Part shown: positions 1 through 57,138 of the stretch, piece after piece
Numbering within the stretch: the stretch's first letter is position 1
How the letters are laid out: each line of letters opens with the position of its first letter
IMG/VR virus record: IMGVR_UViG_3300028384_001023
Span: 1 to 57,138 of that record
Reading direction: 5' to 3' (one strand)
From: a virus
Taxonomy: Duplodnaviria > Caudoviricetes
DNA length: 57,138 nucleotides
Translations under genes and position numbers: made by a program
The notes under the pieces: generated by a model
Told to the model about the DNA's origin: nothing
Seen by the model: the letters and a program-made list of their open reading frames with translations, nothing else
Databases searched by the model: none

Positions 1-2
1 AT

Positions 3-584
3 GGCATTAAGTATCCTAGCGTTACAACAATATTAAGCATCATCAATGAAGAAGCTATTCGGGCTTGGAAGGCTCGAGTAGGCGAAGATGAGGCTGCAAA
101 GATCGGTCATCGCGCGAGTAGCCGTGGTACTGCAGTGCATGCAATCATCGAAAGGTACTTAAAAAATGAAGATACAACAGACTATCTCCCACATATTAGG
201 CAAAGTCTTGAAAACTTGCGGCCAATTCTTGATCAATCTATCGGGAAAATCTTTGGCCTCGAAACTGCTCTTTATAGTCGCCATCTTGGGATGGCTGGTC
301 GTTGTGACTGTGTAGCGGAGTTTGACGGTGTACCATCAATCATCGATTTCAAAACGTCTCGCAGAGTCAAGAAGAAAGAAAATATTTCTAACTATTTTGC
401 TCAAATGTCCGCTTACGCGATCATGTTTGAAGAACGCACTGGGATGCCTATCACGAATACGGTAATCATCATGGATGTCGATGATAACGAACCTATGGTA
501 TTCAAAGAACATCGTGACAACTACGTAGATCTCTTACTTGAGACCAAAGCAGAATACGATAGACGAAAACTTTTTTCACATTAA
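3..584 (+). CDS. PD-(D/E)XK exonuclease (Cas4-like T4-type phage exonuclease), 5' truncated
   Basis: Frame open from window start (KYPSVTTILS...WKARVG...RGTAVH); motifs AGRCDC, IIDFKTS, QMSAYA. Confidence 0.85.
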   Translation, partial: GIKYPSVTTILSIINEEAIRAWKARVGEDEAAKIGHRASSRGTAVHAIIERYLKNEDTTDYLPHIRQSLENLRPILDQSIGKIFGLETALYSRHLGMAGRCDCVAEFDGVPSIIDFKTSRRVKKKENISNYFAQMSAYAIMFEERTGMPITNTVIIMDVDDNEPMVFKEHRDNYVDLLLETKAEYDRRKLFSH

Positions 585-597
585 TTAAAAAAAACTG

Positions 598-626
598 TTT
601 ACATTCTCCCTCTATTATGGTATAAT
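598..626 (+). promoter_or_regulatory. sigma70-type early promoter
   Basis: A-tract, TTTACA-17 bp-TATAAT, with TGG before the -10. Confidence 0.85.
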
Positions 627-654
627 AGATCTATAATAAAGAAGGAGCTATATT

Positions 655-840
655 ATGAGATACGAAGTTGAAATCTTAGAAGCACAAGAATTTGCTTGTG
701 AATATTACAATATCCCACGTCAAGAATTTGTAGAAAAAGCTGCAATACGCTATCCATCAATTAAGCGTCAAGCACAGTTATTTTTGTATGCAGTAAAAGC
801 ATATGATCAAATACAAGAAGATATGCGGGAGATTGCGTAA
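655..840 (+). CDS. hypothetical early protein
   Basis: AGGAG RBS; first gene after promoter. Confidence 0.7.
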   Translation: MRYEVEILEAQEFACEYYNIPRQEFVEKAAIRYPSIKRQAQLFLYAVKAYDQIQEDMREIA

Positions 841-1004
841 TGAGAAATACTTATCCTTACAAATACGGTGAATTGAAAGTAGCTGCTGATATGCTTGCTA
901 AGATGATTAACGGTATGCCATCAATCACCTCTAAAAACCCTCACATTGCTGCACAAGCAAAGATGCTAGAAGATTTAATCAAACAACAAGAGGAGCGTAT
1001 ATGA
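840..1004 (+). CDS. hypothetical protein (54 aa, not in ORF track)
   Basis: MRNTYPYKYG...QQEERI; TAATG and ATGA overlaps with both neighbours. Confidence 0.7.
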   Translation: MRNTYPYKYGELKVAADMLAKMINGMPSITSKNPHIAAQAKMLEDLIKQQEERI

Positions 1005-1522
1005 TTTATTTAGATATGGACGGTGTGATTGCAGATTTCTTTGGTGGTATCGAACGTAAGTTTGGTATCGATCATTGGAAAGAACTTGACTTCAAAGAAC
1101 AGGTATTTGCACAATTGAAATACACCGATTTCTTTTATCGGTTACCACCTTTTGATACTTCAGACGAGTTAGTCAGACAAGTAAAGCTACTTGCTCGGGA
1201 AAACGACATTGATTGGGGTATCTGTTCGTCTCCTTTACGTGGTGATGATCATAACTCAGCATATTGGAAACGCCAATGGCTACAGTTGTTTGATTATATG
1301 CCAAAGGTACATAATTGTATCTTTACTTCAAACAAGCATAAGTATGCGTGGTCTGAGATCGATCGTAAACCAAACATTCTCATTGATGATAAGCCTGAAA
1401 ATATCATGAGATGGGAAAATAAAGGTGGTCTAGGTATTCGCTATCAAGCAAACGAAGATGACTTCGAAGAGTATCTAGTTCCTGAATTGTTAGAAGCACT
1501 TGATATAAGGAGACAACATTGA
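1001..1522 (+). CDS. HAD-family 5'(3')-deoxyribonucleotidase-like protein
   Basis: IYLDMDGVIADF motif I; ILIDDKPENI motif IV. Confidence 0.85.
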   Translation: MIYLDMDGVIADFFGGIERKFGIDHWKELDFKEQVFAQLKYTDFFYRLPPFDTSDELVRQVKLLARENDIDWGICSSPLRGDDHNSAYWKRQWLQLFDYMPKVHNCIFTSNKHKYAWSEIDRKPNILIDDKPENIMRWENKGGLGIRYQANEDDFEEYLVPELLEALDIRRQH

Positions 1523-1752
1523 TTACTATTTTAAATCTACGTACTGAGTTCGAGGATATCACTGCAGATTATAATATGTCTGTGACTGGTTCTAATATAG
1601 ATACTATTGATTGGTTCATAGAGAATGGTCATAGATCAAACTCTCTTCGTAATGGTTTTGTGAGAGCTAAAGAAATAGCAACCATTATAAAGGAGTACTA
1701 CAATGGCTGCACAGAAGAAACTCGAAGCTGGGAGTCATTACGAACACTTTGA
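1519..1752 (+). CDS. hypothetical protein
   Basis: AGGAG RBS, TTG start overlapping previous stop. Confidence 0.6.
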   Translation: MITILNLRTEFEDITADYNMSVTGSNIDTIDWFIENGHRSNSLRNGFVRAKEIATIIKEYYNGCTEETRSWESLRTL

Positions 1753-2041
1753 CAAGGACGGAGACGGAATCGTTAGCGATGAAGAATTTGCCCTTGAAAG
1801 AGAGATGATGAGAGCAGATAACGAAGATAAGAAAGAAGATCAAATCCGCCGAATGGCGTGGTTTGCTTTATGGGGTATGCTATTATATCCTGTTGGTATA
1901 TTCGCGGCTGACATGGTAGGATACGAATCTTCGGGTCAGTTACTAGCAGATATTGCACCTACTTATTTTATGTCGATATCTGTATTAGTTGGTGCATTTT
2001 TTGGAGCTCAGGCTTATACAAAAACAAAAACTGGAAAGTAA
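1703..2041 (+). CDS. membrane protein with EF-hand-like loop
   Basis: DKDGDGIVSDEE loop followed by two hydrophobic segments; AAGGAG RBS. Confidence 0.7.
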   Translation: MAAQKKLEAGSHYEHFDKDGDGIVSDEEFALEREMMRADNEDKKEDQIRRMAWFALWGMLLYPVGIFAADMVGYESSGQLLADIAPTYFMSISVLVGAFFGAQAYTKTKTGK

Positions 2042-2755
2042 ATGAATATTTCTACGTTATGTCCTACTTGGCAAAGACCTCGTAGTTGTGAGTTGATGAT
2101 ACAAAGTTGGCTAACTAATACAAAAAACTCAGAGCTACATATTTACGTGCAAGATGGTGATCCATGTCATGATGAATATGTAGCTCTGAGTACTCAGTAC
2201 CCGCAATTAAAATGGACTTTTGGACCTCGTCATACGACTGGAGTTTTATGGAATAAACTCTATGGTTCCGCACGTGCAGATATCATACATTTAGGTAGCG
2301 ATGATCTCAACTTTCGGACGAAAGATTGGGACGAAAAGGTTTCTAAAATAGTAAACGAACACTTCCCTGACGAAGTCTATAATATCTCACTATGGGAAGG
2401 AAACTCTGATAAGCATCAAGGCATGATGTGTCGTCATCCTATCGTATCTCGAAAGATGATCGAACGACTAGGATATTTCTTTCCTCCATTCTTTATTCAT
2501 TATAATGTTGATTGCTGGTGGGCAGACATAACCAAGGCCATAGGACGTTTCGCTATCGTAAGAGATATCGTAGTTGGTCATGTGAGAGAGAACGCAACTG
2601 AAGAAAATGATTGGCGTGAAGAACACAAGACATCTGCAGAAGCAAATCGAAACGATAATCTATGGGCTCATAGAGACAAATATGTGATGCGTACAAGTAT
2701 TAATAGATATAAGAATATGGATATTAAAGCATTAAGGAAAATGATTGACAAATGA
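2042..2755 (+). CDS. GT-A (family 2-like) glycosyltransferase
   Basis: N-terminal LCPTWQRP, ADIIHLGSDD, HYNVD motifs; cassette context. Confidence 0.65.
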   Translation: MNISTLCPTWQRPRSCELMIQSWLTNTKNSELHIYVQDGDPCHDEYVALSTQYPQLKWTFGPRHTTGVLWNKLYGSARADIIHLGSDDLNFRTKDWDEKVSKIVNEHFPDEVYNISLWEGNSDKHQGMMCRHPIVSRKMIERLGYFFPPFFIHYNVDCWWADITKAIGRFAIVRDIVVGHVRENATEENDWREEHKTSAEANRNDNLWAHRDKYVMRTSINRYKNMDIKALRKMIDK

Positions 2756-3753
2756 AGATTTTTATAACTGGAATAGCTGGATTTCTTGGTAGTCATTTAG
2801 CTGATAGGTTTATTGAGCTTGGTCATGATGTAGTTGGAAACGATAATCTGATTGGAGGTTATGAAGATAACGTCAATCGCAAGGCTACATTATACAAAGT
2901 AGATTGTTGTGATCATGAGAGGATGAGAGACATCTTAGAAGGTGTCGATATTGTAGTACATGCTGCAGCTACAGCACATGAAGGTCTAAGTGTTTTTAGT
3001 CCTGATTTTATCACAAAAAATATATTTCAAGCAACAGTGTCTACAGTAAGCGCAGCTATCGCAAACGATGTAAAGCGATTTGTATTCTGTACTTCAATGG
3101 CCCGATACGGTGACCAACAAGTGCCGTTTCATGAAGACATGTCTCCTATGCCTGTTGATCCATACGGTATTGCTAAAGTAGCATCTGAACAAGTGTTGAA
3201 GTGTTTGGCCGAAACTCATGGTATGGAATGGAACATTGCTGTGCCACATAATATCGTTGGTCCTCGACAAAGATACGACGATCCATTTCGAAATGTGATG
3301 AGTATCATGATCAATCGAAACTTACAAGGTAAACCATCGATCATTTATGGTGACGGCATGCAAACACGTTGTTTTTCCTATGTAGATGATTGTACTGCAT
3401 GTTTAGAAAAGATGGCTTTAAATCCAGATATTACGAGTCAGATCATTAACATTGGGCCTGATGAAGGTACTATCACGATCAAAGAACTCGCTGAACTCGT
3501 TGCTGCTGAGACAGGATGTAATCAACAACCACAACATATGCCAGATAGACCACGAGAAGTTAAGCATGCGATGTGTTCATCGGATAAAGCACGTGATTTA
3601 CTCGACTATCAAACTACAGTAGATGTCCGTACCTCTGTCTCTCGAACTACAGAATATATAAGAAGTAGAGGTTGGCGAAAGTTTGATTATACATTCCCTA
3701 TTGAAATCGTCAACGAAAAAACACCGAAGACTTGGAAAGATAGGTTAATGTAA
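2752..3753 (+). CDS. NAD-dependent nucleotide-sugar epimerase/dehydratase
   Basis: GIAGFLG Rossmann motif, YGIAK catalytic YxxxK, HNIVGP. Confidence 0.92.
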   Translation: MKIFITGIAGFLGSHLADRFIELGHDVVGNDNLIGGYEDNVNRKATLYKVDCCDHERMRDILEGVDIVVHAAATAHEGLSVFSPDFITKNIFQATVSTVSAAIANDVKRFVFCTSMARYGDQQVPFHEDMSPMPVDPYGIAKVASEQVLKCLAETHGMEWNIAVPHNIVGPRQRYDDPFRNVMSIMINRNLQGKPSIIYGDGMQTRCFSYVDDCTACLEKMALNPDITSQIINIGPDEGTITIKELAELVAAETGCNQQPQHMPDRPREVKHAMCSSDKARDLLDYQTTVDVRTSVSRTTEYIRSRGWRKFDYTFPIEIVNEKTPKTWKDRLM

Positions 3754-4331
3754 TGACAACAAGAGTTGAAATGCTAAAAGGTTTCCCACGTGGAATGACA
3801 GTATGTGAAGCTGGTACAAGGACTTGTGATTATACAAAATACATGGCTGGTAAATGGTTAGATGCGAAGAAAGTATGGATGATAGATTACCAAGATGAGA
3901 AGGTAAATCAAAACTTTGCAAAGGTCCACGAGAAATGTCAATTTATTCAAGGAAGATTTGACGAAGTAATACCACAAATCGGTGAGATCGATATGGTGTA
4001 TATTGATGGTTGGCATTCTTATGAAGATGTATCTCGAGATCTTCGTGATTTTGATCCTATTACAAAAAGGTATTTTGCTGGTCATGACTGGATTCCAGAA
4101 GATGCACCAATGGATTTTCATAATCCAAAGAAACATAAGTTTGAAGTAAGACAGGCAGTAACTGATTGGTTAGAAGAGACAGGCTACTATCTAACGTTTG
4201 TGACTGACGATCTTAGCAATAGACAACATGACCCTGACGCTAAAGGCGGTCAAAAACCTCTATACTCTTGGGTAGTTTCGAAGACTGAAGAAGACCGTGA
4301 TTTATTTTTGGAGAATTTAAATGCCACTTGA
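3753..4331 (+). CDS. class I SAM methyltransferase (Methyltransf_24-like)
   Basis: CEAG, DMVYIDGWHSYE, AGHDW. Confidence 0.75.
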   Translation: MTTRVEMLKGFPRGMTVCEAGTRTCDYTKYMAGKWLDAKKVWMIDYQDEKVNQNFAKVHEKCQFIQGRFDEVIPQIGEIDMVYIDGWHSYEDVSRDLRDFDPITKRYFAGHDWIPEDAPMDFHNPKKHKFEVRQAVTDWLEETGYYLTFVTDDLSNRQHDPDAKGGQKPLYSWVVSKTEEDRDLFLENLNAT

Positions 4332-4857
4332 TACACTTGATGTAATTTATAATAGGAATAAAACACCTAAGATTGGTTGGGGTGATAAAGGTACATTTCA
4401 TAGTTATATTGGTTACTATGCAGCAACATTTGAAGAATTCCGCGAAAGCGCAAAAAATGTACTTGAAATCGGTGTTAAAGGCGGACATTCTCTTAATATG
4501 TGGAAACAGTATTTCACTAATGCACATGTAATTGGAGTCGATATTAAACAACGTGATACTGTCTGCCCTACATGTCAAGTCATTTGGGGAGATGCTACGC
4601 TAAAAGAAACATTTACAAATGTACCAAAACTTGATATAATTATAGATGATGGTTCACATGATATCGAACATCAAATTAAATCTTTTGAGATCTTATGGCC
4701 TAAACTGAAAAAAGGTGGAGTCTATATCATTGAAGATGTTCAAGATATTGATTCAACTCAGGACAGATTAATGGCACTCGATGAGTCTGCTGTTTTACAT
4801 GACTTCAGAAAATTTCTTGGCAGATACGATGACGTGGTAGTTGAGTATAGAAAATGA
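4321..4857 (+). CDS. class I SAM methyltransferase (sugar O-methyltransferase-like)
   Basis: VLEIGVKGGHSL, IGVDI, DIIIDDGSH, GGVYIIED. Confidence 0.8.
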   Translation: MPLDTLDVIYNRNKTPKIGWGDKGTFHSYIGYYAATFEEFRESAKNVLEIGVKGGHSLNMWKQYFTNAHVIGVDIKQRDTVCPTCQVIWGDATLKETFTNVPKLDIIIDDGSHDIEHQIKSFEILWPKLKKGGVYIIEDVQDIDSTQDRLMALDESAVLHDFRKFLGRYDDVVVEYRK

Positions 4858-5636
4858 AAAGAATGATATATCAGGTGTATGTTGGTAAGAGACGTCGTCT
4901 CTATGACCATTGTACACAATCGGTAAAGCAGTATTGTGATGAACATGGAATCGACCATGTAGTCCAACGTTCACCAATCCTGATGATTAAACCAGATCCT
5001 TTCATGACGAATAGACATCCTCGAGCCACAGAGCCTCTTGGATGTTTACCTATCTTTGAAAAGGAATGTGCGTTTGCTCATTGGCCAAAATATGATCAGA
5101 TCGCTATCATAGATTCAGACATTTGGATTAGACCAGGTGCACCAAATATCTTTGATGAGTTAGGTACTGAAGATTTTGCTGGAGTGGTCGAAAGACAAAT
5201 GCCTCTCACAAAACAACACCGCAGATCAGTTGATAACTATGCTCAAGCTCAATATAGATCACTACGCGATGTTGAATGGAATTGGGAAAAAGGTAATGGT
5301 GCTGACTATATCAATATGGGCATGATGCTAATGAATAAATCCTTTGAGAAATACTTAAAAGGACAAACACCTCATCAGTTCCTTAAAAGACAGGAGTTCA
5401 AGCCTTTTATTGATGGTGCTGGAGATTGGAAGTGGTCGACCGATCAAACACTTTTAAACTGGTGGATTCGTAAAGAGCGAATGAAGATCAAACAGCTTGA
5501 CTGGAAATGGAATGCTCTTTATACCGCAATGGATAATAAGATGATCAAAAGTGCGCACTTTGTACATTTCTTTAAACAACAAAGTCTACCTCATAATGGT
5601 GAAAACATCGAAGAGTTAATGAAACTGGTAGGGTAA
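4854..5636 (+). CDS. GT-A glycosyltransferase (GT8-like)
   Basis: IIDSD DxD motif, NMGMML, DQTLLN, WNALY, HFVHF. Confidence 0.75.
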   Translation: MKRMIYQVYVGKRRRLYDHCTQSVKQYCDEHGIDHVVQRSPILMIKPDPFMTNRHPRATEPLGCLPIFEKECAFAHWPKYDQIAIIDSDIWIRPGAPNIFDELGTEDFAGVVERQMPLTKQHRRSVDNYAQAQYRSLRDVEWNWEKGNGADYINMGMMLMNKSFEKYLKGQTPHQFLKRQEFKPFIDGAGDWKWSTDQTLLNWWIRKERMKIKQLDWKWNALYTAMDNKMIKSAHFVHFFKQQSLPHNGENIEELMKLVG

Positions 5637-5637
5637 A

Positions 5638-6426
5638 TTGAAAAAATTAATATATCAAGTATATACTGGAGATCGCAGTAAATTATATAATCACTGTACT
5701 AAGTCTGTACGTAGATATGCAGATCGTATTGGTGCAGATTATAAAGTACAACGATTACCTATCTTAAACATTAAACCAGACCCGTTCAGGACGAATAGAA
5801 CTGGAAAAGCTGGTGGATGGGCAAAACATGGTTATATGCCTATCTTCGAGAAAGAGAATGTCTTTAATGAGTTTGATAACTATGATATGTGTTGTGTGAT
5901 TGACTCTGACGTTTACGTAAGAGAAGATGCTCCTGATATATTCGATGAATTAAACGGTGAAGCAGTTGGTAGTGTTTATGAATGTGATTTGCCAATCGGT
6001 AAAGAATACAGAGATAAGATCAGAGGATATTCATTCAATATAGTAAATGGTCTGGATGTAAAATGGCCAAAGACCGATGACAGAAGAGGATATGACTTCT
6101 TCAATTCTGGTGTTATGCTTTATGATTCAAAAAAGATGAAAGAGGTACTAAACGGCATGGGCCCAAGAGAGTTTCTAGAACAGCCCATGTTAAAAGATTT
6201 TATTGATGGAGTTGGCTCTCTTCGATGGCAGTCAGATCAGATGACTCTTAACTATTGGTTCTTAAAGAAAAAAGTAAAAGTAAATAGGATGGATTGGAAA
6301 TGGAATGCTCTCTTTTCTGCAGTAAATGAAGACAGAATCAAAGATGCATATTTCGTACATTTCTTTTTGAAAGATTATTTACCTGAAAAGGGCGAAGACG
6401 TAGAAGGTTTGATGAAACTAATATGA
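5638..6426 (+). CDS. GT-A glycosyltransferase (GT8-like), paralog of upstream gene
   Basis: VIDSD, FNSGVML, DQMTLN, WNALF, YFVHF; colinear with 4854-5636. Confidence 0.75.
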   Translation: MKKLIYQVYTGDRSKLYNHCTKSVRRYADRIGADYKVQRLPILNIKPDPFRTNRTGKAGGWAKHGYMPIFEKENVFNEFDNYDMCCVIDSDVYVREDAPDIFDELNGEAVGSVYECDLPIGKEYRDKIRGYSFNIVNGLDVKWPKTDDRRGYDFFNSGVMLYDSKKMKEVLNGMGPREFLEQPMLKDFIDGVGSLRWQSDQMTLNYWFLKKKVKVNRMDWKWNALFSAVNEDRIKDAYFVHFFLKDYLPEKGEDVEGLMKLI

Positions 6427-7136
6427 TTAATAATAAAAAACTCTTTATCCATATTCCTAAAAATGGTGGTATGACTATTCGCCATACTACAAGCATTCTA
6501 TACGACAAGATCATCGTGCCTAAACTTAATCTCCTAATTAACGGAGAGTATCAAGATGCATTTGTGAAAAAAATGAAACAAATGAAAAGGCCAAATATTC
6601 CTGCAGAGCATGCACGATGGCAAGATATGAGTGTGAGTTTACGTATGGCACACGATGCATTTGCTATTGTACGTAATCCATGGGATAGAGTAGTATCACG
6701 CTATATGTTTAAGGCATATCAAACTCCTGGTTATCTTGAAGAAGTTTCATTCGAACAGTTTATTGAAGAGCGTCATGAATACGAAGGTGAAGCTGGTGAC
6801 TATACTTGGCATTTGGCAATTAAGGGATGGTTTCCAGCAGCAGATTATGTCACTGATAAAAAAGGTAATCTTAAATGTGATATGATGAGATTTGGAAATA
6901 TGCACGAAGACGTAGCAAAATACTTCCAATTACCAGCATCAACGAAGTTTACTATTCGCAATGTGTCAAACGGTCAAAAAAATAACGATCGAAGTAAAGT
7001 AATAGATAGAAAACCATATCAAGAGTTTTATAACGATAAGACTATTCAAATCATTGCTGATCATTATAAAAAAGATATTGATCTATGGGGATTTGATTTT
7101 GACACAGAAGCACAAAAGAATTATTGGAATGTATAA
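6423..7136 (+). CDS. sulfotransferase (Sulfotransfer_2-like)
   Basis: FIHIPKNGGMTI and VRNPWDRVVSRY PAPS-binding motifs. Confidence 0.8.
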   Translation: MINNKKLFIHIPKNGGMTIRHTTSILYDKIIVPKLNLLINGEYQDAFVKKMKQMKRPNIPAEHARWQDMSVSLRMAHDAFAIVRNPWDRVVSRYMFKAYQTPGYLEEVSFEQFIEERHEYEGEAGDYTWHLAIKGWFPAADYVTDKKGNLKCDMMRFGNMHEDVAKYFQLPASTKFTIRNVSNGQKNNDRSKVIDRKPYQEFYNDKTIQIIADHYKKDIDLWGFDFDTEAQKNYWNV

Positions 7137-7834
7137 TGAAAGCATTTGTAATTACTGTACGTGGTCATAGACAAGATGAGATTCAATCAGACTTATGCTT
7201 AAGATCTATGGCAGAAACACCAGGCTGGGAACCTGATCAACTATACGGTTATACGGCAAAAGATAAAGACTTATTCGAAGGACGTTGGGGTTTTCCAATG
7301 ATTGAGAATGCTCGGCTACGGGCATTTGAGAAAGAAGATCTACATCGTTTTTTGACGAAGAAAGCCTGTTTCTATAATCACGTGAGACTATGGGAAAAGT
7401 GTATTGAACTAGACGAGCCGATCGCATTCATCGAATCTGACACGGTTTGTATTAGACCGTGGGAAGAACCAGAATGGGAAGAAGTACTCATACTGAATGT
7501 AGAATCTGCGATGTCAAATGAGAGAGGTCCTATCGGACCATCAGAACAGTTGCTAACAAAATATAGAGATGGTTTACAACCAGGAATTCATAGCTTTCAT
7601 AAAGCGCCGACTAAATATCATCGAGATAATCGTATGAAAGGTTATGCGCATAATCCAGGTAATGGTGCATATGCATTTACTCCAAAAGGTGCTAAACGGC
7701 TACTCGAAGCAGCAAAGAATGGTATAGATCAAGGAGATCTATTTGTGAACGCGTCTAATGTAAAGATGCAGTATGTATTTCCTTCATACTTTACTTTCAG
7801 TGGACCTAATTTAGGGTTAAGTCATGGCTTTTAA
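7136..7834 (+). CDS. GT25-like glycosyltransferase
   Basis: KAFVIT, ACFYNHVRLWEKC, FIESD, AYAFTPKGAKRL. Confidence 0.7.
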   Translation: MKAFVITVRGHRQDEIQSDLCLRSMAETPGWEPDQLYGYTAKDKDLFEGRWGFPMIENARLRAFEKEDLHRFLTKKACFYNHVRLWEKCIELDEPIAFIESDTVCIRPWEEPEWEEVLILNVESAMSNERGPIGPSEQLLTKYRDGLQPGIHSFHKAPTKYHRDNRMKGYAHNPGNGAYAFTPKGAKRLLEAAKNGIDQGDLFVNASNVKMQYVFPSYFTFSGPNLGLSHGF

Positions 7835-8522
7835 AGCGCATATTATAACGATTAATAATCATGCAATATCTGAAGCCGCATCAGATGCATGTATCATGTC
7901 ACACGATCAAGTAAAGAATGACTTTGATATAGAAGTATATGATGCTGTAACTCCACCCAATACAGGAGATATGATAAACAAATATGGGCTGAAATGGAAT
8001 TATCCATGGGAAGGTGTAGAACTTGATATGGCTGCAGGTTTACGTAAGAGCGCTTATCGTACTGCCGATCCTTTAGCTCGTATCGCATGTGCATTATCAC
8101 ATTATGACTTATGGGTTCGATGTGCAGATTCAGAGCCAATGATGGTACTCGAACATGATGCTCGTTTCATGCATAAAGTGCCTTATGAAAAAATACTTGA
8201 TACAAATTTCAATATCGTAGGTATTAATGATCCAATCGGTGCTACACGAAGAGCACGACTCTTTGCCGAGAAGATACAAACCGCGAATAAATTTGTTACT
8301 CCTGTACCGAGTATTGATAACTTTGATGTTCCTCAAGGTTTAGCTGGAAACAGTGCATACATAATTAAACCAGCTGGAGCTAAAGCTTTAATTAAAGCTG
8401 TAAAAGACTATGGATTATGGCCGAATGATGCTATCATGTGTAAACAACTGATTAAGAGAATGGGTGTGACAAAGAAGTATTATACGGTCGTACAAGGATT
8501 ACCATCAACTACTACGGATTGA
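7824..8522 (+). CDS. GT25-like glycosyltransferase
   Basis: ACALSHYDLW, VLEHDA, AYIIKPAGAKAL. Confidence 0.75.
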   Translation: MAFKAHIITINNHAISEAASDACIMSHDQVKNDFDIEVYDAVTPPNTGDMINKYGLKWNYPWEGVELDMAAGLRKSAYRTADPLARIACALSHYDLWVRCADSEPMMVLEHDARFMHKVPYEKILDTNFNIVGINDPIGATRRARLFAEKIQTANKFVTPVPSIDNFDVPQGLAGNSAYIIKPAGAKALIKAVKDYGLWPNDAIMCKQLIKRMGVTKKYYTVVQGLPSTTTD

Positions 8523-8524
8523 AC

Positions 8525-9178
8525 ATGAAAGCCTTTGTAATTACAATTGAACACTTTGAAAAATCAGTACAATCAGCCAAGCGTTGTATTAAATCTGGTA
8601 AAAAGTATGGACTTGATATCGAGATGTGGAAAGCAACCACTCCTTCTGACAGACCTCACAAGATTCTCGAATCTAAAGACATTCCTATCCAACCATTTAA
8701 TGAGATCTATTCAAGAACTACAAATTGTATGGCAGCATTCTGTTCTCATATGTCTCTATGGGAACATTCTATCGCCATCGATGAACCAGTTATCGTATTC
8801 GAACATGATGCCATTGTGACAGGAACATTACCCGAAGACTTACAGTTTGATCGTGTAATTACATTTTCTAAGCCTTCGTATGGATCTTATAATACTCCTA
8901 TAACAGTTGGTGTTCAGCCACTGGTACAGAAAAGCTATTTTGGTGGAGCACACGGATACATAGTTACTCCTGAAGGATCACGACAACTGATAGAAGGAGC
9001 AAAGAAAAATCCAGCTTCTACAGATGTATTTTTGAACCTAAATAATTTTCCATGGCTAGAAGAATATTATCCATGGACTTGTATCGCTGCAGATGGTTTT
9101 ACGACTATTCAAGTAGAAGCAGGTTGCCAAGCAAAACATCGTTATGGCGAAGGGTATGTAATCGAAGATGTCAAATAA
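8525..9178 (+). CDS. GT25-like glycosyltransferase
   Basis: AAFCSHMSLW, VFEHDA, GYIVTPEGSRQL. Confidence 0.75.
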   Translation: MKAFVITIEHFEKSVQSAKRCIKSGKKYGLDIEMWKATTPSDRPHKILESKDIPIQPFNEIYSRTTNCMAAFCSHMSLWEHSIAIDEPVIVFEHDAIVTGTLPEDLQFDRVITFSKPSYGSYNTPITVGVQPLVQKSYFGGAHGYIVTPEGSRQLIEGAKKNPASTDVFLNLNNFPWLEEYYPWTCIAADGFTTIQVEAGCQAKHRYGEGYVIEDVK

Positions 9179-9836
9179 AAAATTAGAAAAGGCCTTTTTA
9201 ACGGGCTGTGATGCGACAACAGAATGGCAGCTACCGTTCTTTATTAAGAAGTATAAAGAGTTTAATCATAAAACTCCTCTCATCGTATGCGACTTTGGTA
9301 TGACAGAAAAAACGATGGAGACAGTAAACAAACATCCTGATATTAACATCGTAATGTCATATCCAAAGAAAGACATGGTAGAGAAAGGTTGGTTTTTAAA
9401 ACCAATGACTATGTTTAATGCACCTGCAGAACAACTCTGTTGGTTTGATACTGACTGTATTTTTCATGCAAACGTAGATAATATCTTCGACCACTTCGTT
9501 GAAAATAAACTAAACATGGTAGAAGATAAACCCTGGTCAATGCGTAGAGGAGAAGTGTGGCATAATTCGGGTGTCGTAGGTATGATAGGAAAGCCTCACA
9601 TCTTGTATCATTGGGTAGATGCAGTACGAAAGAATCCATCAGTAGGCGACCAAGAAGTACTTCATAGTATCTTAACTCCAATCACCCGTCTACAACATAT
9701 CAATACAATCTTGAATAGATATAACGTATTGCGGTTACAAGTAGAACATGATGGATATAAAGGAAAGATTCATGTGATGCATTGGACAGGCAAAAAAGGC
9801 AATGATAGAATTAAGGAGTTGATGAAAAATGGCTAG
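9168..9836 (+). CDS. GT-A glycosyltransferase (GT8-like)
   Basis: WFDTDC, NSGVV, GDQEVL, HWTG. Confidence 0.7.
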   Translation: MSNKKLEKAFLTGCDATTEWQLPFFIKKYKEFNHKTPLIVCDFGMTEKTMETVNKHPDINIVMSYPKKDMVEKGWFLKPMTMFNAPAEQLCWFDTDCIFHANVDNIFDHFVENKLNMVEDKPWSMRRGEVWHNSGVVGMIGKPHILYHWVDAVRKNPSVGDQEVLHSILTPITRLQHINTILNRYNVLRLQVEHDGYKGKIHVMHWTGKKGNDRIKELMKNG

Positions 9837-10458
9837 AGTAGTACACCTGATTGGTAACGGTGATAGCGCTATGCTGTATCAAAAGTTTGAAGAACGAAAA
9901 GGCTTGAAACTGACATGCAATATCCCACCCTTTGAGGTTCCTGATGCTTATGCTACGTGCATTGTAGATTTTAAGTTCATTGATACGATCAAAAAGGGTG
10001 AATTAGATCCTCGAGGTCAATGGATTTGTGGTGTACGACCAAAGATGTATTGCGAGAAACATGTCAATTGGCATATGAAGGTCGCTCATCGCATCAAAGA
10101 ATTCTATACAAAAAAGCCTAAGTATGCAAAAAATTACACTGACTTTAATTGTGGTCATTTCGCAGCATATTATGCATTAGAAAAACTCAAAGCCGATGAA
10201 ATCCATATGTACGGCTTTGACTCAATACTTGATATGAACTTACGTAGCTACACAGATCTCGTATTGGGATCAGATCGTGGTGCTATGAATAACGTCAGAC
10301 TATCAGGAAATTGGCGCCCGATTTGGGAAAATATGTTCAAAGAATTTAAGAACGTAAACTTTCACCTCTATCATTTTCATAATAAAGCAAAGATCAAGGT
10401 GGCTGATAACGTAGAAATTCACGTTATACCAAAAAAAGGTTTACAAGCTGCTGGATAA
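9829..10458 (+). CDS. putative Maf/DUF115/CstII-fold transferase
   Basis: LIGNGDS N-terminal motif and NCGHFAAYYAL...IHMYGFD. Confidence 0.45.
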   Translation: MARVVHLIGNGDSAMLYQKFEERKGLKLTCNIPPFEVPDAYATCIVDFKFIDTIKKGELDPRGQWICGVRPKMYCEKHVNWHMKVAHRIKEFYTKKPKYAKNYTDFNCGHFAAYYALEKLKADEIHMYGFDSILDMNLRSYTDLVLGSDRGAMNNVRLSGNWRPIWENMFKEFKNVNFHLYHFHNKAKIKVADNVEIHVIPKKGLQAAG

Positions 10459-10468
10459 GTGGTATAAT
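10440..10468 (+). promoter_or_regulatory. sigma70-type early promoter
   Basis: A-tract, TTTACA-17 bp-TATAAT, with TGG before the -10. Confidence 0.85.
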
Positions 10469-10494
10469 AGACCTATAATTGAGAGAGGTTTATT

Positions 10495-10914
10495 ATGATT
10501 TATTTGGATATCGAAAATGGTACTGCAGAAGAAAGAGCTCTGGCAAAAGAAGCTTTTTACTTTGCTATCGAAAAGTTAATGCCACGTAAGAAAAACTTAG
10601 ACGTAACAATCACATTTGTTGACTTTACTGATTCTGTTGATGGATATCATGAATATATAGATAAGGGCGAACATAATATCGAGTTACAAACTGGTTTATC
10701 TCAAGAAGACCTAATCACTGTGGTATTTCATGAAATGGTTCATGTACGTCAGCATGAACGAAATCAATTGAAAGATCGTGGTGTAATCAAAGTTTGGAAC
10801 GGTGTAGAATATTTAAGTCTATATAGCACCACAGAAGAATATATGTCTCTACCTTGGGAAAAAGAAGCATATCAACTACAGGAAGAACTGTACAATGAGT
10901 ATTTGTCCATATAG
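10495..10914 (+). CDS. zinc metallopeptidase-like protein
   Basis: FHEMVH (HExxH) and PWEKEA. Confidence 0.75.
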   Translation: MIYLDIENGTAEERALAKEAFYFAIEKLMPRKKNLDVTITFVDFTDSVDGYHEYIDKGEHNIELQTGLSQEDLITVVFHEMVHVRQHERNQLKDRGVIKVWNGVEYLSLYSTTEEYMSLPWEKEAYQLQEELYNEYLSI

Positions 10915-11719
10915 ATTATTTGTTGCTATAGCTATACATGCTTTAGCAGCAACATTTATATACAATAATATCTATACCGAAGGTTTATATTGGCAGGTGC
11001 CAGTTGTGATTGGCCTTGTCTTATTACAGGTTTTTACTGTATCAACTTTCTTACATAAGATGTTATCACACCGTGTTTGGAAATTCAAGTATAAGGTACT
11101 TGATTGGTTTTTTGCAACATTCGCTATGACAATTGGTCATGTATTTCCTGGTGATCCACTCACATGGTCTGTTATCCATCGATTGCATCATGCCCACGTT
11201 GATAAAGATATGGATCCACATAGTCCATCTCGAGTTGGCTTATTAGTATCTCACTTTCATCTATGGAAACCACCTGTATGGGAGGAAGTAGATCGTAAGT
11301 ATTATTTTGATTTGATGAAACACTATCGACATCTCTTCTTCTTTAGTCAATATCCTATTGCAATCGCTGTTGTATTATGGCTATCAGTATTTTTATTATT
11401 TGGTATCGAAGGTGTTGCTTTACTTGGTATGGCATCTTTCGTTGAGTTTCATGGATTAGGTGTTATTGACGCATACTCACATGCAGAAGGTGAAGGTAAG
11501 ACTCGTAGCATTCCGTGGTGGTTAGTCGCTATCGGTCTAAACGATCCTGAAGGCTCTTATCATAAAGAACATCATGATCATCCTGATGTCTATAGCTTTA
11601 ATCCTACTTGGATCGATTATCCTTCTCGTATTATGGAGATCTTATCAACGATAGGTCTAGTTGAAATTAAAGGTAGAAAGTTCAAGAATCGTAATGAAGT
11701 ATTTGAAGGTAAAGTTTGA
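10895..11719 (+). CDS. membrane fatty-acid desaturase (delta-9 type)
   Basis: His boxes HKMLSH, HRLHH, HKEHH; DPHSP; hydrophobic segments. Confidence 0.85.
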   Translation: MSICPYRLFVAIAIHALAATFIYNNIYTEGLYWQVPVVIGLVLLQVFTVSTFLHKMLSHRVWKFKYKVLDWFFATFAMTIGHVFPGDPLTWSVIHRLHHAHVDKDMDPHSPSRVGLLVSHFHLWKPPVWEEVDRKYYFDLMKHYRHLFFFSQYPIAIAVVLWLSVFLLFGIEGVALLGMASFVEFHGLGVIDAYSHAEGEGKTRSIPWWLVAIGLNDPEGSYHKEHHDHPDVYSFNPTWIDYPSRIMEILSTIGLVEIKGRKFKNRNEVFEGKV

Positions 11720-12500
11720 TACTGGTAAATCTCTAGACATCTACCCGTTTCTCGACGATTTCAGCCAAATGTGGTTCGAAGAAGTTGAGAAAAACGTTCA
11801 TGACATTTGGGAAAGAGACCGAATACACGGTCTTAATGATCAATGGACTGAAGATACGTTGATTACTAAGCTGCAGTCATGTATCAAGATGATTAGACAT
11901 TATAGAGAACTACCTGATACAAACGACTTAAATAAACTACACACATATTTTGAAGAGATGATGGAGCCAGAATACTTTAATAAGGCTCCTAGTCTCGTAC
12001 AAAAATATATTATTGAGTTTAATACTCTAATACATCACTTAGAGAGTTTAGGTAGTACGAGAATCGTATGTACGTTTAAACATCGTGATCGTTATTTACT
12101 CGACGAATCTATGCAAAAGAGATTTAATTTTGATCAAAAACCTGGAACTGTTTGTATAAATTATTGTCATGTAGGTAAACCATTATATGATATTTACCAC
12201 GACGAAGACAATCATGTATCGAAGATAGTAAATCAAGAGGCTTGGTCAGCAGACTTCACGATCATTTATCAACATGGTAAACATAAATCATTTGACTCAC
12301 AAGCTGAAAAATGGTGTGACGATAATTGTGTATCTCCGAGATCATGGGGATTAATTGACGTTGGTAGAACTGATACGACCGCAGAAGAAATTAGTAATAT
12401 TAAGTATATAGAAGAATTATCAATTGAAATTGATCATGAAGAGGCTTATGCTGCAGAATGGCAAAATATGATGGACTTATACCAAACAGACAACGTTTAG
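11694..12500 (+). CDS. hypothetical protein
   Basis: Long ORF overlapping both neighbours in the operon. Confidence 0.7.
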   Translation: MKYLKVKFDTGKSLDIYPFLDDFSQMWFEEVEKNVHDIWERDRIHGLNDQWTEDTLITKLQSCIKMIRHYRELPDTNDLNKLHTYFEEMMEPEYFNKAPSLVQKYIIEFNTLIHHLESLGSTRIVCTFKHRDRYLLDESMQKRFNFDQKPGTVCINYCHVGKPLYDIYHDEDNHVSKIVNQEAWSADFTIIYQHGKHKSFDSQAEKWCDDNCVSPRSWGLIDVGRTDTTAEEISNIKYIEELSIEIDHEEAYAAEWQNMMDLYQTDNV

Positions 12501-13534
12501 TCTCTAAGTCACCTGATAGGTGGCAGTTTGGATATATAAAAAATGGACAAAAACAAATTGACCCTCTTTTGGGTCTTGGTTGCTATACTCTTGGTTTTGA
12601 CAGAGCTGACATTGTTGAATATGTTTCTAATAACCTATTAAAAAACGTTTACGATAATGCTGAAGACTTATTTGGGTCAGATGATTCAGAATTATACTTA
12701 AACGATATTGCTTTTCAGTTACAAGAAAAATTGTTTAATAAAACTGGTTACCACAGTTTTTACGCTTTATCAGGTAGCGATGCTAATGAAGGTGCTATAA
12801 AGCTTTCAGCTGCCGCGCATAAGCTAAGAGGTAACCAAGATAAAAGAGGTGTGATTAGTTTTTACGGTAGCTATCATGGTAGTACGTATCTGAATTATAG
12901 TATGGGAGATGAAAATTTATTTAGTGATCCATTCTATAACTTAATGAAACCTGATTGGATACGTAAGATTCGCTTCGAAGATCTAACAAAGGTTCCATGG
13001 GATAAGATAATGTGTATAGTCATTGAGTCACGTCAATGGGCTAGTGGATTAAGAGAACCACCAAAAGCTTTTTGGAATCAATTAGAAATCATACGAAAAA
13101 CATTTGATGTTGATATTATCATCGATGATATTTTCATGGGCGGAGGCAAGACTGGCGATTGGTGTGGATGGAAAAGTTTACCTATTAAACCAGATATATT
13201 CACACAAGGTAAAGGCATTACAGGAGGTTATTTTCCCTTATCGGCCACTCTCTACTCAGAGCGTATCGCTAAATTATTACCAGACGATTTCTTATGGGAA
13301 CATGGATTTACTTATAGCTTCTCATCTTCAGGCATACTCAGTTGTCTTAAGTTTTTGGAGCTATATGAAGAATGTGATTATATTTCTGTAAACTCTCGAG
13401 CAAATGAAATATTGAAAGATAAAGCAGTTGCTAGTTATGGAAATATATATTACATGGGAGCTAAAGGTTTCCTTGTTGTACCTTTAAATGCAACTGATGA
13501 ATACTTTGAAATGTTAGGAGGATATTATGACTGA
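12458..13534 (+). CDS. class III PLP aminotransferase
   Basis: SGSDANEGAIK, SYHGST, IIDDIFMGGGKTG, PDIFTQGKGITGGYFP, HGFTYS. Confidence 0.88.
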   Translation: MAKYDGLIPNRQRLVSKSPDRWQFGYIKNGQKQIDPLLGLGCYTLGFDRADIVEYVSNNLLKNVYDNAEDLFGSDDSELYLNDIAFQLQEKLFNKTGYHSFYALSGSDANEGAIKLSAAAHKLRGNQDKRGVISFYGSYHGSTYLNYSMGDENLFSDPFYNLMKPDWIRKIRFEDLTKVPWDKIMCIVIESRQWASGLREPPKAFWNQLEIIRKTFDVDIIIDDIFMGGGKTGDWCGWKSLPIKPDIFTQGKGITGGYFPLSATLYSERIAKLLPDDFLWEHGFTYSFSSSGILSCLKFLELYEECDYISVNSRANEILKDKAVASYGNIYYMGAKGFLVVPLNATDEYFEMLGGYYD

Positions 13535-13634
13535 AATAGAAGCACTGAAAAAAGATAACGCAGAACTAACAAAGGCTTTGTATGCAGCCTACGCTCGCAT
13601 TAAAGAGCTCACAGAAAAAAGCGAAAAAAATTAA
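13527..13634 (+). CDS. small coiled-coil protein (35 aa, not in ORF track)
   Basis: AGGAGG RBS; MTEIEALKKDNAELTKALYAAYARIKEL. Confidence 0.6.
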   Translation: MTEIEALKKDNAELTKALYAAYARIKELTEKSEKN

Positions 13635-13653
13635 AAAAAAGTGAAAAAAACTG

Positions 13654-13682
13654 TGTACAATCTGCCCAAAGCATGGTATAAT
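13654..13682 (+). promoter_or_regulatory. sigma70-type early promoter
   Basis: Long A-tracts, TGTACA-17 bp-TATAAT, with TGG before the -10. Confidence 0.8.
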
Positions 13683-13718
13683 ATACCTATAAAATGAAAA
13701 AAGCTGAGGAGCTAAACA

Positions 13719-13883
13719 ATGAAAAAAGTTATCGAATATTTTACCATCACTGCAACCATGGAAAACGGTGACAAGTGGGAAACACGTCGTCATACACGTG
13801 ACGGTTTGACTGATGTTATCAACTCTATCTGGAAAGATGACAAAGTCGTATCATTCTCTGTTGTTGAAAAGGTGGCTGCATAA
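13719..13883 (+). CDS. hypothetical early protein (54 aa, not in ORF track)
   Basis: GAGGAG RBS; MKKVIEYFTITAT...EKVAA; TAATG coupling to next gene. Confidence 0.7.
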   Translation: MKKVIEYFTITATMENGDKWETRRHTRDGLTDVINSIWKDDKVVSFSVVEKVAA

Positions 13884-14167
13884 TGGAAAAGGCATTAGTA
13901 GATTATATCTTAGCACAACGTGCTGAAGCAGAAGCATTTACTGCAGCTGCACCTGGTAACTTTATGGGTATGCTTCCACATCCAGACGAGTTTGTTTATT
14001 GGTCAAGTCGTGTGCCAACTGGTACAATGGCTGAGTTCGAGCGGATTGAGCTTGAAGAGTCAGCGTACTATATGGCTGCAGATGCGATGAGCAAGTCTTA
14101 TGCTCGTTTCATTAGTCCTAAACTGTCAGAGATGACAAACGGTGAGCTACACCATTCGTACACGTAA
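13883..14167 (+). CDS. hypothetical protein
   Basis: Translationally coupled ORF. Confidence 0.65.
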   Translation: MEKALVDYILAQRAEAEAFTAAAPGNFMGMLPHPDEFVYWSSRVPTGTMAEFERIELEESAYYMAADAMSKSYARFISPKLSEMTNGELHHSYT

Positions 14168-14303
14168 GTTATGGCATTGTCTCGTAGCTCCTGATGGAGT
14201 ACACTATTATGATGAGATAGATAGTATCATGGGTCCTTACAAGAAGGCAAAGCGAGAGACAGTAAAGGACATCATCTCATATATCGAATTCCAGCGAGGT
14301 TGA
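14142..14303 (+). CDS. possible small protein or gene remnant (53 aa)
   Basis: GTG-SYTIRTRKLWHCLVAPDG...EFQRG; no clear RBS. Confidence 0.4.
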   Translation: MSYTIRTRKLWHCLVAPDGVHYYDEIDSIMGPYKKAKRETVKDIISYIEFQRG

Positions 14304-14439
14304 GTATTAGCTCCTCTCTCGCTCCCTCGCTGGAACACAAATGGAAAGTCCTGAGTAAGACTAACTCGCGGGGTACAAAGTTAGAAGCAATGTTGCTTAC
14401 TATACCACGTCATGTGAAGAAGAGAAAACTGCTTTTTTT
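14289..14439 (+). ncRNA. candidate structured small RNA (11-bp hairpin with anti-RBS loop plus further stems, ending in a T run)
   Basis: TTCCAGCGAGG/CCTCGCTGGAA; CTAACT/AGTTAG; AAGCA/TGCTT; T7 tract. Confidence 0.4.
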
Positions 14440-14481
14440 AAATTGTCGAACGAGTAAAAACGTGGTTAAGCCGGGAACGAC

Positions 14482-14489
14482 TATAAATA
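14482..14489 (+). promoter_or_regulatory. T4-type late promoter
   Basis: TATAAATA in a region without a credible gene. Confidence 0.7.
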
Positions 14490-14494
14490 AAGAC

Positions 14495-14630
14495 ACCGGT
14501 AGGAAGAGGGTAATCCTTCATAAGAAACCCTCATAACAAATGGAGAATGCATCCAGCACGTATATACTGGCTCTGCTTAATTTAAGGGTGATGCCTTAAT
14601 ACATCCGCGGTGGCCAACGGTTAGCCACCA
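14495..14630 (+). ncRNA. candidate pseudoknot-rich RNA or structured leader
   Basis: Interleaved complementary pairs directly after late promoter (see findings). Confidence 0.4.
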
Positions 14631-14650
14631 ACTTAATATTGGAGAAAAAC

Positions 14651-14857
14651 ATGATTGCAATTATCGGTCTGTTAGCACTCTTCTCAGTTAATGAGCGTGA
14701 GTTCTTAGACGAAAAACTTAAATGGAACGAACAGGGCTATAACTATTGGGCACAGATTGGTTGTCGTGCACCAGATCCAAATGCCAAGTCGATCACGATT
14801 AAAACACCGATTGGAAATGAGTACGTATGCTTCAAACAAGTGAAACGCCCAGAGTAA
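14651..14857 (+). CDS. hypothetical protein with N-terminal hydrophobic segment
   Basis: GGAG RBS; MIAIIGLLALFSV. Confidence 0.6.
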   Translation: MIAIIGLLALFSVNEREFLDEKLKWNEQGYNYWAQIGCRAPDPNAKSITIKTPIGNEYVCFKQVKRPE

Positions 14858-14986
14858 ACATAGGTGATTATCTTCTATGTTGTATATCGGCATGGATGAT
14901 GACACAATCGATACTTAATGGTAGTGTGTTTTGGTTTTTGATTGGTTACATGCTTTTTGTTAACTATGCAGTATGGAGAAAAGAAA

Positions 14987-15247
14987 ATGTCTGATGATTT
15001 TGATTTTGGTTTCACTGCGGTAGATGAAGCAGAACTCGATGTAGTAAAAAAGAAGCAAGAGACTATTGACCTACTTGATGTTGGTCAAAATGTGACTCAA
15101 GATAAGCTCGATCGTTTGTATAATGCTATCACACCTCTGCTTAATAATCTCAAAAAGAATCCTGAAAAGGACTATATCCTCTGGCCTAATCGCGTCGAGA
15201 AGGTTGATCAGTTTGAAGACATGCTGAGAAAAATTTACAATTCGTAA
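14987..15247 (+). CDS. hypothetical protein of a type seen in T4-like phages
   Basis: GGAG RBS; DFDFGFTAVDE...LKKNPEKDYILWPNR. Confidence 0.7.
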   Translation: MSDDFDFGFTAVDEAELDVVKKKQETIDLLDVGQNVTQDKLDRLYNAITPLLNNLKKNPEKDYILWPNRVEKVDQFEDMLRKIYNS

Positions 15248-15256
15248 AAAAAAGCA

Positions 15257-15285
15257 TGTACAACTGTGTGATTATATGGTAGAAT
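15257..15285 (+). promoter_or_regulatory. sigma70-type early promoter
   Basis: A-tract, TGTACA-17 bp-TAGAAT, with TGG before the -10. Confidence 0.75.
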
Positions 15286-15317
15286 ATACCAGTAAAATTG
15301 ATAATGAGGAGTTTACT

Positions 15318-15566
15318 ATGGCTAAAATGGCAATCACTAAAGGTATGACACAAGACGAGCGTCTTGCAGTTATTCGTAGACATTCTGCTAAATTTACTAA
15401 AAAGCTAAAGCGTAACCAGCGTGTACGTAAGACTGAGACCGAATCATATGAAAAGTATGATAATGGTAATAACATCTATGCGTGGACAGATGCTCCACAA
15501 TATGCGGAGAAATATTATGGTGAGCAGATGCGCGATACCATTGCTATGGATAATGATTGGAACTAG
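15318..15566 (+). CDS. hypothetical early protein
   Basis: GAGGAG RBS; first gene after promoter. Confidence 0.7.
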   Translation: MAKMAITKGMTQDERLAVIRRHSAKFTKKLKRNQRVRKTETESYEKYDNGNNIYAWTDAPQYAEKYYGEQMRDTIAMDNDWN

Positions 15567-15813
15567 TGCGTCAGCACAAGATTGTTTCTATGAGCAACGT
15601 TCAAAGTATGAAGACGGTACTGTTGTCAATTCAATTACTCAATACGATTGTAAGACACCACCCGAAGTCATCTATATAGAACGTGATAAGCCCGAGGAAC
15701 CAAAGCCTCGTTTTGATACGCCGTCCTTTTTCTTTGGTGCCACAGCGAAGAAAGACCTCGACACTGTGCTAACTGGACTGCTTTCGACCGTAGTGAGTAT
15801 AGGTGGATTATGA
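15517..15813 (+). CDS. putative secreted protein
   Basis: GGAG RBS; signal-peptide-like MVSRCAIPLLWIMIGTSASA-QD. Confidence 0.55.
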   Translation: MVSRCAIPLLWIMIGTSASAQDCFYEQRSKYEDGTVVNSITQYDCKTPPEVIYIERDKPEEPKPRFDTPSFFFGATAKKDLDTVLTGLLSTVVSIGGL

Positions 15814-15935
15814 TTAGGTTGGGAATTGGATTCATTGCTGGAGTTGTGACAGTAGTGTTTTATCCAGAAGTTTTAGATTGGTTTACTACTTCTGGAATGA
15901 GAGATCAATTGATTGATAGATTGGAATCGTTATGA
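15810..15935 (+). CDS. small membrane protein (41 aa, not in ORF track)
   Basis: MIRLGIGFIAGVVTVVFYPEV; ATGA overlaps on both sides. Confidence 0.65.
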   Translation: MIRLGIGFIAGVVTVVFYPEVLDWFTTSGMRDQLIDRLESL

Positions 15936-16528
15936 GAAATATCATCGCATTAAGTATGGTGACTGCACTCGCAGCATGTTCGAACAAGGTTCCACCTGAT
16001 TCAGTAATGTCTCAGATGGAATATGATTACAAGATGAAGCAAGTCGAAAATCAAATCGACGATATGCCTAATTGGTATGAAGAGCCACCTGTAAAAGACG
16101 AAGCTGTCTATGCTGTTGGTACAGCAGTTACTCCAAACCTGCAATTGTCAGTTGATATTGCTGTACTATCGGCTAAGACTACTCTTGCTGATCGTGTTGA
16201 CTCTCGACTTCGTTCACAGCTCAAGACTTTTAAAGGTCGTGTGGGTGCGGATGATTTTGACAGTCAAGTAACTCAAGAGTTTGAACAGGTTACTCGCAAC
16301 TTAATCGCCGATGCTGACGTCGCTGGGTATCGGGTAAATAAGAAAAAGATCGTACAAAACGGTACACAGTATCGAGCGTATGTTCTTCTTGAGTATACCG
16401 ACCTTGAAGCAAAGAAGGTCTTACGTAATCGTTTGATGAAGAGTCGTATGGTTATGGGCAAGATTGAGGCTACAAAGGCTTGGGACGAATTGAATGAAGC
16501 TGTAGAGAAAGAACTAAATCGTCAATGA
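15932..16528 (+). CDS. lipoprotein (LPP20-like)
   Basis: Lipobox LAAC; PNWY...YAVGTA...AVLSAKTTLA. Confidence 0.7.
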   Translation: MRNIIALSMVTALAACSNKVPPDSVMSQMEYDYKMKQVENQIDDMPNWYEEPPVKDEAVYAVGTAVTPNLQLSVDIAVLSAKTTLADRVDSRLRSQLKTFKGRVGADDFDSQVTQEFEQVTRNLIADADVAGYRVNKKKIVQNGTQYRAYVLLEYTDLEAKKVLRNRLMKSRMVMGKIEATKAWDELNEAVEKELNRQ

Positions 16529-17667
16529 AAAGAGTAGCTGTAACCGGCATTGGGATGATCGACGCATTAGGTAATAATCCTAAAGATTGCTTCGATCATC
16601 TCTTAGATGATAACATCTATGATCGTCACTTTGATGATATCGTGTATCCACGTAAGGCTGTCAAAGTTGATCGTTGTCATATGCCGACTACAGATACGAT
16701 ATTACCAGAAGACTTTAATCCAAAGCTTCTGAAGAACATGCCAAGATCTATGCATACTGGATTGCATAGTGTACATCAGGCACTACAAGATGCAAATATA
16801 GAATATAGCTCTAACGTAGGTGTTTTCTATTCTACCTGTTGTAGTAAAGATGGTTTATATGAGATGATGGCTATTACTGAACGCATGCATCCTCTCAAGG
16901 CATTAAATTTACCAGTTGATTCAACTGCTGGTGTAATATCACAACATTATGGTTATACAGGAATTAACTTTGCTGCTCAGTCAGCATGTGCCACTGGTCT
17001 TGTTACTATTGATATGGCTATGAAGTTCTTAGATCAATATGATTATGTTATCGTCGGTGGATCAGATAATGGTGTCAACGAGGTAGATCTCGAGGTTTTT
17101 ACTTCGTTACGTGCTCTTGGTAATAAGTCGATGCCGTTTGATAAAAACCGCGAAGGGTTTGTCATGGGCGAAGGCGCTGGTTGTATGATACTAGAACGAG
17201 AAGAGAACGCAGTTGCTCGAGGTGCCAAGATATATGGTTATCTGTATCCTGTTGCCCATGCATCTGATGCGTTCGATCGTACTAATCCAAGTGGAGTTGG
17301 CGCAGTAACAGTGATGAATAAAGCTATGAATAATGCAGAAGTCTTTGATGTTGACTACGTTAATGCACATGGTACGTCGACTATGATCGGGGATCAAGTA
17401 GAATATGCATCAGTTTCGGAGGTTGGAGAGTATTTAATCACATCGAATAAAGGCAAGATAGGTCATACTTTTGCTGCAGCAGGAATACTCGAGACTATTT
17501 ACTCTTTACTTTCTATTCAACATAACATTATACCTCATACACAAAATTGTATCGATACAGAATTTGATAGGGTGGTAAAAACCCCTATTAAAACAAATGT
17601 CGACTTTGTATTAAATAATTCATTTGGGTTTGGCGGTAAGTGTGCATCACTGGTAATTAGTTCATGA
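16525..17667 (+). CDS. fabF: beta-ketoacyl-ACP synthase (FabF/FabB-like)
   Basis: RVAVTGIG, SACATG (Cys), GFVMGEGAG, NAHGTST (His), GHTFAAAG (His), NSFGFGG. Confidence 0.9.
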   Translation: MKRVAVTGIGMIDALGNNPKDCFDHLLDDNIYDRHFDDIVYPRKAVKVDRCHMPTTDTILPEDFNPKLLKNMPRSMHTGLHSVHQALQDANIEYSSNVGVFYSTCCSKDGLYEMMAITERMHPLKALNLPVDSTAGVISQHYGYTGINFAAQSACATGLVTIDMAMKFLDQYDYVIVGGSDNGVNEVDLEVFTSLRALGNKSMPFDKNREGFVMGEGAGCMILEREENAVARGAKIYGYLYPVAHASDAFDRTNPSGVGAVTVMNKAMNNAEVFDVDYVNAHGTSTMIGDQVEYASVSEVGEYLITSNKGKIGHTFAAAGILETIYSLLSIQHNIIPHTQNCIDTEFDRVVKTPIKTNVDFVLNNSFGFGGKCASLVISS

Positions 17668-18308
17668 TAGAAATATTCGATCATCCTTATCCTAATCATT
17701 TTTTGAAGGATTACTATAACTTCTTCAACGATAACGATAATGCTATCACTGATGAAAAAAATCCTGTCAAAAAGCATGTTCATAATTCATACATAAACAA
17801 CGTGGGAATAGCACTTAGTTTTATGGGCAACTATCAACACATATATCGTGATTGGATTCGATTAAACAATTTTAGATTTATGTTTAAATTAGAACCAGAT
17901 AAGCCAACTATGTGGCCACATATAGATTTTGAACCAGAAGACTGTCCCTCGCTGCGCTCGCGAGTAAAGCGTATATTAATATACGCGAACGAGGTCTGGG
18001 ATGATACCTGGGGAGGAGGCACCTACTTCTCACCTTTCGACATGTACGAGTGCACACATAGATATACACCTCGTACGAGTAAGAAGACATTTATCGAAAA
18101 TGCTGAGAGAGTAGTAAATAAACCTGGTAGAGCAGTAGTATTTGATGTTGATGATTATCATTTGCCTCAAGAGTTTAGTGGTAATACTCATCCACGCTTT
18201 ATATACGGAGGTCTATTAGTTAGACCTGATTCAGCAGAATTATTAGATCAGTTAGAAGTACCAAATAAAGAGACTGGTCGACCTGTTATTGGTCTGAAAA
18301 AAAATTAA
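17664..18308 (+). CDS. 2OG-Fe(II) oxygenase
   Basis: PHID, ILIYANEVWDDTWGGGT, PGRAVVFD, distal His and Arg. Confidence 0.8.
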   Translation: MIEIFDHPYPNHFLKDYYNFFNDNDNAITDEKNPVKKHVHNSYINNVGIALSFMGNYQHIYRDWIRLNNFRFMFKLEPDKPTMWPHIDFEPEDCPSLRSRVKRILIYANEVWDDTWGGGTYFSPFDMYECTHRYTPRTSKKTFIENAERVVNKPGRAVVFDVDDYHLPQEFSGNTHPRFIYGGLLVRPDSAELLDQLEVPNKETGRPVIGLKKN

Positions 18309-18316
18309 AAAAAGCA

Positions 18317-18345
18317 TGTACAACGCCGTGAAAGTGTGGTAGAAT
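18317..18345 (+). promoter_or_regulatory. sigma70-type early promoter
   Basis: A-tract, TGTACA-17 bp-TAGAAT, with TGG before the -10. Confidence 0.75.
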
Positions 18346-18373
18346 AGATCTATAATTGGAATGGAGCTATTAT

Positions 18374-18733
18374 ATGACTATGCATTTAGTACGAGGTATG
18401 AGCAGCCTCAATAGTAAAAAGCGAAAGAATAAACGTTCTCCTGGTTGGGAGAAAGCCCAATCTGAACATGATAAATGGTTGATGTCACGTGGTGTGCATC
18501 CTTCTCAACTCAAAAATCAGGAGAAATCAAATGGCGCGAGTATTCCGAATTATGCAAAATCACGTTCGAAGCTCAAAACGTCGGACATCATTACACCCAT
18601 CGCGGGAAAGCGAAAAGCTCAAGAATACACAGGAGACTATGTCACTGGACTTGCAACCATGCACAAGTCAAACACAGTACCGGTCGGTCGAGGAGATAAC
18701 CCAGAAGTATACGCACAAATGAGGAGAAACTAA
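18374..18733 (+). CDS. basic hypothetical protein of a type seen in T4-like phages
   Basis: GGAG RBS; YTG...GLATMHKSNTVPV. Confidence 0.7.
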   Translation: MTMHLVRGMSSLNSKKRKNKRSPGWEKAQSEHDKWLMSRGVHPSQLKNQEKSNGASIPNYAKSRSKLKTSDIITPIAGKRKAQEYTGDYVTGLATMHKSNTVPVGRGDNPEVYAQMRRN

Positions 18734-18734
18734 T

Positions 18735-19868
18735 ATGGCTATTCGTAAGAAAAAGAAAGCACCGATTAGACGTCGTACTGGTATCGTAGGTGCACCTCTT
18801 GAAAAAGGTTTTGAAGCTGTACAGTCATACTTTCAAACTGAAGTATCAAATGCTGATATATCAAAGGTGTTGAAGTCTTATGTGCGTGAACATCATAAGA
18901 AGTCTATTAACAAGGAATATATCCTTGCATGCCCTGAATATAAGTTCTACGTATCACCTTCTCATGCAGCAACTGCGTTTTGGATTACACATGCACCAAA
19001 GTCTAAAGATACTGATCGTTCACGCTCATATTCAGATTACTTGCATAAGTATCTGTCTACGCTCATTGCAATGGGTAAAGAACTATATCTCGAAAAGCAG
19101 ATGAAGCAACGAGACTCTGACACGAAGCCATCTATATCACCGATGGAAAGATTACAACGTAAGATCTCAAGTACTGTTATGCAAGATATCTTAGAATTAG
19201 AAGATAAATGGATCGATGGAGAGCATGATGCTACTCTCGATCTATATCAAGAGTTTAAGCGGCATGGACTACCAGCGTCAGCGACGAAGGTAGTACGTGA
19301 ATACATTGAGGGTCTATATGATGACTACAATGCCGCTTATACGAAGAGCGATCCAGATGCAGTTGAAGGATACTCACATTTAACACGCCCTCAGCTCAAG
19401 AAAAGAGTAAGTGTTTGTGAGTCTATGTTATCTGATCTCGATCGTCTTCAGTCTGCTGCTAAAGCTACTCGTAAAGTACGTAGTAAGCAACCAAAGGCAG
19501 CAGACAAACAAGTCGCTAAGGTCAATTACAAAGTAGAGGACACAGAGTTCAAGATCGTTTCTATAGCTCCTCTTCAGATCGTTGGCTCTCGCCGCCTCTA
19601 TACCTTCAATACGAAGACAAGAGTGATGACCGAATATGTGACTAATGCTGCATCAGGCTTCGAAGTATCTGGTTCGACGCTAAAAAATATTGATACAACT
19701 GTGAGTCGTTGTACCAGACTTCGAAAGCCTGATGCTTTTATTCCTATCGTACAGAAGAAAACGCATCTTCAAATCGATAAAGAGTGGAAGCAATTAACCA
19801 CTAAGACAACAGTGCCTAACGGTAGAATCAACAAAGATACAATCTTATTGAGAGTGATGGATAAATGA
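18735..19868 (+). CDS. hypothetical protein of a type seen in T4-like phages
   Basis: 377-aa ORF, GAGGAG RBS; C-terminal LRKPD...PNGRINKDTILLR. Confidence 0.75.
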   Translation: MAIRKKKKAPIRRRTGIVGAPLEKGFEAVQSYFQTEVSNADISKVLKSYVREHHKKSINKEYILACPEYKFYVSPSHAATAFWITHAPKSKDTDRSRSYSDYLHKYLSTLIAMGKELYLEKQMKQRDSDTKPSISPMERLQRKISSTVMQDILELEDKWIDGEHDATLDLYQEFKRHGLPASATKVVREYIEGLYDDYNAAYTKSDPDAVEGYSHLTRPQLKKRVSVCESMLSDLDRLQSAAKATRKVRSKQPKAADKQVAKVNYKVEDTEFKIVSIAPLQIVGSRRLYTFNTKTRVMTEYVTNAASGFEVSGSTLKNIDTTVSRCTRLRKPDAFIPIVQKKTHLQIDKEWKQLTTKTTVPNGRINKDTILLRVMDK

Positions 19869-20110
19869 GTGAAGTAACAGAACAGTTCTTGAGTAAGAGT
19901 AAATTCTCTAAACTCGTAGAAACAACAGTAGCAGATAAAGCAATCAGTTATATGGAAGCTATCTTGCATCTTTGTGAAAAGAATGATATCGAACCAGAAG
20001 ACGTGAAGAAGTTCGTTAATCCTATTATCAAAGACAAACTTGAAGCTGAGGCCATGGCTCTCAACTTCTTACCTAAAACATCTTCTATTGACTCATCACT
20101 TTTCGATTAA
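19865..20110 (+). CDS. gp33: late-transcription coactivator gp33
   Basis: FSKLVE...SYMEAILHLCEKNDIEPE...IKDKLEAEAMALNFL; directly upstream of gp32. Confidence 0.88.
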   Translation: MSEVTEQFLSKSKFSKLVETTVADKAISYMEAILHLCEKNDIEPEDVKKFVNPIIKDKLEAEAMALNFLPKTSSIDSSLFD

Positions 20111-20126
20111 GACGAGTATATATAGA

Positions 20127-20155
20127 TGTACATACAACGCAATACAGTGTATAAT
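20127..20155 (+). promoter_or_regulatory. sigma70-type promoter for gp32
   Basis: TGTACA-17 bp-TATAAT. Confidence 0.7.
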
Positions 20156-20190
20156 ACAAAACATATTTCAGTAAATACGGAGAATAATAT

Positions 20191-21114
20191 ATGTCATTCC
20201 AAAATCTAAAACGCAATCGCGATCAAATTTCCAAACTCGTTCAAGCAGCAGAAGCAGCTGGTGGTGGTGCATCAGGTGAAAAGAAAAACTATGATGACGA
20301 ACGTATTTGGAAGCCAACCGTAGATAAGGCAGGTAATGGTTATGCAGTACTACGATTCTTGCCGGCCGCCGAAGGTTCTGAACTACCATGGGTCAGATAC
20401 TGGGATCACGGCTTCAAAGGCCCAACCGGTCTATGGTATATCGAAAACAGCCTTACATCTATTGGTCAGCCTGATCCAGTTGGAGAACTCAACTCCCGGT
20501 TGTGGAATTCTGGCCACGAAGAAGACAAAGAAAAAGCCAGAAGTCAAAAGCGCAGACTCCATTATGTAGTCAACGCATTGGTCGTATCAGACCCTTCTGC
20601 TCCACAAAACGAAGGTCGTGTTGTACTCTATAAGTTCGGCAAGAAGATCTTTGACAAGATCACCGATAAGATGCAGCCTGAATTTGCGGATGAGACACCT
20701 GTAAATCCATTTGATATGTGGGAAGGTGCTGACTTTAAATTGAAGATTCGTCAAGTCGAAGGCTATCGTAACTACGATAAGTCAGAGTTTGCATCACAAT
20801 CTGCTCTCTTTGATGGAGACGAAACAAGGCTTGAAGAGACTTACAATAAGCTGCATAACTTGTCAGAATTTGCAGATCCAAAGAACTATAAGACTTATGA
20901 TGAGTTAAAAGCAAAACTTGCACGAGTTCTTGGTGAAGAAGCTGTAAATGGAGGTGCACCTCAAATGTCTCAGATGGCTCAGATGAATGAGCCAATGGCA
21001 GCTCCAGCTATGCCCGTAACAGAAGCTACACAGCCTGTTACAGCTGCTGAGATGAGCAGTCAAGACGACGATGATACGATGTCATACTTTGCTAAACTGG
21101 CAAACGACGACTAA
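20191..21114 (+). CDS. gp32: single-stranded DNA-binding protein gp32
   Basis: DKAGNGYAVLRFLP, WYIENSLTSIG, KFGKKIFDK, GADFKLKI; acidic tail. Confidence 0.97.
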   Translation: MSFQNLKRNRDQISKLVQAAEAAGGGASGEKKNYDDERIWKPTVDKAGNGYAVLRFLPAAEGSELPWVRYWDHGFKGPTGLWYIENSLTSIGQPDPVGELNSRLWNSGHEEDKEKARSQKRRLHYVVNALVVSDPSAPQNEGRVVLYKFGKKIFDKITDKMQPEFADETPVNPFDMWEGADFKLKIRQVEGYRNYDKSEFASQSALFDGDETRLEETYNKLHNLSEFADPKNYKTYDELKAKLARVLGEEAVNGGAPQMSQMAQMNEPMAAPAMPVTEATQPVTAAEMSSQDDDDTMSYFAKLANDD

Positions 21115-22823
21115 TCTCTTGCAAACACTGGTGGTTCGGTGACGCCAATCAGGCCGCCACCGACCACTGTTGTTTCATTTCCACCCATAATATTATAACT
21201 ATCACCACCGATAGCTACACCTCCAGCACCCATCATATTATCATAACCAGAAGTCGTAGTTGATTGTAGGTTATTTGCTGTTTGAGGTTGAAGCTTCGAA
21301 GCACTCATGATTGGATCTTGATATCCAGTCGATGCATTATCTAAGTTCATGCCGACACTAGTATCAGTTGGTGTTGGAGCTCCGATACCATTAAGCATAT
21401 CATTTACCCAACCAAATCCATAGCCAAATGAATCGACCTTTTGACCTAGCATAAACTGTGCTAAGCCTTTACCTACAGCGCCAGCGCCTAAATAACCAGC
21501 TATACCACCAAGAGCACCGCCTATCAGTGTACCTGGACCTGGGAATACACTACCTAATGCAGCACCCAACATCGCTCCACCACCAGAACCAAGGACTGCA
21601 GATATTACTCCAGCTAAAGGAGCTATTTTACTTTCCATTGAACCAGGGGCGTTAAGGATACTATAGATGTCATAAGCACCAAATAAGTAACCTATACCAG
21701 GTGCACGTAAGAACTTAGCAATGCGAGGAAATTTATTTGATGTAGCGGCATTTGTAACGGCCGTATTAAGTCTTTCATTTTTTACTATTTGATTTGTCTT
21801 TTTATCTAGGATAGCACCATCTTTGGCCTTATATAAACCTTCTGCAGCAAGTTGTTTAGATGATAGTTTGCCTGCTTGTTTAGTTAATTGTCCTCGATCA
21901 AGCGTGGTCTTCGTTGCTGCTGTTACTCCTGCAGCTCCTACACCAGGAGGAGCTAATGATTCTGCAGCCTTACTTAATCCTGATAATGCGAGGGCACCAG
22001 CACCAAGTTTGGCTATCGTCTTTGTTAGTATTCTGAGTGTTCCACCTGGTTTGATCATTAGCGCTAATGCACCAAACGTGATGGCCATGTCATCTAAGTT
22101 TTTATAGAAATCTTCACTTGTGACTTCGCCTCGTAATAGAGCATTTAATCCTGTAAATGAATCACCGACAATGTTATTGATCTTTGCAACTATCTCATCA
22201 GTAGTAGGGATTAAACCTTCTACACCAAATACACCGTCAAACCATGTTGAAAACTTTCCCCATCCAATTTCGAATGACTCAACCAGTTTTGTTAACTGTT
22301 CTTCTGTAGCTTTTATGTTTTCAGGTGTAGCTAATGCACCACCAATCAAACCGATAGCACCGAGGCGTTTGCCAAATATGCGTAAGATACCATAACCAGT
22401 CAGTCCACGTCCAACAGCATTTGTTACTTCTTCACTAAATCCCTGTGATTGAAGATAGTCTGCTACTGCTTCTGCCATGATGAAGGCTAATCCACCACGT
22501 AAGAGTCCACCAACTAAGCCTTTACCAAGCAATGCACCCATACCAGGAATACCGAGACCCATGAGTGTATTTTCCATGCTACCGAATAGGTTACCACCTG
22601 TCTTCGGTCTGGCTGCAGCTTGCCGTTCACGAGACTTTTCGAGTCTTTCTTCGGCCTGTGTTTCTAACTCATCGGTCTCATTACTCTCGAGCTTAATCAA
22701 GAAGTTTGAAAAGTTATTATTCAAGGCTTGTAGCTGAGAGTTATTCTCACGCATCACTTGACCCTGATCTTTGAGCTCTTCATTCTGATCGTTGAGTTGG
22801 GCTGCTACTTCTTTAAGACTCAT
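21111..22823 (-). CDS. putative tape-measure/baseplate hub protein (gp29-like)
   Basis: N-terminal coiled coil, Gly/Ala-rich hydrophobic segments; downstream of gp26/gp51. Confidence 0.55.
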   Translation of the reverse strand: MSLKEVAAQLNDQNEELKDQGQVMRENNSQLQALNNNFSNFLIKLESNETDELETQAEERLEKSRERQAAARPKTGGNLFGSMENTLMGLGIPGMGALLGKGLVGGLLRGGLAFIMAEAVADYLQSQGFSEEVTNAVGRGLTGYGILRIFGKRLGAIGLIGGALATPENIKATEEQLTKLVESFEIGWGKFSTWFDGVFGVEGLIPTTDEIVAKINNIVGDSFTGLNALLRGEVTSEDFYKNLDDMAITFGALALMIKPGGTLRILTKTIAKLGAGALALSGLSKAAESLAPPGVGAAGVTAATKTTLDRGQLTKQAGKLSSKQLAAEGLYKAKDGAILDKKTNQIVKNERLNTAVTNAATSNKFPRIAKFLRAPGIGYLFGAYDIYSILNAPGSMESKIAPLAGVISAVLGSGGGAMLGAALGSVFPGPGTLIGGALGGIAGYLGAGAVGKGLAQFMLGQKVDSFGYGFGWVNDMLNGIGAPTPTDTSVGMNLDNASTGYQDPIMSASKLQPQTANNLQSTTTSGYDNMMGAGGVAIGGDSYNIMGGNETTVVGGGLIGVTEPPVFARD

Positions 22824-22824
22824 G

Positions 22825-23010
22825 TTATCCTCGTGCTTGTTGCGCCTGGATTTCTTTCTCTTTCAAATAATCTAGTAACATGTTCACGTATATCTCCCTC
22901 TCCCAGGGAATCATTGTATCGAGTTCTGTCAAAGAGTAACTAAAATGTTGAATCAATTGAAAGTTCGTACGATAATAGTTCTCTAGTGTCTCATGAGAGA
23001 GGTTGATTAG
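22825..23010 (-). CDS. gp51: gp51-like baseplate hub assembly chaperone (no canonical start; probably reached by -1 frameshift from gp26)
   Basis: LSHETLENYYRTNFQLIQHFSYSLTELDTMIPWEREIYVNMLLDYLKE; not in ORF track. Confidence 0.75.
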   Translation of the reverse strand, partial: LINLSHETLENYYRTNFQLIQHFSYSLTELDTMIPWEREIYVNMLLDYLKEKEIQAQQARG

Positions 23011-23711
23011 AAAAAATCCTCCAGTCCTTTCAGCTGTCTTTCGTTATGGTGATTACATTCAGTACAATAAAAATCAACGTCTTGTTTGATCGAAGGCATG
23101 TTCTCTAAGTAACCTGTCAACTTCTCAAACTGTGTAGTCGTAAGTGAATCGATAAAGGCTTTTACCTCATCACGTGGTTCATCACGAATTGCAATCACTT
23201 CATCTTCTGTTGCGACTGTATCAATACAATTAATCAATAACTCCATCATCACTTCGGTTTGTGGTGTATCATCGGTAATGACATTTTGTAAAAAGTAATC
23301 ATAACTTGGATGCTTCATCTTTACAGTAATGTCATCAGTCAACTTAATCTCATTCTCTTGTATAGTACCTTCGACCTTAATATCATCAAGACGAATGTGT
23401 ACCTCGTTATCTACAGAGCAATTAGAGCACTGCATCATCAACTGTGAAGATTCTCCTACAGACTTTGTACGAATCATAGTAAACATATAGTCTACGTCAT
23501 ATGTGGTTAACTCGTTGATGTTTACATTTTCAACACATGAGTTAATAGTATCCATGATCGCCCGTAACACGGACTTTTTATCTTGTGACTCTCCAGCTAA
23601 AAGTAGTACCTTCTGTTCTTTAACCAGAAACGGACGATACCTGACTTCTTTCTGTGTTGAAGGTATGACTAAATCATATTGTGGAGAATCATTCAATTTT
23701 GGTAATGCCAT
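23007..23711 (-). CDS. gp26: baseplate hub subunit gp26
   Basis: MALPKL, YRPFLVKEQKVLL, IRTKSVGE, two CxxC, ends GLEDFF. Confidence 0.9.
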   Translation of the reverse strand: MALPKLNDSPQYDLVIPSTQKEVRYRPFLVKEQKVLLLAGESQDKKSVLRAIMDTINSCVENVNINELTTYDVDYMFTMIRTKSVGESSQLMMQCSNCSVDNEVHIRLDDIKVEGTIQENEIKLTDDITVKMKHPSYDYFLQNVITDDTPQTEVMMELLINCIDTVATEDEVIAIRDEPRDEVKAFIDSLTTTQFEKLTGYLENMPSIKQDVDFYCTECNHHNERQLKGLEDFF

Positions 23712-23720
23712 TTATCACTC

Positions 23721-24350
23721 CTAGAATATATTACCTAGTCCTGTACTCGCAGATATCCAACCTTGGCTACTAACATTTGGCTGCCATTCGGTATACGATA
23801 ATTGAACAGTAACTTGTACAAGACCATCAAGCTCATTGTTTAATTCAATAGAATTTACTGATGTCGGGAATGCTTCAAGCAATTTGACACCATAGACTGT
23901 GTTTCCTCCAAGCCCAATATTTACATTTAGTGGACCAAGACTTACGTTTTTATTAATGATTGGTTTTCTTAGTTGGTGTATTTCAACAGTTGCAGCATAT
24001 TCACTCTTATACTTCGCTTCGTAAGTATTATTATTGTAAACGTAATTTCTCCAACTATCGAAGTATTCAACAACTCCATAATCGTTCATGACATAAAATG
24101 TCATGCTTACATCTGGATTGGCATAACCATAGGCTATCTTCTCATTGACCATACCAATCTGTCTATCAGATGTTAATATTTGTTTTCCAGGCAATTCAGC
24201 ACTAGCACATAATAGGTTTAACGAATTACCTCCGAGTAATCCACCTAAAAATCCTGATATTTGACCTGGTAACACGACTAAAAATTGGTTACTTCGAGCG
24301 AAACCAAGTTTGATCGATGCTAATGATTTGAGTTGATCGATTGTTGCCAT
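23721..24350 (-). CDS. tail-tube-fold protein (gp54/gp19-like)
   Basis: ARSNQF, CASAELPG, SMTFY, LLEAFPTSV. Confidence 0.75.
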   Translation of the reverse strand: MATIDQLKSLASIKLGFARSNQFLVVLPGQISGFLGGLLGGNSLNLLCASAELPGKQILTSDRQIGMVNEKIAYGYANPDVSMTFYVMNDYGVVEYFDSWRNYVYNNNTYEAKYKSEYAATVEIHQLRKPIINKNVSLGPLNVNIGLGGNTVYGVKLLEAFPTSVNSIELNNELDGLVQVTVQLSYTEWQPNVSSQGWISASTGLGNIF

Positions 24351-24940
24351 TAAACCATCCGCCTTGAATCTCTATAAACTTGTGCTTTCGTTCCCTTTTC
24401 AAAGTCAGCTGTAGGCAAGAAAGTTGCAATCTCCCATTCAGGAGCATTTACCCTTGCCATCCTACTCTTAACGTGCTGTGTCAAATAGTGCTTGTAACAA
24501 GGCTTGAAGTACCTTAAGTTAGATACACGCTTTAACAAACTATAGTTAACATTAAACCTTGTTGATTCATCATATGCTTTATTATTCAAATTATTTAAAA
24601 GTTCATCAAGTAATTTAGCTCGTAGTATAGGAGGTAGATAATGTAAGTTGAGACCATAAAACCCTTTTGGTGCTGGTCCAACAATGATCACGAGTGGAAA
24701 CCTATCATAGTAAGGAAGTTTATCTTTATGCTTTGGATCATAGAAGAACATGTTCATTGAACCGATGAGAGGGTTCTGTCTGTTCACTAATCGAACATCT
24801 TCATCTTGTAATAGCTCTCTACGATTAACACGTCTTAGCTCTTGAGATTTGCGTCTGAACCAATCGCGTGACTGTTTTGTGCGTGGATTAATTCCAGCTC
24901 TAAATGCATCAATAGTTAGCTTTTGAAATAAACTTGCCAT
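24350..24940 (-). CDS. gp2: DNA end protector gp2
   Basis: FFYDPKHKDKLPYYDRFPL, GLNLHYLPP, CYKHYL. Confidence 0.92.
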   Translation of the reverse strand: MASLFQKLTIDAFRAGINPRTKQSRDWFRRKSQELRRVNRRELLQDEDVRLVNRQNPLIGSMNMFFYDPKHKDKLPYYDRFPLVIIVGPAPKGFYGLNLHYLPPILRAKLLDELLNNLNNKAYDESTRFNVNYSLLKRVSNLRYFKPCYKHYLTQHVKSRMARVNAPEWEIATFLPTADFEKGTKAQVYRDSRRMV

Positions 24941-24945
24941 ACGTC

Positions 24946-24953
24946 TATTTATA
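24946..24953 (-). promoter_or_regulatory. T4-type late promoter (gp2)
   Basis: TATAAATA 5 nt before ATG. Confidence 0.75.
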
Positions 24954-24954
24954 A

Positions 24955-25437
24955 CTATTTTTTACGTTTTCTGTATGGCTTCAGCGGCTTAAGAGGCTTA
25001 ATAGCTTTCAATATCTTCATTTCTCGTAGAGTCTTCTCAGTCCAGATTTGGAATTCCCATCCTCGATCCTTAGCATAACTATTCGCCGCTTCCCACTTAT
25101 TCATGTTCTTAACATATGTCATCGCTTCGCCGATATATCTTTTTGATTTATCGGGTCGTTTAGGTGGTTCAGTCTCTTTGTCTGGCTTGATTTCAATTAA
25201 AACAGTCCTACCATCATTATAGTGTATTAGTAAATCTACATAGTACCGATGATATTTCTTATCGATATCCCATTTATAAGGCACGACTATTTCTTCTGAT
25301 GACCAATACTTGATATCAGGGTTTCTATCACACCATGCAAAACAAGCTCTTTCCCATGAAGATCGATACGTGACCTTATCTGGGTCTCCCTTGTATTTGC
25401 TTATCTTCTTTACTTTGTATTTTCCAGAATATGCCAT
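24955..25437 (-). CDS. gp4: head completion nuclease gp4
   Basis: KYKGDP, YRSSWE, WSSEEIVVPY, RYYVD, IEIKP, KWEAA. Confidence 0.93.
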   Translation of the reverse strand: MAYSGKYKVKKISKYKGDPDKVTYRSSWERACFAWCDRNPDIKYWSSEEIVVPYKWDIDKKYHRYYVDLLIHYNDGRTVLIEIKPDKETEPPKRPDKSKRYIGEAMTYVKNMNKWEAANSYAKDRGWEFQIWTEKTLREMKILKAIKPLKPLKPYRKRKK

Positions 25438-25444
25438 TTTTAGA

Positions 25445-25452
25445 TATAAATA
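25445..25452 (+). promoter_or_regulatory. T4-type late promoter (gp48 operon)
   Basis: TATAAATA in intergenic gap. Confidence 0.8.
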
Positions 25453-25466
25453 GGTTTACAGATTTT

Positions 25467-25474
25467 TATTTATA
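25467..25474 (-). promoter_or_regulatory. T4-type late promoter (gp4 operon)
   Basis: TATAAATA on minus strand in the same gap. Confidence 0.8.
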
Positions 25475-25485
25475 AGGAAAATGGT

Positions 25486-26676
25486 ATGCCACCTTACGCT
25501 GGAAGAAACTTAAATCCTCGACAGACACCACAGCATGGCTATGATGAAGTTCCAGGTACTTCAACAGGAGCAAGTGATAATAATACTGTAACCACCGTTT
25601 ATAATAAAAAGACTAGCTCAGAAGCAAAGCCATCTGTTAGTAAACCAGTAAGTCTTCGATATCCACTTGAAAATCAAGATAGATACGCTGCATCAATAAA
25701 ATTTGAAGTGCATACAGTAAACCCATATATGATTAATCAATCAGGTGCTGAAAGCCTACTCAATCAGAGATTTTTGGCCCAAATGACTGGCGCTGCTACT
25801 AGCGGTGTTTCTGAATCTCAAGCGCAAGTAGATCAAAAAGATAAAGATCAAGCTGCACATGATGCTGCGATAGCAAAAGCTAAAAAAGACAATCTCGAGG
25901 CTCAAAGATCTGGAAGTATAACAAACAGAGATTTAGGCATGACTACCAAGCCTCTCAATCGTGTGGCTAAACTGTATTTTCCTTTGGCTGTACAATCACA
26001 AGATAACGCACAATACACAGAAGCAAATCTAGGACCAGGAGGTGCAACTGCATTAGGTGCTATGAGAGATGGTAGCGGTATAATGAGCTCTTTATATCGT
26101 GGTTCTACAGAAGGCTTGGTTGATGTTTTTAATCTTGTAAAAGGACAAGCTAGTCAAGAAGCTGCTCAACTAGCAGCAGCTCGAATTGTGCAAAAGTTTC
26201 AAGGTACTGGTTTAGGTCAAGCAGCACAGATTGGCTTGCAGGTCAGGATTAATCCAAATAGTCGTACTATGTTTCAAGGTGTAACTATCCGTCAGTTTTC
26301 TTTCTTATTTAAATTTATAGCGAAGTCGGCTAATGAAGCAGAAGAAATCAGGCAGCTGATTAAATTATTTAGAAGTGAATTATATCCAGAATCATTGGGT
26401 AGTAGATTAGGCTTACCACTTGGCTATAAGTTCCCTAATCTATTTAAGATTACATATCAATATAATGATAGAGCAAATCCATATATGCCTCAACCTTTAC
26501 TGTGTTATCTAAGAGATGTAAATACAACTTATAATCCACAGTCTATGAGTTGGCATGAAGATGGTGCACCAACAGAAATTGATATGACTCTCTCGTTCCA
26601 AGAGTTCAGAGGTCTTACGAAGCAAGATATTGAAAGTGGTTCTGATGGAACAATCACATACGGAGGAGCACATTAA
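25486..26676 (+). CDS. gp48: baseplate tail-tube cap gp48
   Basis: LRYP, INPNSRTMFQGVTIRQFSFLFKF, DGAPTEIDMTLSFQE. Confidence 0.85.
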   Translation: MPPYAGRNLNPRQTPQHGYDEVPGTSTGASDNNTVTTVYNKKTSSEAKPSVSKPVSLRYPLENQDRYAASIKFEVHTVNPYMINQSGAESLLNQRFLAQMTGAATSGVSESQAQVDQKDKDQAAHDAAIAKAKKDNLEAQRSGSITNRDLGMTTKPLNRVAKLYFPLAVQSQDNAQYTEANLGPGGATALGAMRDGSGIMSSLYRGSTEGLVDVFNLVKGQASQEAAQLAAARIVQKFQGTGLGQAAQIGLQVRINPNSRTMFQGVTIRQFSFLFKFIAKSANEAEEIRQLIKLFRSELYPESLGSRLGLPLGYKFPNLFKITYQYNDRANPYMPQPLLCYLRDVNTTYNPQSMSWHEDGAPTEIDMTLSFQEFRGLTKQDIESGSDGTITYGGAH

Positions 26677-27458
26677 TGGATTTCTTTAAGTTTTTTCCTC
26701 GTACTCTCTACGTATATGGAAATGAAGCAGAAGATATTGGGACTGGAGATGTACAGACACAATTTGTACATGATCTATCAACTTATGTTGAAGTGATCGA
26801 CCAAGTACGACAAAACTCAGCATTTCATCTTAAGTATTATATACAAGAAAATGAAAGACCAGATCAAGTATCGTATAAACTATATGGAAACACTAATTTT
26901 CATTGGACTTTCTTCATGATGAACGAAAACTTGAGATCTCAAGGTTGGCCATTAAGTAATATCGAACTTGAAAAAAGGATACACAAAGACTTTCCACATC
27001 TCGTCTTTACAACAAATACTGATTTGACGAATCACTTTTTACCAGGTCAAATTGTAGTTGGTTCGACGTCAAATGCCCGAGCTAGAGTTTTAAGGCGTAA
27101 TCTCGATCTTGGTCAGATCATCGTTGAACCACTTAAAAACTTAGTGAATGTAAATGCTAAGTTTACAGTGAACAGATCAGAGTTTGTTACTTCGAAGTCA
27201 GTAAATGCTATACAAACACAAACAGCATTTTTTGATATTACAAATGAATATGAGTCTGTACGATATTATACAAATTCTTCGGGTCGTATTGTTGATATTG
27301 ATCCTTCGCAAGCACAAAATCTATCAGCCACATACATACCTGTCACACAAGAGGAATTCTATCATAAAGAGAATGATACACTAAAGGAAATTAATGTTAT
27401 CAAGCCTGAACTGATAGGAGAAGTCACCGCAGCTTATAAGCAAGCGTTGAGTAAATAA
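26676..27458 (+). CDS. gp53: baseplate wedge gp53
   Basis: FFKFFP, ERPDQVSYKLYG, HWTFFMMN, GWPLS. Confidence 0.88.
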   Translation: MDFFKFFPRTLYVYGNEAEDIGTGDVQTQFVHDLSTYVEVIDQVRQNSAFHLKYYIQENERPDQVSYKLYGNTNFHWTFFMMNENLRSQGWPLSNIELEKRIHKDFPHLVFTTNTDLTNHFLPGQIVVGSTSNARARVLRRNLDLGQIIVEPLKNLVNVNAKFTVNRSEFVTSKSVNAIQTQTAFFDITNEYESVRYYTNSSGRIVDIDPSQAQNLSATYIPVTQEEFYHKENDTLKEINVIKPELIGEVTAAYKQALSK

Positions 27459-28834
27459 TGGAAAAGAATATACAAAACGACATCCACTCTTCGGGGTTTG
27501 TACTCGAGTCTGTAGAAATCAATTCATCTCGTATGATTGAACCAATCAATATGAGAGACGTGATTACAGACATTCAAATATATGAGCATATCGATAGAGC
27601 CTATCTAACTGGAGAGATGCGTTTTGTGGATTCAATGCGAGTAGCAGATCGTATGGATTTTCAAGGTGCTGAGACTGTTACTATACGAATTAAGAGAAGT
27701 TTAGAATCTCCAGTTTATGAAAAGGTTTTCGTCTTAGATTCTATCATTGATGCTAAGAAGACAAATAAAGGTACTGAAGTTTTTACGGTACACTTGATAG
27801 AAGAAATTGCCTTTAAGTCAAACTTATACAATGTAAATAGAGCATACACTGGAAGCCCATCAAATATAATTGGCAAACTACTCAAAGAATTCTTAGATAA
27901 AGATATTTCTGTATTAAACGAAGAAGAAGTCCAGCAAAATATCAGATTAATTATACCGAACATGAACGTCATGGAAGCCATTGAGTGGATAAGAGATAGG
28001 GCAACTACGAATGAAGGTTTCCCATTCTTTTGTTTTTCTACATTTGCGAGTGATCGTGTTGGATTTGTTGATCTTGAAACGATCATGAAACAAAGCCCAG
28101 TAAATGAATCTAATCCACTCATCTACTCTCCTTCTAATACCATTACAGAAGGTAACTCACGGCTTTTTAATATTACCAATTATAACTATCGTAATCAAGA
28201 GAATATGTTTAGTCTAATCGATAAGGGACTAATCGGATCAACTTATACTTTCTATGACATATTAAATTCTACTTATCATACCGAAAAGTTTAACGTAGTA
28301 AAAGACGTTGGTGAAAAAGTAACACAACTCAATAAAAGACAAACAAACTTTAACGTTGCCGAAGATTTTAACTTTGATGATTTGAATTTACAAGAGCATG
28401 ACTCTAGACATATACATCGTATTGGAGCAGTCGGTCCATATCGTACTCGGACTGGAGGGTTCAATTCACTTGATGAAACAGACGCTCTTACTGACTATAG
28501 AAGAAATGTAATCGCTGATGCACTCTTAAACTTAATGCAAAAGAGCCACGTTGCTGTTACTACAGATGGTTCTCAGTTCTTGGCTGGTTCAAACGAGGCA
28601 GAGCCTGTACATTATACTATTGGTAATTTAGTCAAGATACTATTTCCAGGAAATTATACAGATACGAACGACGATATGTTGATCGATCCTAAAAAATCTG
28701 GAGACTATATGATCTATGCTGCAAAACATACTTTTACTCTTGAGAACTATTTGTTATCGTTTGAACTGACAAAGTTGGCAAATTATAATACAGATGTTTA
28801 TCCAACTGACACCGCAGGAAATCAATACTCATGA
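27458..28834 (+). CDS. putative baseplate hub protein (gp27-like)
   Basis: Between gp53 and gp5; IYEHID..LTG, SGDYMI motifs. Confidence 0.55.
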   Translation: MEKNIQNDIHSSGFVLESVEINSSRMIEPINMRDVITDIQIYEHIDRAYLTGEMRFVDSMRVADRMDFQGAETVTIRIKRSLESPVYEKVFVLDSIIDAKKTNKGTEVFTVHLIEEIAFKSNLYNVNRAYTGSPSNIIGKLLKEFLDKDISVLNEEEVQQNIRLIIPNMNVMEAIEWIRDRATTNEGFPFFCFSTFASDRVGFVDLETIMKQSPVNESNPLIYSPSNTITEGNSRLFNITNYNYRNQENMFSLIDKGLIGSTYTFYDILNSTYHTEKFNVVKDVGEKVTQLNKRQTNFNVAEDFNFDDLNLQEHDSRHIHRIGAVGPYRTRTGGFNSLDETDALTDYRRNVIADALLNLMQKSHVAVTTDGSQFLAGSNEAEPVHYTIGNLVKILFPGNYTDTNDDMLIDPKKSGDYMIYAAKHTFTLENYLLSFELTKLANYNTDVYPTDTAGNQYS

Positions 28835-29718
28835 TACCTTCAGCAAGAAAAGATTATTATGGTGATGAGACTCGTTGGTTTATTGGCAGAGTTATTAGTG
28901 TCAATGATCCTCTTAAGCTTGGCAGGATACAAGTTCGAATATATGGTATTCATCCTAATAGTACAGCAGACGCTGGACAAGGAGATCTTCCATGGGCATC
29001 AGTAAATTTACCAGTGACAGAGGGTGGTAGTTCTGGTATTGGAACTGTTGTAGGTATTAAACCGATGGCTCAAGTCTTTGGTTTATTTTTAGATGGTAAG
29101 AACTCACAAACTCCACTTATATTAGGCAGCATACCAAAGTTTGAAGTCAAAGAAGATAGGGTAAAACATAATACGTTAAGCGTAGGCGAAGAGAACGAAT
29201 CTTTAGATCAAGTAAACACACCTACAAGAAAAAATACAATACCAAAGAATGAGATAGATAATGTATATCTTGAAGGGACAACAAACGCAGAAAAGGCCTA
29301 TAACTATTTTTTAAGGATTGGTTATCCAAGTCATGTGTGCGCTGGTATCGTAGGAAATTTATTGATCGAATCTGGTCCAGATGATATTGATCCAACAAAA
29401 GGAAGTCAAGTTCCAGGAGAAGGATCATGGGGCATAGCTCAATGGAATCCTTCGCCAGATGCTGGTGACAGGCTCGGTAACTTGAGAGCCTATTGTTCTA
29501 ATGCTAACTTGCCTACTGATAGTTTATATTCTCAGCTTTCTTTTATTCGTTACGAGCTTGAAGAAGTACCAGAAGATTTTGGTTATTGGCCGTTAATTGG
29601 CTCTCAAGATGTAGAAGAAGCTACGCGTGTATTTGAAAAGAAATACGAAAAACCACAAGAAGGATCTTTTCCTGATCGTTTAGCGAAAGCACGCGAAATC
29701 TATGAGGCAATGTCATGA
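28831..29718 (+). CDS. gp5: gp5 N-terminal OB domain fused to phage tail lysozyme domain
   Basis: WFIGRV..NDPLKLGRIQVRIYGIH..LPWA, VFGLFLDG; GIVGNLLIESG..GIAQW..FEKKYEKP. Confidence 0.85.
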   Translation: MIPSARKDYYGDETRWFIGRVISVNDPLKLGRIQVRIYGIHPNSTADAGQGDLPWASVNLPVTEGGSSGIGTVVGIKPMAQVFGLFLDGKNSQTPLILGSIPKFEVKEDRVKHNTLSVGEENESLDQVNTPTRKNTIPKNEIDNVYLEGTTNAEKAYNYFLRIGYPSHVCAGIVGNLLIESGPDDIDPTKGSQVPGEGSWGIAQWNPSPDAGDRLGNLRAYCSNANLPTDSLYSQLSFIRYELEEVPEDFGYWPLIGSQDVEEATRVFEKKYEKPQEGSFPDRLAKAREIYEAMS

Positions 29719-31571
29719 CTATTAACAAGGCTCAAATCAATAATGCAGTAAAAGCCATACCTACCGATGTGCAAGCTGGTCAAAATAGCTATAAGATACA
29801 AGAACAACAAGCAAATCATATTGCTATGAAAGGTGCAGTACAAACTACTCCTGGAGGTGTAGTTGCAGGGTTTAAGGTTTTAGGTAGTGATCCAATCGAA
29901 GGATCTGTAACTATCGATGGACCTCAAGCTTGTATAGCTACTGACTCAATCGATGGTGTTAAAAAGTCTGCTTCACAAACTACTAATATCAATTTGTTAA
30001 GTCGTAAAGCTGCAGATGGTTCTCTTAGTATAGCAGTTACACAATCTACGCCAGATGGTATGAAAAAAACCATGGAAGCTACATTAAAGTCGTCTCCTAC
30101 TTCAATCGATGCCACTATTAGTTCATCTTCACCTTTACCAAATACTGCAACAAAAGCTAAAACCATTGATATAAAGAGCGAGTTGAAAAAAGTAAATACT
30201 GACTTTACACAAAAACAAACGACTAAATTAAAAAATCCTATTGGATCTAACTTTGCAAACGCGGCTCCAGGATTTTCATTTGCAAATATAGTTGGTACTA
30301 TCGCTTCTATCGTTACAGGTGGCAATCCTATGTCTTCTGTAGGAAATGTTATTAATGACTTGACTTCATTTGCTACAGATCCAGTGAGTGGTCAAAAAGT
30401 TTATACTCCTATCATCACTAATACTGGTAATACAAACTTATCTCAGACTGTGACTAAAGGATTACCAAATAACCAACAGATCAAACCCACGAGATCTCCA
30501 TTTGATATGAAAAGTAATTATAAACAGTGGGATGGTTGGTACACTATAGGTATGGAAACCGCTTCGACGTCTGGTGCGTTATACGTCTTTGAACAGATAA
30601 CTTCGGCCGAAGAATGGGAAACAGATTTAATCAATGGTTTGGCAGCTCGAGATATTACGACAATGTCTGTTCAATGGACTCGAACTCCATCAGATTGGAG
30701 CGCTACTATTCCAGAAATACAAGGCATAGTTACAACAAGACAAGACAAAAAGTATGGCAGAAAAAAAATCAATGCAAACCCCAAGGCTTATGGATTACCA
30801 GTAAATTACGTAATTAAACAAGATGGTTCTGTTTATAGAGGCAGACCTATTACAGAGCCAGTCTTTGAAGAAGACAGCAGAGCAGGTCCAATCGTAAGTG
30901 TGTTATTTGTTGCTGGATCTACAGAACCAATTGGTAATCCTGATTGGCTAAAATACTTAAGTAAAGCATCTATTAGTTCAGAGCAATTTAAGTCATTAGA
31001 TATTGGCATACAATCATTTTTAAAGTTAGTCCCAGGTGGAGAATTTGTAACTGGATCAGAGCTAACTGGTAAAAGCAACACAGGTCCAGGGTTTGATATA
31101 CGAGAATATGTACGAACAAAGTTTGGTAAAGAAAGTGTATATAGAGATTTTGATGATGTAGAAGTAAAATCATCTTCAGAATTGGCAGAGTTACCTACAG
31201 CGACAGCAGTAAAGGTAGAAGCTGACCCAAGTGAAGCTAAGAGTGTATCAGATATTAAAAAGAGTAGTGAAAAGTTCAATGAGCTAGACGTTAATACTGG
31301 TAAGAAAAAAACATTTAGCTCCGCAGAATTGACAACAAAATCCACTGGATTTGCCAATGCTGCAAGCAATATCACGAGTAGTATCGGTGCACAGAACTCT
31401 TCTATACTGAGCAATCTTGTTGATGTTGCAAAAGCAGTAACAAAGCCAATCACAAGTTTACTTAATAGAGAAACTGAACTAACTGATGATATTAAGTCTG
31501 CACAAGGAACTCGACAAGATCTCATTGAGCGAGGATACAAATATGATAAAGATAAAGGGACGTATGTATAA
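29715..31571 (+). CDS. baseplate-associated protein with degenerate amidase (T7 lysozyme/PGRP-like) domain
   Basis: NYVIKQDGSVYRGRP, SVLFVAG, EQFKSL, PGFDIR; zinc ligands appear absent. Confidence 0.6.
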   Translation: MTINKAQINNAVKAIPTDVQAGQNSYKIQEQQANHIAMKGAVQTTPGGVVAGFKVLGSDPIEGSVTIDGPQACIATDSIDGVKKSASQTTNINLLSRKAADGSLSIAVTQSTPDGMKKTMEATLKSSPTSIDATISSSSPLPNTATKAKTIDIKSELKKVNTDFTQKQTTKLKNPIGSNFANAAPGFSFANIVGTIASIVTGGNPMSSVGNVINDLTSFATDPVSGQKVYTPIITNTGNTNLSQTVTKGLPNNQQIKPTRSPFDMKSNYKQWDGWYTIGMETASTSGALYVFEQITSAEEWETDLINGLAARDITTMSVQWTRTPSDWSATIPEIQGIVTTRQDKKYGRKKINANPKAYGLPVNYVIKQDGSVYRGRPITEPVFEEDSRAGPIVSVLFVAGSTEPIGNPDWLKYLSKASISSEQFKSLDIGIQSFLKLVPGGEFVTGSELTGKSNTGPGFDIREYVRTKFGKESVYRDFDDVEVKSSSELAELPTATAVKVEADPSEAKSVSDIKKSSEKFNELDVNTGKKKTFSSAELTTKSTGFANAASNITSSIGAQNSSILSNLVDVAKAVTKPITSLLNRETELTDDIKSAQGTRQDLIERGYKYDKDKGTYV

Positions 31572-33040
31572 TGTCAACCGATGATCTAAACAATATTGAA
31601 GATAATATCTCTCCTCCTCCACGATCAGGGTTTTATGATCCTCGAGGAGAGTTTCCACGTAGAGATTATATAGACGTTCAATCTACGAATAAAGCTGAGA
31701 GAGGTGTATACAGAAATGAGTTACATATCGGCGGTGGGCATGTAGCTCTGAATCTCGATATTAAACCATTGATGCCAACTAAGTATCCTTTAGCTCAAAT
31801 CAGAGAAACAATATCAGGACATGTAATTGAAACAGACGATACTTCTGGTTCTGAACGCGTCTTGATTAAACACCGTACAGGCGCGGGTATAGACCTCAGG
31901 CCTGATGGTTCTGTTATTATCAATGCACGTAATAATACTGTACGCGTCACAGCAGGTGATGAAAAGGTAATCGTAGAAGGCAACGGTGAATTAGTATACA
32001 ACGGTAATATGAAGCTTTCGGTATCTGGTAACTTAGATATTAATGTAGGCGGTGATTTTAATGTTACAACAGGCGGAGATAAGAAAGAAACCATAAAGGG
32101 AAGTACAAAATACGATGTGACAGGAAGTCAAACTACTACCATTGGTCACAATATGACAAGTAACGTTGGCGATAATCGTAGTGACGTCACATTTGGTTTT
32201 CAAAGTAATATCGTCAAGGGGAACTGGGATCAATTCATCGAAGGCGATGGAAGTATATTTGTAGGGTATAAAGATCCTGATGATGGCACTGGTAAAAAAG
32301 TCGGCACTCTAATGATGACAGGTGCACGTGATGTTGTGATGTCTTCTCAAGAAATCAACATGAACGGAGAGAAGATCGTAGCTACTGCAGATAGTGGTAC
32401 ATTTGGTGGTGAGAACGTTATCATGTACAACTATAACATGTATACTGGACATTCTATTGAAGCAGTTGATACTATCACAACTAATACTGCATATACTGAT
32501 CGAGTTAACGCAACCTCTATGCACGCTACTACTTTTCATGGTGATCTTACTGGAAGAGCAGATGAAGCAATCGCATCGGACACCGCAATCTATGCTTCAT
32601 ACGGAGGTGGACCTGGCGGGCCGGCTGGATGGACTAATACAAATACAACACATACTGCAGAGCCAGTTGATCCGAAGGCTACATTTAAACAAGACAATAC
32701 AAACATACGAGACTTGTTACATAATCAATTCCTCGGTACTCGTAGCGTGTCTGTGAATGAAGCACTAAAAGATGCATTTAGGAAAGAAAACGATTATAAT
32801 AATATAGCTGAACGTAAGCTTACTCCGGCTGAAGTAAGAGCTAAATTACGAGATCCAATTACATTAAGTAATCAAGACTTTATTACTGAGCAGCAATTAG
32901 AAAATAAACTTGGTACTGATTTTAATACTATTACACCACCAAATGGCTATGGTAGAATAGAGAATAAGAGTCAAACTCCAAAACGTGGTACACAGATATT
33001 GCCAGGTGCAGGCGGCGGCACGAATAAGAGGTTCACATGA
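31571..33040 (+). CDS. gp5 C-terminal part (central spike beta-helix)
   Basis: YP..ETISGHVIETDDTSGSERVLIKHRTG; VxG repeats. Confidence 0.8.
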   Translation: MSTDDLNNIEDNISPPPRSGFYDPRGEFPRRDYIDVQSTNKAERGVYRNELHIGGGHVALNLDIKPLMPTKYPLAQIRETISGHVIETDDTSGSERVLIKHRTGAGIDLRPDGSVIINARNNTVRVTAGDEKVIVEGNGELVYNGNMKLSVSGNLDINVGGDFNVTTGGDKKETIKGSTKYDVTGSQTTTIGHNMTSNVGDNRSDVTFGFQSNIVKGNWDQFIEGDGSIFVGYKDPDDGTGKKVGTLMMTGARDVVMSSQEINMNGEKIVATADSGTFGGENVIMYNYNMYTGHSIEAVDTITTNTAYTDRVNATSMHATTFHGDLTGRADEAIASDTAIYASYGGGPGGPAGWTNTNTTHTAEPVDPKATFKQDNTNIRDLLHNQFLGTRSVSVNEALKDAFRKENDYNNIAERKLTPAEVRAKLRDPITLSNQDFITEQQLENKLGTDFNTITPPNGYGRIENKSQTPKRGTQILPGAGGGTNKRFT

Positions 33041-33636
33041 TATTTCAAGTAGATAATGCATTTAATCCTGAAAGAAATACACCTATTACCAATAAAACGA
33101 AATTGGGTAAAGGTGTTACTATGGCTAAATTTCTTGGTGGTTATGGCAATGCTTCTAACTTTAATCATATAACTGATGATAATGAAAAGATAATCATCGC
33201 AAAGCAATATTGTTTGCATGCTGCAGCTATGAAAACCATAGCAGAAAATGAAGGACAGTTTAAAGACTATCGCCTTTTAGTCACCGAAGGTCTATACAAA
33301 AAATATGCTGGTGAAGAACTACAAATCGATAGTATTAATTTTTTAAAGTCAAAGGGAAGAGCAGTCGTTTATGAGCTGAGAGATATGTACGGAAATATAG
33401 CTCATGAAAAAACGTTTGACTTAGCACTTTATTGGAAAGATAATATCCAATTCGAAAAGATGATATTGTCTTATGACACATATTCTCCTACAGGAAATCT
33501 TCATGCCGAAATCATACTTGTAATGCCTCGTATCGTTCCTCCGTGGGAAGTAAGTTATCAAAATAAGATTGAAACAACATTTAATAATCACACTCAATCG
33601 CAAGGCGAGCTCGTAGAAATCCTGAAAAGCGTATAA
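33037..33636 (+). CDS. hypothetical baseplate-region protein
   Basis: Coupled ORF between gp5 and gp25. Confidence 0.65.
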   Translation: MIFQVDNAFNPERNTPITNKTKLGKGVTMAKFLGGYGNASNFNHITDDNEKIIIAKQYCLHAAAMKTIAENEGQFKDYRLLVTEGLYKKYAGEELQIDSINFLKSKGRAVVYELRDMYGNIAHEKTFDLALYWKDNIQFEKMILSYDTYSPTGNLHAEIILVMPRIVPPWEVSYQNKIETTFNNHTQSQGELVEILKSV

Positions 33637-33639
33637 ATA
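33632..33639 (+). promoter_or_regulatory. T4-type late promoter (gp25)
   Basis: TATAAATA 15 nt before ATG. Confidence 0.75.
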
Positions 33640-33654
33640 GTGTAAGAGGTTAAA

Positions 33655-34098
33655 ATGGTACAAAGAGCATTTTCTACACAAGACGGTAACTTAAGTAAAA
33701 AGACCATACAAAGTGCAGTTTCTCGAGATTATTTGGATATCGATTTACTTTTTGCAAAAAGACCGTCAGGTGATTTATATAAAAAGAAACAAGCTGCAGC
33801 CGTCAAACAGGCTGTAAAGAACTTGCTTTTGACATCAGATACAGAAAAGCCATTTAATCCAACATTTGGGGCTAATTTAAATAGTGCACTCTTTGATCTC
33901 GATACAAATTACGATGCTCGTGAAATTTCAGATCAAATCGCAAATGCGATATCTATACATGAACCGAGAGCAAATGTATTGAGTGTATCAGTAGAATCAA
34001 TACCAGATCGAAACGAATTAAGAGCAACGGTTGAATTTGAAGTTATTAATATTGGAGAAGTCGTAACGCTCGAAATAAACATAGCGAGACTAAGATAA
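33655..34098 (+). CDS. gp25: baseplate wedge gp25
   Basis: DIDLLF, AVKQAVKNLLLT, EKPFNPTFG, HEPRA. Confidence 0.92.
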   Translation: MVQRAFSTQDGNLSKKTIQSAVSRDYLDIDLLFAKRPSGDLYKKKQAAAVKQAVKNLLLTSDTEKPFNPTFGANLNSALFDLDTNYDAREISDQIANAISIHEPRANVLSVSVESIPDRNELRATVEFEVINIGEVVTLEINIARLR

Positions 34099-35939
34099 TG
34101 TCAACAACGATTAAGTCATCTGATCTAGATTTTAATGCTATTAAATCTAACTTAAAGAATTACTTTAAGGCTACTGATGAATTTAAAGACTATGATTTTG
34201 AAGCATCAGGCTTATCAAATATCCTTGATGTATTAGCATATAATACACACATCAATGGACTAACAGCCAACTATGCATTAAATGAATCATTTCTCAGTAC
34301 TGCTCAACTACGTAGCTCTGTTGTTTCCCATGCAAACACATTAGGATACGATGTGCGATCAATGACTGGTGCAGTTGGTTACGTAAACCTATCTGTTAAC
34401 CTTTCAGTAGTTTCAAATCGACCAGTTACCGTAGAGTTAGCAAAAGGCACACAGTTTACTGGTTCAGTAGATGGAGTATCTTATACGTTTAGAACAACAG
34501 AAACATATTTTGGTAGAGATAATGGATTTGGTGTTTATGACTTTAAAACTTCGGCTGGTTCGAGTGACATACCAATTACTGAAGGTACAGAAAGAGTAAA
34601 GACTTTCTTAGCAGGTGATAAAAGCGAAAGAACGATCTACGTAATACCAGACACAAACATGGATAAGTCGACAGCAGTTGTAAGAGTTTATGATACTGCG
34701 ACTTCATCTGCATTTACGTCATATGCTCCACTGAAGACAGCTGTTCAGGTAGATGCTGATTCAACATTCTTCACTCTTCATGAAGCACCAAATGGTTATT
34801 ATGAACTGAACTTCGGTGATGGTATTTCTTTTGGTAAATCTCCTGAACCTGGAAATAAAATTGACGTTACGTATCTCACAACAGTTGGCCCTCAAGCTAA
34901 TGACGCAGGAAGCTTTAGTGCTAATTCACCGATATCAGTTAACGGGCAAAACTATACACTTCTTGTTACGACAGCTGCCAACTCGGCTGGAGGTGCAGAT
35001 AAACAAACCGTAGAATCAGTAAAACAGTTAGCTCCATATGCTTATGCATCTCAACAAAGACTAGTGACATCTCTTGATTATAAGTCAACTATATTGAGTA
35101 ATTATACTGCAGTTGAGGATTGTGCAGTTTGGAGCGGAGATCAAAATATACCGATCGACTATGGCCGTGTATATGTATCTCTTAAGTTTGATCCAAATAC
35201 AACAGCTGCTTCTCAGGCTGCAATAAAAGATTCAATCGTAAATAACTTTACACAGAATTTGGCCGTAATGTCGATTGAAACTAAATTTACTGATCCGGTT
35301 GAAACATTTATTGAGCTGACAACAAACTTTCAATTTGATCCAGCTCTTACAGGAAGTACTCTTTATAGTACAGAAGCCGAGATCTTTAACTTTAAAAAAT
35401 CCTATTTTAAGAATAATCTAGGAAAATTTGATACAGTATACCGTCGATCAAATCTCTTGACAGAACTTGATGCTCTGAGTCCTGCTATCTTATCAACTAA
35501 ACAAGACGTGAAAGCTCAGTTACGTTTTGAACCAACAGTTGGCGTAAGTACTGATCATAAGCTATCATTCCCTATGAAGATCGCTGCACCTGATGACGTA
35601 CAACCTATAGTGACATCAACCACTTTCCAATATTTAGGAAAAGTAGCATTAATCAAAAATAAACTTGAAAGCAGTATTCTACAGATTTATGACTTAAATG
35701 GTAATGTACTGTTAGATAATGTTGGAGAATATAGAGCACAAGAGGGTATTGTGGATATCGTTGCTATAAATCCTCAAGCCCTTCTCTTTGGTGTAAATTA
35801 TATTAAAGTGAGTGTTGTTCCAGAGAATCAAAGCTTAATCAAACCTCTACGTAATTATATCTTATCGTTGGATGAAGACTTAACTTCAGCGACAGCTATC
35901 ATCGACAGACAGACAACTACATTGGAAATTGATGTATAA
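34098..35939 (+). CDS. gp6: baseplate wedge gp6
   Basis: LDFNAIK, DYDFEASGLSNILDVLAYNTH, ESFLSTAQLRSSVVSHA, QQRLVTSLDY. Confidence 0.95.
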   Translation: MSTTIKSSDLDFNAIKSNLKNYFKATDEFKDYDFEASGLSNILDVLAYNTHINGLTANYALNESFLSTAQLRSSVVSHANTLGYDVRSMTGAVGYVNLSVNLSVVSNRPVTVELAKGTQFTGSVDGVSYTFRTTETYFGRDNGFGVYDFKTSAGSSDIPITEGTERVKTFLAGDKSERTIYVIPDTNMDKSTAVVRVYDTATSSAFTSYAPLKTAVQVDADSTFFTLHEAPNGYYELNFGDGISFGKSPEPGNKIDVTYLTTVGPQANDAGSFSANSPISVNGQNYTLLVTTAANSAGGADKQTVESVKQLAPYAYASQQRLVTSLDYKSTILSNYTAVEDCAVWSGDQNIPIDYGRVYVSLKFDPNTTAASQAAIKDSIVNNFTQNLAVMSIETKFTDPVETFIELTTNFQFDPALTGSTLYSTEAEIFNFKKSYFKNNLGKFDTVYRRSNLLTELDALSPAILSTKQDVKAQLRFEPTVGVSTDHKLSFPMKIAAPDDVQPIVTSTTFQYLGKVALIKNKLESSILQIYDLNGNVLLDNVGEYRAQEGIVDIVAINPQALLFGVNYIKVSVVPENQSLIKPLRNYILSLDEDLTSATAIIDRQTTTLEIDV

Positions 35940-37012
35940 TGGCACACCGCGTTGGATCATCTGAAACACTGAAGGACTATAATACTCTTAAGCCTAATAT
36001 GCGTAAGAGTATTGTACAAGAAGCTTTACCTGAACACTACAGGGAAGATTATCCAAATCTAGTTGAATTTCTCGAAGGATACTATGACTTTTTAGATTCT
36101 GATCAATCTTTCGGCGGTATTATCAATGAACTACAAACAGTAAGAGATGTAGAAGATACAAAATTATCAGAACTAGATTATATCTTTGGTGAGCTAGCTC
36201 TTGGAGTATCGAACGACCAATTCAAAATACCACGTGAAGCTATACGAAACTTTGGTAATTTCTTTCGCGTAAAGGGCTCACTCTTTTCAGGCGAAGGTTT
36301 CTTTCGAGGTTTCTTTGATGAAGATGTAGAGATATCATATCCCAAGAAAAAGATCTTTACGATTGGTGGTCCACAGATTGGACCTAACCATGGTTACGTT
36401 ACTCAAAACGCAGCGCGCTTCCAAGTATTTTCTTTATTCATTAAATCTCCACTTTCTATATCAGCGTGGGAAGAATTGTGGAGAAAGTTTGTACACCCGT
36501 CTGGTTTTTATCTCAGCGCAGAAGTTTTACTCGAAGGCACAGATGGTATTACAATTAAGACAGACGAGTCTGTTCCAGATCCATTTAAGAATATCTTCTT
36601 CGTAGCTGATATAGCTTCAATCACAAGATCTGCTGAAGGTGAAGTATCACATCTAAATGATTATTGGGCAAATAGTTATCTATCACCTGGTGGTCATATT
36701 AATGAACCACAATATCGCACAAATCCATATCGCTTGATAGGATATTGGGCAGATTCGGATCAAGCAGCAGGTGTTGGAAGTAGACTCTATGCTAGCATTA
36801 ACGATGTTATAACTGAGTATAAAGATCTAAAAGAATGGGCAGATTGGGGTATTACATACGATAATACACTCGACTCAAACGCGACAGCTATTACATTCGA
36901 TAATACATATGAACGTTATGATATGAGGAATTTCCAAACATATCGTTCTGACCAAGGACAATTTGTGGCTCCTGGTTACATAAAGCAAGGCTATATCTTA
37001 AATAGTCCATAA
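35939..37012 (+). CDS. gp7: baseplate wedge gp7-like
   Basis: LPEHY..FLEGYY, FFRVKGS, FVHPSGF; follows gp6. Confidence 0.7.
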   Translation: MAHRVGSSETLKDYNTLKPNMRKSIVQEALPEHYREDYPNLVEFLEGYYDFLDSDQSFGGIINELQTVRDVEDTKLSELDYIFGELALGVSNDQFKIPREAIRNFGNFFRVKGSLFSGEGFFRGFFDEDVEISYPKKKIFTIGGPQIGPNHGYVTQNAARFQVFSLFIKSPLSISAWEELWRKFVHPSGFYLSAEVLLEGTDGITIKTDESVPDPFKNIFFVADIASITRSAEGEVSHLNDYWANSYLSPGGHINEPQYRTNPYRLIGYWADSDQAAGVGSRLYASINDVITEYKDLKEWADWGITYDNTLDSNATAITFDNTYERYDMRNFQTYRSDQGQFVAPGYIKQGYILNSP

Positions 37013-37019
37013 AAACTGT

Positions 37020-37027
37020 TATAAATA
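37020..37027 (+). promoter_or_regulatory. T4-type late promoter
   Basis: TATAAATA in intergenic gap. Confidence 0.8.
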
Positions 37028-37053
37028 AGACCAAATACATATTAGGATAGAAC

Positions 37054-38790
37054 ATGGCAAGACAAATTATTGGAGTTGGCACAGCAGGTAATGACGGTAC
37101 AGGCGATGACCTCAGAACTGGTGCTAATAAGATAAACCAAAACTTCCAAGATTTATACTCTCAGATGACAGCTTTGAGCTTGAGTCTGAGTCTTTCAGCG
37201 ACAAACTCTAATGGTATTGGTTTTGGTTTTGATGGGGTTCTTTTTGATGGAGCTACAAAAGACTCGTTTAATACTGTTACTCGTCTTATTCCTACAGACC
37301 CTACACAAATTAATATTCAAAGTATGCAAGACAGTTCAGGTGTCTTGGCATTCTTAAGTGATATCACTCGTATTATTAATAAGCAACACATTTTAGGTAT
37401 CAAAGGAAGCGGGACAAGTTTACTTGATTCGGCCGCGGCAATCGATGCTATGTTTGCTGAAGGTTTCCTCGATTCTGCACGTGCTGTGCGTATCTCACTT
37501 GATTCTGCCGATGTCACATCTTATATCGATGCAGCATATGTCCAAGCACGGCAAACACATTATCTTGATTCTAACGCAGCTTTGAATTTCTTGATGTCAG
37601 CGCAGCAAGTCGATAGCGCCTTTGATTCAAATATCGCATCAAGAGATAGTGATATCGCAAAACTACAAGCTGATGTTCTAGCCACATCCACTGCATTTAC
37701 AGATGACATTCAAGAATCTGCAAATGCGATCAATATCTATTATACTACAGCTAGACATGATTCTGATACACTCGTCTTAGTCGACTCAGCATACGTAAAT
37801 GCACGTGTCGCTGATGCACCAAATGCACTTGACTCGGCCGAAGGCCAAGCAATGATCGAGTCAAACCTGGGTGCAGTAAATCAAGACTTAGTGCCATTAC
37901 TTGATTCTGTATACGATCTTGGTTCGCCAACTAAGAAGTGGAAAGACCTACACTTAAGTGGTAATACGATCTTCCTCGGTGGTGGTACTATATCATTTGA
38001 TAACAATGAATACACATTTGGCAATGGATCGTTAAAGTCAGAACAAGCCATCTCAATGGATTCTGGCCAAAGATTATTCTTCGCTGCCAGTGGCGCAAAC
38101 ATCACACACTCGCAGGATCCACAATCTAATTCATTGATGGTGAATGCGAATACAGTCACACTACGTACTACCGATGATGCTAAACCTGGTTGGTATATCA
38201 AGACTAACTCACCATCAAACGGTGCTTTCTCTGTCATGGGTAATGCTGGCTTGATTATGTTGCCGCATAACACGAATACTAATCGTACACAGTATAGCAC
38301 AAATGCATTCTATGATGATGACTATCGTAAAGGTGCCATTCATTATTCAACTACAGACAATCGTGTTGAGATGTCTGATTCTGATGGTTGGTTCCCAGTT
38401 TATCGCAATAACGCAGCAGTAGCATACTTTACATTCGGTCTTGATGCTGCCACATCGGGTGCATCTAATCAAGATCTGTTTACTACCAATGGCGCATCAC
38501 CTACTAACGGCTATGTAATGCCAGTCGATGGTGCGGTGACAAATATCACTGCGCGCTTTACATCTAGTTCATATGGTGGATCTTCATCTACCTTCTTGCT
38601 TGACATTGATGTGAATGGTACTACTATACAGTCAAGATCAATAGAAGTAACAGGAAATGGTACTCAAACCATGAATACTACTTGTAACGTTCCTTATAAC
38701 TCGGGAGATGCAGTATCAGTAGCTCTAACACAAGATGCGGGTCACACAGCCTCTAACACCGCAGTAATACTTAGGATTCAGGAAGACTAA
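37054..38790 (+). CDS. baseplate/fibre protein with gp9/gp10-type N-terminus, DS-rich
   Basis: IGVGTAGNDGTGDDLRTGANKINQNF; YDLGSPTKKWKDLHLS. Confidence 0.7.
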   Translation: MARQIIGVGTAGNDGTGDDLRTGANKINQNFQDLYSQMTALSLSLSLSATNSNGIGFGFDGVLFDGATKDSFNTVTRLIPTDPTQINIQSMQDSSGVLAFLSDITRIINKQHILGIKGSGTSLLDSAAAIDAMFAEGFLDSARAVRISLDSADVTSYIDAAYVQARQTHYLDSNAALNFLMSAQQVDSAFDSNIASRDSDIAKLQADVLATSTAFTDDIQESANAINIYYTTARHDSDTLVLVDSAYVNARVADAPNALDSAEGQAMIESNLGAVNQDLVPLLDSVYDLGSPTKKWKDLHLSGNTIFLGGGTISFDNNEYTFGNGSLKSEQAISMDSGQRLFFAASGANITHSQDPQSNSLMVNANTVTLRTTDDAKPGWYIKTNSPSNGAFSVMGNAGLIMLPHNTNTNRTQYSTNAFYDDDYRKGAIHYSTTDNRVEMSDSDGWFPVYRNNAAVAYFTFGLDAATSGASNQDLFTTNGASPTNGYVMPVDGAVTNITARFTSSSYGGSSSTFLLDIDVNGTTIQSRSIEVTGNGTQTMNTTCNVPYNSGDAVSVALTQDAGHTASNTAVILRIQED

Positions 38791-38792
38791 TC

Positions 38793-40142
38793 ATGCCAGC
38801 AATTGTAACCGACTCACTCCGAACCCTTCTTGCTCGTCAGTTCTTTGATAATTTTGTCAATGCGACTGCACGATATTATATTGGTATCGGGAGATCAGAA
38901 GTATGGGATAGTTCTGATACGGTACCTACTCCTACCAATACTCCTACTGCAATCTCAGGTGCAAGGAATCAAATGCAATCAGTGAAGAAAGTACAGGCTA
39001 CTTCACTTGTTGTACCACGATATAATTGGTCAAGTGGTACTATCTACTCACAATATGATAATACTGTTTCTGGTTATCCTACACAACCATATTATGTGAT
39101 GAACGATAATAATAACGTGTATATTTGTCTAGAGACTGGGCGCAATAATAATGGTGTTGCTGTTCCTTCAACTATCGAACCAACATCAGCAAATAATCAT
39201 TCTTTCAGATCGAGTGATGGTTATGTTTGGAAGTTCTTATTTACGGTAAGTGCAGAACGCGCCAATAACTTTATGTCATCAAATTATATGCCTGTAAAGA
39301 AGCAAGCTGCTACAGACTCAAACTCAACTGGAATACAATTAAAACAAAAAGAGATTCAAGATACTGCTATTTCTGGTGCAGTTACTTCAGTAGTAATTAC
39401 TAATGTTGGCTCAGGATATACTTCTAATCCTACAGTTACTATTTCAGGTACCGGTACAGGAGCAAAAGCGCATGCACGCATTGACTCTGCAACAGGAACA
39501 CTTGCAACGATTAAGATGCACGATTCTGGTACATCACAAATATTGGGTAGCGGTTATACAGTAGCACAAGTTAAATTAACAGGCGGTGGTGCTGGTGCAG
39601 TTCAAGGTACAGCGCGACCAGTCCTTGGACCAGATTCTGGAATTGGTGCTGATGCTCGAGTAGATTTGAAGTCTGGTGCCATCATGTTCCACACACGTAT
39701 TGAAGGAACAGACAGTAACTTTATTGTCGGTCAAGATTTCAGACAAGTCACACTCATTAAAGATATCAAAGATAGCTCAGGATCTGTTTACACAGAAACG
39801 ACTGGCAGTGTATTGAAGCGTATGACTCTCAGCACTATCGTGACTTCATTTACTCGCGATAAAAAGATTCGAGGCACTACGACTCTTGCAGAAGCATATA
39901 TCGATGATATTGATTCAAACGTAATTTATTATCACCAAACTGATAGTACAGGATTTACTGCATTCCAAGATGGAGAGGCTTTGAGTGAAGCAAATGGTGC
40001 TGGTTCAGGTATTATTGATTCGGCTCTCATACCTCCTCCTGTAGATCCGAACACTGGTGACATATTATACATAGACAATAGAGCACCTGTACTCAGGTCA
40101 GCTGTACAATCTGAAGATGTTAAAATCATTCTACAGTTCTAA
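38793..40142 (+). CDS. gp8: baseplate wedge gp8
   Basis: YIGIGR, VVPRYNWSSGTIY, YVMN..VYICL, DGYVWKFLF, GDILYIDNR. Confidence 0.9.
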   Translation: MPAIVTDSLRTLLARQFFDNFVNATARYYIGIGRSEVWDSSDTVPTPTNTPTAISGARNQMQSVKKVQATSLVVPRYNWSSGTIYSQYDNTVSGYPTQPYYVMNDNNNVYICLETGRNNNGVAVPSTIEPTSANNHSFRSSDGYVWKFLFTVSAERANNFMSSNYMPVKKQAATDSNSTGIQLKQKEIQDTAISGAVTSVVITNVGSGYTSNPTVTISGTGTGAKAHARIDSATGTLATIKMHDSGTSQILGSGYTVAQVKLTGGGAGAVQGTARPVLGPDSGIGADARVDLKSGAIMFHTRIEGTDSNFIVGQDFRQVTLIKDIKDSSGSVYTETTGSVLKRMTLSTIVTSFTRDKKIRGTTTLAEAYIDDIDSNVIYYHQTDSTGFTAFQDGEALSEANGAGSGIIDSALIPPPVDPNTGDILYIDNRAPVLRSAVQSEDVKIILQF

Positions 40143-40151
40143 GGATTAATC

Positions 40152-43100
40152 ATGCCGCTAAATTTTAACGATACTACCTTTAATACAAGATACAGGGACG
40201 ATTTCACCGATAGTGACGGTTATTATCGTATCCTGTTTAATAGTGGTAAAGCTCTGCAAGCACGTGAACTTACGCAGATGCAAACTATCATTCAAAATCA
40301 AATCGAAAGATTTGGTAATGGCTTGTTAAAAGAGGGTGCAGTCGTAAAAGCTGGTGGTTTAACAGTCGATAATGCGTATGAGTTTGTAAAACTAGATCCT
40401 ACTTCTACAAGTACTACTGCAACTGTCGGATCTATATTAACTGGTGCTACGTCAGGAGTAACAGGTGTAGTTTTAGCCGTTGAGGCTGCATCAGGAAGTG
40501 ATCCAGCAACAATCTTTGTGCGCTATAATAATACTACAAATATTGCATTGGCTTCTACTTCACCTCGATTTACACCAGGAGAAAGTTTAGGCAGTGGACT
40601 TATAGTTCAGATAATTGACACTACTGCTAATCCAGCTGTAGGACGTGGTACTCTTGTAACTGCAGGTGAGTCAATTTTCTTTAGTCAAGGTTTATTCGTT
40701 TGGACAGAAGAGCAAACCCTAATACTTGATAAGTACAGTGATATTGCTAACGGAGAAGTAGGATTTCAAATCTTACAAGATATCATTACAGTAAATGATA
40801 CAAATAAACTCTATGATAATCAAGGCACTAATCCTAACTTAACTGCGCCTGGAGCTGATAGATATCGTGTTAGATTAAAAATTATTGAAAAGTCTGATGT
40901 ACCTGCAGGCGGAAACTTCTTACACATAGCAACAGTAAAAAATGGTGTTGTTTTTAATGTAGTAGAAGACGCTTATGTTACTCAGTTCAGTATACCTCGT
41001 GATCTTTTAGCTTTACGAATAAAGGAAAATTCGGGCGACTACATAGTAAAACCATTTAAGTTATTATTTGAAGATGATTCTGCCAATACTCATCTACTGA
41101 TGAATGTAAGCGACGGCATTGGGGTAATAGAAGGTTATCGTGTTGCTCGCAATACTCCTACTAAGATAAGAGTGGCAAAACCTACTACTACATATGAAAT
41201 CACGAATGAAGCTACTGGTATTGACTTTGGTAATTACGTAGAAGTACACAGAGATTCATCTGTAAGTGGTCCAAATACAAATACTATGCAACAATTAAAT
41301 CTGCGTGACTCTGCAGATTATAATGGTTCTACTATTGGTACTGCAAGAGTAAGAGCAATTACAGATGTTGGTGGTAATAGTTTACGTTACTCTCTATTCG
41401 ATATTCAAATGAATAGCGGTAATAACTTTCGAGAAGTAAAGAGTATTGGCACAGGATCTGGTCAATATTTTAATCCTCTTCGTCTATCAAATAATACTGT
41501 GCTGTCTGATCGTACAAATCACAGCTTGATTTTTCCATTACAAGGTACAAGACCTAGTACAATATCAAACGCATCTTTAACTCACCAATATTATATTTCA
41601 GGTACATCATCTGCTGGTGGTCAACTTACGATCGATGTAAGCACCATTGGTACACTCGATAATGCAAATGATTGGATATTCCTCACTCCTACAGGAACTG
41701 TTGATAATAGCACTCTCGGCGGATTAAATGTTGGTAGTGGTACAACAACCGTAACTGGTCTTCCTACATCAACAGCTATTAAAGCATATGTTTATGTCCA
41801 AGAGCCTTCTGCGATTGTGCGTACGAAGACAAACCAAACTGACACAAGAATTTATAAGACTATTGAAACTGTAAATGGACAACAGCAAATTAACCTCGAT
41901 GTTCCAGATGTTCATAACATTAAAGCCATCAAATTAACAGATTCAAATGGAATTGATATTGCCGATAGATTTGCGTTAGACGACGGCCGTCGTGATAATA
42001 TGTATAATTTCTCTCGTCTACTACTTAGACCTGGTGCAACAGCTCCTACAGGAAATGTTTATGTACGTTTTGATTATTTTAGTCACGGTCCAGGTAACTT
42101 CTTTGCGGCGAATAGTTATAATGGCGCTGTAAATTACGCTGATATACCAGATTATCGTAATGCAGCTGGCGAACGGATCGACATGCGTGACGTATTAGAT
42201 TTTCGCCCTGTTTCTAATGATTCTGATGGAAACTTCGCTACTTCAGGTATTTCGTACCTTCCACAACCAGCAACAGTAGTGACATCTGATAACACGTATT
42301 ACAACGCACAAGCTGGCATACTCTCAATCGACAAAGAAAATAACTTTATAGTAACACTTGGAGATCCTGCGCAGGTTGCGACTGTAGATCAGAGTTCTAT
42401 CATTGGTTTACCTCTTTATAGGTTTACATTAAATGCTAATACTTTAAATGATAGTGACTTGTCAATTTCAATTATTGATCATAGAAGATATACAATGAAA
42501 GATATTGGTATGATCGAAGATCGAATTGATAAGCTAGAAGAAGCAGTAGCACTAAATGCTCTAGAAAATAGTATATTGTCATATCAAGTTTATGATTCAG
42601 CTGGACTTGATAGAACAAGAGCAGGTATTTTTGTAGATAATTTCTATGATCATACTCGTATCGATAGATTGCCAGGTGCAGGATACAGAGCATCAATTGA
42701 TCCTCTAAAAGGCCATATGCGTCCAGGGTTTATAGAAAATAACATACGCTTGATTTACGATTCTGCAGCATCAACAAATACTATCCTAAAGGGTGATAAT
42801 GTTTACGTAAAGCATGATGAAATAAAATTCTTAGAACAACCATTTGCCTGTTTAGCAACTAAAATTAACCCGTTTACAACATCAACTTATGAAGGTAACG
42901 TAGTAGTATCACCAGCATCAGATGAATGGAGAGATATCGAAGTTGCTTCAAAGACAATGATTGATGGTGGTACAAAATTAGCCACAAATAATGCGCTGAA
43001 CTGGGACAACTGGTCTTGGAATTGGGGTGGAAAAACAGTTGATGAGTTAAAAGTAGGTGATAATACAAATACTATTACGAAAACATCTGGTAGTACAAAG

Positions 43101-43817
43101 ACAAAGACTGTGAATAAAGTAGTTTCAGAGTCTACTTTGTTAGAAGTAATTGGTCAAAGAGTGTTAAATATTGCTTTATTGCCTTATATTAGATCACGTA
43201 TAGTATCAATCAAGGCACGTGGATTAAGACCAAATACAAACGTTGCGGTATTCTTTGATGGTGATCGCTTAGAAGATTACGTAAGAGAAGCTCCATTTGA
43301 AAGATACAGCTCAACGACAAAAGATTACGGTAACACATTAAAGGGTTTATTATCACACCCAGACGGAGCTACTGCTCTTATTACAAATGCAAATGGTGAA
43401 GTAGATATCTCGTTTATGATACCGAATAATAGCTCTTATAAATATAGAGCTGGTAGCCATGAAATAAAGATTCTTGATATTACAATAGATAGAGAAGAAT
43501 TAGCTGGTACTATTGCTAGAGGTGTATACACTGCTCAAGGATATCTCGATACAGTGCACCAAGATATCAAATCAACTCGTGTGTTAGAGGTAGAAGGTTC
43601 TAAGACTACAGAAATCATCCATTATTATTCTAGCGGAGGAGACGGCCGCGGCGGCCGCACCAGCAGTGGTGGAGGCGATAATGATTATACGCCTAGTCAC
43701 TACAGCGATACTGGCGGATATTCAAACAGCGGAAGCAGGGGCCGACAAGATTATGATGGTGGTGGTGATCCGTGGGGTGGCGGCGGCTCAGATTTTGGCG
43801 GCGGCCAGTGGACATAG
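40152..43817 (+). CDS. large virion structural protein (DUF4815/VrlC-like), N-terminal part
   Basis: YRILF...LQARELTQMQ, APGADR, RRYTMKDIG, GIFVDNF. Confidence 0.75.
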   Translation: MPLNFNDTTFNTRYRDDFTDSDGYYRILFNSGKALQARELTQMQTIIQNQIERFGNGLLKEGAVVKAGGLTVDNAYEFVKLDPTSTSTTATVGSILTGATSGVTGVVLAVEAASGSDPATIFVRYNNTTNIALASTSPRFTPGESLGSGLIVQIIDTTANPAVGRGTLVTAGESIFFSQGLFVWTEEQTLILDKYSDIANGEVGFQILQDIITVNDTNKLYDNQGTNPNLTAPGADRYRVRLKIIEKSDVPAGGNFLHIATVKNGVVFNVVEDAYVTQFSIPRDLLALRIKENSGDYIVKPFKLLFEDDSANTHLLMNVSDGIGVIEGYRVARNTPTKIRVAKPTTTYEITNEATGIDFGNYVEVHRDSSVSGPNTNTMQQLNLRDSADYNGSTIGTARVRAITDVGGNSLRYSLFDIQMNSGNNFREVKSIGTGSGQYFNPLRLSNNTVLSDRTNHSLIFPLQGTRPSTISNASLTHQYYISGTSSAGGQLTIDVSTIGTLDNANDWIFLTPTGTVDNSTLGGLNVGSGTTTVTGLPTSTAIKAYVYVQEPSAIVRTKTNQTDTRIYKTIETVNGQQQINLDVPDVHNIKAIKLTDSNGIDIADRFALDDGRRDNMYNFSRLLLRPGATAPTGNVYVRFDYFSHGPGNFFAANSYNGAVNYADIPDYRNAAGERIDMRDVLDFRPVSNDSDGNFATSGISYLPQPATVVTSDNTYYNAQAGILSIDKENNFIVTLGDPAQVATVDQSSIIGLPLYRFTLNANTLNDSDLSISIIDHRRYTMKDIGMIEDRIDKLEEAVALNALENSILSYQVYDSAGLDRTRAGIFVDNFYDHTRIDRLPGAGYRASIDPLKGHMRPGFIENNIRLIYDSAASTNTILKGDNVYVKHDEIKFLEQPFACLATKINPFTTSTYEGNVVVSPASDEWRDIEVASKTMIDGGTKLATNNALNWDNWSWNWGGKTVDELKVGDNTNTITKTSGSTKTKTVNKVVSESTLLEVIGQRVLNIALLPYIRSRIVSIKARGLRPNTNVAVFFDGDRLEDYVREAPFERYSSTTKDYGNTLKGLLSHPDGATALITNANGEVDISFMIPNNSSYKYRAGSHEIKILDITIDREELAGTIARGVYTAQGYLDTVHQDIKSTRVLEVEGSKTTEIIHYYSSGGDGRGGRTSSGGGDNDYTPSHYSDTGGYSNSGSRGRQDYDGGGDPWGGGGSDFGGGQWT

Positions 43818-43834
43818 GTAAATAAGGATTAAAA

Positions 43835-45418
43835 ATGGCAGTAAATTCACTCGGTTACGTATCTAGTAAAAATCCTATAGCACAATCGATTTATATCGAT
43901 GAACCTACAGGCATATTTGTTACTAAGATCAAACTTTTCTTTAAGAGCCGCGTTAATCCAGGTAACGTCTATGTACCTCAAGTTTCGGTGCAGTTAAGAC
44001 CAATGCGTAATGGAGTTCCATCTATAACAGATATTATTCCTGGGTCAGTAGTATATTTAAACTCAAGTGCTATTAATGTTTCTGCAGATGGCAGTACAGG
44101 TACTGATTTTGTCTTTGATGAACCTGTATTTCTTGACGGCTTAAGAGATTACGCAATAGTGTTATATTCTGAAATACCAGATTATGAAGTTTATATTTCA
44201 GAAATTGATAAACAAATTATTGGTTCAAACTCTTTACGTGTATCAAAAAATCCTAGTATTGGTAGTTTATTCTATTCACAAAATGGAGCTACATTTACTG
44301 CCAATCAAAAACAAGATCTTAAATTCGAATTATATAGAGCAGAATTTAGGCATAAAACTGCGGAAGTAATATTACATAATGCTACACTTCCTCGTCATAA
44401 ACTTACAAATAATCCTATGCGAGTAGTGAATGGAGCTTCTGAAGTTTATGTTTATCTACCAGGACATGGGTTGACTGTAGGAGATGAAGTTGCTATTACT
44501 GGTGCTGTAGGATTTGCTAATATTGCGGCTTCAGCATTGAATGATGACCATACAATTACTAAAGTTGATGCTACAGGATACGAGTTTGATTGTGGTACGA
44601 ATGCTAATGCAGATGCTTTAGGCGGAGGAAATGCAGTACAATCATTAAGAAATATGCCTTTTTCTGCAATATATCCACATACTCAACTGATGTTACCTGG
44701 TGGGACTAGTCAAGGTTCTAGGATAAAAACTTCAACTGGTAAATCCTTTGCTGGCTTAGAAACTCCATATACAAAATCAGCTAACTATAATACTATTGCT
44801 TTGAATAATACTAGCTACAATCTTCAAGCCCCGCAGGTCGTCATGGCAGACTCTATCGAATCGGTAGAACTAGCTGGTGGAGTGAAATCCCTTGATTTAA
44901 GTATTGAAATGTCATCTAATAATACAATCGTTTCTCCGATTGTTGACTTACAACGTAGTTCAATATCTCTAATTCATAATATGATTGATAAGCAAGATTC
45001 TGCTACACGAACTGGTTTTAATACTCCAGTATTCTATGTAGGTGAAGAAGAAAAAATTGCTGGTAGCGCTGCAGCTAAACACATCACTATACCTGTAAAG
45101 TTAAGAGAAGACGCCGTAGGATTAAAGGTCATCTTAGCTGCTAATGTGCCTTCTGCTTGTGATTATCAGTTGTTTTATAGAACTACTACTGGTGATGGAG
45201 ATCTTCGTGAAGAATCATTTATTGAAATTAAACCAGAAACTCAATTTCCTAAAGATGATAATCCTCTAGTATTTAGAGAACACGAATATCTAATTGGTGG
45301 CAGAGGCGGACAATTAGATGCGTTTTCGCAGTATCAGTTGAAAATAGTAATGAGATCTACTAATAACGCTCGTGTGCCAGTATTCAAGGACTTAAGAACT
45401 ATAGCATTAGCAACATGA
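43835..45418 (+). CDS. virion structural protein (C-terminal part of the DUF4815/VrlC-like protein)
   Basis: PIAQSI..GIFVTKIKLFF, GSLFYSQNG, DLKFELYRAEF, PVFKDLRTIAL. Confidence 0.75.
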   Translation: MAVNSLGYVSSKNPIAQSIYIDEPTGIFVTKIKLFFKSRVNPGNVYVPQVSVQLRPMRNGVPSITDIIPGSVVYLNSSAINVSADGSTGTDFVFDEPVFLDGLRDYAIVLYSEIPDYEVYISEIDKQIIGSNSLRVSKNPSIGSLFYSQNGATFTANQKQDLKFELYRAEFRHKTAEVILHNATLPRHKLTNNPMRVVNGASEVYVYLPGHGLTVGDEVAITGAVGFANIAASALNDDHTITKVDATGYEFDCGTNANADALGGGNAVQSLRNMPFSAIYPHTQLMLPGGTSQGSRIKTSTGKSFAGLETPYTKSANYNTIALNNTSYNLQAPQVVMADSIESVELAGGVKSLDLSIEMSSNNTIVSPIVDLQRSSISLIHNMIDKQDSATRTGFNTPVFYVGEEEKIAGSAAAKHITIPVKLREDAVGLKVILAANVPSACDYQLFYRTTTGDGDLREESFIEIKPETQFPKDDNPLVFREHEYLIGGRGGQLDAFSQYQLKIVMRSTNNARVPVFKDLRTIALAT

Positions 45419-45615
45419 AGTTATCTAAAATACAAGGCCATGATAACATGGCTATCGATGAAAACGGTGTAATACATAATATAAATAAGAATGAGATTGA
45501 AGCTGCACGTGAAAGAAAAAAACTACGTAAGCAGCGAGATGCCGAGTTAGAAGATTTAAAGAAGGACGTGAGCGAGATGAAAGATATGCTCGCTAAAATC
45601 ATAGAGAGACTATAA
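45415..45615 (+). CDS. small coiled-coil protein
   Basis: ELEDLKKDVSEMKDMLAKI; coupled to neighbours. Confidence 0.7.
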   Translation: MKLSKIQGHDNMAIDENGVIHNINKNEIEAARERKKLRKQRDAELEDLKKDVSEMKDMLAKIIERL

Positions 45616-46160
45616 TGCCAAGAAAAATATTAGTAAACCTGAATAATTCTATCGGCACTTTCGTTCAAAAGACGAATGCAATGTCTGACTATGTAGGTGA
45701 CCTCGATAACCTGAATCCAGCAATCGCCGCAGCAAATTCAGACTCTAACTTAGTATCGGCCATTAATTACCTTGACTCTGCTGTAGCCCTACTGGGTGAT
45801 AGTGCCAACTTCTCATTCATGAAAGTTGATAGTGCTGTTATTAATTTCTTAACGGTTGACTCTGCAGTAATCACCACTCTACATGCAGATAGTGCATATA
45901 TAACATATGCTTCGATTAATAGTGCTGATATTAATCACCTTACTGTTGATAGTGGCGCTGTAATTAATGGTGGTCTAGTCGTTGACCGTATCACTGTTAC
46001 AGGAGATTCAACAGATGTGATTCTCCCATACGGCTCGATTGATAGTAACGAGATTCATGATAGCTCAATTAGTAGCAGACACATGGCTATGCTAGTTACT
46101 ACTCTTATTCTCGATTCAGCAGGAACTACATTAAAGACATTATATACACCAGGTAAATAA
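45615..46160 (+). CDS. putative virion fibre protein with ~10-aa DS repeats
   Basis: SNLVSAIN; KVDSAVIN/TVDSAVIT/HADSAYIT periodicity. Confidence 0.65.
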   Translation: MPRKILVNLNNSIGTFVQKTNAMSDYVGDLDNLNPAIAAANSDSNLVSAINYLDSAVALLGDSANFSFMKVDSAVINFLTVDSAVITTLHADSAYITYASINSADINHLTVDSGAVINGGLVVDRITVTGDSTDVILPYGSIDSNEIHDSSISSRHMAMLVTTLILDSAGTTLKTLYTPGK

Positions 46161-47390
46161 ATGACTGTACGCTCACCTTTATATTATACAGACAGTGGCA
46201 ATTTTCAAGAGTACTCATTAGTCGAACTCAATGATATTTACGCTGCAGTAAAAAGACAATTCTTAGCTTCTCCTTCGGTCGTACTCAACGTTGTGGCTTC
46301 AGGAGGAAACTTAGGTAATATATCAGAAACTCAAGTGATTGCTAGTCCAGCAAGAAGCAATAATCGTAGTTTTGGTAATAACACAGGCACACTAGGTAAC
46401 ATATCTACTGGTACTGTACAATATAGTCGTATCAATCAGGTACTCACACCTCCGGCTCAAAGCTTCAATGTTCAAAGTTTTAAGACTGGAGCATTTGGTA
46501 CAAATCCACCAATATACATGAATGATAGTGGAAACTTTGAACCATTCAATGATTCAGACTTTATCGATACGTTTGTTAAGCCCGCGGTAAATTCATTTGC
46601 ATCAGCTGCAAGCGATCCACTTTATCAAATCGCTGGTGCTGTAACACCTACAGGATACTCACGAGTATCGAATACTCCTATATACGTTGATAATAATGCC
46701 AATATTAGCGCATATGGTTCAGGAGCTTTGCCCGAAGCAAGGACTCAAGGGACAGTAATCAACAACTATTATCTTGTTCGTAAATCAAGTGGTGGAGTAA
46801 ATAACATTAGATCAGATGTTACGTATCAAATAGTAAATTTACAAGGCGTAGGAACTGGATTAAAAGTAGATGTATCAAAAATTGGCACGACATATAATTT
46901 GATTATTAATGATGGCGGTCAAAACTATCAAGCTGCTGATAGCTTCAAGATACTAGGAACTGAGCTTGGTGGTTCTACTCCTGATAATGATATCAATTTT
47001 CTAGTCAATGGTGTAGACTCTGCAAATGCTCCACAGCCATTTGCTGTCACAGCTTTAATTACCTCTGGTACTCCAGTTGCAAAAGAATACCACGTACCAG
47101 TTACTCATACAAACTCTGGTGATTTTAAAGTAATGCCAAAATCAACCTTTGATAATATGATTCAGTTAGCTGCAAAAGATGTTTCTACGTCCACTCCTGG
47201 TTATACTATCACATACGATTTTAATACTGGCCAACAGGTCGGTACAGCTATGATAGACACTCGGCTATTGAATCCAACACAAACAAGAAGAAACTATCAA
47301 ACTGGTGATACATACTATTCACAGAGAGTGCCAACTGGTGGAACACAAACTCAAGTTAACTCACATTATTTAGGAGTCACTATAACATGA
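46161..47390 (+). CDS. putative virion structural protein
   Basis: Ser/Thr/Gly/Asn-rich; three repeated DSGNF/NSGDF-like motifs. Confidence 0.6.
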   Translation: MTVRSPLYYTDSGNFQEYSLVELNDIYAAVKRQFLASPSVVLNVVASGGNLGNISETQVIASPARSNNRSFGNNTGTLGNISTGTVQYSRINQVLTPPAQSFNVQSFKTGAFGTNPPIYMNDSGNFEPFNDSDFIDTFVKPAVNSFASAASDPLYQIAGAVTPTGYSRVSNTPIYVDNNANISAYGSGALPEARTQGTVINNYYLVRKSSGGVNNIRSDVTYQIVNLQGVGTGLKVDVSKIGTTYNLIINDGGQNYQAADSFKILGTELGGSTPDNDINFLVNGVDSANAPQPFAVTALITSGTPVAKEYHVPVTHTNSGDFKVMPKSTFDNMIQLAAKDVSTSTPGYTITYDFNTGQQVGTAMIDTRLLNPTQTRRNYQTGDTYYSQRVPTGGTQTQVNSHYLGVTIT

Positions 47391-47884
47391 TTACCTCAGA
47401 AAACCTTGTACAGGCTCGTTATACTGATGACGCTCGTACTACTATTGAATGTTTAATTAAAAATGACGTAGATGATTTGATGCATTCTTTCTATGTCAAC
47501 GTTGACCCTGAGAATGTTTATTTTCAACAGTTAATGACAGTTGCATCTCTCGAAGATATTGATGCATGGTCAGAGACTTACTATGCAAATATCCGTGAAG
47601 AGATTGAGACAGTACACACCCAACTAATCGAAGCTGGCAAGGTTGATTATACACGTATTGCTGGTCCAGAAGATACTGCTCAACAAATGGAAAAGTATGC
47701 ACAGATGATGTTTGCATACGACGACACTGATACCGATCACGTTGAAAAGATGTTTAACTTGAAGCTTGAGCTGTTTGAGTTAGATGAAGTAGAAAACGCG
47801 GATAGCGCAACAAAAGAAGCTTTACGTTTAGAGGATGATCCTGTAAATCTTGTTAAACAATTATGGGATATCAGGAATCCATAG
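47387..47884 (+). CDS. hypothetical acidic protein
   Basis: GGAG RBS, coupled ORF at end of tail operon. Confidence 0.65.
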   Translation: MITSENLVQARYTDDARTTIECLIKNDVDDLMHSFYVNVDPENVYFQQLMTVASLEDIDAWSETYYANIREEIETVHTQLIEAGKVDYTRIAGPEDTAQQMEKYAQMMFAYDDTDTDHVEKMFNLKLELFELDEVENADSATKEALRLEDDPVNLVKQLWDIRNP

Positions 47885-48482
47885 TGTAGTGTAATAACTT
47901 TACATTTGGGTTTACTTTATCTAAATAAAAGTAATCACCTGGGTATTTACGATTTATTTGAGTCAACCATTCTTTGGTTGGCTCTTTTATCATACGGCCA
48001 CACCATTCATCAGGTATAAATTTCAAATCGAGTCTCTTCTTAACCATGTACTCTACGAAATTCTCTTCGCCGTTTACAGGACCAGGTTTTACACCGAGTT
48101 TAATAAAATACTCTTCCCAAAAGAATTGAGATTGTACAAACTCGTCGTAGATATATCTTACGTCGTCAGGATAAAACTTATAAAAACCACCGTTGAGTTC
48201 ACAACCTGATACTTCTTCCCACCATGACCTCATACTCAAGAACTCTCCGCGTTTTATCGGATAGTTGATGATATCCATGTAGTCATTGATTAGGTCAATA
48301 TCAATATCGAGTACTACGACTGGCTCAGGACCTTGCACATTAAAGAAATTTATCTTATTCCACTGTAGCTTAAATTGTCCTTCATGCATAACTTCGATAT
48401 GCGGTATACGTTGCCGTATATGGTCTTCATAATCTAGCCCATATTTACTGCCTATGCGGCACGTATAAACCCTCAATTCCAT
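47871..48482 (-). CDS. glycosyltransferase-like protein
   Basis: CRIGSKYG, VVLDID, NGGF; paralog of 48473 and 51421 genes. Confidence 0.6.
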   Translation of the reverse strand: MELRVYTCRIGSKYGLDYEDHIRQRIPHIEVMHEGQFKLQWNKINFFNVQGPEPVVVLDIDIDLINDYMDIINYPIKRGEFLSMRSWWEEVSGCELNGGFYKFYPDDVRYIYDEFVQSQFFWEEYFIKLGVKPGPVNGEENFVEYMVKKRLDLKFIPDEWCGRMIKEPTKEWLTQINRKYPGDYFYLDKVNPNVKLLHYTMDS

Positions 48483-49246
48483 AGTTCTTCTACCTTGTCA
48501 TACATCTGTGCTGCTTCATGTAATTCAAAATTAGTAGAGTTATTTGGATCAGTGTTGAATACACATATAATCTTGTCGTCTCTGAGTTTATGTCTTTCCA
48601 TATCATCAGGCCATTTACAACCTCGATTGAACGAGTAGTACATTGAAGGTGGTAGAAAATCAAACTTATCAAGATGACGTTGACTAATAAAATTGTCTGA
48701 TCCACCTGTGTAGATATGATAGATCCTTTCAGCGTGTTCTATACAATCATTCCAAATATCTATTAACTGAGTATCATCCCACATATAAAATCCACCATTA
48801 TTTTTGGCACCATGTCGATGCTTCCAATCAGGGTTATTTTCGTGTTCTGGATTGTGCCACCAAGATCTACCTGTCAATGGTCTTCCTTTGTACAGATTGA
48901 GTATAGGAGTCATATCGTTGTGTATGATAACGTCTAAGTCAAGTGCTATTCGTAAACCAGTTAAGCCCCAACAATACGGTTTAAAGTAGTTTAACTTTGG
49001 TCTGTCCCATAGGCGAGGCTTTCCGTTTCTCCAGTTATCTGAAGAAAACATTTCATCTGGCGTTGATTCTGGTAGGTCTCGTAGGAATGGGAGTATGGTT
49101 ATACGTTCATCTATTCCCTGTGCATCCTCTGTCTGACAGTAGAATTTAAATTCACAGGGCATATGTTTTTTAACCATATTATAAAGCCGATTGACATATA
49201 TTGGTTCATATTTGTCTCCCCACTTACTGCATATGATATTAATCAT
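48473..49246 (-). CDS. glycosyltransferase-like protein
   Basis: CSKWGDKY..YVNRLYNMV, ALDLDVII, NGGFYMW, GSDNFI. Confidence 0.65.
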   Translation of the reverse strand: MINIICSKWGDKYEPIYVNRLYNMVKKHMPCEFKFYCQTEDAQGIDERITILPFLRDLPESTPDEMFSSDNWRNGKPRLWDRPKLNYFKPYCWGLTGLRIALDLDVIIHNDMTPILNLYKGRPLTGRSWWHNPEHENNPDWKHRHGAKNNGGFYMWDDTQLIDIWNDCIEHAERIYHIYTGGSDNFISQRHLDKFDFLPPSMYYSFNRGCKWPDDMERHKLRDDKIICVFNTDPNNSTNFELHEAAQMYDKVEELWN

Positions 49247-49865
49247 CTCTTTCGCCAATAATCATAAATCTCTTATTATAATGATAATCATCGAATGGTA
49301 TCTCACCCTTATAGAAAGGTTTTATGATACCTGTCTGTTCTTGAAATTCTTCAAGAGATTCTACACAGTTTACATGAGCAGGTTCTTGTATGAAATCGTT
49401 TGATTGGAAAGCACACATGCCTTTGAATCTAATATCCTTCATATGCCACATATGCTCGCATGATGTATTGATTATGATATCTGCTTCAAGACTCTTCATG
49501 TCAAAGCTAATATCTCGACATTCGGTAGTAATATTACTGAACATCATCTTTGCTATATTCAATGTTCCGTGATCATAATCAACTAATACGATCTCTTTAA
49601 TATCTTTTAAATAATGTCTTAAGAGAGGAACGATTAGTGTACCATACCAAGCACCGAGTACATAGATGGTCTTATCCTTTTTTCCAGCCACAGGTGATAA
49701 TGATAGTCTTTCGACTAACCAAGATTTAGCTCTTATTTGATTTTCAGAATAAGAACGGGCGAAGTCTAAAGATCGATGCGGGTATTCTACTGCTATATGT
49801 TGTGCTATACGAGAAAATGTCCAAAATGGTATTGGACACTTAAGCATTGTTTTTGTAATAGTCAA
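49239..49865 (-). CDS. class I SAM methyltransferase-like protein
   Basis: VLGAWYG, LVDYD, IINTSCEH, RFMIIG. Confidence 0.65.
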   Translation of the reverse strand: MTITKTMLKCPIPFWTFSRIAQHIAVEYPHRSLDFARSYSENQIRAKSWLVERLSLSPVAGKKDKTIYVLGAWYGTLIVPLLRHYLKDIKEIVLVDYDHGTLNIAKMMFSNITTECRDISFDMKSLEADIIINTSCEHMWHMKDIRFKGMCAFQSNDFIQEPAHVNCVESLEEFQEQTGIIKPFYKGEIPFDDYHYNKRFMIIGERDD

Positions 49866-50610
49866 AGCTTTTTCCTCCCAAGACTTGGCCGTCTACATTA
49901 CAACTAATACAAGGACTCATGATTCTTTTTCCCCTCATCATTAAATTACGATAAGAATTAAAGTAATCTGATTCCCATATATCGTGTATCCAATCTCTGT
50001 TTACATTACCAAATACTTGGCTTACGTTCCAATCATTACTGCATAGACCAACATCACCATTCCAATTTACAAACATCTTATAGAAGGGTAAGAAACATGC
50101 TCGTTCTTTATTGATTATCTTTTTATCAGACCACATTTCATTTCTGTTTACCTCTACCTCTTCTGGTAAACCAGTATAATAATGTTTGTATATACGTTCG
50201 ATATCGTATTGTTTTAAAAAAGACTCATAATGTTCTGTCATGTCTTCATCATACATAGAGACCTTTATGCAGTTAATACCTGCTTTTACAAGTTCAGCCG
50301 CAGACTCTGATGTTAGATAATCACCATTTGTTATGAGCTTTATCTGTTTTAATTGTACACCACTTTTTAGTGTTTGTACATAGTTTTTTATTTTTTTATG
50401 TAATAAAGGTTCGCCGAACCCAGCTAAGGTAATAGTTCCCTGATAATCTAAGTTTCGTAGAGAACGATTAATCGACTTAATCGTATTCATACTCATCTGC
50501 GATTTTGTATTTTCAAATCCTACACCGCGAGGGCAAAAGCTGCATGTACGGTTACATATGTCAATGAGATTCAATTCTATCGAAGAAAGGGTGTTCCTTG
50601 TTAAGCGCAC
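49840..50610 (-). CDS. radical SAM/SPASM-twitch protein
   Basis: CNRTCSFC, GFGEPLLH, ITNG, CFLPF..GDVGLC, CISC. Confidence 0.9.
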   Translation of the reverse strand: MRLTRNTLSSIELNLIDICNRTCSFCPRGVGFENTKSQMSMNTIKSINRSLRNLDYQGTITLAGFGEPLLHKKIKNYVQTLKSGVQLKQIKLITNGDYLTSESAAELVKAGINCIKVSMYDEDMTEHYESFLKQYDIERIYKHYYTGLPEEVEVNRNEMWSDKKIINKERACFLPFYKMFVNWNGDVGLCSNDWNVSQVFGNVNRDWIHDIWESDYFNSYRNLMMRGKRIMSPCISCNVDGQVLGGKSFDYYKNNA

Positions 50611-51445
50611 TTTTTGTCACCATATTACGATTAATTAATGCCATTCGGCCATATCCATCAAACTCTTTTAAGTGAAAGTGTTTGGTGAACTTATCATAGT
50701 TTTTCAACATCACATAGTTTCCATGCGAAGGAATGCATGCGTAATTCTTTTCTATATATGTCTTAGTTGCGTTCATCCTTTTGATATGATGAGGTATCTC
50801 ATCTAACATACTCGGTAAGTTTTCTGCTACTCCACCAATGCACACATGAGCTGGTCTTAGGTTTTGTATCTCGTATATGAGTGCCTCGTGGCCAATCGCC
50901 CAACCAAAACGAATTCCAGGTAACGCCAACGATTTGCTCATTGTCTTGAGGTAAAGTACGTTTGGTGTACCAAGTTTTACTGATGGAGTTTCACAAAAAT
51001 CACCGTACGCTTCGTCAATGATTACTAATTTATGTTTATCGATATATTCCTTATAGTCTTCTATAAGTTTACCATTCTCTCCATGAGGATTAGCTATATA
51101 GCAAACGTCTTGACCATGAGAAACTCCATAGAGTTTTTGAGCCATGGCTACTGGCTTCCAAGAACTGATATTTGTCAATGACATATTTTTTGATTTGATG
51201 ACTTGCATTATACGCATCAGCAGTTCGCTCAAGCCTAATCCAATAGCGATTTGTCTATTATAAACTTGATGATAATCTGCTAGTATATTATAGCATGTCG
51301 CAGTATTCGAGTATCTCGAGTAATCAAACTCGTAATGAGGCAAACCAGCATCCCAACAAACATTAGTCGAAAGATCGATTTTGTAATCTCGATGGTACTC
51401 GTCTTTTGTCCAGTCTGGTCTTATTTCCAGTAATCTTGTATCCAT
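50561..51445 (-). CDS. class I/II PLP enzyme (HisC/CobD-like)
   Basis: DLSTN, IANPHG, IIDEAYGDF, KTMSKSLALPGIRFG. Confidence 0.85.
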   Translation of the reverse strand: MDTRLLEIRPDWTKDEYHRDYKIDLSTNVCWDAGLPHYEFDYSRYSNTATCYNILADYHQVYNRQIAIGLGLSELLMRIMQVIKSKNMSLTNISSWKPVAMAQKLYGVSHGQDVCYIANPHGENGKLIEDYKEYIDKHKLVIIDEAYGDFCETPSVKLGTPNVLYLKTMSKSLALPGIRFGWAIGHEALIYEIQNLRPAHVCIGGVAENLPSMLDEIPHHIKRMNATKTYIEKNYACIPSHGNYVMLKNYDKFTKHFHLKEFDGYGRMALINRNMVTKSALNKEHPFFDRIESH

Positions 51446-52032
51446 TTGTCCTCTCTTAACTCATCTTGTTTTTTGTCTAGCATGATGTGTATTTGATCGA
51501 GAGGTCTTTCATATAAGACATAATCATTTGGAAAACGATGCTCGATAAAAGAATCAATGCCAGTAAAGACACTCATTATTTTTTCTTGATTGTCAACAAA
51601 GTATTTCCAAATATGATTCCTTTTCGTCTCTTTATTCCATGACATTACCGAAGAGTTGATAGAGCAATATCGCTGTCTGTTGCCAATCGTTTCTTCTCTG
51701 AGTTTAGCTAAGTCAACCCAACTCGTATGTAGCATTTTCATGTATAAATCAGGACGATGAATTTCGTTGATGTCACCTTTAATTACTATATCTAAGTCGA
51801 AGAATACTCCTTCTTCGATAAAGTCTTCGTCAAATAAAACCATTTTTGACCACCACTTTTGTAATCGTGTTGGAGCTTCAATAGTTTTTATATATTTAGG
51901 TAGCGTACTCGCATCATCAGTTATACAATTCATAGTGTACGGTTTATCGTAAGTACGAGATATCATACTTTCGAGTTTAATTACAAACTCATCACTATAT
52001 CTTGATCCTACCTTCACGCAATAAAAGTTCAT
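51421..52032 (-). CDS. glycosyltransferase-like protein
   Basis: CVKVGSRY, WWSKMVLF, FFDLDIVI, INSSVMSW. Confidence 0.65.
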   Translation of the reverse strand: MNFYCVKVGSRYSDEFVIKLESMISRTYDKPYTMNCITDDASTLPKYIKTIEAPTRLQKWWSKMVLFDEDFIEEGVFFDLDIVIKGDINEIHRPDLYMKMLHTSWVDLAKLREETIGNRQRYCSINSSVMSWNKETKRNHIWKYFVDNQEKIMSVFTGIDSFIEHRFPNDYVLYERPLDQIHIMLDKKQDELREDKWIQDYWK

Positions 52033-52633
52033 ATCTATCTAACCATAATTTTGCATTTTTTGTATCTTTGTATTTATCATCAAGAGGTATACCATCAGTA
52101 AAGTGTATAGCCTTTGGGTTTTCAAATTCGTAGTAGCCTTCGAGTGTATTCCACTCAAGAGGCAAAGAACCGATCTGATCATCTTCAAGCCATTTGAATT
52201 GATGCATATAAAGAGGATGGCAATCGGCTATAAACGTTGGTGATAATAAACGATTTGCTGGATGATCACAGTTCCACAAGATCAGAGACGACCAATTCTT
52301 TCTCTCATAAGGTTTTTGTGGTTTACCATCCATCTTTTCTTCAGTATGAGGAGTGTAGTGTGGATGCTTACAAACTAGTACAGCATATTTTGGATCGATA
52401 TATTTGAGAAGTGTACGTGGTGTATCCAGGAAATAAAAATCACTATCACAGTAAAGATGCCAGCCATGATACTGCATTTGAAAAGGAACCAAAAAACGAG
52501 ACATAGAAAAACGAGTACTACCTATATGAGGCAATATCATGTTTCTCGTATAGTCTGTATCTTCATTGATAGTAGATTCACACACCTTATATTGAGGCAT
52601 GTAGTCTTCATCGTAGCCAATTACGCATTTCAT
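51995..52633 (-). CDS. GT8-like glycosyltransferase
   Basis: IGYD, FSMSRFLVP, YCDSDF, RKNWSSLILWN, LPLEWN, HFTDG. Confidence 0.8.
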   Translation of the reverse strand: MKCVIGYDEDYMPQYKVCESTINEDTDYTRNMILPHIGSTRFSMSRFLVPFQMQYHGWHLYCDSDFYFLDTPRTLLKYIDPKYAVLVCKHPHYTPHTEEKMDGKPQKPYERKNWSSLILWNCDHPANRLLSPTFIADCHPLYMHQFKWLEDDQIGSLPLEWNTLEGYYEFENPKAIHFTDGIPLDDKYKDTKNAKLWLDRYELLLREGRIKI

Positions 52634-53276
52634 CTTCTAACTCTTCTACACCCACATTTTTTAAAGGAGCATCAAAATAATCTTGTTTTATTGTGCCATC
52701 GTAATGATCAACATTCCATGACATACCTAAATTGCCGTTCCCATATAAAATTGGTCTCACTTTACCGTCTAAATACATCTCAAGCTTTGGTTGAGATACG
52801 AGTAAAGTTGGTGTATTTGTCCAAAGCGCCATAGCCAAGAGAGTAGTTCTTTCTGCTACTACCAGATCGGCATATATCATCCAATCGAGTACATCATCCC
52901 ACTTATCTCTATAACTGAATTCTTCAATTCGATAATCTTTATATATGTTACCCGGTAAATGTATGCCCCTTGTCTTTACAGAGTAACTATTAAATCCGAA
53001 CTCTGATGCACGATAAGTTAGCACATATCCACCTCCGCCTTTCCATTGTTTTGTAAATGGCCAAAGCGAAGTAAAGACTTCTGTATCTTTATATGGAATA
53101 TCTTTTACAGTGGCGATAGTATAAGCAACCTCAAAATTATCTGGTTGTTTGAAATTTCTTGTAAGAAACTTTAATCTGTCAAGGTTTGTTTCTTTATCGC
53201 TCTCTTTAAACTTGTCTAACTTATTTTCATCAACGACTAAGAGTATAGACCAGACAAAGGGTTCAGGAGAAGCCAC
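52608..53276 (-). CDS. hypothetical protein
   Basis: 222-aa ORF within co-oriented cassette. Confidence 0.6.
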   Translation of the reverse strand: MASPEPFVWSILLVVDENKLDKFKESDKETNLDRLKFLTRNFKQPDNFEVAYTIATVKDIPYKDTEVFTSLWPFTKQWKGGGGYVLTYRASEFGFNSYSVKTRGIHLPGNIYKDYRIEEFSYRDKWDDVLDWMIYADLVVAERTTLLAMALWTNTPTLLVSQPKLEMYLDGKVRPILYGNGNLGMSWNVDHYDGTIKQDYFDAPLKNVGVEELEDEMRNWLR

Positions 53277-53295
53277 TTCATAGAACTTCTGTGCT

Positions 53296-53847
53296 TTAGT
53301 TTAATATATTATCAATGGTTGCATTATATTGATCAAGAGTACCGTTGTTGACGATATGCCAATCTACCTTTTCTTCTAGTCTATCTATAGCAGGCTGATG
53401 GCTATTAAACTCTTTTAAAATTTCGGGCTTTACAAGTTGATAAGAATTCTTTTTTCCTTGTAATCGTGGATCGAGCAGCTTTACTTTCTCATATAGTCTT
53501 TGGCACTGTGTTTCTAATGGTGCTGTAATTAACACAGTTTCAAACCTATCGTCATTATCGTTTATCCACTCAAGTAGTTCTACTGACCCAGTAGACCATA
53601 TGTCGTATCCACTGTATCTTTCTGGACTTAAAGCATCGATAAGAGATTTAAAGTGTTCTTCGAACTCTTCAAGTTCTGATTGAGTGGACTGATATGGACC
53701 AGAGATAGGAGAATGCTTAATCTTCATTGAAGCTCTTAAATCTCTATACACTACATTCATGTCAAGTATAGCTAACCCATAGGTTTCGGCACGTTTAGCA
53801 AAGGTATCAACACCGCTACCTTGCATTCCGCCAATCATTAAGGTCAT
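53296..53847 (-). CDS. P-loop nucleotide kinase-like protein (dephospho-CoA/dNMP kinase fold)
   Basis: IGGMQGSGVDT, LITAP, DWHIVNNGT; Walker A Lys missing. Confidence 0.55.
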   Translation of the reverse strand: MTLMIGGMQGSGVDTFAKRAETYGLAILDMNVVYRDLRASMKIKHSPISGPYQSTQSELEEFEEHFKSLIDALSPERYSGYDIWSTGSVELLEWINDNDDRFETVLITAPLETQCQRLYEKVKLLDPRLQGKKNSYQLVKPEILKEFNSHQPAIDRLEEKVDWHIVNNGTLDQYNATIDNILN

Positions 53848-54566
53848 ATGATTCTCCTACTCATCATCGTATCAAAAGCCTCAATTGTCAGACCGATGAA
53901 GAACTGATATATACCATCTTCTTTAGCATGAGCGCTATGTACTAAACTCGAATCGAAGATGTAGATTTTGCCTGGTTTGATAGTATTTATATGTTTTCCA
54001 TCCATTTTCAGCATCATCTTATCAGATGTAGTACCCCATAGACGAAGATTAGGAGTAGGTAATTTAACATCGACATGCTCTTTAAAATGACCCATCTTGT
54101 CCCACTTGAGAATAGCACTACGACACATGAAATCACCAAATGCATTCGTTAATGGTTGTAGAGATTTCATATAGAATGCTGGAGTCTTCTCACGTATATC
54201 ATGATCAAATAAGATATTATCTTTGTCTTGATGATGTATGAAATGTTCATCGAGAGGCATACGTGAAGGGTCATTTTCTTCGTTCATCGAGCCTGTTACG
54301 TTTACTAGAGGTGTACCATAACGAGGATATTGTTTATGTGTATTTCCCCACTGAGTAAATTCGAATTGTGTTATTTCTTCTTTAAAGGAATCGATATCAA
54401 TGTCAATGTCAGTCTCAACAATAGGACTAGTGTGTAGTTCATAATACTGTTCTTCATTGATAGCTGGTTGAGAGATATATTTGAAGATCATAGCCATGAG
54501 TTTATCTTCAGGCTGACCCTTTAAGTGTGGATGTGTTTCGAATAGTGTTTCAAGTGCTTGTTGCAT
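53844..54566 (-). CDS. 2OG-Fe(II)/AspH-like oxygenase
   Basis: FKEHVD, PGKIYIFDSSLVHSA. Confidence 0.65.
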   Translation of the reverse strand: MQQALETLFETHPHLKGQPEDKLMAMIFKYISQPAINEEQYYELHTSPIVETDIDIDIDSFKEEITQFEFTQWGNTHKQYPRYGTPLVNVTGSMNEENDPSRMPLDEHFIHHQDKDNILFDHDIREKTPAFYMKSLQPLTNAFGDFMCRSAILKWDKMGHFKEHVDVKLPTPNLRLWGTTSDKMMLKMDGKHINTIKPGKIYIFDSSLVHSAHAKEDGIYQFFIGLTIEAFDTMMSRRII

Positions 54567-55077
54567 AAACTGACCTTAAGTGTTCTATCATTGTTTCATT
54601 CGCTTTACGACACACTACGAAGTGTATACGAGGCTGTTCACTTTCATTAAATGCACTATGTTCAAATACAGTCTCGAGTTCATAGAGTTGACCTAAATGT
54701 TTCATCTCTACTCTTACTTTGTTTTCCATAAAATAGCAAGAAGAGTTAGTCTGTAGCGGTATATGCAATCGATTAGAGATGTCATAATGATATGTATAAC
54801 TCGGCTTAGAAGGGTCGAGTCTCATAAATCTACCGCGGCATATATTATACTTCTTATCTAACTCGTTGTAAACCTCTTCTACATATGTTCCTCTAAACAT
54901 TTCATTTACTATAGTAAAATCGTTTTGATTTAATTTTTGTTTAGACAAGTCTCCACTTTCATAGACATAAGTAGAACCATCTGGAGACGACACGTGTACC
55001 TGATGTGAGTCAAATGGTAAGCTATCGTAAATCTTTTGTAATGATTCGTAATCAAACTTTTCTGCTAATTGCTTCAT
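54550..55077 (-). CDS. aspartyl/asparaginyl beta-hydroxylase-like oxygenase
   Basis: RGRFMRL, YHYD, RLHIPL, HSAFN, RIHFV. Confidence 0.75.
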   Translation of the reverse strand: MKQLAEKFDYESLQKIYDSLPFDSHQVHVSSPDGSTYVYESGDLSKQKLNQNDFTIVNEMFRGTYVEEVYNELDKKYNICRGRFMRLDPSKPSYTYHYDISNRLHIPLQTNSSCYFMENKVRVEMKHLGQLYELETVFEHSAFNESEQPRIHFVVCRKANETMIEHLRSVYATST

Positions 55078-55510
55078 AATCCTCATCAAAGAAAGATATT
55101 TTATATAATATCCTCTCTTTTTTCCCTTTGTTATTTACTCCATGTATTACAGAAGTATTGAGTAATGCCGTTTTATAAAGATAGTCTTTACCTTCAACCG
55201 TCACTGGAGCAGCATCTGCACTAAGAACATGATTTACAGAACACGTGGTATTATAATCAATATGTGGCATTAAGTAACTATCTGAGTCGAGTATGTAATA
55301 TCTTGGTACACCGTTTTCTAAGCCAAAATATTTACAGAATCGATTCGCCTCTTCCCATGCCCGCGGGAGATGAAGAGAATCACCCTTTAATATTTTCCAG
55401 TTTTCGTTCTTTCCATGCTTGTCATCATGATATACTTCAAATTGATTTGTTTCAGCCTCGATCAATAGATCCTCTGATTTAAAATCAAACTCTATTTGTT
55501 TTAGATTCAT
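55052..55510 (-). CDS. 2OG-Fe(II) oxygenase-like protein
   Basis: LMPHID, LLNTSVIHGV, ERILYKISF. Confidence 0.65.
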   Translation of the reverse strand: MNLKQIEFDFKSEDLLIEAETNQFEVYHDDKHGKNENWKILKGDSLHLPRAWEEANRFCKYFGLENGVPRYYILDSDSYLMPHIDYNTTCSVNHVLSADAAPVTVEGKDYLYKTALLNTSVIHGVNNKGKKERILYKISFFDEDYEAISRKV

Positions 55511-56126
55511 GTCTCATCCTTAATGTGTGCTCATCGTATGACATTACTTTCGGCGCCCAATCTTCGATTGTATATCCATTAAATGGTAAATATACGACAT
55601 TTTGATAGCACGTAGATAATTCTCCTGGATATACTTGTACCAGTCCCTTATTATAGTTTACCCACTTCTTTGAAAATGATTGCAAAGTCTTACACATCAT
55701 TTTCCACCATAACTGTTGTCCTGATAACATAGCTCTTCGTTGTTGCATACTAATGAAATACAAGTCATACTTTAATTTCATGATATCTCTAAATGAAGAG
55801 TTTAACACCTTTAATGTAATCATAAGTTCTTCACGATGGGACCAAGATTTTCCTCTGTCTTTAGGAAACAAATACCATCGATTCATCAATCGCGCCACAT
55901 GTGGTGTATACTCTTTGATACCCGACATAAGTATTGGTTTGCCATCATGATCATATTGCACACAGTAACAAACTTGATCTGATATCTTCAAGTTCTCTTT
56001 CGTATAGTTATCGCGTAACCAATTTTTCTTATCAGATAGACAAATCTCACGGACTTTTTCGAATTCAGGATTATCATAGTCGAATATCCATAACTCACCA
56101 GCTTCATTCTTTATTCGTTTATCCAA
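55485..56126 (-). CDS. hypothetical protein, possibly GNAT fold
   Basis: ILMSGI..VARLMNRWYLFP..R resembles GNAT core; first gene of cassette. Confidence 0.45.
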   Translation of the reverse strand: MDKRIKNEAGELWIFDYDNPEFEKVREICLSDKKNWLRDNYTKENLKISDQVCYCVQYDHDGKPILMSGIKEYTPHVARLMNRWYLFPKDRGKSWSHREELMITLKVLNSSFRDIMKLKYDLYFISMQQRRAMLSGQQLWWKMMCKTLQSFSKKWVNYNKGLVQVYPGELSTCYQNVVYLPFNGYTIEDWAPKVMSYDEHTLRMRHESKTNRV

Positions 56127-56160
56127 TGGATCCTCTGTCCCCTTTAACTGAATACTATGT

Positions 56161-56189
56161 ATTATATCATATTATCACGGTCTTGTAAA
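56161..56189 (-). promoter_or_regulatory. sigma70-type early promoter driving the minus-strand cassette
   Basis: TTTACA-17 bp-TATAAT on minus strand, with TG extended -10. Confidence 0.8.
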
Positions 56190-56198
56190 CCTATTTAT

Positions 56199-56206
56199 TA
56201 TAAATA
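56199..56206 (+). promoter_or_regulatory. T4-type late promoter
   Basis: TATAAATA upstream of structural genes. Confidence 0.8.
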
Positions 56207-56247
56207 AAGTAAAATAAACATAGCATAGAGCGATTGAGGGATTTTAG

Positions 56248-56601
56248 ATGGCCCAATATGAACAGTTTACAATAGATCAGGGTTCTGATGTTGCCATAGA
56301 GCTTCATCTTGTTGACGCATCAGGAAATAAGAAGGATCTAAACGGCTATACTGGCGCTGCCACTATGAAGCGTAACTATAATAGTGACAGTGCAGATACA
56401 ACCAATTTCGCATTTGCTATCAATACTCCACCAGCTGATGGAATTATTACACTCTCGTTGACTAACGCCCAAACAGATGCATTGCGCTCTGGTAGGTATG
56501 TATTTGATGCTGAAATCCAGTATACTGATAGTAATGACAATGATATTATTGAACGGATTTTAGAGGGTAAGATAGTAGTTACACCAGCCGTTACCGTATA
56601 G
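56248..56601 (+). CDS. virion protein of a type seen in T4-like phages (BppU-N-like)
   Basis: IDQGSD, DLNGYT, ITLSLTNAQT, GRYVFD, RILEG..VTPAVT. Confidence 0.75.
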   Translation: MAQYEQFTIDQGSDVAIELHLVDASGNKKDLNGYTGAATMKRNYNSDSADTTNFAFAINTPPADGIITLSLTNAQTDALRSGRYVFDAEIQYTDSNDNDIIERILEGKIVVTPAVTV

Positions 56602-56609
56602 GATAACAC

Positions 56610-56825
56610 ATGGCTGATACAGAACAAACTCTCATAGCCCGAGTCATAGTCGGGACACCTGTGCGTAAGGTAACCGGAGCTCAAGCTCAAGGATTAGATG
56701 ACCTTACTGATGTAAATATTCCAGCTCCAGAAGAAAATCAAATATTGCAGTATAATGAAACTGAAGGTAAGTGGAATTCTACTTCTGCTCCTGCCGCTCT
56801 CGTCGTGAGTGGAGGTACTTTCTAA
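56610..56825 (+). CDS. small fibre-associated protein
   Basis: LDDLTDV..QILQYN..GKW, GGTF end. Confidence 0.6.
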   Translation: MADTEQTLIARVIVGTPVRKVTGAQAQGLDDLTDVNIPAPEENQILQYNETEGKWNSTSAPAALVVSGGTF

Positions 56826-57138
56826 TGGCTGCAAATAACAGAATTTCCATACTATATAGTAATTCAACTGCTGTTATACCAGACGGGTTTTTATACACCG
56901 GTGAAGTTGCATATAGTAATGCTGCTGGGGATTCTGATGGTGGCCAACGAGTATTTATCGGTACTGGCACACCAGGAGAAATTTCTACTGATGTAATCAC
57001 AATTGGTGGCCAATATTACATCGATATGGTAGATCACAAGCGTGGTCATACAGTACCTCTTAGTGCACTAATCACAGATGCAGATAATAAGATTGATTTC
57101 CTTGCTGTCGACAATATCGAGGTTGATGGCAGGACTAT
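56825..57138 (+). CDS. tail fibre protein, 3' truncated
   Basis: MAANNRISI..GEVAYS..RVFIG..IGGQYY..SALITDADNKID; open to window end. Confidence 0.65.
   Translation, partial: MAANNRISILYSNSTAVIPDGFLYTGEVAYSNAAGDSDGGQRVFIGTGTPGEISTDVITIGGQYYIDMVDHKRGHTVPLSALITDADNKIDFLAVDNIEVDGRT

Follow-up and report, generated by a model that had tools for sequence, protein, structure and literature searches.

The locus described here raises the question of why a virus should keep, at the end of an early operon, an RNA hairpin whose loop reads like the antisense of the ribosome-binding sites of its own early genes. The window, by which we mean the whole stretch of DNA that was analysed, is a 57,138-bp virus record from IMG/VR with a G+C content of 37.7% and an estimated completeness of 28%. 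PHROGs assigned to it include T4-type genes for a gp32-like SSB (20191-21111), baseplate hub and wedge, tail tube, DNA end protector and head completion proteins. By gp32 identity the nearest cultured phages are Phage C48C1 (57.6%), the OM43 phages Melnitz (55%) and the cyanomyoviruses (approximately 52%), all of which belong to the Kyanoviridae. Searches at the DNA level against cultured phages, for both near and distant similarity, returned nothing useful, the single match of 95 nt involving a neighbouring ORF of Phage C48C1. Among the sequencing runs listed, none of RNA contains the stretch; small shares of it (0.12-0.17) occur in runs assessed at the level of the contig, and these are mostly marine.

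Five early promoters are present in the window, at 618, 10460, 13674, 15277 and 18337, and short leaders follow them. They are of sigma-70 type and are composed of an A-run, a T(G/T)TACA -35 element (TGTACA or TTTACA) and an extended -10 element of the form TGGTA(T/G)AAT. Another match to the pattern, at 32950, was left out of the early set because it has no A-run, no T(G/T)TACA -35 element and no leader behind it. A second kind of word, TATAAATA, has 10 copies in the window, and since 6 of these sit directly upstream of structural genes we read it as a putative T4-type late promoter. The operon that ends in the hairpin, and the leaders behind the other early promoters, are laid out as follows.

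13654 to 13682, plus strand: early promoter of the hairpin-terminated operon, sigma-70-type with extended -10.
13706 to 13715, plus strand: GAGGAGCTAA, the leader and Shine-Dalgarno (SD) sequence in front of the first gene, perfectly complementary over 10 nt to bases 14307-14316 of the loop.
13719 to 13883, plus strand: first gene of the operon, 54 aa, without a family match.
13883 to 14167, plus strand: ORF A, 94 aa (105 aa in relatives), shortened by a 121-nt deletion.
14142 to 14303, plus strand: remnant of ORF B (74 aa in locus L003), its start lost in the deletion; relatives show third-codon variation.
643 to 650, plus strand: early leader match AGGAGCTA.
10481 to 10488, plus strand: early leader match GAGAGAGG.
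15306 to 15311, plus strand: early leader match GAGGAG, before the ATG at 15318.
18363 to 18369, plus strand: early leader match GGAGCTA.

An earlier note on this DNA had described a perfect 11-bp stem enclosing the sequence TTAGCTCCTCTCTC (14307-14320), and had listed complements to this loop in the leaders of five early genes. Every detail of the stem proved correct, and all five leader matches are present, each behind a sigma-70-type early promoter. The structure comprises two features.

14289 to 14335, plus strand: CU-loop hairpin, with an outer stem (14289-14299/14325-14335), a 2-nt bulge (14300-14301), an inner stem (14302-14305/14321-14324) and an open loop (14306-14320).
14310 to 14320, plus strand: invariant loop motif GCTCCTCTCTC, anti-Shine-Dalgarno-like, the complement of which is GAGAGAGGAGC.

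The arms, TTCCAGCGAGG (14289-14299) and CCTCGCTGGAA (14325-14335), are 100% complementary over 11 bp with 25 nt between them, and the inner stem comprises 4 bp. The hairpin has an MFE of -22.2 kcal/mol, compared to -10.7 +/- 2.7 for 200 shuffled sequences (z = -4.3), none of which was as stable. It is the sole inverted repeat of at least 10 nt within 80 nt across positions 13600-15300, and one of only three perfect looped stems of at least 11 bp in the whole 57-kb window. When folded as one RNA the entire intergenic region gave z = -0.9, and hence does not form a single compact structure.

The hairpin is a genuine, conserved plus-strand RNA structure that exposes a fixed, CU-rich loop. Using the neighbouring 94-aa ORF as bait we collected 42 related viral loci, to which the 68-aa downstream ORF added 6 more, and the hairpin segment recurs in related loci as a discrete conserved block. 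A covariance model (R1), built from 14 hairpin copies, located the element on the plus strand of 22 of 47 sources and scored the window hairpin at 70.3 bits on that strand compared to 22.4 bits on the minus strand. Among 46 related IMG/VR records, 21 carry one copy each, always downstream of the same operon; in the other 25 the element was not found in the available DNA. Across 17 sequences aligned to the model, 98.8% of cells are paired and compensatory changes affecting both sides occur in 12 of the 15 pairs; an alignment fitted in this way favours structure, although the compensatory changes are still plain in the raw sequences. (An alignment of 20 hairpins with MAFFT only misplaced the divergent clades, and model-based alignments were used instead.) In 500 shuffles, four of five measures of covariation were never reached and the fifth, the number of further pair types, was reached once, while sliding the partner by 1-3 columns as a control reduced pairing to 32-54% of cells. 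Of the 300 cells in 20 distinct plus-strand rows, 290 hold canonical pairs, and G·U or U·G pairs are found in 15; the latter would be A·C mismatches on the opposite strand, and hence the plus-strand RNA is the molecule under selection.

The clades that share compensatory stem changes have protein identities of 60-87%. Throughout, the loop word GCUCCUCUCUC is identical in the 20 distinct hairpins, save for a change of G to A at its first base in the clade of L046, L047, L243 and L248 (ACUCC...). The stem always opens with UU...AA and the NCC after it is fixed, while the length of the open loop ranges from 13 to 20 nt across the clade. The co-varying stems and fixed loop of the relatives show the element to be more than chance; an unconserved loop was one of the outcomes that the earlier note had named as fatal to its own interpretation.

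Outside these loci the element is rare. A pattern scan of IMG/VR viral contigs with TTAGCTCCTCTCTC returned at least 112 stretches, and the 80 that were examined contained 8 real hairpins, one of them new (L171); a scan with TAACTCCTCTCTCTC returned at least 71 stretches and 4 real hairpins, two of them new (L243 and L248). R1 found the element in none of the cultured relatives C48C1, Melnitz-3 and S-CAM8. One match in Melnitz-3 (E = 0.012) is false, since it lies within a CDS and has no CU word. Given that three cultured relatives are without it and that the pattern scans added just three members among the stretches examined, the element appears to be confined to one uncultured marine clade. 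Rfam 15 gave no match to the window at gathering thresholds and, at E<=10, only an unrelated CRISPR-repeat model (E = 7.8) within 13600-15300, away from the hairpin; across 18 related loci it gave tRNA matches only. ARAGORN predicted no tRNA or tmRNA genes in the window, and the tRNAs of relatives adjoin the element without overlapping it, so that the element itself is neither tRNA nor tmRNA.

In the closest relatives the first gene behind the early promoter is followed by two small genes, of 105 aa (ORF A) and 74 aa (ORF B), and the last codons of ORF B (EFQRG-stop) form the 5' arm of the hairpin. The 121-nt deletion in the window takes away the last part of ORF A together with the beginning of ORF B but spares the hairpin; in other clades the ORF ending at the hairpin is a different one, and in five loci (L008, L009, L022, L027 and L002) a second, unrelated conserved hairpin stands between ORF and element. 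Because the hairpin is kept behind other ORFs and behind an inserted hairpin, coding constraint does not account for its conservation. It follows the stop codon of the last ORF in the operon that begins at 13654-13682, with no promoter or terminator predicted between. Behind the stem comes CACAAAUGG in the window and AACCUUAUAAAUAG in relatives, neither of which is a U-tract, and a terminator scan does not list the hairpin, which therefore does not qualify as an intrinsic terminator. Downstream, the window contains four features.

14482 to 14489, plus strand: TATAAATA, T4-type late-promoter word in a non-coding region.
14549 to 14577, plus strand: module M3, a small conserved hairpin (GCA..CCAG-loop-CUGG..CUCUGC) with three co-varying pairs.
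14609 to 14629, plus strand: GC-rich hairpin with loop CAACGGTTA, immediately in front of the SD of the small ORF that comes next.
14651 to 14857, plus strand: next gene, 68 aa, with a small hydrophobic N-terminus and no family match.

This downstream region varies from locus to locus as a mosaic of swapped modules, including TATAAATA, a pseudoknot-like module, other small hairpins and tRNA genes. In nine distinct relatives (L002-L006, L008, L009, L022 and L047) TATAAATA stands 3-6 nt past the hairpin, and in the window and 10 relatives there is no TATAAATA directly behind it. A tRNA-Arg begins 4 nt past the 3' flank of the element in L016, and tRNA-Arg, tRNA-Gly or both lie within approximately 140 nt after it in L007 and L021. 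Module M3 is present in all 20 hairpin-bearing loci and in none of 25 hairpin-less loci. An 8-nt loop word, CUGAGUAA, that T4 rnaD shares with a small hairpin at 14351 was set aside as chance, being kept in no relative. With tRNAs, small hairpins and M3 found downstream, the element stands at the head of a tRNA and small-RNA region, and this arrangement, as far as gene neighbourhood can indicate, fits an abundant processed RNA.

Leaders behind early promoters are significantly more complementary to the loop than are other SD-bearing leaders. We compared 76 distinct leaders behind matches to the promoter pattern with 357 other SD-bearing starts, taken from the window, from six related contigs in their entirety and from the remaining loci; both sets were obtained with simple heuristics and a few 'early' entries, such as the gp32 leader, are doubtful. 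A complement of at least 7 nt to the invariant 11-mer is present in 33 of the 76 early leaders compared to 32 of the 357 others, so that early leaders are enriched, as the earlier note had supposed, although control CU-rich probes also favour them (p = 5e-8 for the reversed loop and p = 2e-5 for one shuffled loop) and the signal is thus partly just that of purine-rich leaders. Mean duplex energy with the loop is -10.9 kcal/mol for early leaders and -7.95 kcal/mol for others (p = 6e-12), while loop-minus-16S energy is -2.8 and -0.4 kcal/mol respectively. Early leaders do not fit the ribosome better: complements of at least 6 nt to the 16S tail occur in 9 of 76, compared to 83 of 357 others.

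The typical early leader reads (A)GAGGAG(C/U). GA precedes GGAG in 42 of 62 early leaders but in 30 of 168 others, and C follows it in 21 of 62 compared to 16 of 168, while a following G, which would lengthen 16S pairing, is found in just 3 of 62 early leaders and 34 of 168 others. In the A-rich consensus leader there is nothing with which the last three invariant bases of the loop (CUC) could pair. Matches of at least 7 nt are not clearly commoner among early leaders from hairpin-bearing sources (28 of 61) than among those from hairpin-less sources (5 of 15). Early leaders are also not independent of one another, since they form part of promoter-leader cassettes that are repeated and PeSL-like, to judge from the part of PMC4122927 drawn on here. 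The GAGGAGY that they have in common may itself reflect common descent or gene conversion, as in PeSL-type cassettes (PMC4122927, in the same part), and not selection for pairing.

Beyond this shared core, complementarity extends furthest within single genomes. GGAGCTA is found in the window in exactly the three early-first leaders among 20 GGAG leaders, and the longest match, of 10 nt, is to the leader of the operon that itself ends in the hairpin; for this leader (13706-13715) the duplex energy is -18.6 kcal/mol with the loop compared to -8.4 with the 16S tail. In L003, L005, L007, L008 and G001, too, the leader of the hairpin's own operon gives the longest match, over 10-11 nt; it matches over 7-8 nt in other clades, and the leader of the next operon matches over 13 nt in G044 and 11 nt in L046. 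Clades with loops of the form ..CUCGCUCC, ..UUUCGCUCC or ..CAUUGCUCC (flanks CUCG, UUUCG and CAUUG) keep GGAGCUA or GGAGUU leaders, and because these leaders are unchanged only 7-8 nt, in the invariant part, would pair. Hence, the matches to CTA and CTAA flanks to which the earlier note drew attention are present in the window but are lineage-specific, and are not conserved across clades.

The same note had proposed covariation of loop and leaders in related phages as a check, and in this respect the outcome is weak. Matches within a genome are longer than permuted ones over 16 sources (p = 0.0004), but these sources are related, and with one representative for each of 7 clades an exact permutation gave 188 of 5040 arrangements (p = 0.037). 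Matches across genomes can equal those within, reaching 11 nt between the window loop and G014 leaders and 13 nt between the G001 loop and G013 leaders. In the clade with the ACUCC loop there is no GGAGC among approximately 9 early GGAG leaders, as pairing would predict; L248 has the ACUCC loop yet a GGAGA leader on its own operon. The co-variation of loop and leader is therefore only suggestive.

We put at about an even chance the view that the element is an anti-Shine-Dalgarno riboregulator, situated in the 3'-untranslated end of an early operon in an uncultured marine T4-like (Kyanoviridae-related) clade, whose loop would pair with early ribosome sites and hinder initiation. The fixed word GCUCCUCUCUC would base-pair with the (A)GAGGAG(C/U) ribosome site of early leaders. 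This target may be in cis, where pairing with the leader of its own operon would close the mRNA, and/or in trans, where an RNA that presumably accumulates would reach the leaders of sister early operons, perhaps once tRNA-processing nucleases have cut it out. Pairing would keep the 30S subunit from binding, such that early translation is damped or shut off. The earlier note had envisaged a trans-acting sRNA; the predicted position of the element in the 3'-UTR of an early operon makes pairing between the 5' and 3' ends of one mRNA as possible as action in trans.

A more ambitious proposal, which we regard as doubtful, is that the 'early' class is written into the ribosome site itself, GAGGAGY not being the best fit to 16S, and that one abundant hairpin RNA could silence all early operons, acting as an RNA-only replacement for the nuclease RegB and as a timer of the delay from early to late. 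The silencing RNA would be the tail of the early operon, released by tRNA-processing enzymes. RegB was not found in 4 partial hairpin-bearing records nor in the complete C48C1 genome, in a search that recovered the T4 positive control; since those records are fragmentary, the negative result does no more than allow for replacement. RegA is present in C48C1.

Other explanations concern what reads the loop, or whether it is read at all. The element might be recognised by a phage or host protein that binds the fixed pyrimidine loop, the likeness to an anti-SD sequence being incidental; ribosomal protein S1, for instance, prefers pyrimidine-rich single strands. Equally, it might serve processing or stability as a hairpin at the 3' terminus or between cistrons, shielding the upstream early mRNA from 3' exonucleases or marking a cleavage site between the mRNA and the tRNA and small-RNA region. 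In favour is the invariance of the loop at each of its 11 bases, the CUC that cannot pair with the consensus leader among them; the fixed UU...AA at the base of the stem with its following NCC, the position between a stop codon, which it immediately follows, and the tRNAs or late-promoter words that come directly behind it, and the strict co-occurrence with M3 (20 of 20 loci compared to 0 of 25) point the same way. Recognition or processing gives no account, however, of an 8-nt coincidence with a class-specific leader motif that departs from the best 16S fit, leaves the lineage-specific matches of 10-13 nt unexplained, and comes with no candidate protein. We consider it rather unlikely.

An explanation at the level of DNA or transcription is improbable. 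The hairpin could be the boundary of a cassette, whether as a terminator or insulator before a late promoter, as a late analogue of PeSL and PmSL elements, or as a joint for recombination within a hyperplastic region. The late-promoter word just past the hairpin in nine distinct relatives, its place directly upstream of structural genes at 6 of 10 copies in the window, and the mosaic of swapped modules downstream all accord with such a boundary, as does the composition of a PeSL (stem-loop, promoter and SD, according to the portion of PMC4122927 consulted). Yet the stem has no U-tract and no place in the terminator scan, the window and 10 relatives have no TATAAATA directly behind it, and its G·U pairs favour selection on plus-strand RNA; in that portion of the source PeSL stem-loops are also multi-copy and without a fixed loop word, whereas this element is single-copy, with a fixed loop and a co-varying stem. 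Very improbable, in turn, is a device like that of T4 gene e, a principle documented for T4 e, soc, 49 and I-TevI (in the section of PMC3014915 cited), in which the loop would occlude the SD of the ORF at 14651 in read-through early transcripts while late transcripts from a downstream TATAAATA, lacking the hairpin, are translated. The order required, anti-SD then late promoter then ORF, is found in many relatives, but the SD of the downstream ORF is UUGGAGAA, of which only 4-5 nt pair with the loop, the longest complement downstream is 5-7 nt, and the distance ranges from 150 to more than 600 nt, over which intervening tRNAs would be cut out. We give least credence of all to the hairpin being a palindrome that arose by chance, an inverted leader cassette that has decayed, or a local switch. 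The minus strand of the loop does read like a leader (GAGGAGCTAA), and the window has a 9-nt upstream complement, AGCGAGAGA (14261-14269), with which the earlier note had suggested a switch. Against these stand compensatory changes across clades of 60-87% protein identity, G·U pairs that fit the plus strand only, and a minus strand with no start codon at SD spacing; the upstream complement lies within coding sequence and is not conserved, falling from 9 nt in the window to 7 nt in L003 and, in the 18 remaining loci, to unrelated stretches of 4-7 nt, and so the switch does not stand.

The element is a previously uncatalogued candidate anti-SD hairpin RNA, of a kind that is known but in a setting, the lytic T4-like phages, that is new. 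A literature search by motif word and by topic found no description of it, the motif-word matches listed being unrelated eukaryotic work. To our knowledge no anti-SD hairpin RNA has been described in lytic T4-like phages, strictly lytic phages have hardly any known regulatory RNAs, and we know of nothing on the shut-off of early expression in marine T4-like phages. With clear covariation and a fixed 11-nt loop, the element could readily be proposed as a new RNA family. If the riboregulator is real, a single-hairpin anti-SD RNA would constitute a compact, portable translational timer that reads a class-specific ribosome site, and would offer a testable reason why these phages do not give their early leaders the optimal Shine-Dalgarno sequence.

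Several known systems resemble the element in part. T4 rnaC and rnaD (species 1 and 2; NC_000866) are likewise small structured non-tRNAs in a phage tRNA region, presumably released by tRNA-processing enzymes; there is no likeness in sequence or fold, rnaC ending in a tRNA-like T-arm and neither having a CU-rich loop. PeSL and PmSL elements share a stem-loop that adjoins a promoter word in a hyperplastic region, and the early promoter-leader cassettes of the window look PeSL-like; on the partial account used here (PMC4122927), a PeSL stem-loop recurs in many copies, each directly upstream of an early promoter with SD and start codon, and the element differs in being single-copy with a fixed loop, a co-varying stem and no U-tract, and any promoter word that follows it is late, never early. 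Closer in design are the cuckoo RNAs of Alphaproteobacteria (CcsR1-4/ar14/NfeR1; PMC4615179, as excerpted), which combine variable stems with one fixed, anti-SD-like, C/U-rich loop word as the element does. They consist, however, of 2-4 adjacent hairpins, each with CCUCCUCCC, whereas the element has one hairpin with GCUCCUCUCUC, is phage-borne and has no Rfam match. With the C-rich loops of the RNAIII type, described in the same excerpts (PMC4615179), it may share a mode of action; it is not a member of that group.

The proposed cis arrangement has a precedent in the icaR mRNA of Staphylococcus aureus, where the 3'-UTR anti-SD motif UCCCCUG pairs with the SD of the same mRNA (PMC3868564, in the part cited). 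Both have a pyrimidine-rich anti-SD word complementary to the SD of the first cistron, here over 10 nt (13706-13715/14307-14316) and in what is probably the 3'-UTR of the same transcript. The differences, taking the same part of that source, are that the word here belongs to a phage, lies in the loop of a co-varying 15-bp hairpin, and fits a whole class of sister leaders, and that icaR provides pairing, an RNase III substrate and a translational effect, where for the phage hairpin these would be predictions. Finally, T4 RegB is a nuclease that inactivates early GGAG leaders by cutting them (PMC3014915, in the section cited). In both cases the SD flavour of early genes, GGAG with its context, would allow inactivation of an entire class; in T4, on that section's account, the reader of the class is a protein, and in this clade it would be an RNA.

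M3, a small conserved hairpin in the non-coding region downstream of the CU-loop hairpin, was seen at all 20 loci that carry the CU-loop hairpin and at none of the 25 that lack it. It is laid out as GCA(Y)CC, stem, UAUA loop, stem and C(U/A)CUGC, with three co-varying pairs. A GGAGAA without a start codon usually comes before it, and after it there is usually a GC-rich hairpin, then the Shine-Dalgarno sequence (SD) of a small ORF. In one related viral locus, L003, TATAAATA lies immediately upstream of M3, a placement that would allow M3 to be either a small RNA made late or a 5' leader. It has a neighbour, M2, in the same region.

14440-14545, module M2, read by eye; also in the related loci L014, L049, L007, L015, L021 and L046
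14549-14577, module M3

As read by eye, M2 has GUCGAG and, after a gap, GGUUAAGCC, next a stem whose A/U loop holds TATAAATA-like words, and then a probable H-type pseudoknot. The putative pairings of the pseudoknot, also drawn by eye, are AGGA/UCCU and GAGGG/CCCUC in the window and GGGA/UCCC and GAAGG/CCUUC in L014.

In the window the small genes ahead of the CU-loop hairpin have been altered by a deletion of 121 nt that close relatives retain (junction 14155-14170; compare L003 940-1070). ORF A lost its final 13 codons and ORF B its initial 28. ORF A now ends in 3 residues that are new and ORF B has no start, but the CU-loop hairpin is intact. Five relatives have a second hairpin family between the end of the ORF and the CU-loop hairpin. 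Its loop, (C)UUACAGACGGUUGGACGAUAGAA, is fixed and its stem co-varies; it is absent from the window.

L008, ~2470-2510, (C)UUACAGACGGUUGGACGAUAGAA-loop hairpin
L009, ~3525-3575, the same
L022, ~3520-3575, the same
L027, ~3545-3615, the same
L002, upstream of 3614, the same

A conserved AAAUG(A/G)AAAA box, with an AUG that is out of frame and close to the 5' end, stands 8-12 nt 5' of the SD in many early leaders (for example window 13693-13698; L019, L021, L028, L035). Another clade has an AGAGAG box at the transcript start, and the 3' half of the CU-loop hairpin's loop is complementary to this box as well.

Elsewhere, the longest perfect stem of the window is a 17-bp inverted repeat with a 31-nt spacer (2127-2191), within a glycosyltransferase-like ORF (2042-2755). 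There are also two long runs of back-to-back ORFs of 180-290 aa each.

2042-10458, + strand, first run
47871-56126, - strand, second run

Most of these ORFs have no PHROG, several match sugar-modification enzymes (glycosyltransferase, nucleotide-sugar epimerase, sulfotransferase), and the runs may represent large accessory cassettes whose enzymes are paralogous or related.

One further hairpin invites comparison with phage T4.

14346-14363, small hairpin GUC-CUGAGUAA-GAC
L214 (T4 rnaD), ~3876, minus strand, hairpin with CUGAGUAA loop

Because the window hairpin is conserved in no relative, the 8-nt loop word CUGAGUAA that it has in common with the hairpin of T4 species 2 RNA is probably a chance likeness.

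Follow-up and report, generated by a model that had tools for sequence, protein, structure and literature searches.

Asp-Ser excess in the outer baseplate and fiber proteins of an uncultured marine T4-like phage and its clade

Introduction

Why would a single dipeptide accumulate in some virion proteins of a tailed phage? This question is raised by IMG/VR record IMGVR_UViG_3300028384_001023 (Duplodnaviria; Caudoviricetes), whose 57,138 nucleotides constitute the window analyzed here. An initial annotation of the window described Asp-Ser (DS) dipeptides concentrated in a subset of virion proteins and proposed that they are acceptor sites for a phage-encoded protein modification system. The phage is an uncultured marine T4-like virus from a clade resembling pelagimyophages. 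In the host recognition cluster of the latter, VrlC/DUF4815 replaces gp7 and is followed by fibers mixed with glycosyltransferases, GT8 being the commonest, and by radical SAM cassettes; the transferases are ascribed to changes of the host surface or O-chain (Zaragoza-Solas et al. 2020, PMC7029224). The window is similarly laid out, with VrlC at 40152-45418, fibers at 45615-47884, and an enzyme cassette at 47871-56126, and the phages of PMC7029224 are likewise T4-like, marine, and lacking close relatives in culture. In contrast to the window, the available part of that description has neither an Asp-Ser bias nor a LIDSAYVQAR repeat. The neck gene gp14, which bounds the pelagimyophage cluster, lies outside the window. 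The order gp6, wedge protein, gp10-like protein, gp8 is conserved.

Asp-Ser enrichment in outer virion proteins

Recounting reproduced every DS count of the initial annotation: 15 in the 578 residues of a gp10-like baseplate/fiber protein (37054..38790, plus strand; PF07880, 32.4 bits, residues 3-40), 11 in the 449 residues of the baseplate wedge protein gp8 (38793..40142, plus strand; PHROG 438, E = 1.9e-83; PF09215, 35.4 bits), 11 in a 181-residue fiber-like protein (45615..46160, plus strand) matching neither Pfam nor PHROG, 9 in the 1,221 residues encoded at 40152, and 5 in a 409-residue protein of the same late operon as the fiber-like protein (46161..47390, plus strand; no Pfam or PHROG family match). 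None occurs in gp32 (20191) or gp48 (25486), and a 618-residue protein at 29715 has two. The contexts listed with these counts (LDSA, VDSA, IDSN, NDSD, and DSG) were each found as well.

Significance was evaluated with 20,000 residue shuffles per protein, which keep composition. The gp10-like protein carries 15 DS for 5.7 expected (p = 1.5e-4), gp8 carries 11 for 3.0, and the 181-residue protein carries 11 for 2.1, the observed count being reached in none of the 20,000 shuffles for the latter two. Enrichment was marginal in the 409-residue protein (p = 0.034), in which a DSGNF duplicated at residues 11 and 122 provides two of the five DS. It was absent from both open reading frames (40152-43817 and 43835-45418) of the VrlC/DUF4815-type protein (40152..45418, plus strand; PF16075; PHROG 358), with 9 DS for 7.2 expected (p = 0.30, with 12 SD) and 2 for 2.5. 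The reported concentration thus holds for three proteins, is borderline for a fourth, and does not extend to the product of 40152. The VrlC-type families behave alike, with observed/expected ratios of 1.18 and 1.09 and DS rarer than SD in 50/71 and 28/40 members. A 357-residue baseplate wedge protein with three DS (35939..37012, plus strand; PF23786) is not enriched in its window copy (p = 0.33), and its family is mildly so (ratio of 1.86; DS above SD in 23 and below it in 9 of 48 distinct orthologs).

Among all 400 dipeptides, DS shows the strongest over-representation in the gp10-like protein, in gp8, and in the 181-residue protein, each taken separately. The reverse pair SD has an equal expectation but shows no enrichment, and together these three proteins contain 37 DS versus 9 SD (binomial p = 4e-5). 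Serine codons within DS are a mixture of TCN and AGY, and no DNA tandem repeat was detected in 35939-47390 beyond two short arrays scoring 31-33, which indicates that the bias acts at the protein level. The excess is confined to outer virion proteins: the outer block (35939-47390, seven open reading frames) has 56 DS versus 24.4 expected and 27 SD, while the 13 inner baseplate frames have 14 versus 19.7 and the remaining 46 frames have 34 versus 36.8. The same restriction is seen in two complete relatives. At 49 of the 56 outer-block sites, the residue following DS is A, D, N, G, or S, whereas elsewhere it varies; Ala is the commonest (20/56), D or N accounts for 18/56, and DSD for 9/56.

The Asp-Ser fiber repeat

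Resemblance of the gp10-like protein to T4 gp9/gp10 is limited to its N-terminal 40 residues, and gp10 chains in the PDB align to residues 3-43 only. Eleven of its 15 DS fall in a repeat stretch (residues 124-290; 37423..37923, plus strand) with units such as LDSA, IDAAYVQARQ, and NIYYTTARHDSDTLVLVDSAYVNAR. Within it, D125/S126, D140/S141, D150/S151, and D172/S173 are invariant across nine orthologs. No Pfam family or PDB relative was found for this stretch. Used as a query, residues 115-295 matched 44 metagenomic proteins, many with LIDSAYVQAR-type units, the more distant ones lacking the gp10 N-terminal domain. The string IDSAYVQAR is encoded by at least 129 IMG/VR stretches. This uncurated fiber repeat of 9 to 10 residues (hh-DS-A-hh.., where LIDSAYVQAR is typical) is common in the fibers of uncultured phages.

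The 181-residue protein carries most of its DS in a unit of about 10 residues (h-x-x-h-V-DS-A-h-h), with successive spacings of 11, 8, 10, 10, 10, 20, 19, 12, 6, and 18. DS outnumbers SD in all nine of its distinct orthologs, and relatives have LIDSAYVQAR units at the equivalent place. A profile was drawn of the positions flanking 245 DS sites in nine metagenomic fiber proteins that we chose from the 44 matches. In this sample, position -1 is hydrophobic at 67% of the sites, +2 is Ala at 48%, +4 and +7 are hydrophobic at 61% and 55%, and a following D and S occur at +9 and +10 in 34% and 30%. The same periodic pattern is present over the 26 DS sites of the window's gp10-like and 181-residue proteins, whose DS belong to this repeat. 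The earlier statement that the bias is not one repeat expansion is therefore correct for the DNA but not for the proteins, since DS sits in recurring motifs of both (LDSA/IDSAYVQAR-type in the gp10-like protein). In a predicted model of the latter, unreliable at a pLDDT of 38.4, Ser is the first helical residue at 5 of the 15 DS (125, 150, 172, 244, and 260).

Asp-Ser sites in the gp8 family

In gp8, the 11 DS occupy non-repeat contexts. Its AF2 model (pLDDT of 84.5) has T4 gp8 (1n7z_A) as the best Foldseek match (E = 2e-11), which confirms the gp8 fold; the N-terminal domain of T4 gp10 is also present in the window. T4 gp8 (3 DS in 334 residues) and T4 gp10 (4 in 602) are not enriched. Unlike in T4 gp8, residues 169-416 of the window's protein (about 250 residues, in three matched stretches) correspond to about 90 T4 residues, and this expanded portion holds 9 of the 11 DS. 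According to the secondary structure of the model, 10 of the 11 lie at strand ends, in loops, or at helix starts. Asp closes a strand and Ser opens a turn at four (231, 244, 327, and 374); the remaining seven comprise two at a helix start (7 and 384), four in loops, and one within a strand. Mapping the sites onto a structure, a check proposed with the initial annotation, gave positions that suit a turn residue and an exposed acceptor alike.

DS exceeds SD in 50 of 51 gp8 orthologs and reaches 2-4 times expectation in most clade members. Seven cultured outgroup proteins, six of them from phages without GT25, have DS at 0.96-1.9 times expectation, and where the clade has DS columns they carry different residues or gaps; DS is hence not equally frequent in gp8 from phages lacking the cassettes. 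Columns in which more than 20% of the 51 sequences hold the pair number 16 for DS and 5 for SD, whereas rare columns are even (20 and 22). With the excess residing in fixed columns, the family gives no indication that the motif turns over freely. The best column has DS in 45/51 sequences. Some loops keep DS despite a one-residue register shift (50/51 at columns 261/262 and 42/51 at columns 43/44), which looks more like selection on the motif than on fixed geometry. Alternative pairs have family observed/expected ratios of 0.61 (DT), 0.58 (NS), 0.86 (DG), and 0.36 (ES). In the inner baseplate, low DS is matched by low SD, the gp6 family means being 1.61 and 1.5 versus 3.22 expected.

Enzyme cassettes and promoters

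The left cassette (2042..10458, plus strand; identified with Pfam, PHROG, and an Atlas lead) comprises a PHROG glycosyltransferase, an epimerase/dehydratase, two methyltransferases, two GT8-like paralogs, a sulfotransferase, three GT25, and two unknowns. Its genes from 4321 to 10458 have conserved counterparts in G001, a complete relative, with best matches at 25-52% identity; the core lies at 35-52% and one GT25 paralog at 25%, compared with 45% for gp8. The right cassette (47871..56126, minus strand; Pfam and PHROG) adjoins the fiber genes and carries radical SAM/SPASM, aminotransferase-like, and PHROG glycosyltransferase genes, an AspH-like fragment, and several unknowns; no frame in it has a G001 counterpart. 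The "about a dozen" glycosyltransferase-like proteins initially counted are too many, since we found three GT25 (Pfam), two PHROG glycosyltransferases, and two GT8-like leads. Two methyltransferases and one sulfotransferase were recovered as described, but the AspH-like enzymes come down to the one fragment, which covers just 61 residues of the family model, and a sub-threshold 2OG oxygenase. With the window's sulfotransferase as a query, a homolog was found in G001 and none in the four outgroup genomes searched. A gene of CAZy family GT4 (Glycos_transf_1), to which SdgB and SdgA of staphylococci belong, was detected in none of four records (the window, two complete relatives, and one 86%-complete relative).

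Three motif-bearing contigs reach a completeness of 58% or more, and each of them carries GT25. The gp8 proteins of motif-bearing contigs with GT25 are 43-61% identical to that of the window. As the DS excess, the fiber repeat, and the glycan cassette (three GT25, sulfotransferase, and methyltransferase) mark one clade, their co-occurrence counts as a single event in evolution. In P-SSM2, which also encodes a GT25, the fiber-type proteins are DS-poor (0.6-0.66), and the cultured pelagimyophage HTVC008M has neither a DS excess nor GT25. Among cultured phages, the nearest relatives have OM43, SAR11, or cyanobacteria as hosts.

The cassettes and the DS-rich genes also differ in promoter type. The octamer TATAAATA, of the T4 late-promoter type, lies 27 bases upstream of the gp10-like gene (37020..37027, plus strand) and upstream of the operon 45615-47884 (45480..45487, plus strand), which is followed by a terminator-like hairpin (47960-47984). 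It also occurs directly upstream of 25486, 33655, and 56248 and, on the minus strand, of 24940 and 25437. Both cassettes instead carry sigma-70-type promoters: the five exact copies of TTTACA-N17-TATAAT (598..626, 4612-4640, and 10440-10468 on the plus strand; 54844-54872 and 56161-56189 on the minus strand) are all in the cassettes and on the sense strand, versus 0.02 matches expected and with five attained in 0/100 shuffles. They rank among the top-scoring matches of a consensus scan.

Discussion

The observation that opened this work is partly confirmed. We favor a structural start-or-turn motif, to which we assign a probability of about one in two, ahead of a modification site. DS would open each unit of a diverged 9-10-residue repeat in the gp10-like protein, the 181-residue protein, and the long fibers of relatives, a unit running two hydrophobic residues, D, S, A, two hydrophobic, two variable, two hydrophobic, and DS again, with LIDSAYVQAR as its best-conserved form. 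Asp and Ser may there cap a short helix or close a turn, while in clade-specific surface loops of gp8, Asp would end a β-strand and Ser open a turn. We infer this capping or turn role from two models, of which that of gp8 is good and that of the gp10-like protein poor.

It is consistent with DS being embedded in a longer periodic motif, with the widespread and modular nature of the repeat, with the modeled positions in both proteins and the fixed gp8 columns, and with the distinct promoter types, as well as with the link drawn in PMC7029224, in the part available, between transferases and the host surface. Against it, one dipeptide is favored across different folds (gp8, gp10-like, the 181-residue protein, and the 35939 wedge family) and in this clade only, both residues are tightly kept even through register shifts, and DT, NS, DG, and ES are not used in place of DS in gp8. 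Moreover, no solved structure contains the repeat, the gp10-like model has low confidence, and the motif-bearing clade also has a conserved glycan cassette.

In a less probable reading, DS plus a small residue is a candidate Ser acceptor on exposed parts of the outer baseplate and fibers, modified by the phage enzyme set, perhaps with a methylated or sulfated sugar chain. As part of the same proposal, the enzymes would be early products that persist and modify the late virion proteins in the cytoplasm, either ahead of assembly or while it proceeds. The restriction to outer proteins, in the window and in two complete relatives, the direction of the bias, the small residue after DS, and retention through register shifts all agree with it, as do the outgroup gp8 proteins, which are not clearly enriched, the conserved cassette core, and the distribution of GT25 and the sulfotransferase. 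There is also a precedent: SdgB/SdgA, of GT-B fold, O-GlcNAcylate staphylococcal Ser-Asp repeat adhesins, and a minimal D-S-D peptide suffices as substrate for a glycosyltransferase of the cytoplasm, which means that Ser flanked by Asp can be all the acceptor that is needed (PMC8561734). The targets are surface-exposed repeat proteins, as are the window's DS proteins, but whereas staphylococcal SD forms runs, the DS sites here are spaced, with DSA prevailing over DSD. For tailed phages, PMC12801897 cites Freeman et al. 2023 on mycobacteriophage virion glycosylation. This is a precedent in which phage group, host, and targets differ from those of the window. Mycobacteriophages reportedly use glycosyltransferases of their own to attach glycans to their capsid and tail tube, and no DS motif is known from that work.

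Several results weigh against modification. Co-occurrence with the cassette is one clade-level event, an SdgB-type gene was not found in the four records, and the cassettes are under sigma-70-type promoters. P-SSM2 combines GT25 with DS-poor fibers, the repeat accounts for the fiber DS, non-virion proteins do not avoid DS (0.92), and low inner-baseplate DS is common to SD. The analogy initially drawn with Bacteroidota also fits poorly. There, the general O-glycosylation sequon is D-(S/T)-(A/I/L/V/M/T), and exported proteins are glycosylated in the periplasm. Asp likewise precedes Ser in the window, and DSA is the commonest outer-block tripeptide. However, Thr is not used in gp8, only 25/56 DS sites have a permitted third residue, the window's DS-bearing virion proteins showed no signal-peptide-like N-termini, and the nearest cultured relatives gave no link to Bacteroidota as hosts.

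It is unlikely that DS forms small acidic/hydroxyl patches on the surface for noncovalent binding of divalent cations or of a sugar on the host surface, giving stiffer fibers in sea water or helping reversible adsorption. The location on outer, receptor-facing proteins, the exposed turns of gp8, and the D or N after DS at about a third of the sites would be compatible with such patches, but Ala is more frequent at that position, known cation-binding patterns such as DxDxDG and DxSxS were not seen in these protein sequences, and cyanophages and pelagiphages of the same water lack the excess. Least probable, and contradicted by these data, is a by-product of composition, DNA motif, or recent duplication, without selection on DS: D and S are both frequent in these proteins and the dipeptide was picked after the sequence had been read, yet the counts exceed composition-keeping shuffles, SD is not enriched at equal expectation, codons are mixed without DNA tandem repeats, and the pattern recurs in two complete relatives as well as in orthologs that are 41-47% identical.

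If DS is indeed a structural start-or-turn motif, the nearby glycan genes would act on another target, most simply the host envelope, as the work on pelagimyophages assumes. The DS excess, its direction, its confinement to outer proteins, its conservation, and its repeat context are shown here; for one clade of uncultured marine T4-like phages, the enrichment of outer baseplate and fiber proteins in DS is genuine, under selection, and seated at the protein level.

The phage and its closest relatives

The window is a 57-kb IMG/VR fragment of an uncultured T4-like myovirus, with an estimated completeness of 28%. It carries gp32, baseplate hub and wedge genes, a gp10-like gene, gp8, VrlC/DUF4815, three small fibre-type genes and two enzyme cassettes. 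The nearest named phages are Phage C48C1, with 58% identity in gp32 and 36% in gp8, the OM43 phage Melnitz (55% in gp32) and cyanophages (about 52%); gp8 shares 36% identity with that of HTVC008M. The nearest cultured relatives infect Methylophilales, SAR11 or cyanobacteria. No psbA gene was found in the complete 149-kb relative G001, which sets the clade apart from typical cyanophages. A megablast search with positions 36000-48000 returned no match among deposited phages.

In the window, VrlC/DUF4815 is followed by fibre-like genes, a PHROG glycosyltransferase and a radical SAM/SPASM gene. This resembles the layout of the pelagimyophage host recognition cluster (PMC7029224), in which VrlC precedes fibre genes and these precede glycosyltransferase and radical SAM genes; that paper also records radical SAM cassettes in the region. 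The cluster described there ends at the neck gene gp14, which is absent from the window. VrlC/DUF4815 itself is represented by two ORFs (40152-43817 and 43835-45418) lying in different frames and 17 bases apart, and by a single ORF of 1732 aa in G001. The first ORF has the same size (1222 aa) in contig L004, a 91%-identical relative, and the split may be common to both; the octamer TATAAATA occurs within this first ORF at 43437. Among the baseplate genes, a 160-aa protein (24955-25437, minus strand) has the N-terminal domain of a TnsA-like endonuclease (PF08722, E = 2e-20), and G001 encodes a 56%-identical protein in the corresponding place.

Excess of Asp-Ser pairs in outer baseplate and fibre proteins

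From counts of the Asp-Ser dipeptide (DS) in virion proteins, the initial annotation had proposed that DS sites are acceptors for a phage-encoded modification system. Its count for every protein was exact, and the excess that it claimed held for the gp10-like protein (37054, 578 aa), gp8 (38793, 449 aa) and a 181-aa fibre-like protein (45615), together with their families; it was weak for the 409-aa protein at 46161 and wrong for the VrlC/DUF4815-type protein at 40152. When each protein was shuffled 20,000 times, the observed count was reached in 0/20,000 shuffles for gp8 and 45615, the excess reached p = 1.5e-4 in 37054 and p = 0.034 in 46161, and none was found for 40152 (p = 0.30). In each of 37054, gp8 and 45615, DS was the most over-represented of all 400 dipeptides. 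The three proteins together contain 37 DS versus 9 of the reverse pair SD (p = 4e-5), which is expected equally often and shows no enrichment. The DS serines are encoded by TCN as well as AGY codons, and the region has no DNA tandem repeat apart from two short arrays; selection therefore acts on the protein, and a cause at the DNA level is ruled out.

The excess is confined to one part of the window. DS numbered 56 versus 24.4 expected in the outer block (35939-47390, seven ORFs), 14 versus 19.7 in the inner baseplate proteins and 34 versus 36.8 in the remaining 46 ORFs. At 49 of the 56 outer sites, the residue following DS was A, D, N, G or S.

A scan for related gp8 genes retrieved 80 loci, corresponding to 51 distinct sequences with 41-91% identity. 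These had on average 8.1 DS versus 3.2 expected, with 3.2 SD, and DS outnumbered SD in 50 of the 51. The excess came from fixed places: at the position equivalent to residue 374, 45 of the 51 sequences have DS, as do 37 at 244, 30 at 175 and 28 at 327, and in two loops DS was retained despite a one-residue register shift. Rare DS columns were no more numerous than rare SD columns (20 versus 22). The observed/expected ratio was 2.9 in the full-length gp10-like family (DS above SD in 8 of 9), 3.9 in the 45615 family (9 of 9) and 1.9 in the family of the wedge protein at 35939, and DS was flat in the VrlC family. Across the clade, gp6 and two hub-side families (34098, 29715 and 31571 in the window) had DS ratios of 0.42-0.50 with SD at about half of expectation; Asp and Ser tend not to adjoin in these proteins. 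DS-specific purging from inner virion proteins was rejected, because in the gp6, 29715 and 31571 families SD is scarce alongside DS.

The complete relatives G001 and G006 showed the same DS geography as the window. The DS-enriched ORFs of G001 lie at 108-135 kb, and those of G006 comprise gp8, the gp10-like protein and several giant fibre proteins, one of which has 123 DS versus 38.5 expected. A 117-aa protein of the window (56248-56601, plus strand), preceded by TATAAATA at 56199, has a 54%-identical G001 orthologue with 5 DS in 122 aa, located directly before a DS-rich fibre protein of 1749 aa.

The initial annotation had named an equal DS frequency in orthologues from phages lacking the cassettes as evidence against its modification reading, which survived this comparison. 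Outgroup gp8 ratios were 1.9 in T4, 1.1 in C48C1, 0.96 in P-SSM3, 1.6 in S-RSM4, 1.8 in P-SSM2, 1.5 in Melnitz and 0.98 in HTVC008M, and GT25 glycosyltransferase genes were absent from six of these cultured outgroups. The homologous gp8 columns hold other residues or gaps in the outgroups, and DS was flat in their other outer proteins. P-SSM2 carries GT25, yet its fibre-type proteins are DS-poor. The related contigs with a low-DS gp8 (L031, L077, L053 and L062) are too short to reach the cassette position.

DS sites in a fibre repeat and in non-repeat contexts of gp8

The DS sites fall into two classes, one in a fibre repeat and the other in non-repeat contexts of gp8. In 45615, most DS are 8-11 residues apart, or about twice that, within h-x-x-h-V-DS-A-h-h units. 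Residues 124-290 of 37054 contain LLDSA, FLDSA, SLDSADVTSYIDAAYVQARQ and NIYYTTARHDSDTLVLVDSAYVNAR, and four DS of this stretch are invariant in nine orthologues. Its relatives include 44 metagenomic proteins, many lacking the gp10 N-domain, which consist of LDSAxVxxLIDSAYVQARQ units and contain 18-39 DS apiece, roughly fourfold the expected number. The flanks around 245 such sites are conserved and periodic, with DS returning at +9/+10, and a DNA pattern for IDSAYVQAR matched at least 129 stretches in IMG/VR. No Pfam family above the cut-off was found in five repeat-rich fibre proteins, a sequence search with the repeat stretch gave 0 PDB matches at E <= 10, and a literature search for DSAYV gave nothing related among the matches listed. 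As for 37054 itself, residues 3-40 alone match PF07880 (32.4 bits) and PDB gp10 chains and the remainder has no relative; the putative gp10-like assignment is thus made from position and the N-domain only. Its AlphaFold2 model is unreliable (pLDDT 38.4) and was used for local helix starts only; in this low-confidence model, Ser is the first helical residue at five of the 15 DS sites.

The gp8 protein matched PF09215 (35.4 bits, cut-off 25), PHROG 438 over its full length (E = 1.9e-83) and PDB 1n7z_A (E = 2e-6). Its AlphaFold2 model had a pLDDT of 84.5, and all top five Foldseek hits were gp8 chains, from T4 or from Klebsiella phage KP1 (E = 2e-11 to 7e-7, target TM-scores of 0.51-0.58). Family membership is thus confirmed against T4 gp8, as is the fold at the level of the predicted model. 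In this model, a strand ends with the Asp and a turn begins with the Ser at 231, 244, 327 and 374; DS opens a helix at two sites (7 and 384), falls in loops at four (39, 175, 281 and 307) and is inside a strand at one (409). Helix-start or strand-turn junctions thus hold 6 of the 11 DS in the confident gp8 model and 5 of the 15 in the low-confidence gp10-like model. Within residues 195-290, gp8 carries twice a GSGYT-containing module of about 46 residues. Both copies lie in the segment 169-416, whose roughly 250 residues have a counterpart of only about 90 in T4 gp8 and which holds 9 of the 11 DS.

The simplest account of the DS pairs is a structural start-or-turn motif of the fibre repeat and of clade-specific gp8 loops, to which we give roughly one chance in two.

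Enzyme cassettes and their predicted timing

Enzymes supported in the window are an epimerase/dehydratase, two methyltransferases, a sulfotransferase, three GT25 proteins, two PHROG glycosyltransferases and two GT8-like leads. Further supported enzymes are a fatty-acid desaturase, two aminotransferase-like proteins, a ketoacyl synthase, a radical SAM/SPASM protein, an AspH-like fragment and a sub-threshold 2OG oxygenase. The left cassette (2042-10458, plus strand) lies about 29-30 kb upstream of gp8 in both the window and G001, and its genes at 4321-10458 have G001 counterparts with 35-52% identity (25% for one GT25 paralogue). No counterpart of the right cassette (47871-56126, minus strand) was found in G001. 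Within the latter, the radical SAM/SPASM protein adjoins an aminotransferase-like protein (49840-51445, minus strand). Desaturase-like, class-III aminotransferase and beta-ketoacyl synthase genes also lie between the left cassette and gp32 (10895-13534 and 16525-17667); G001 has no counterpart of the last two and only a weak partial match to the desaturase-like gene.

GT25 was present in 3 of 5 long related contigs and in 5 of 12 fibre-motif contigs, among them each of the three with a completeness of at least 58%. The contigs with both GT25 and the fibre motif all belong to the same gp8 clade (43-61% identity). A tblastn search with the window GT25 proteins gave no match to deposited phages at 1e-8.

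The sequence TTTACA-N17-TATAAT has five exact copies versus 0.02 expected, at 598-626, 4612-4640 and 10440-10468 on the plus strand and at 54844-54872 and 56161-56189 on the minus strand. All are in the two cassettes on the sense strand, with none in the structural block, and they look like phage early promoters. The T4 late-type octamer TATAAATA occurs just upstream of 37054, 45615 and 56248 as well as the ORFs at 25486 and 33655. By analogy with T4, the enzymes would be early genes and the DS proteins late genes, a timing that would fit a host-directed role of the enzymes and would also be compatible with action on virion proteins.

Could the DS pairs be modified?

We consider it possible, though doubtful, that DS followed by a small residue is an acceptor tag in an abundant uncultured marine T4-like clade, whose own early-made enzymes (GT25, GT8-like, methyl- and sulfotransferases) would attach a decorated sugar chain all over the outer baseplate and fibres. 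Such a system would amount to cytoplasmic protein O-glycosylation by a new writer family, on a virus particle. The restriction of the excess to outer proteins and its direction speak for such a tag, as does the coincidence of the DS clade with a conserved glycan cassette; however, that coincidence goes back to a single event in evolution, and no enzyme can be identified as the writer.

The initial annotation had drawn on the Bacteroidota sequon D-(S/T)-X and on AspH, and neither analogy was supported. The sequon, D-(S/T)-(A/I/L/V/M/T), uses both Ser and Thr, whereas DT is not enriched here (0.61 in the gp8 family, 0-6 per outer-block protein), and its third position fits 25 of the 56 DS sites. 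Its targets are exported proteins of a Bacteroidota cell, whereas the N-termini here (MARQIIGVG.., MPAIVTDS.., MPRKILVN..) show no hydrophobic signal stretch by inspection. The AspH-like protein (54550-55089, PF05118) scored 30.3 bits (cut-off 22.6) but covers only positions 90-152 of the 157 in the model, and the family is absent from the complete G001. SdgB and SdgA, of the Glycos_transf_1 family (PF00534), are GT-B enzymes acting on D-S-D units. No GT4/PF00534 match was found in the window or three relatives (complete G001 and G006, 86%-complete G007), while the search control was positive in 14 of 14 genomes. Of the 56 outer sites, 9 read DSD; in the pooled related loci, DS[D/E] numbered 612 versus 179 expected and DSA 518 versus 117. 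Judging from titles and the beginnings of abstracts, none of the papers retrieved on phage virion glycosylation by glycosyltransferases concerns marine T4-like phages with a DS motif.

The structural start-or-turn motif remains our preferred reading. Even if DS is only structural, it defines an uncurated fibre repeat: the LIDSAYVQAR-type unit, without a Pfam family or solved structure, is common in fibres of uncultured marine phages and could help to recognise fibre genes in viromes. In published work, the sugar genes carried by marine T4-like phages are assigned a role in remodelling the host surface. Modification of the serines would apparently be the first sign that these genes dress the virion. 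For relatives of SAR11 and OM43 phages, it would also alter the interpretation of host range, of immune-like recognition and of particle stability.
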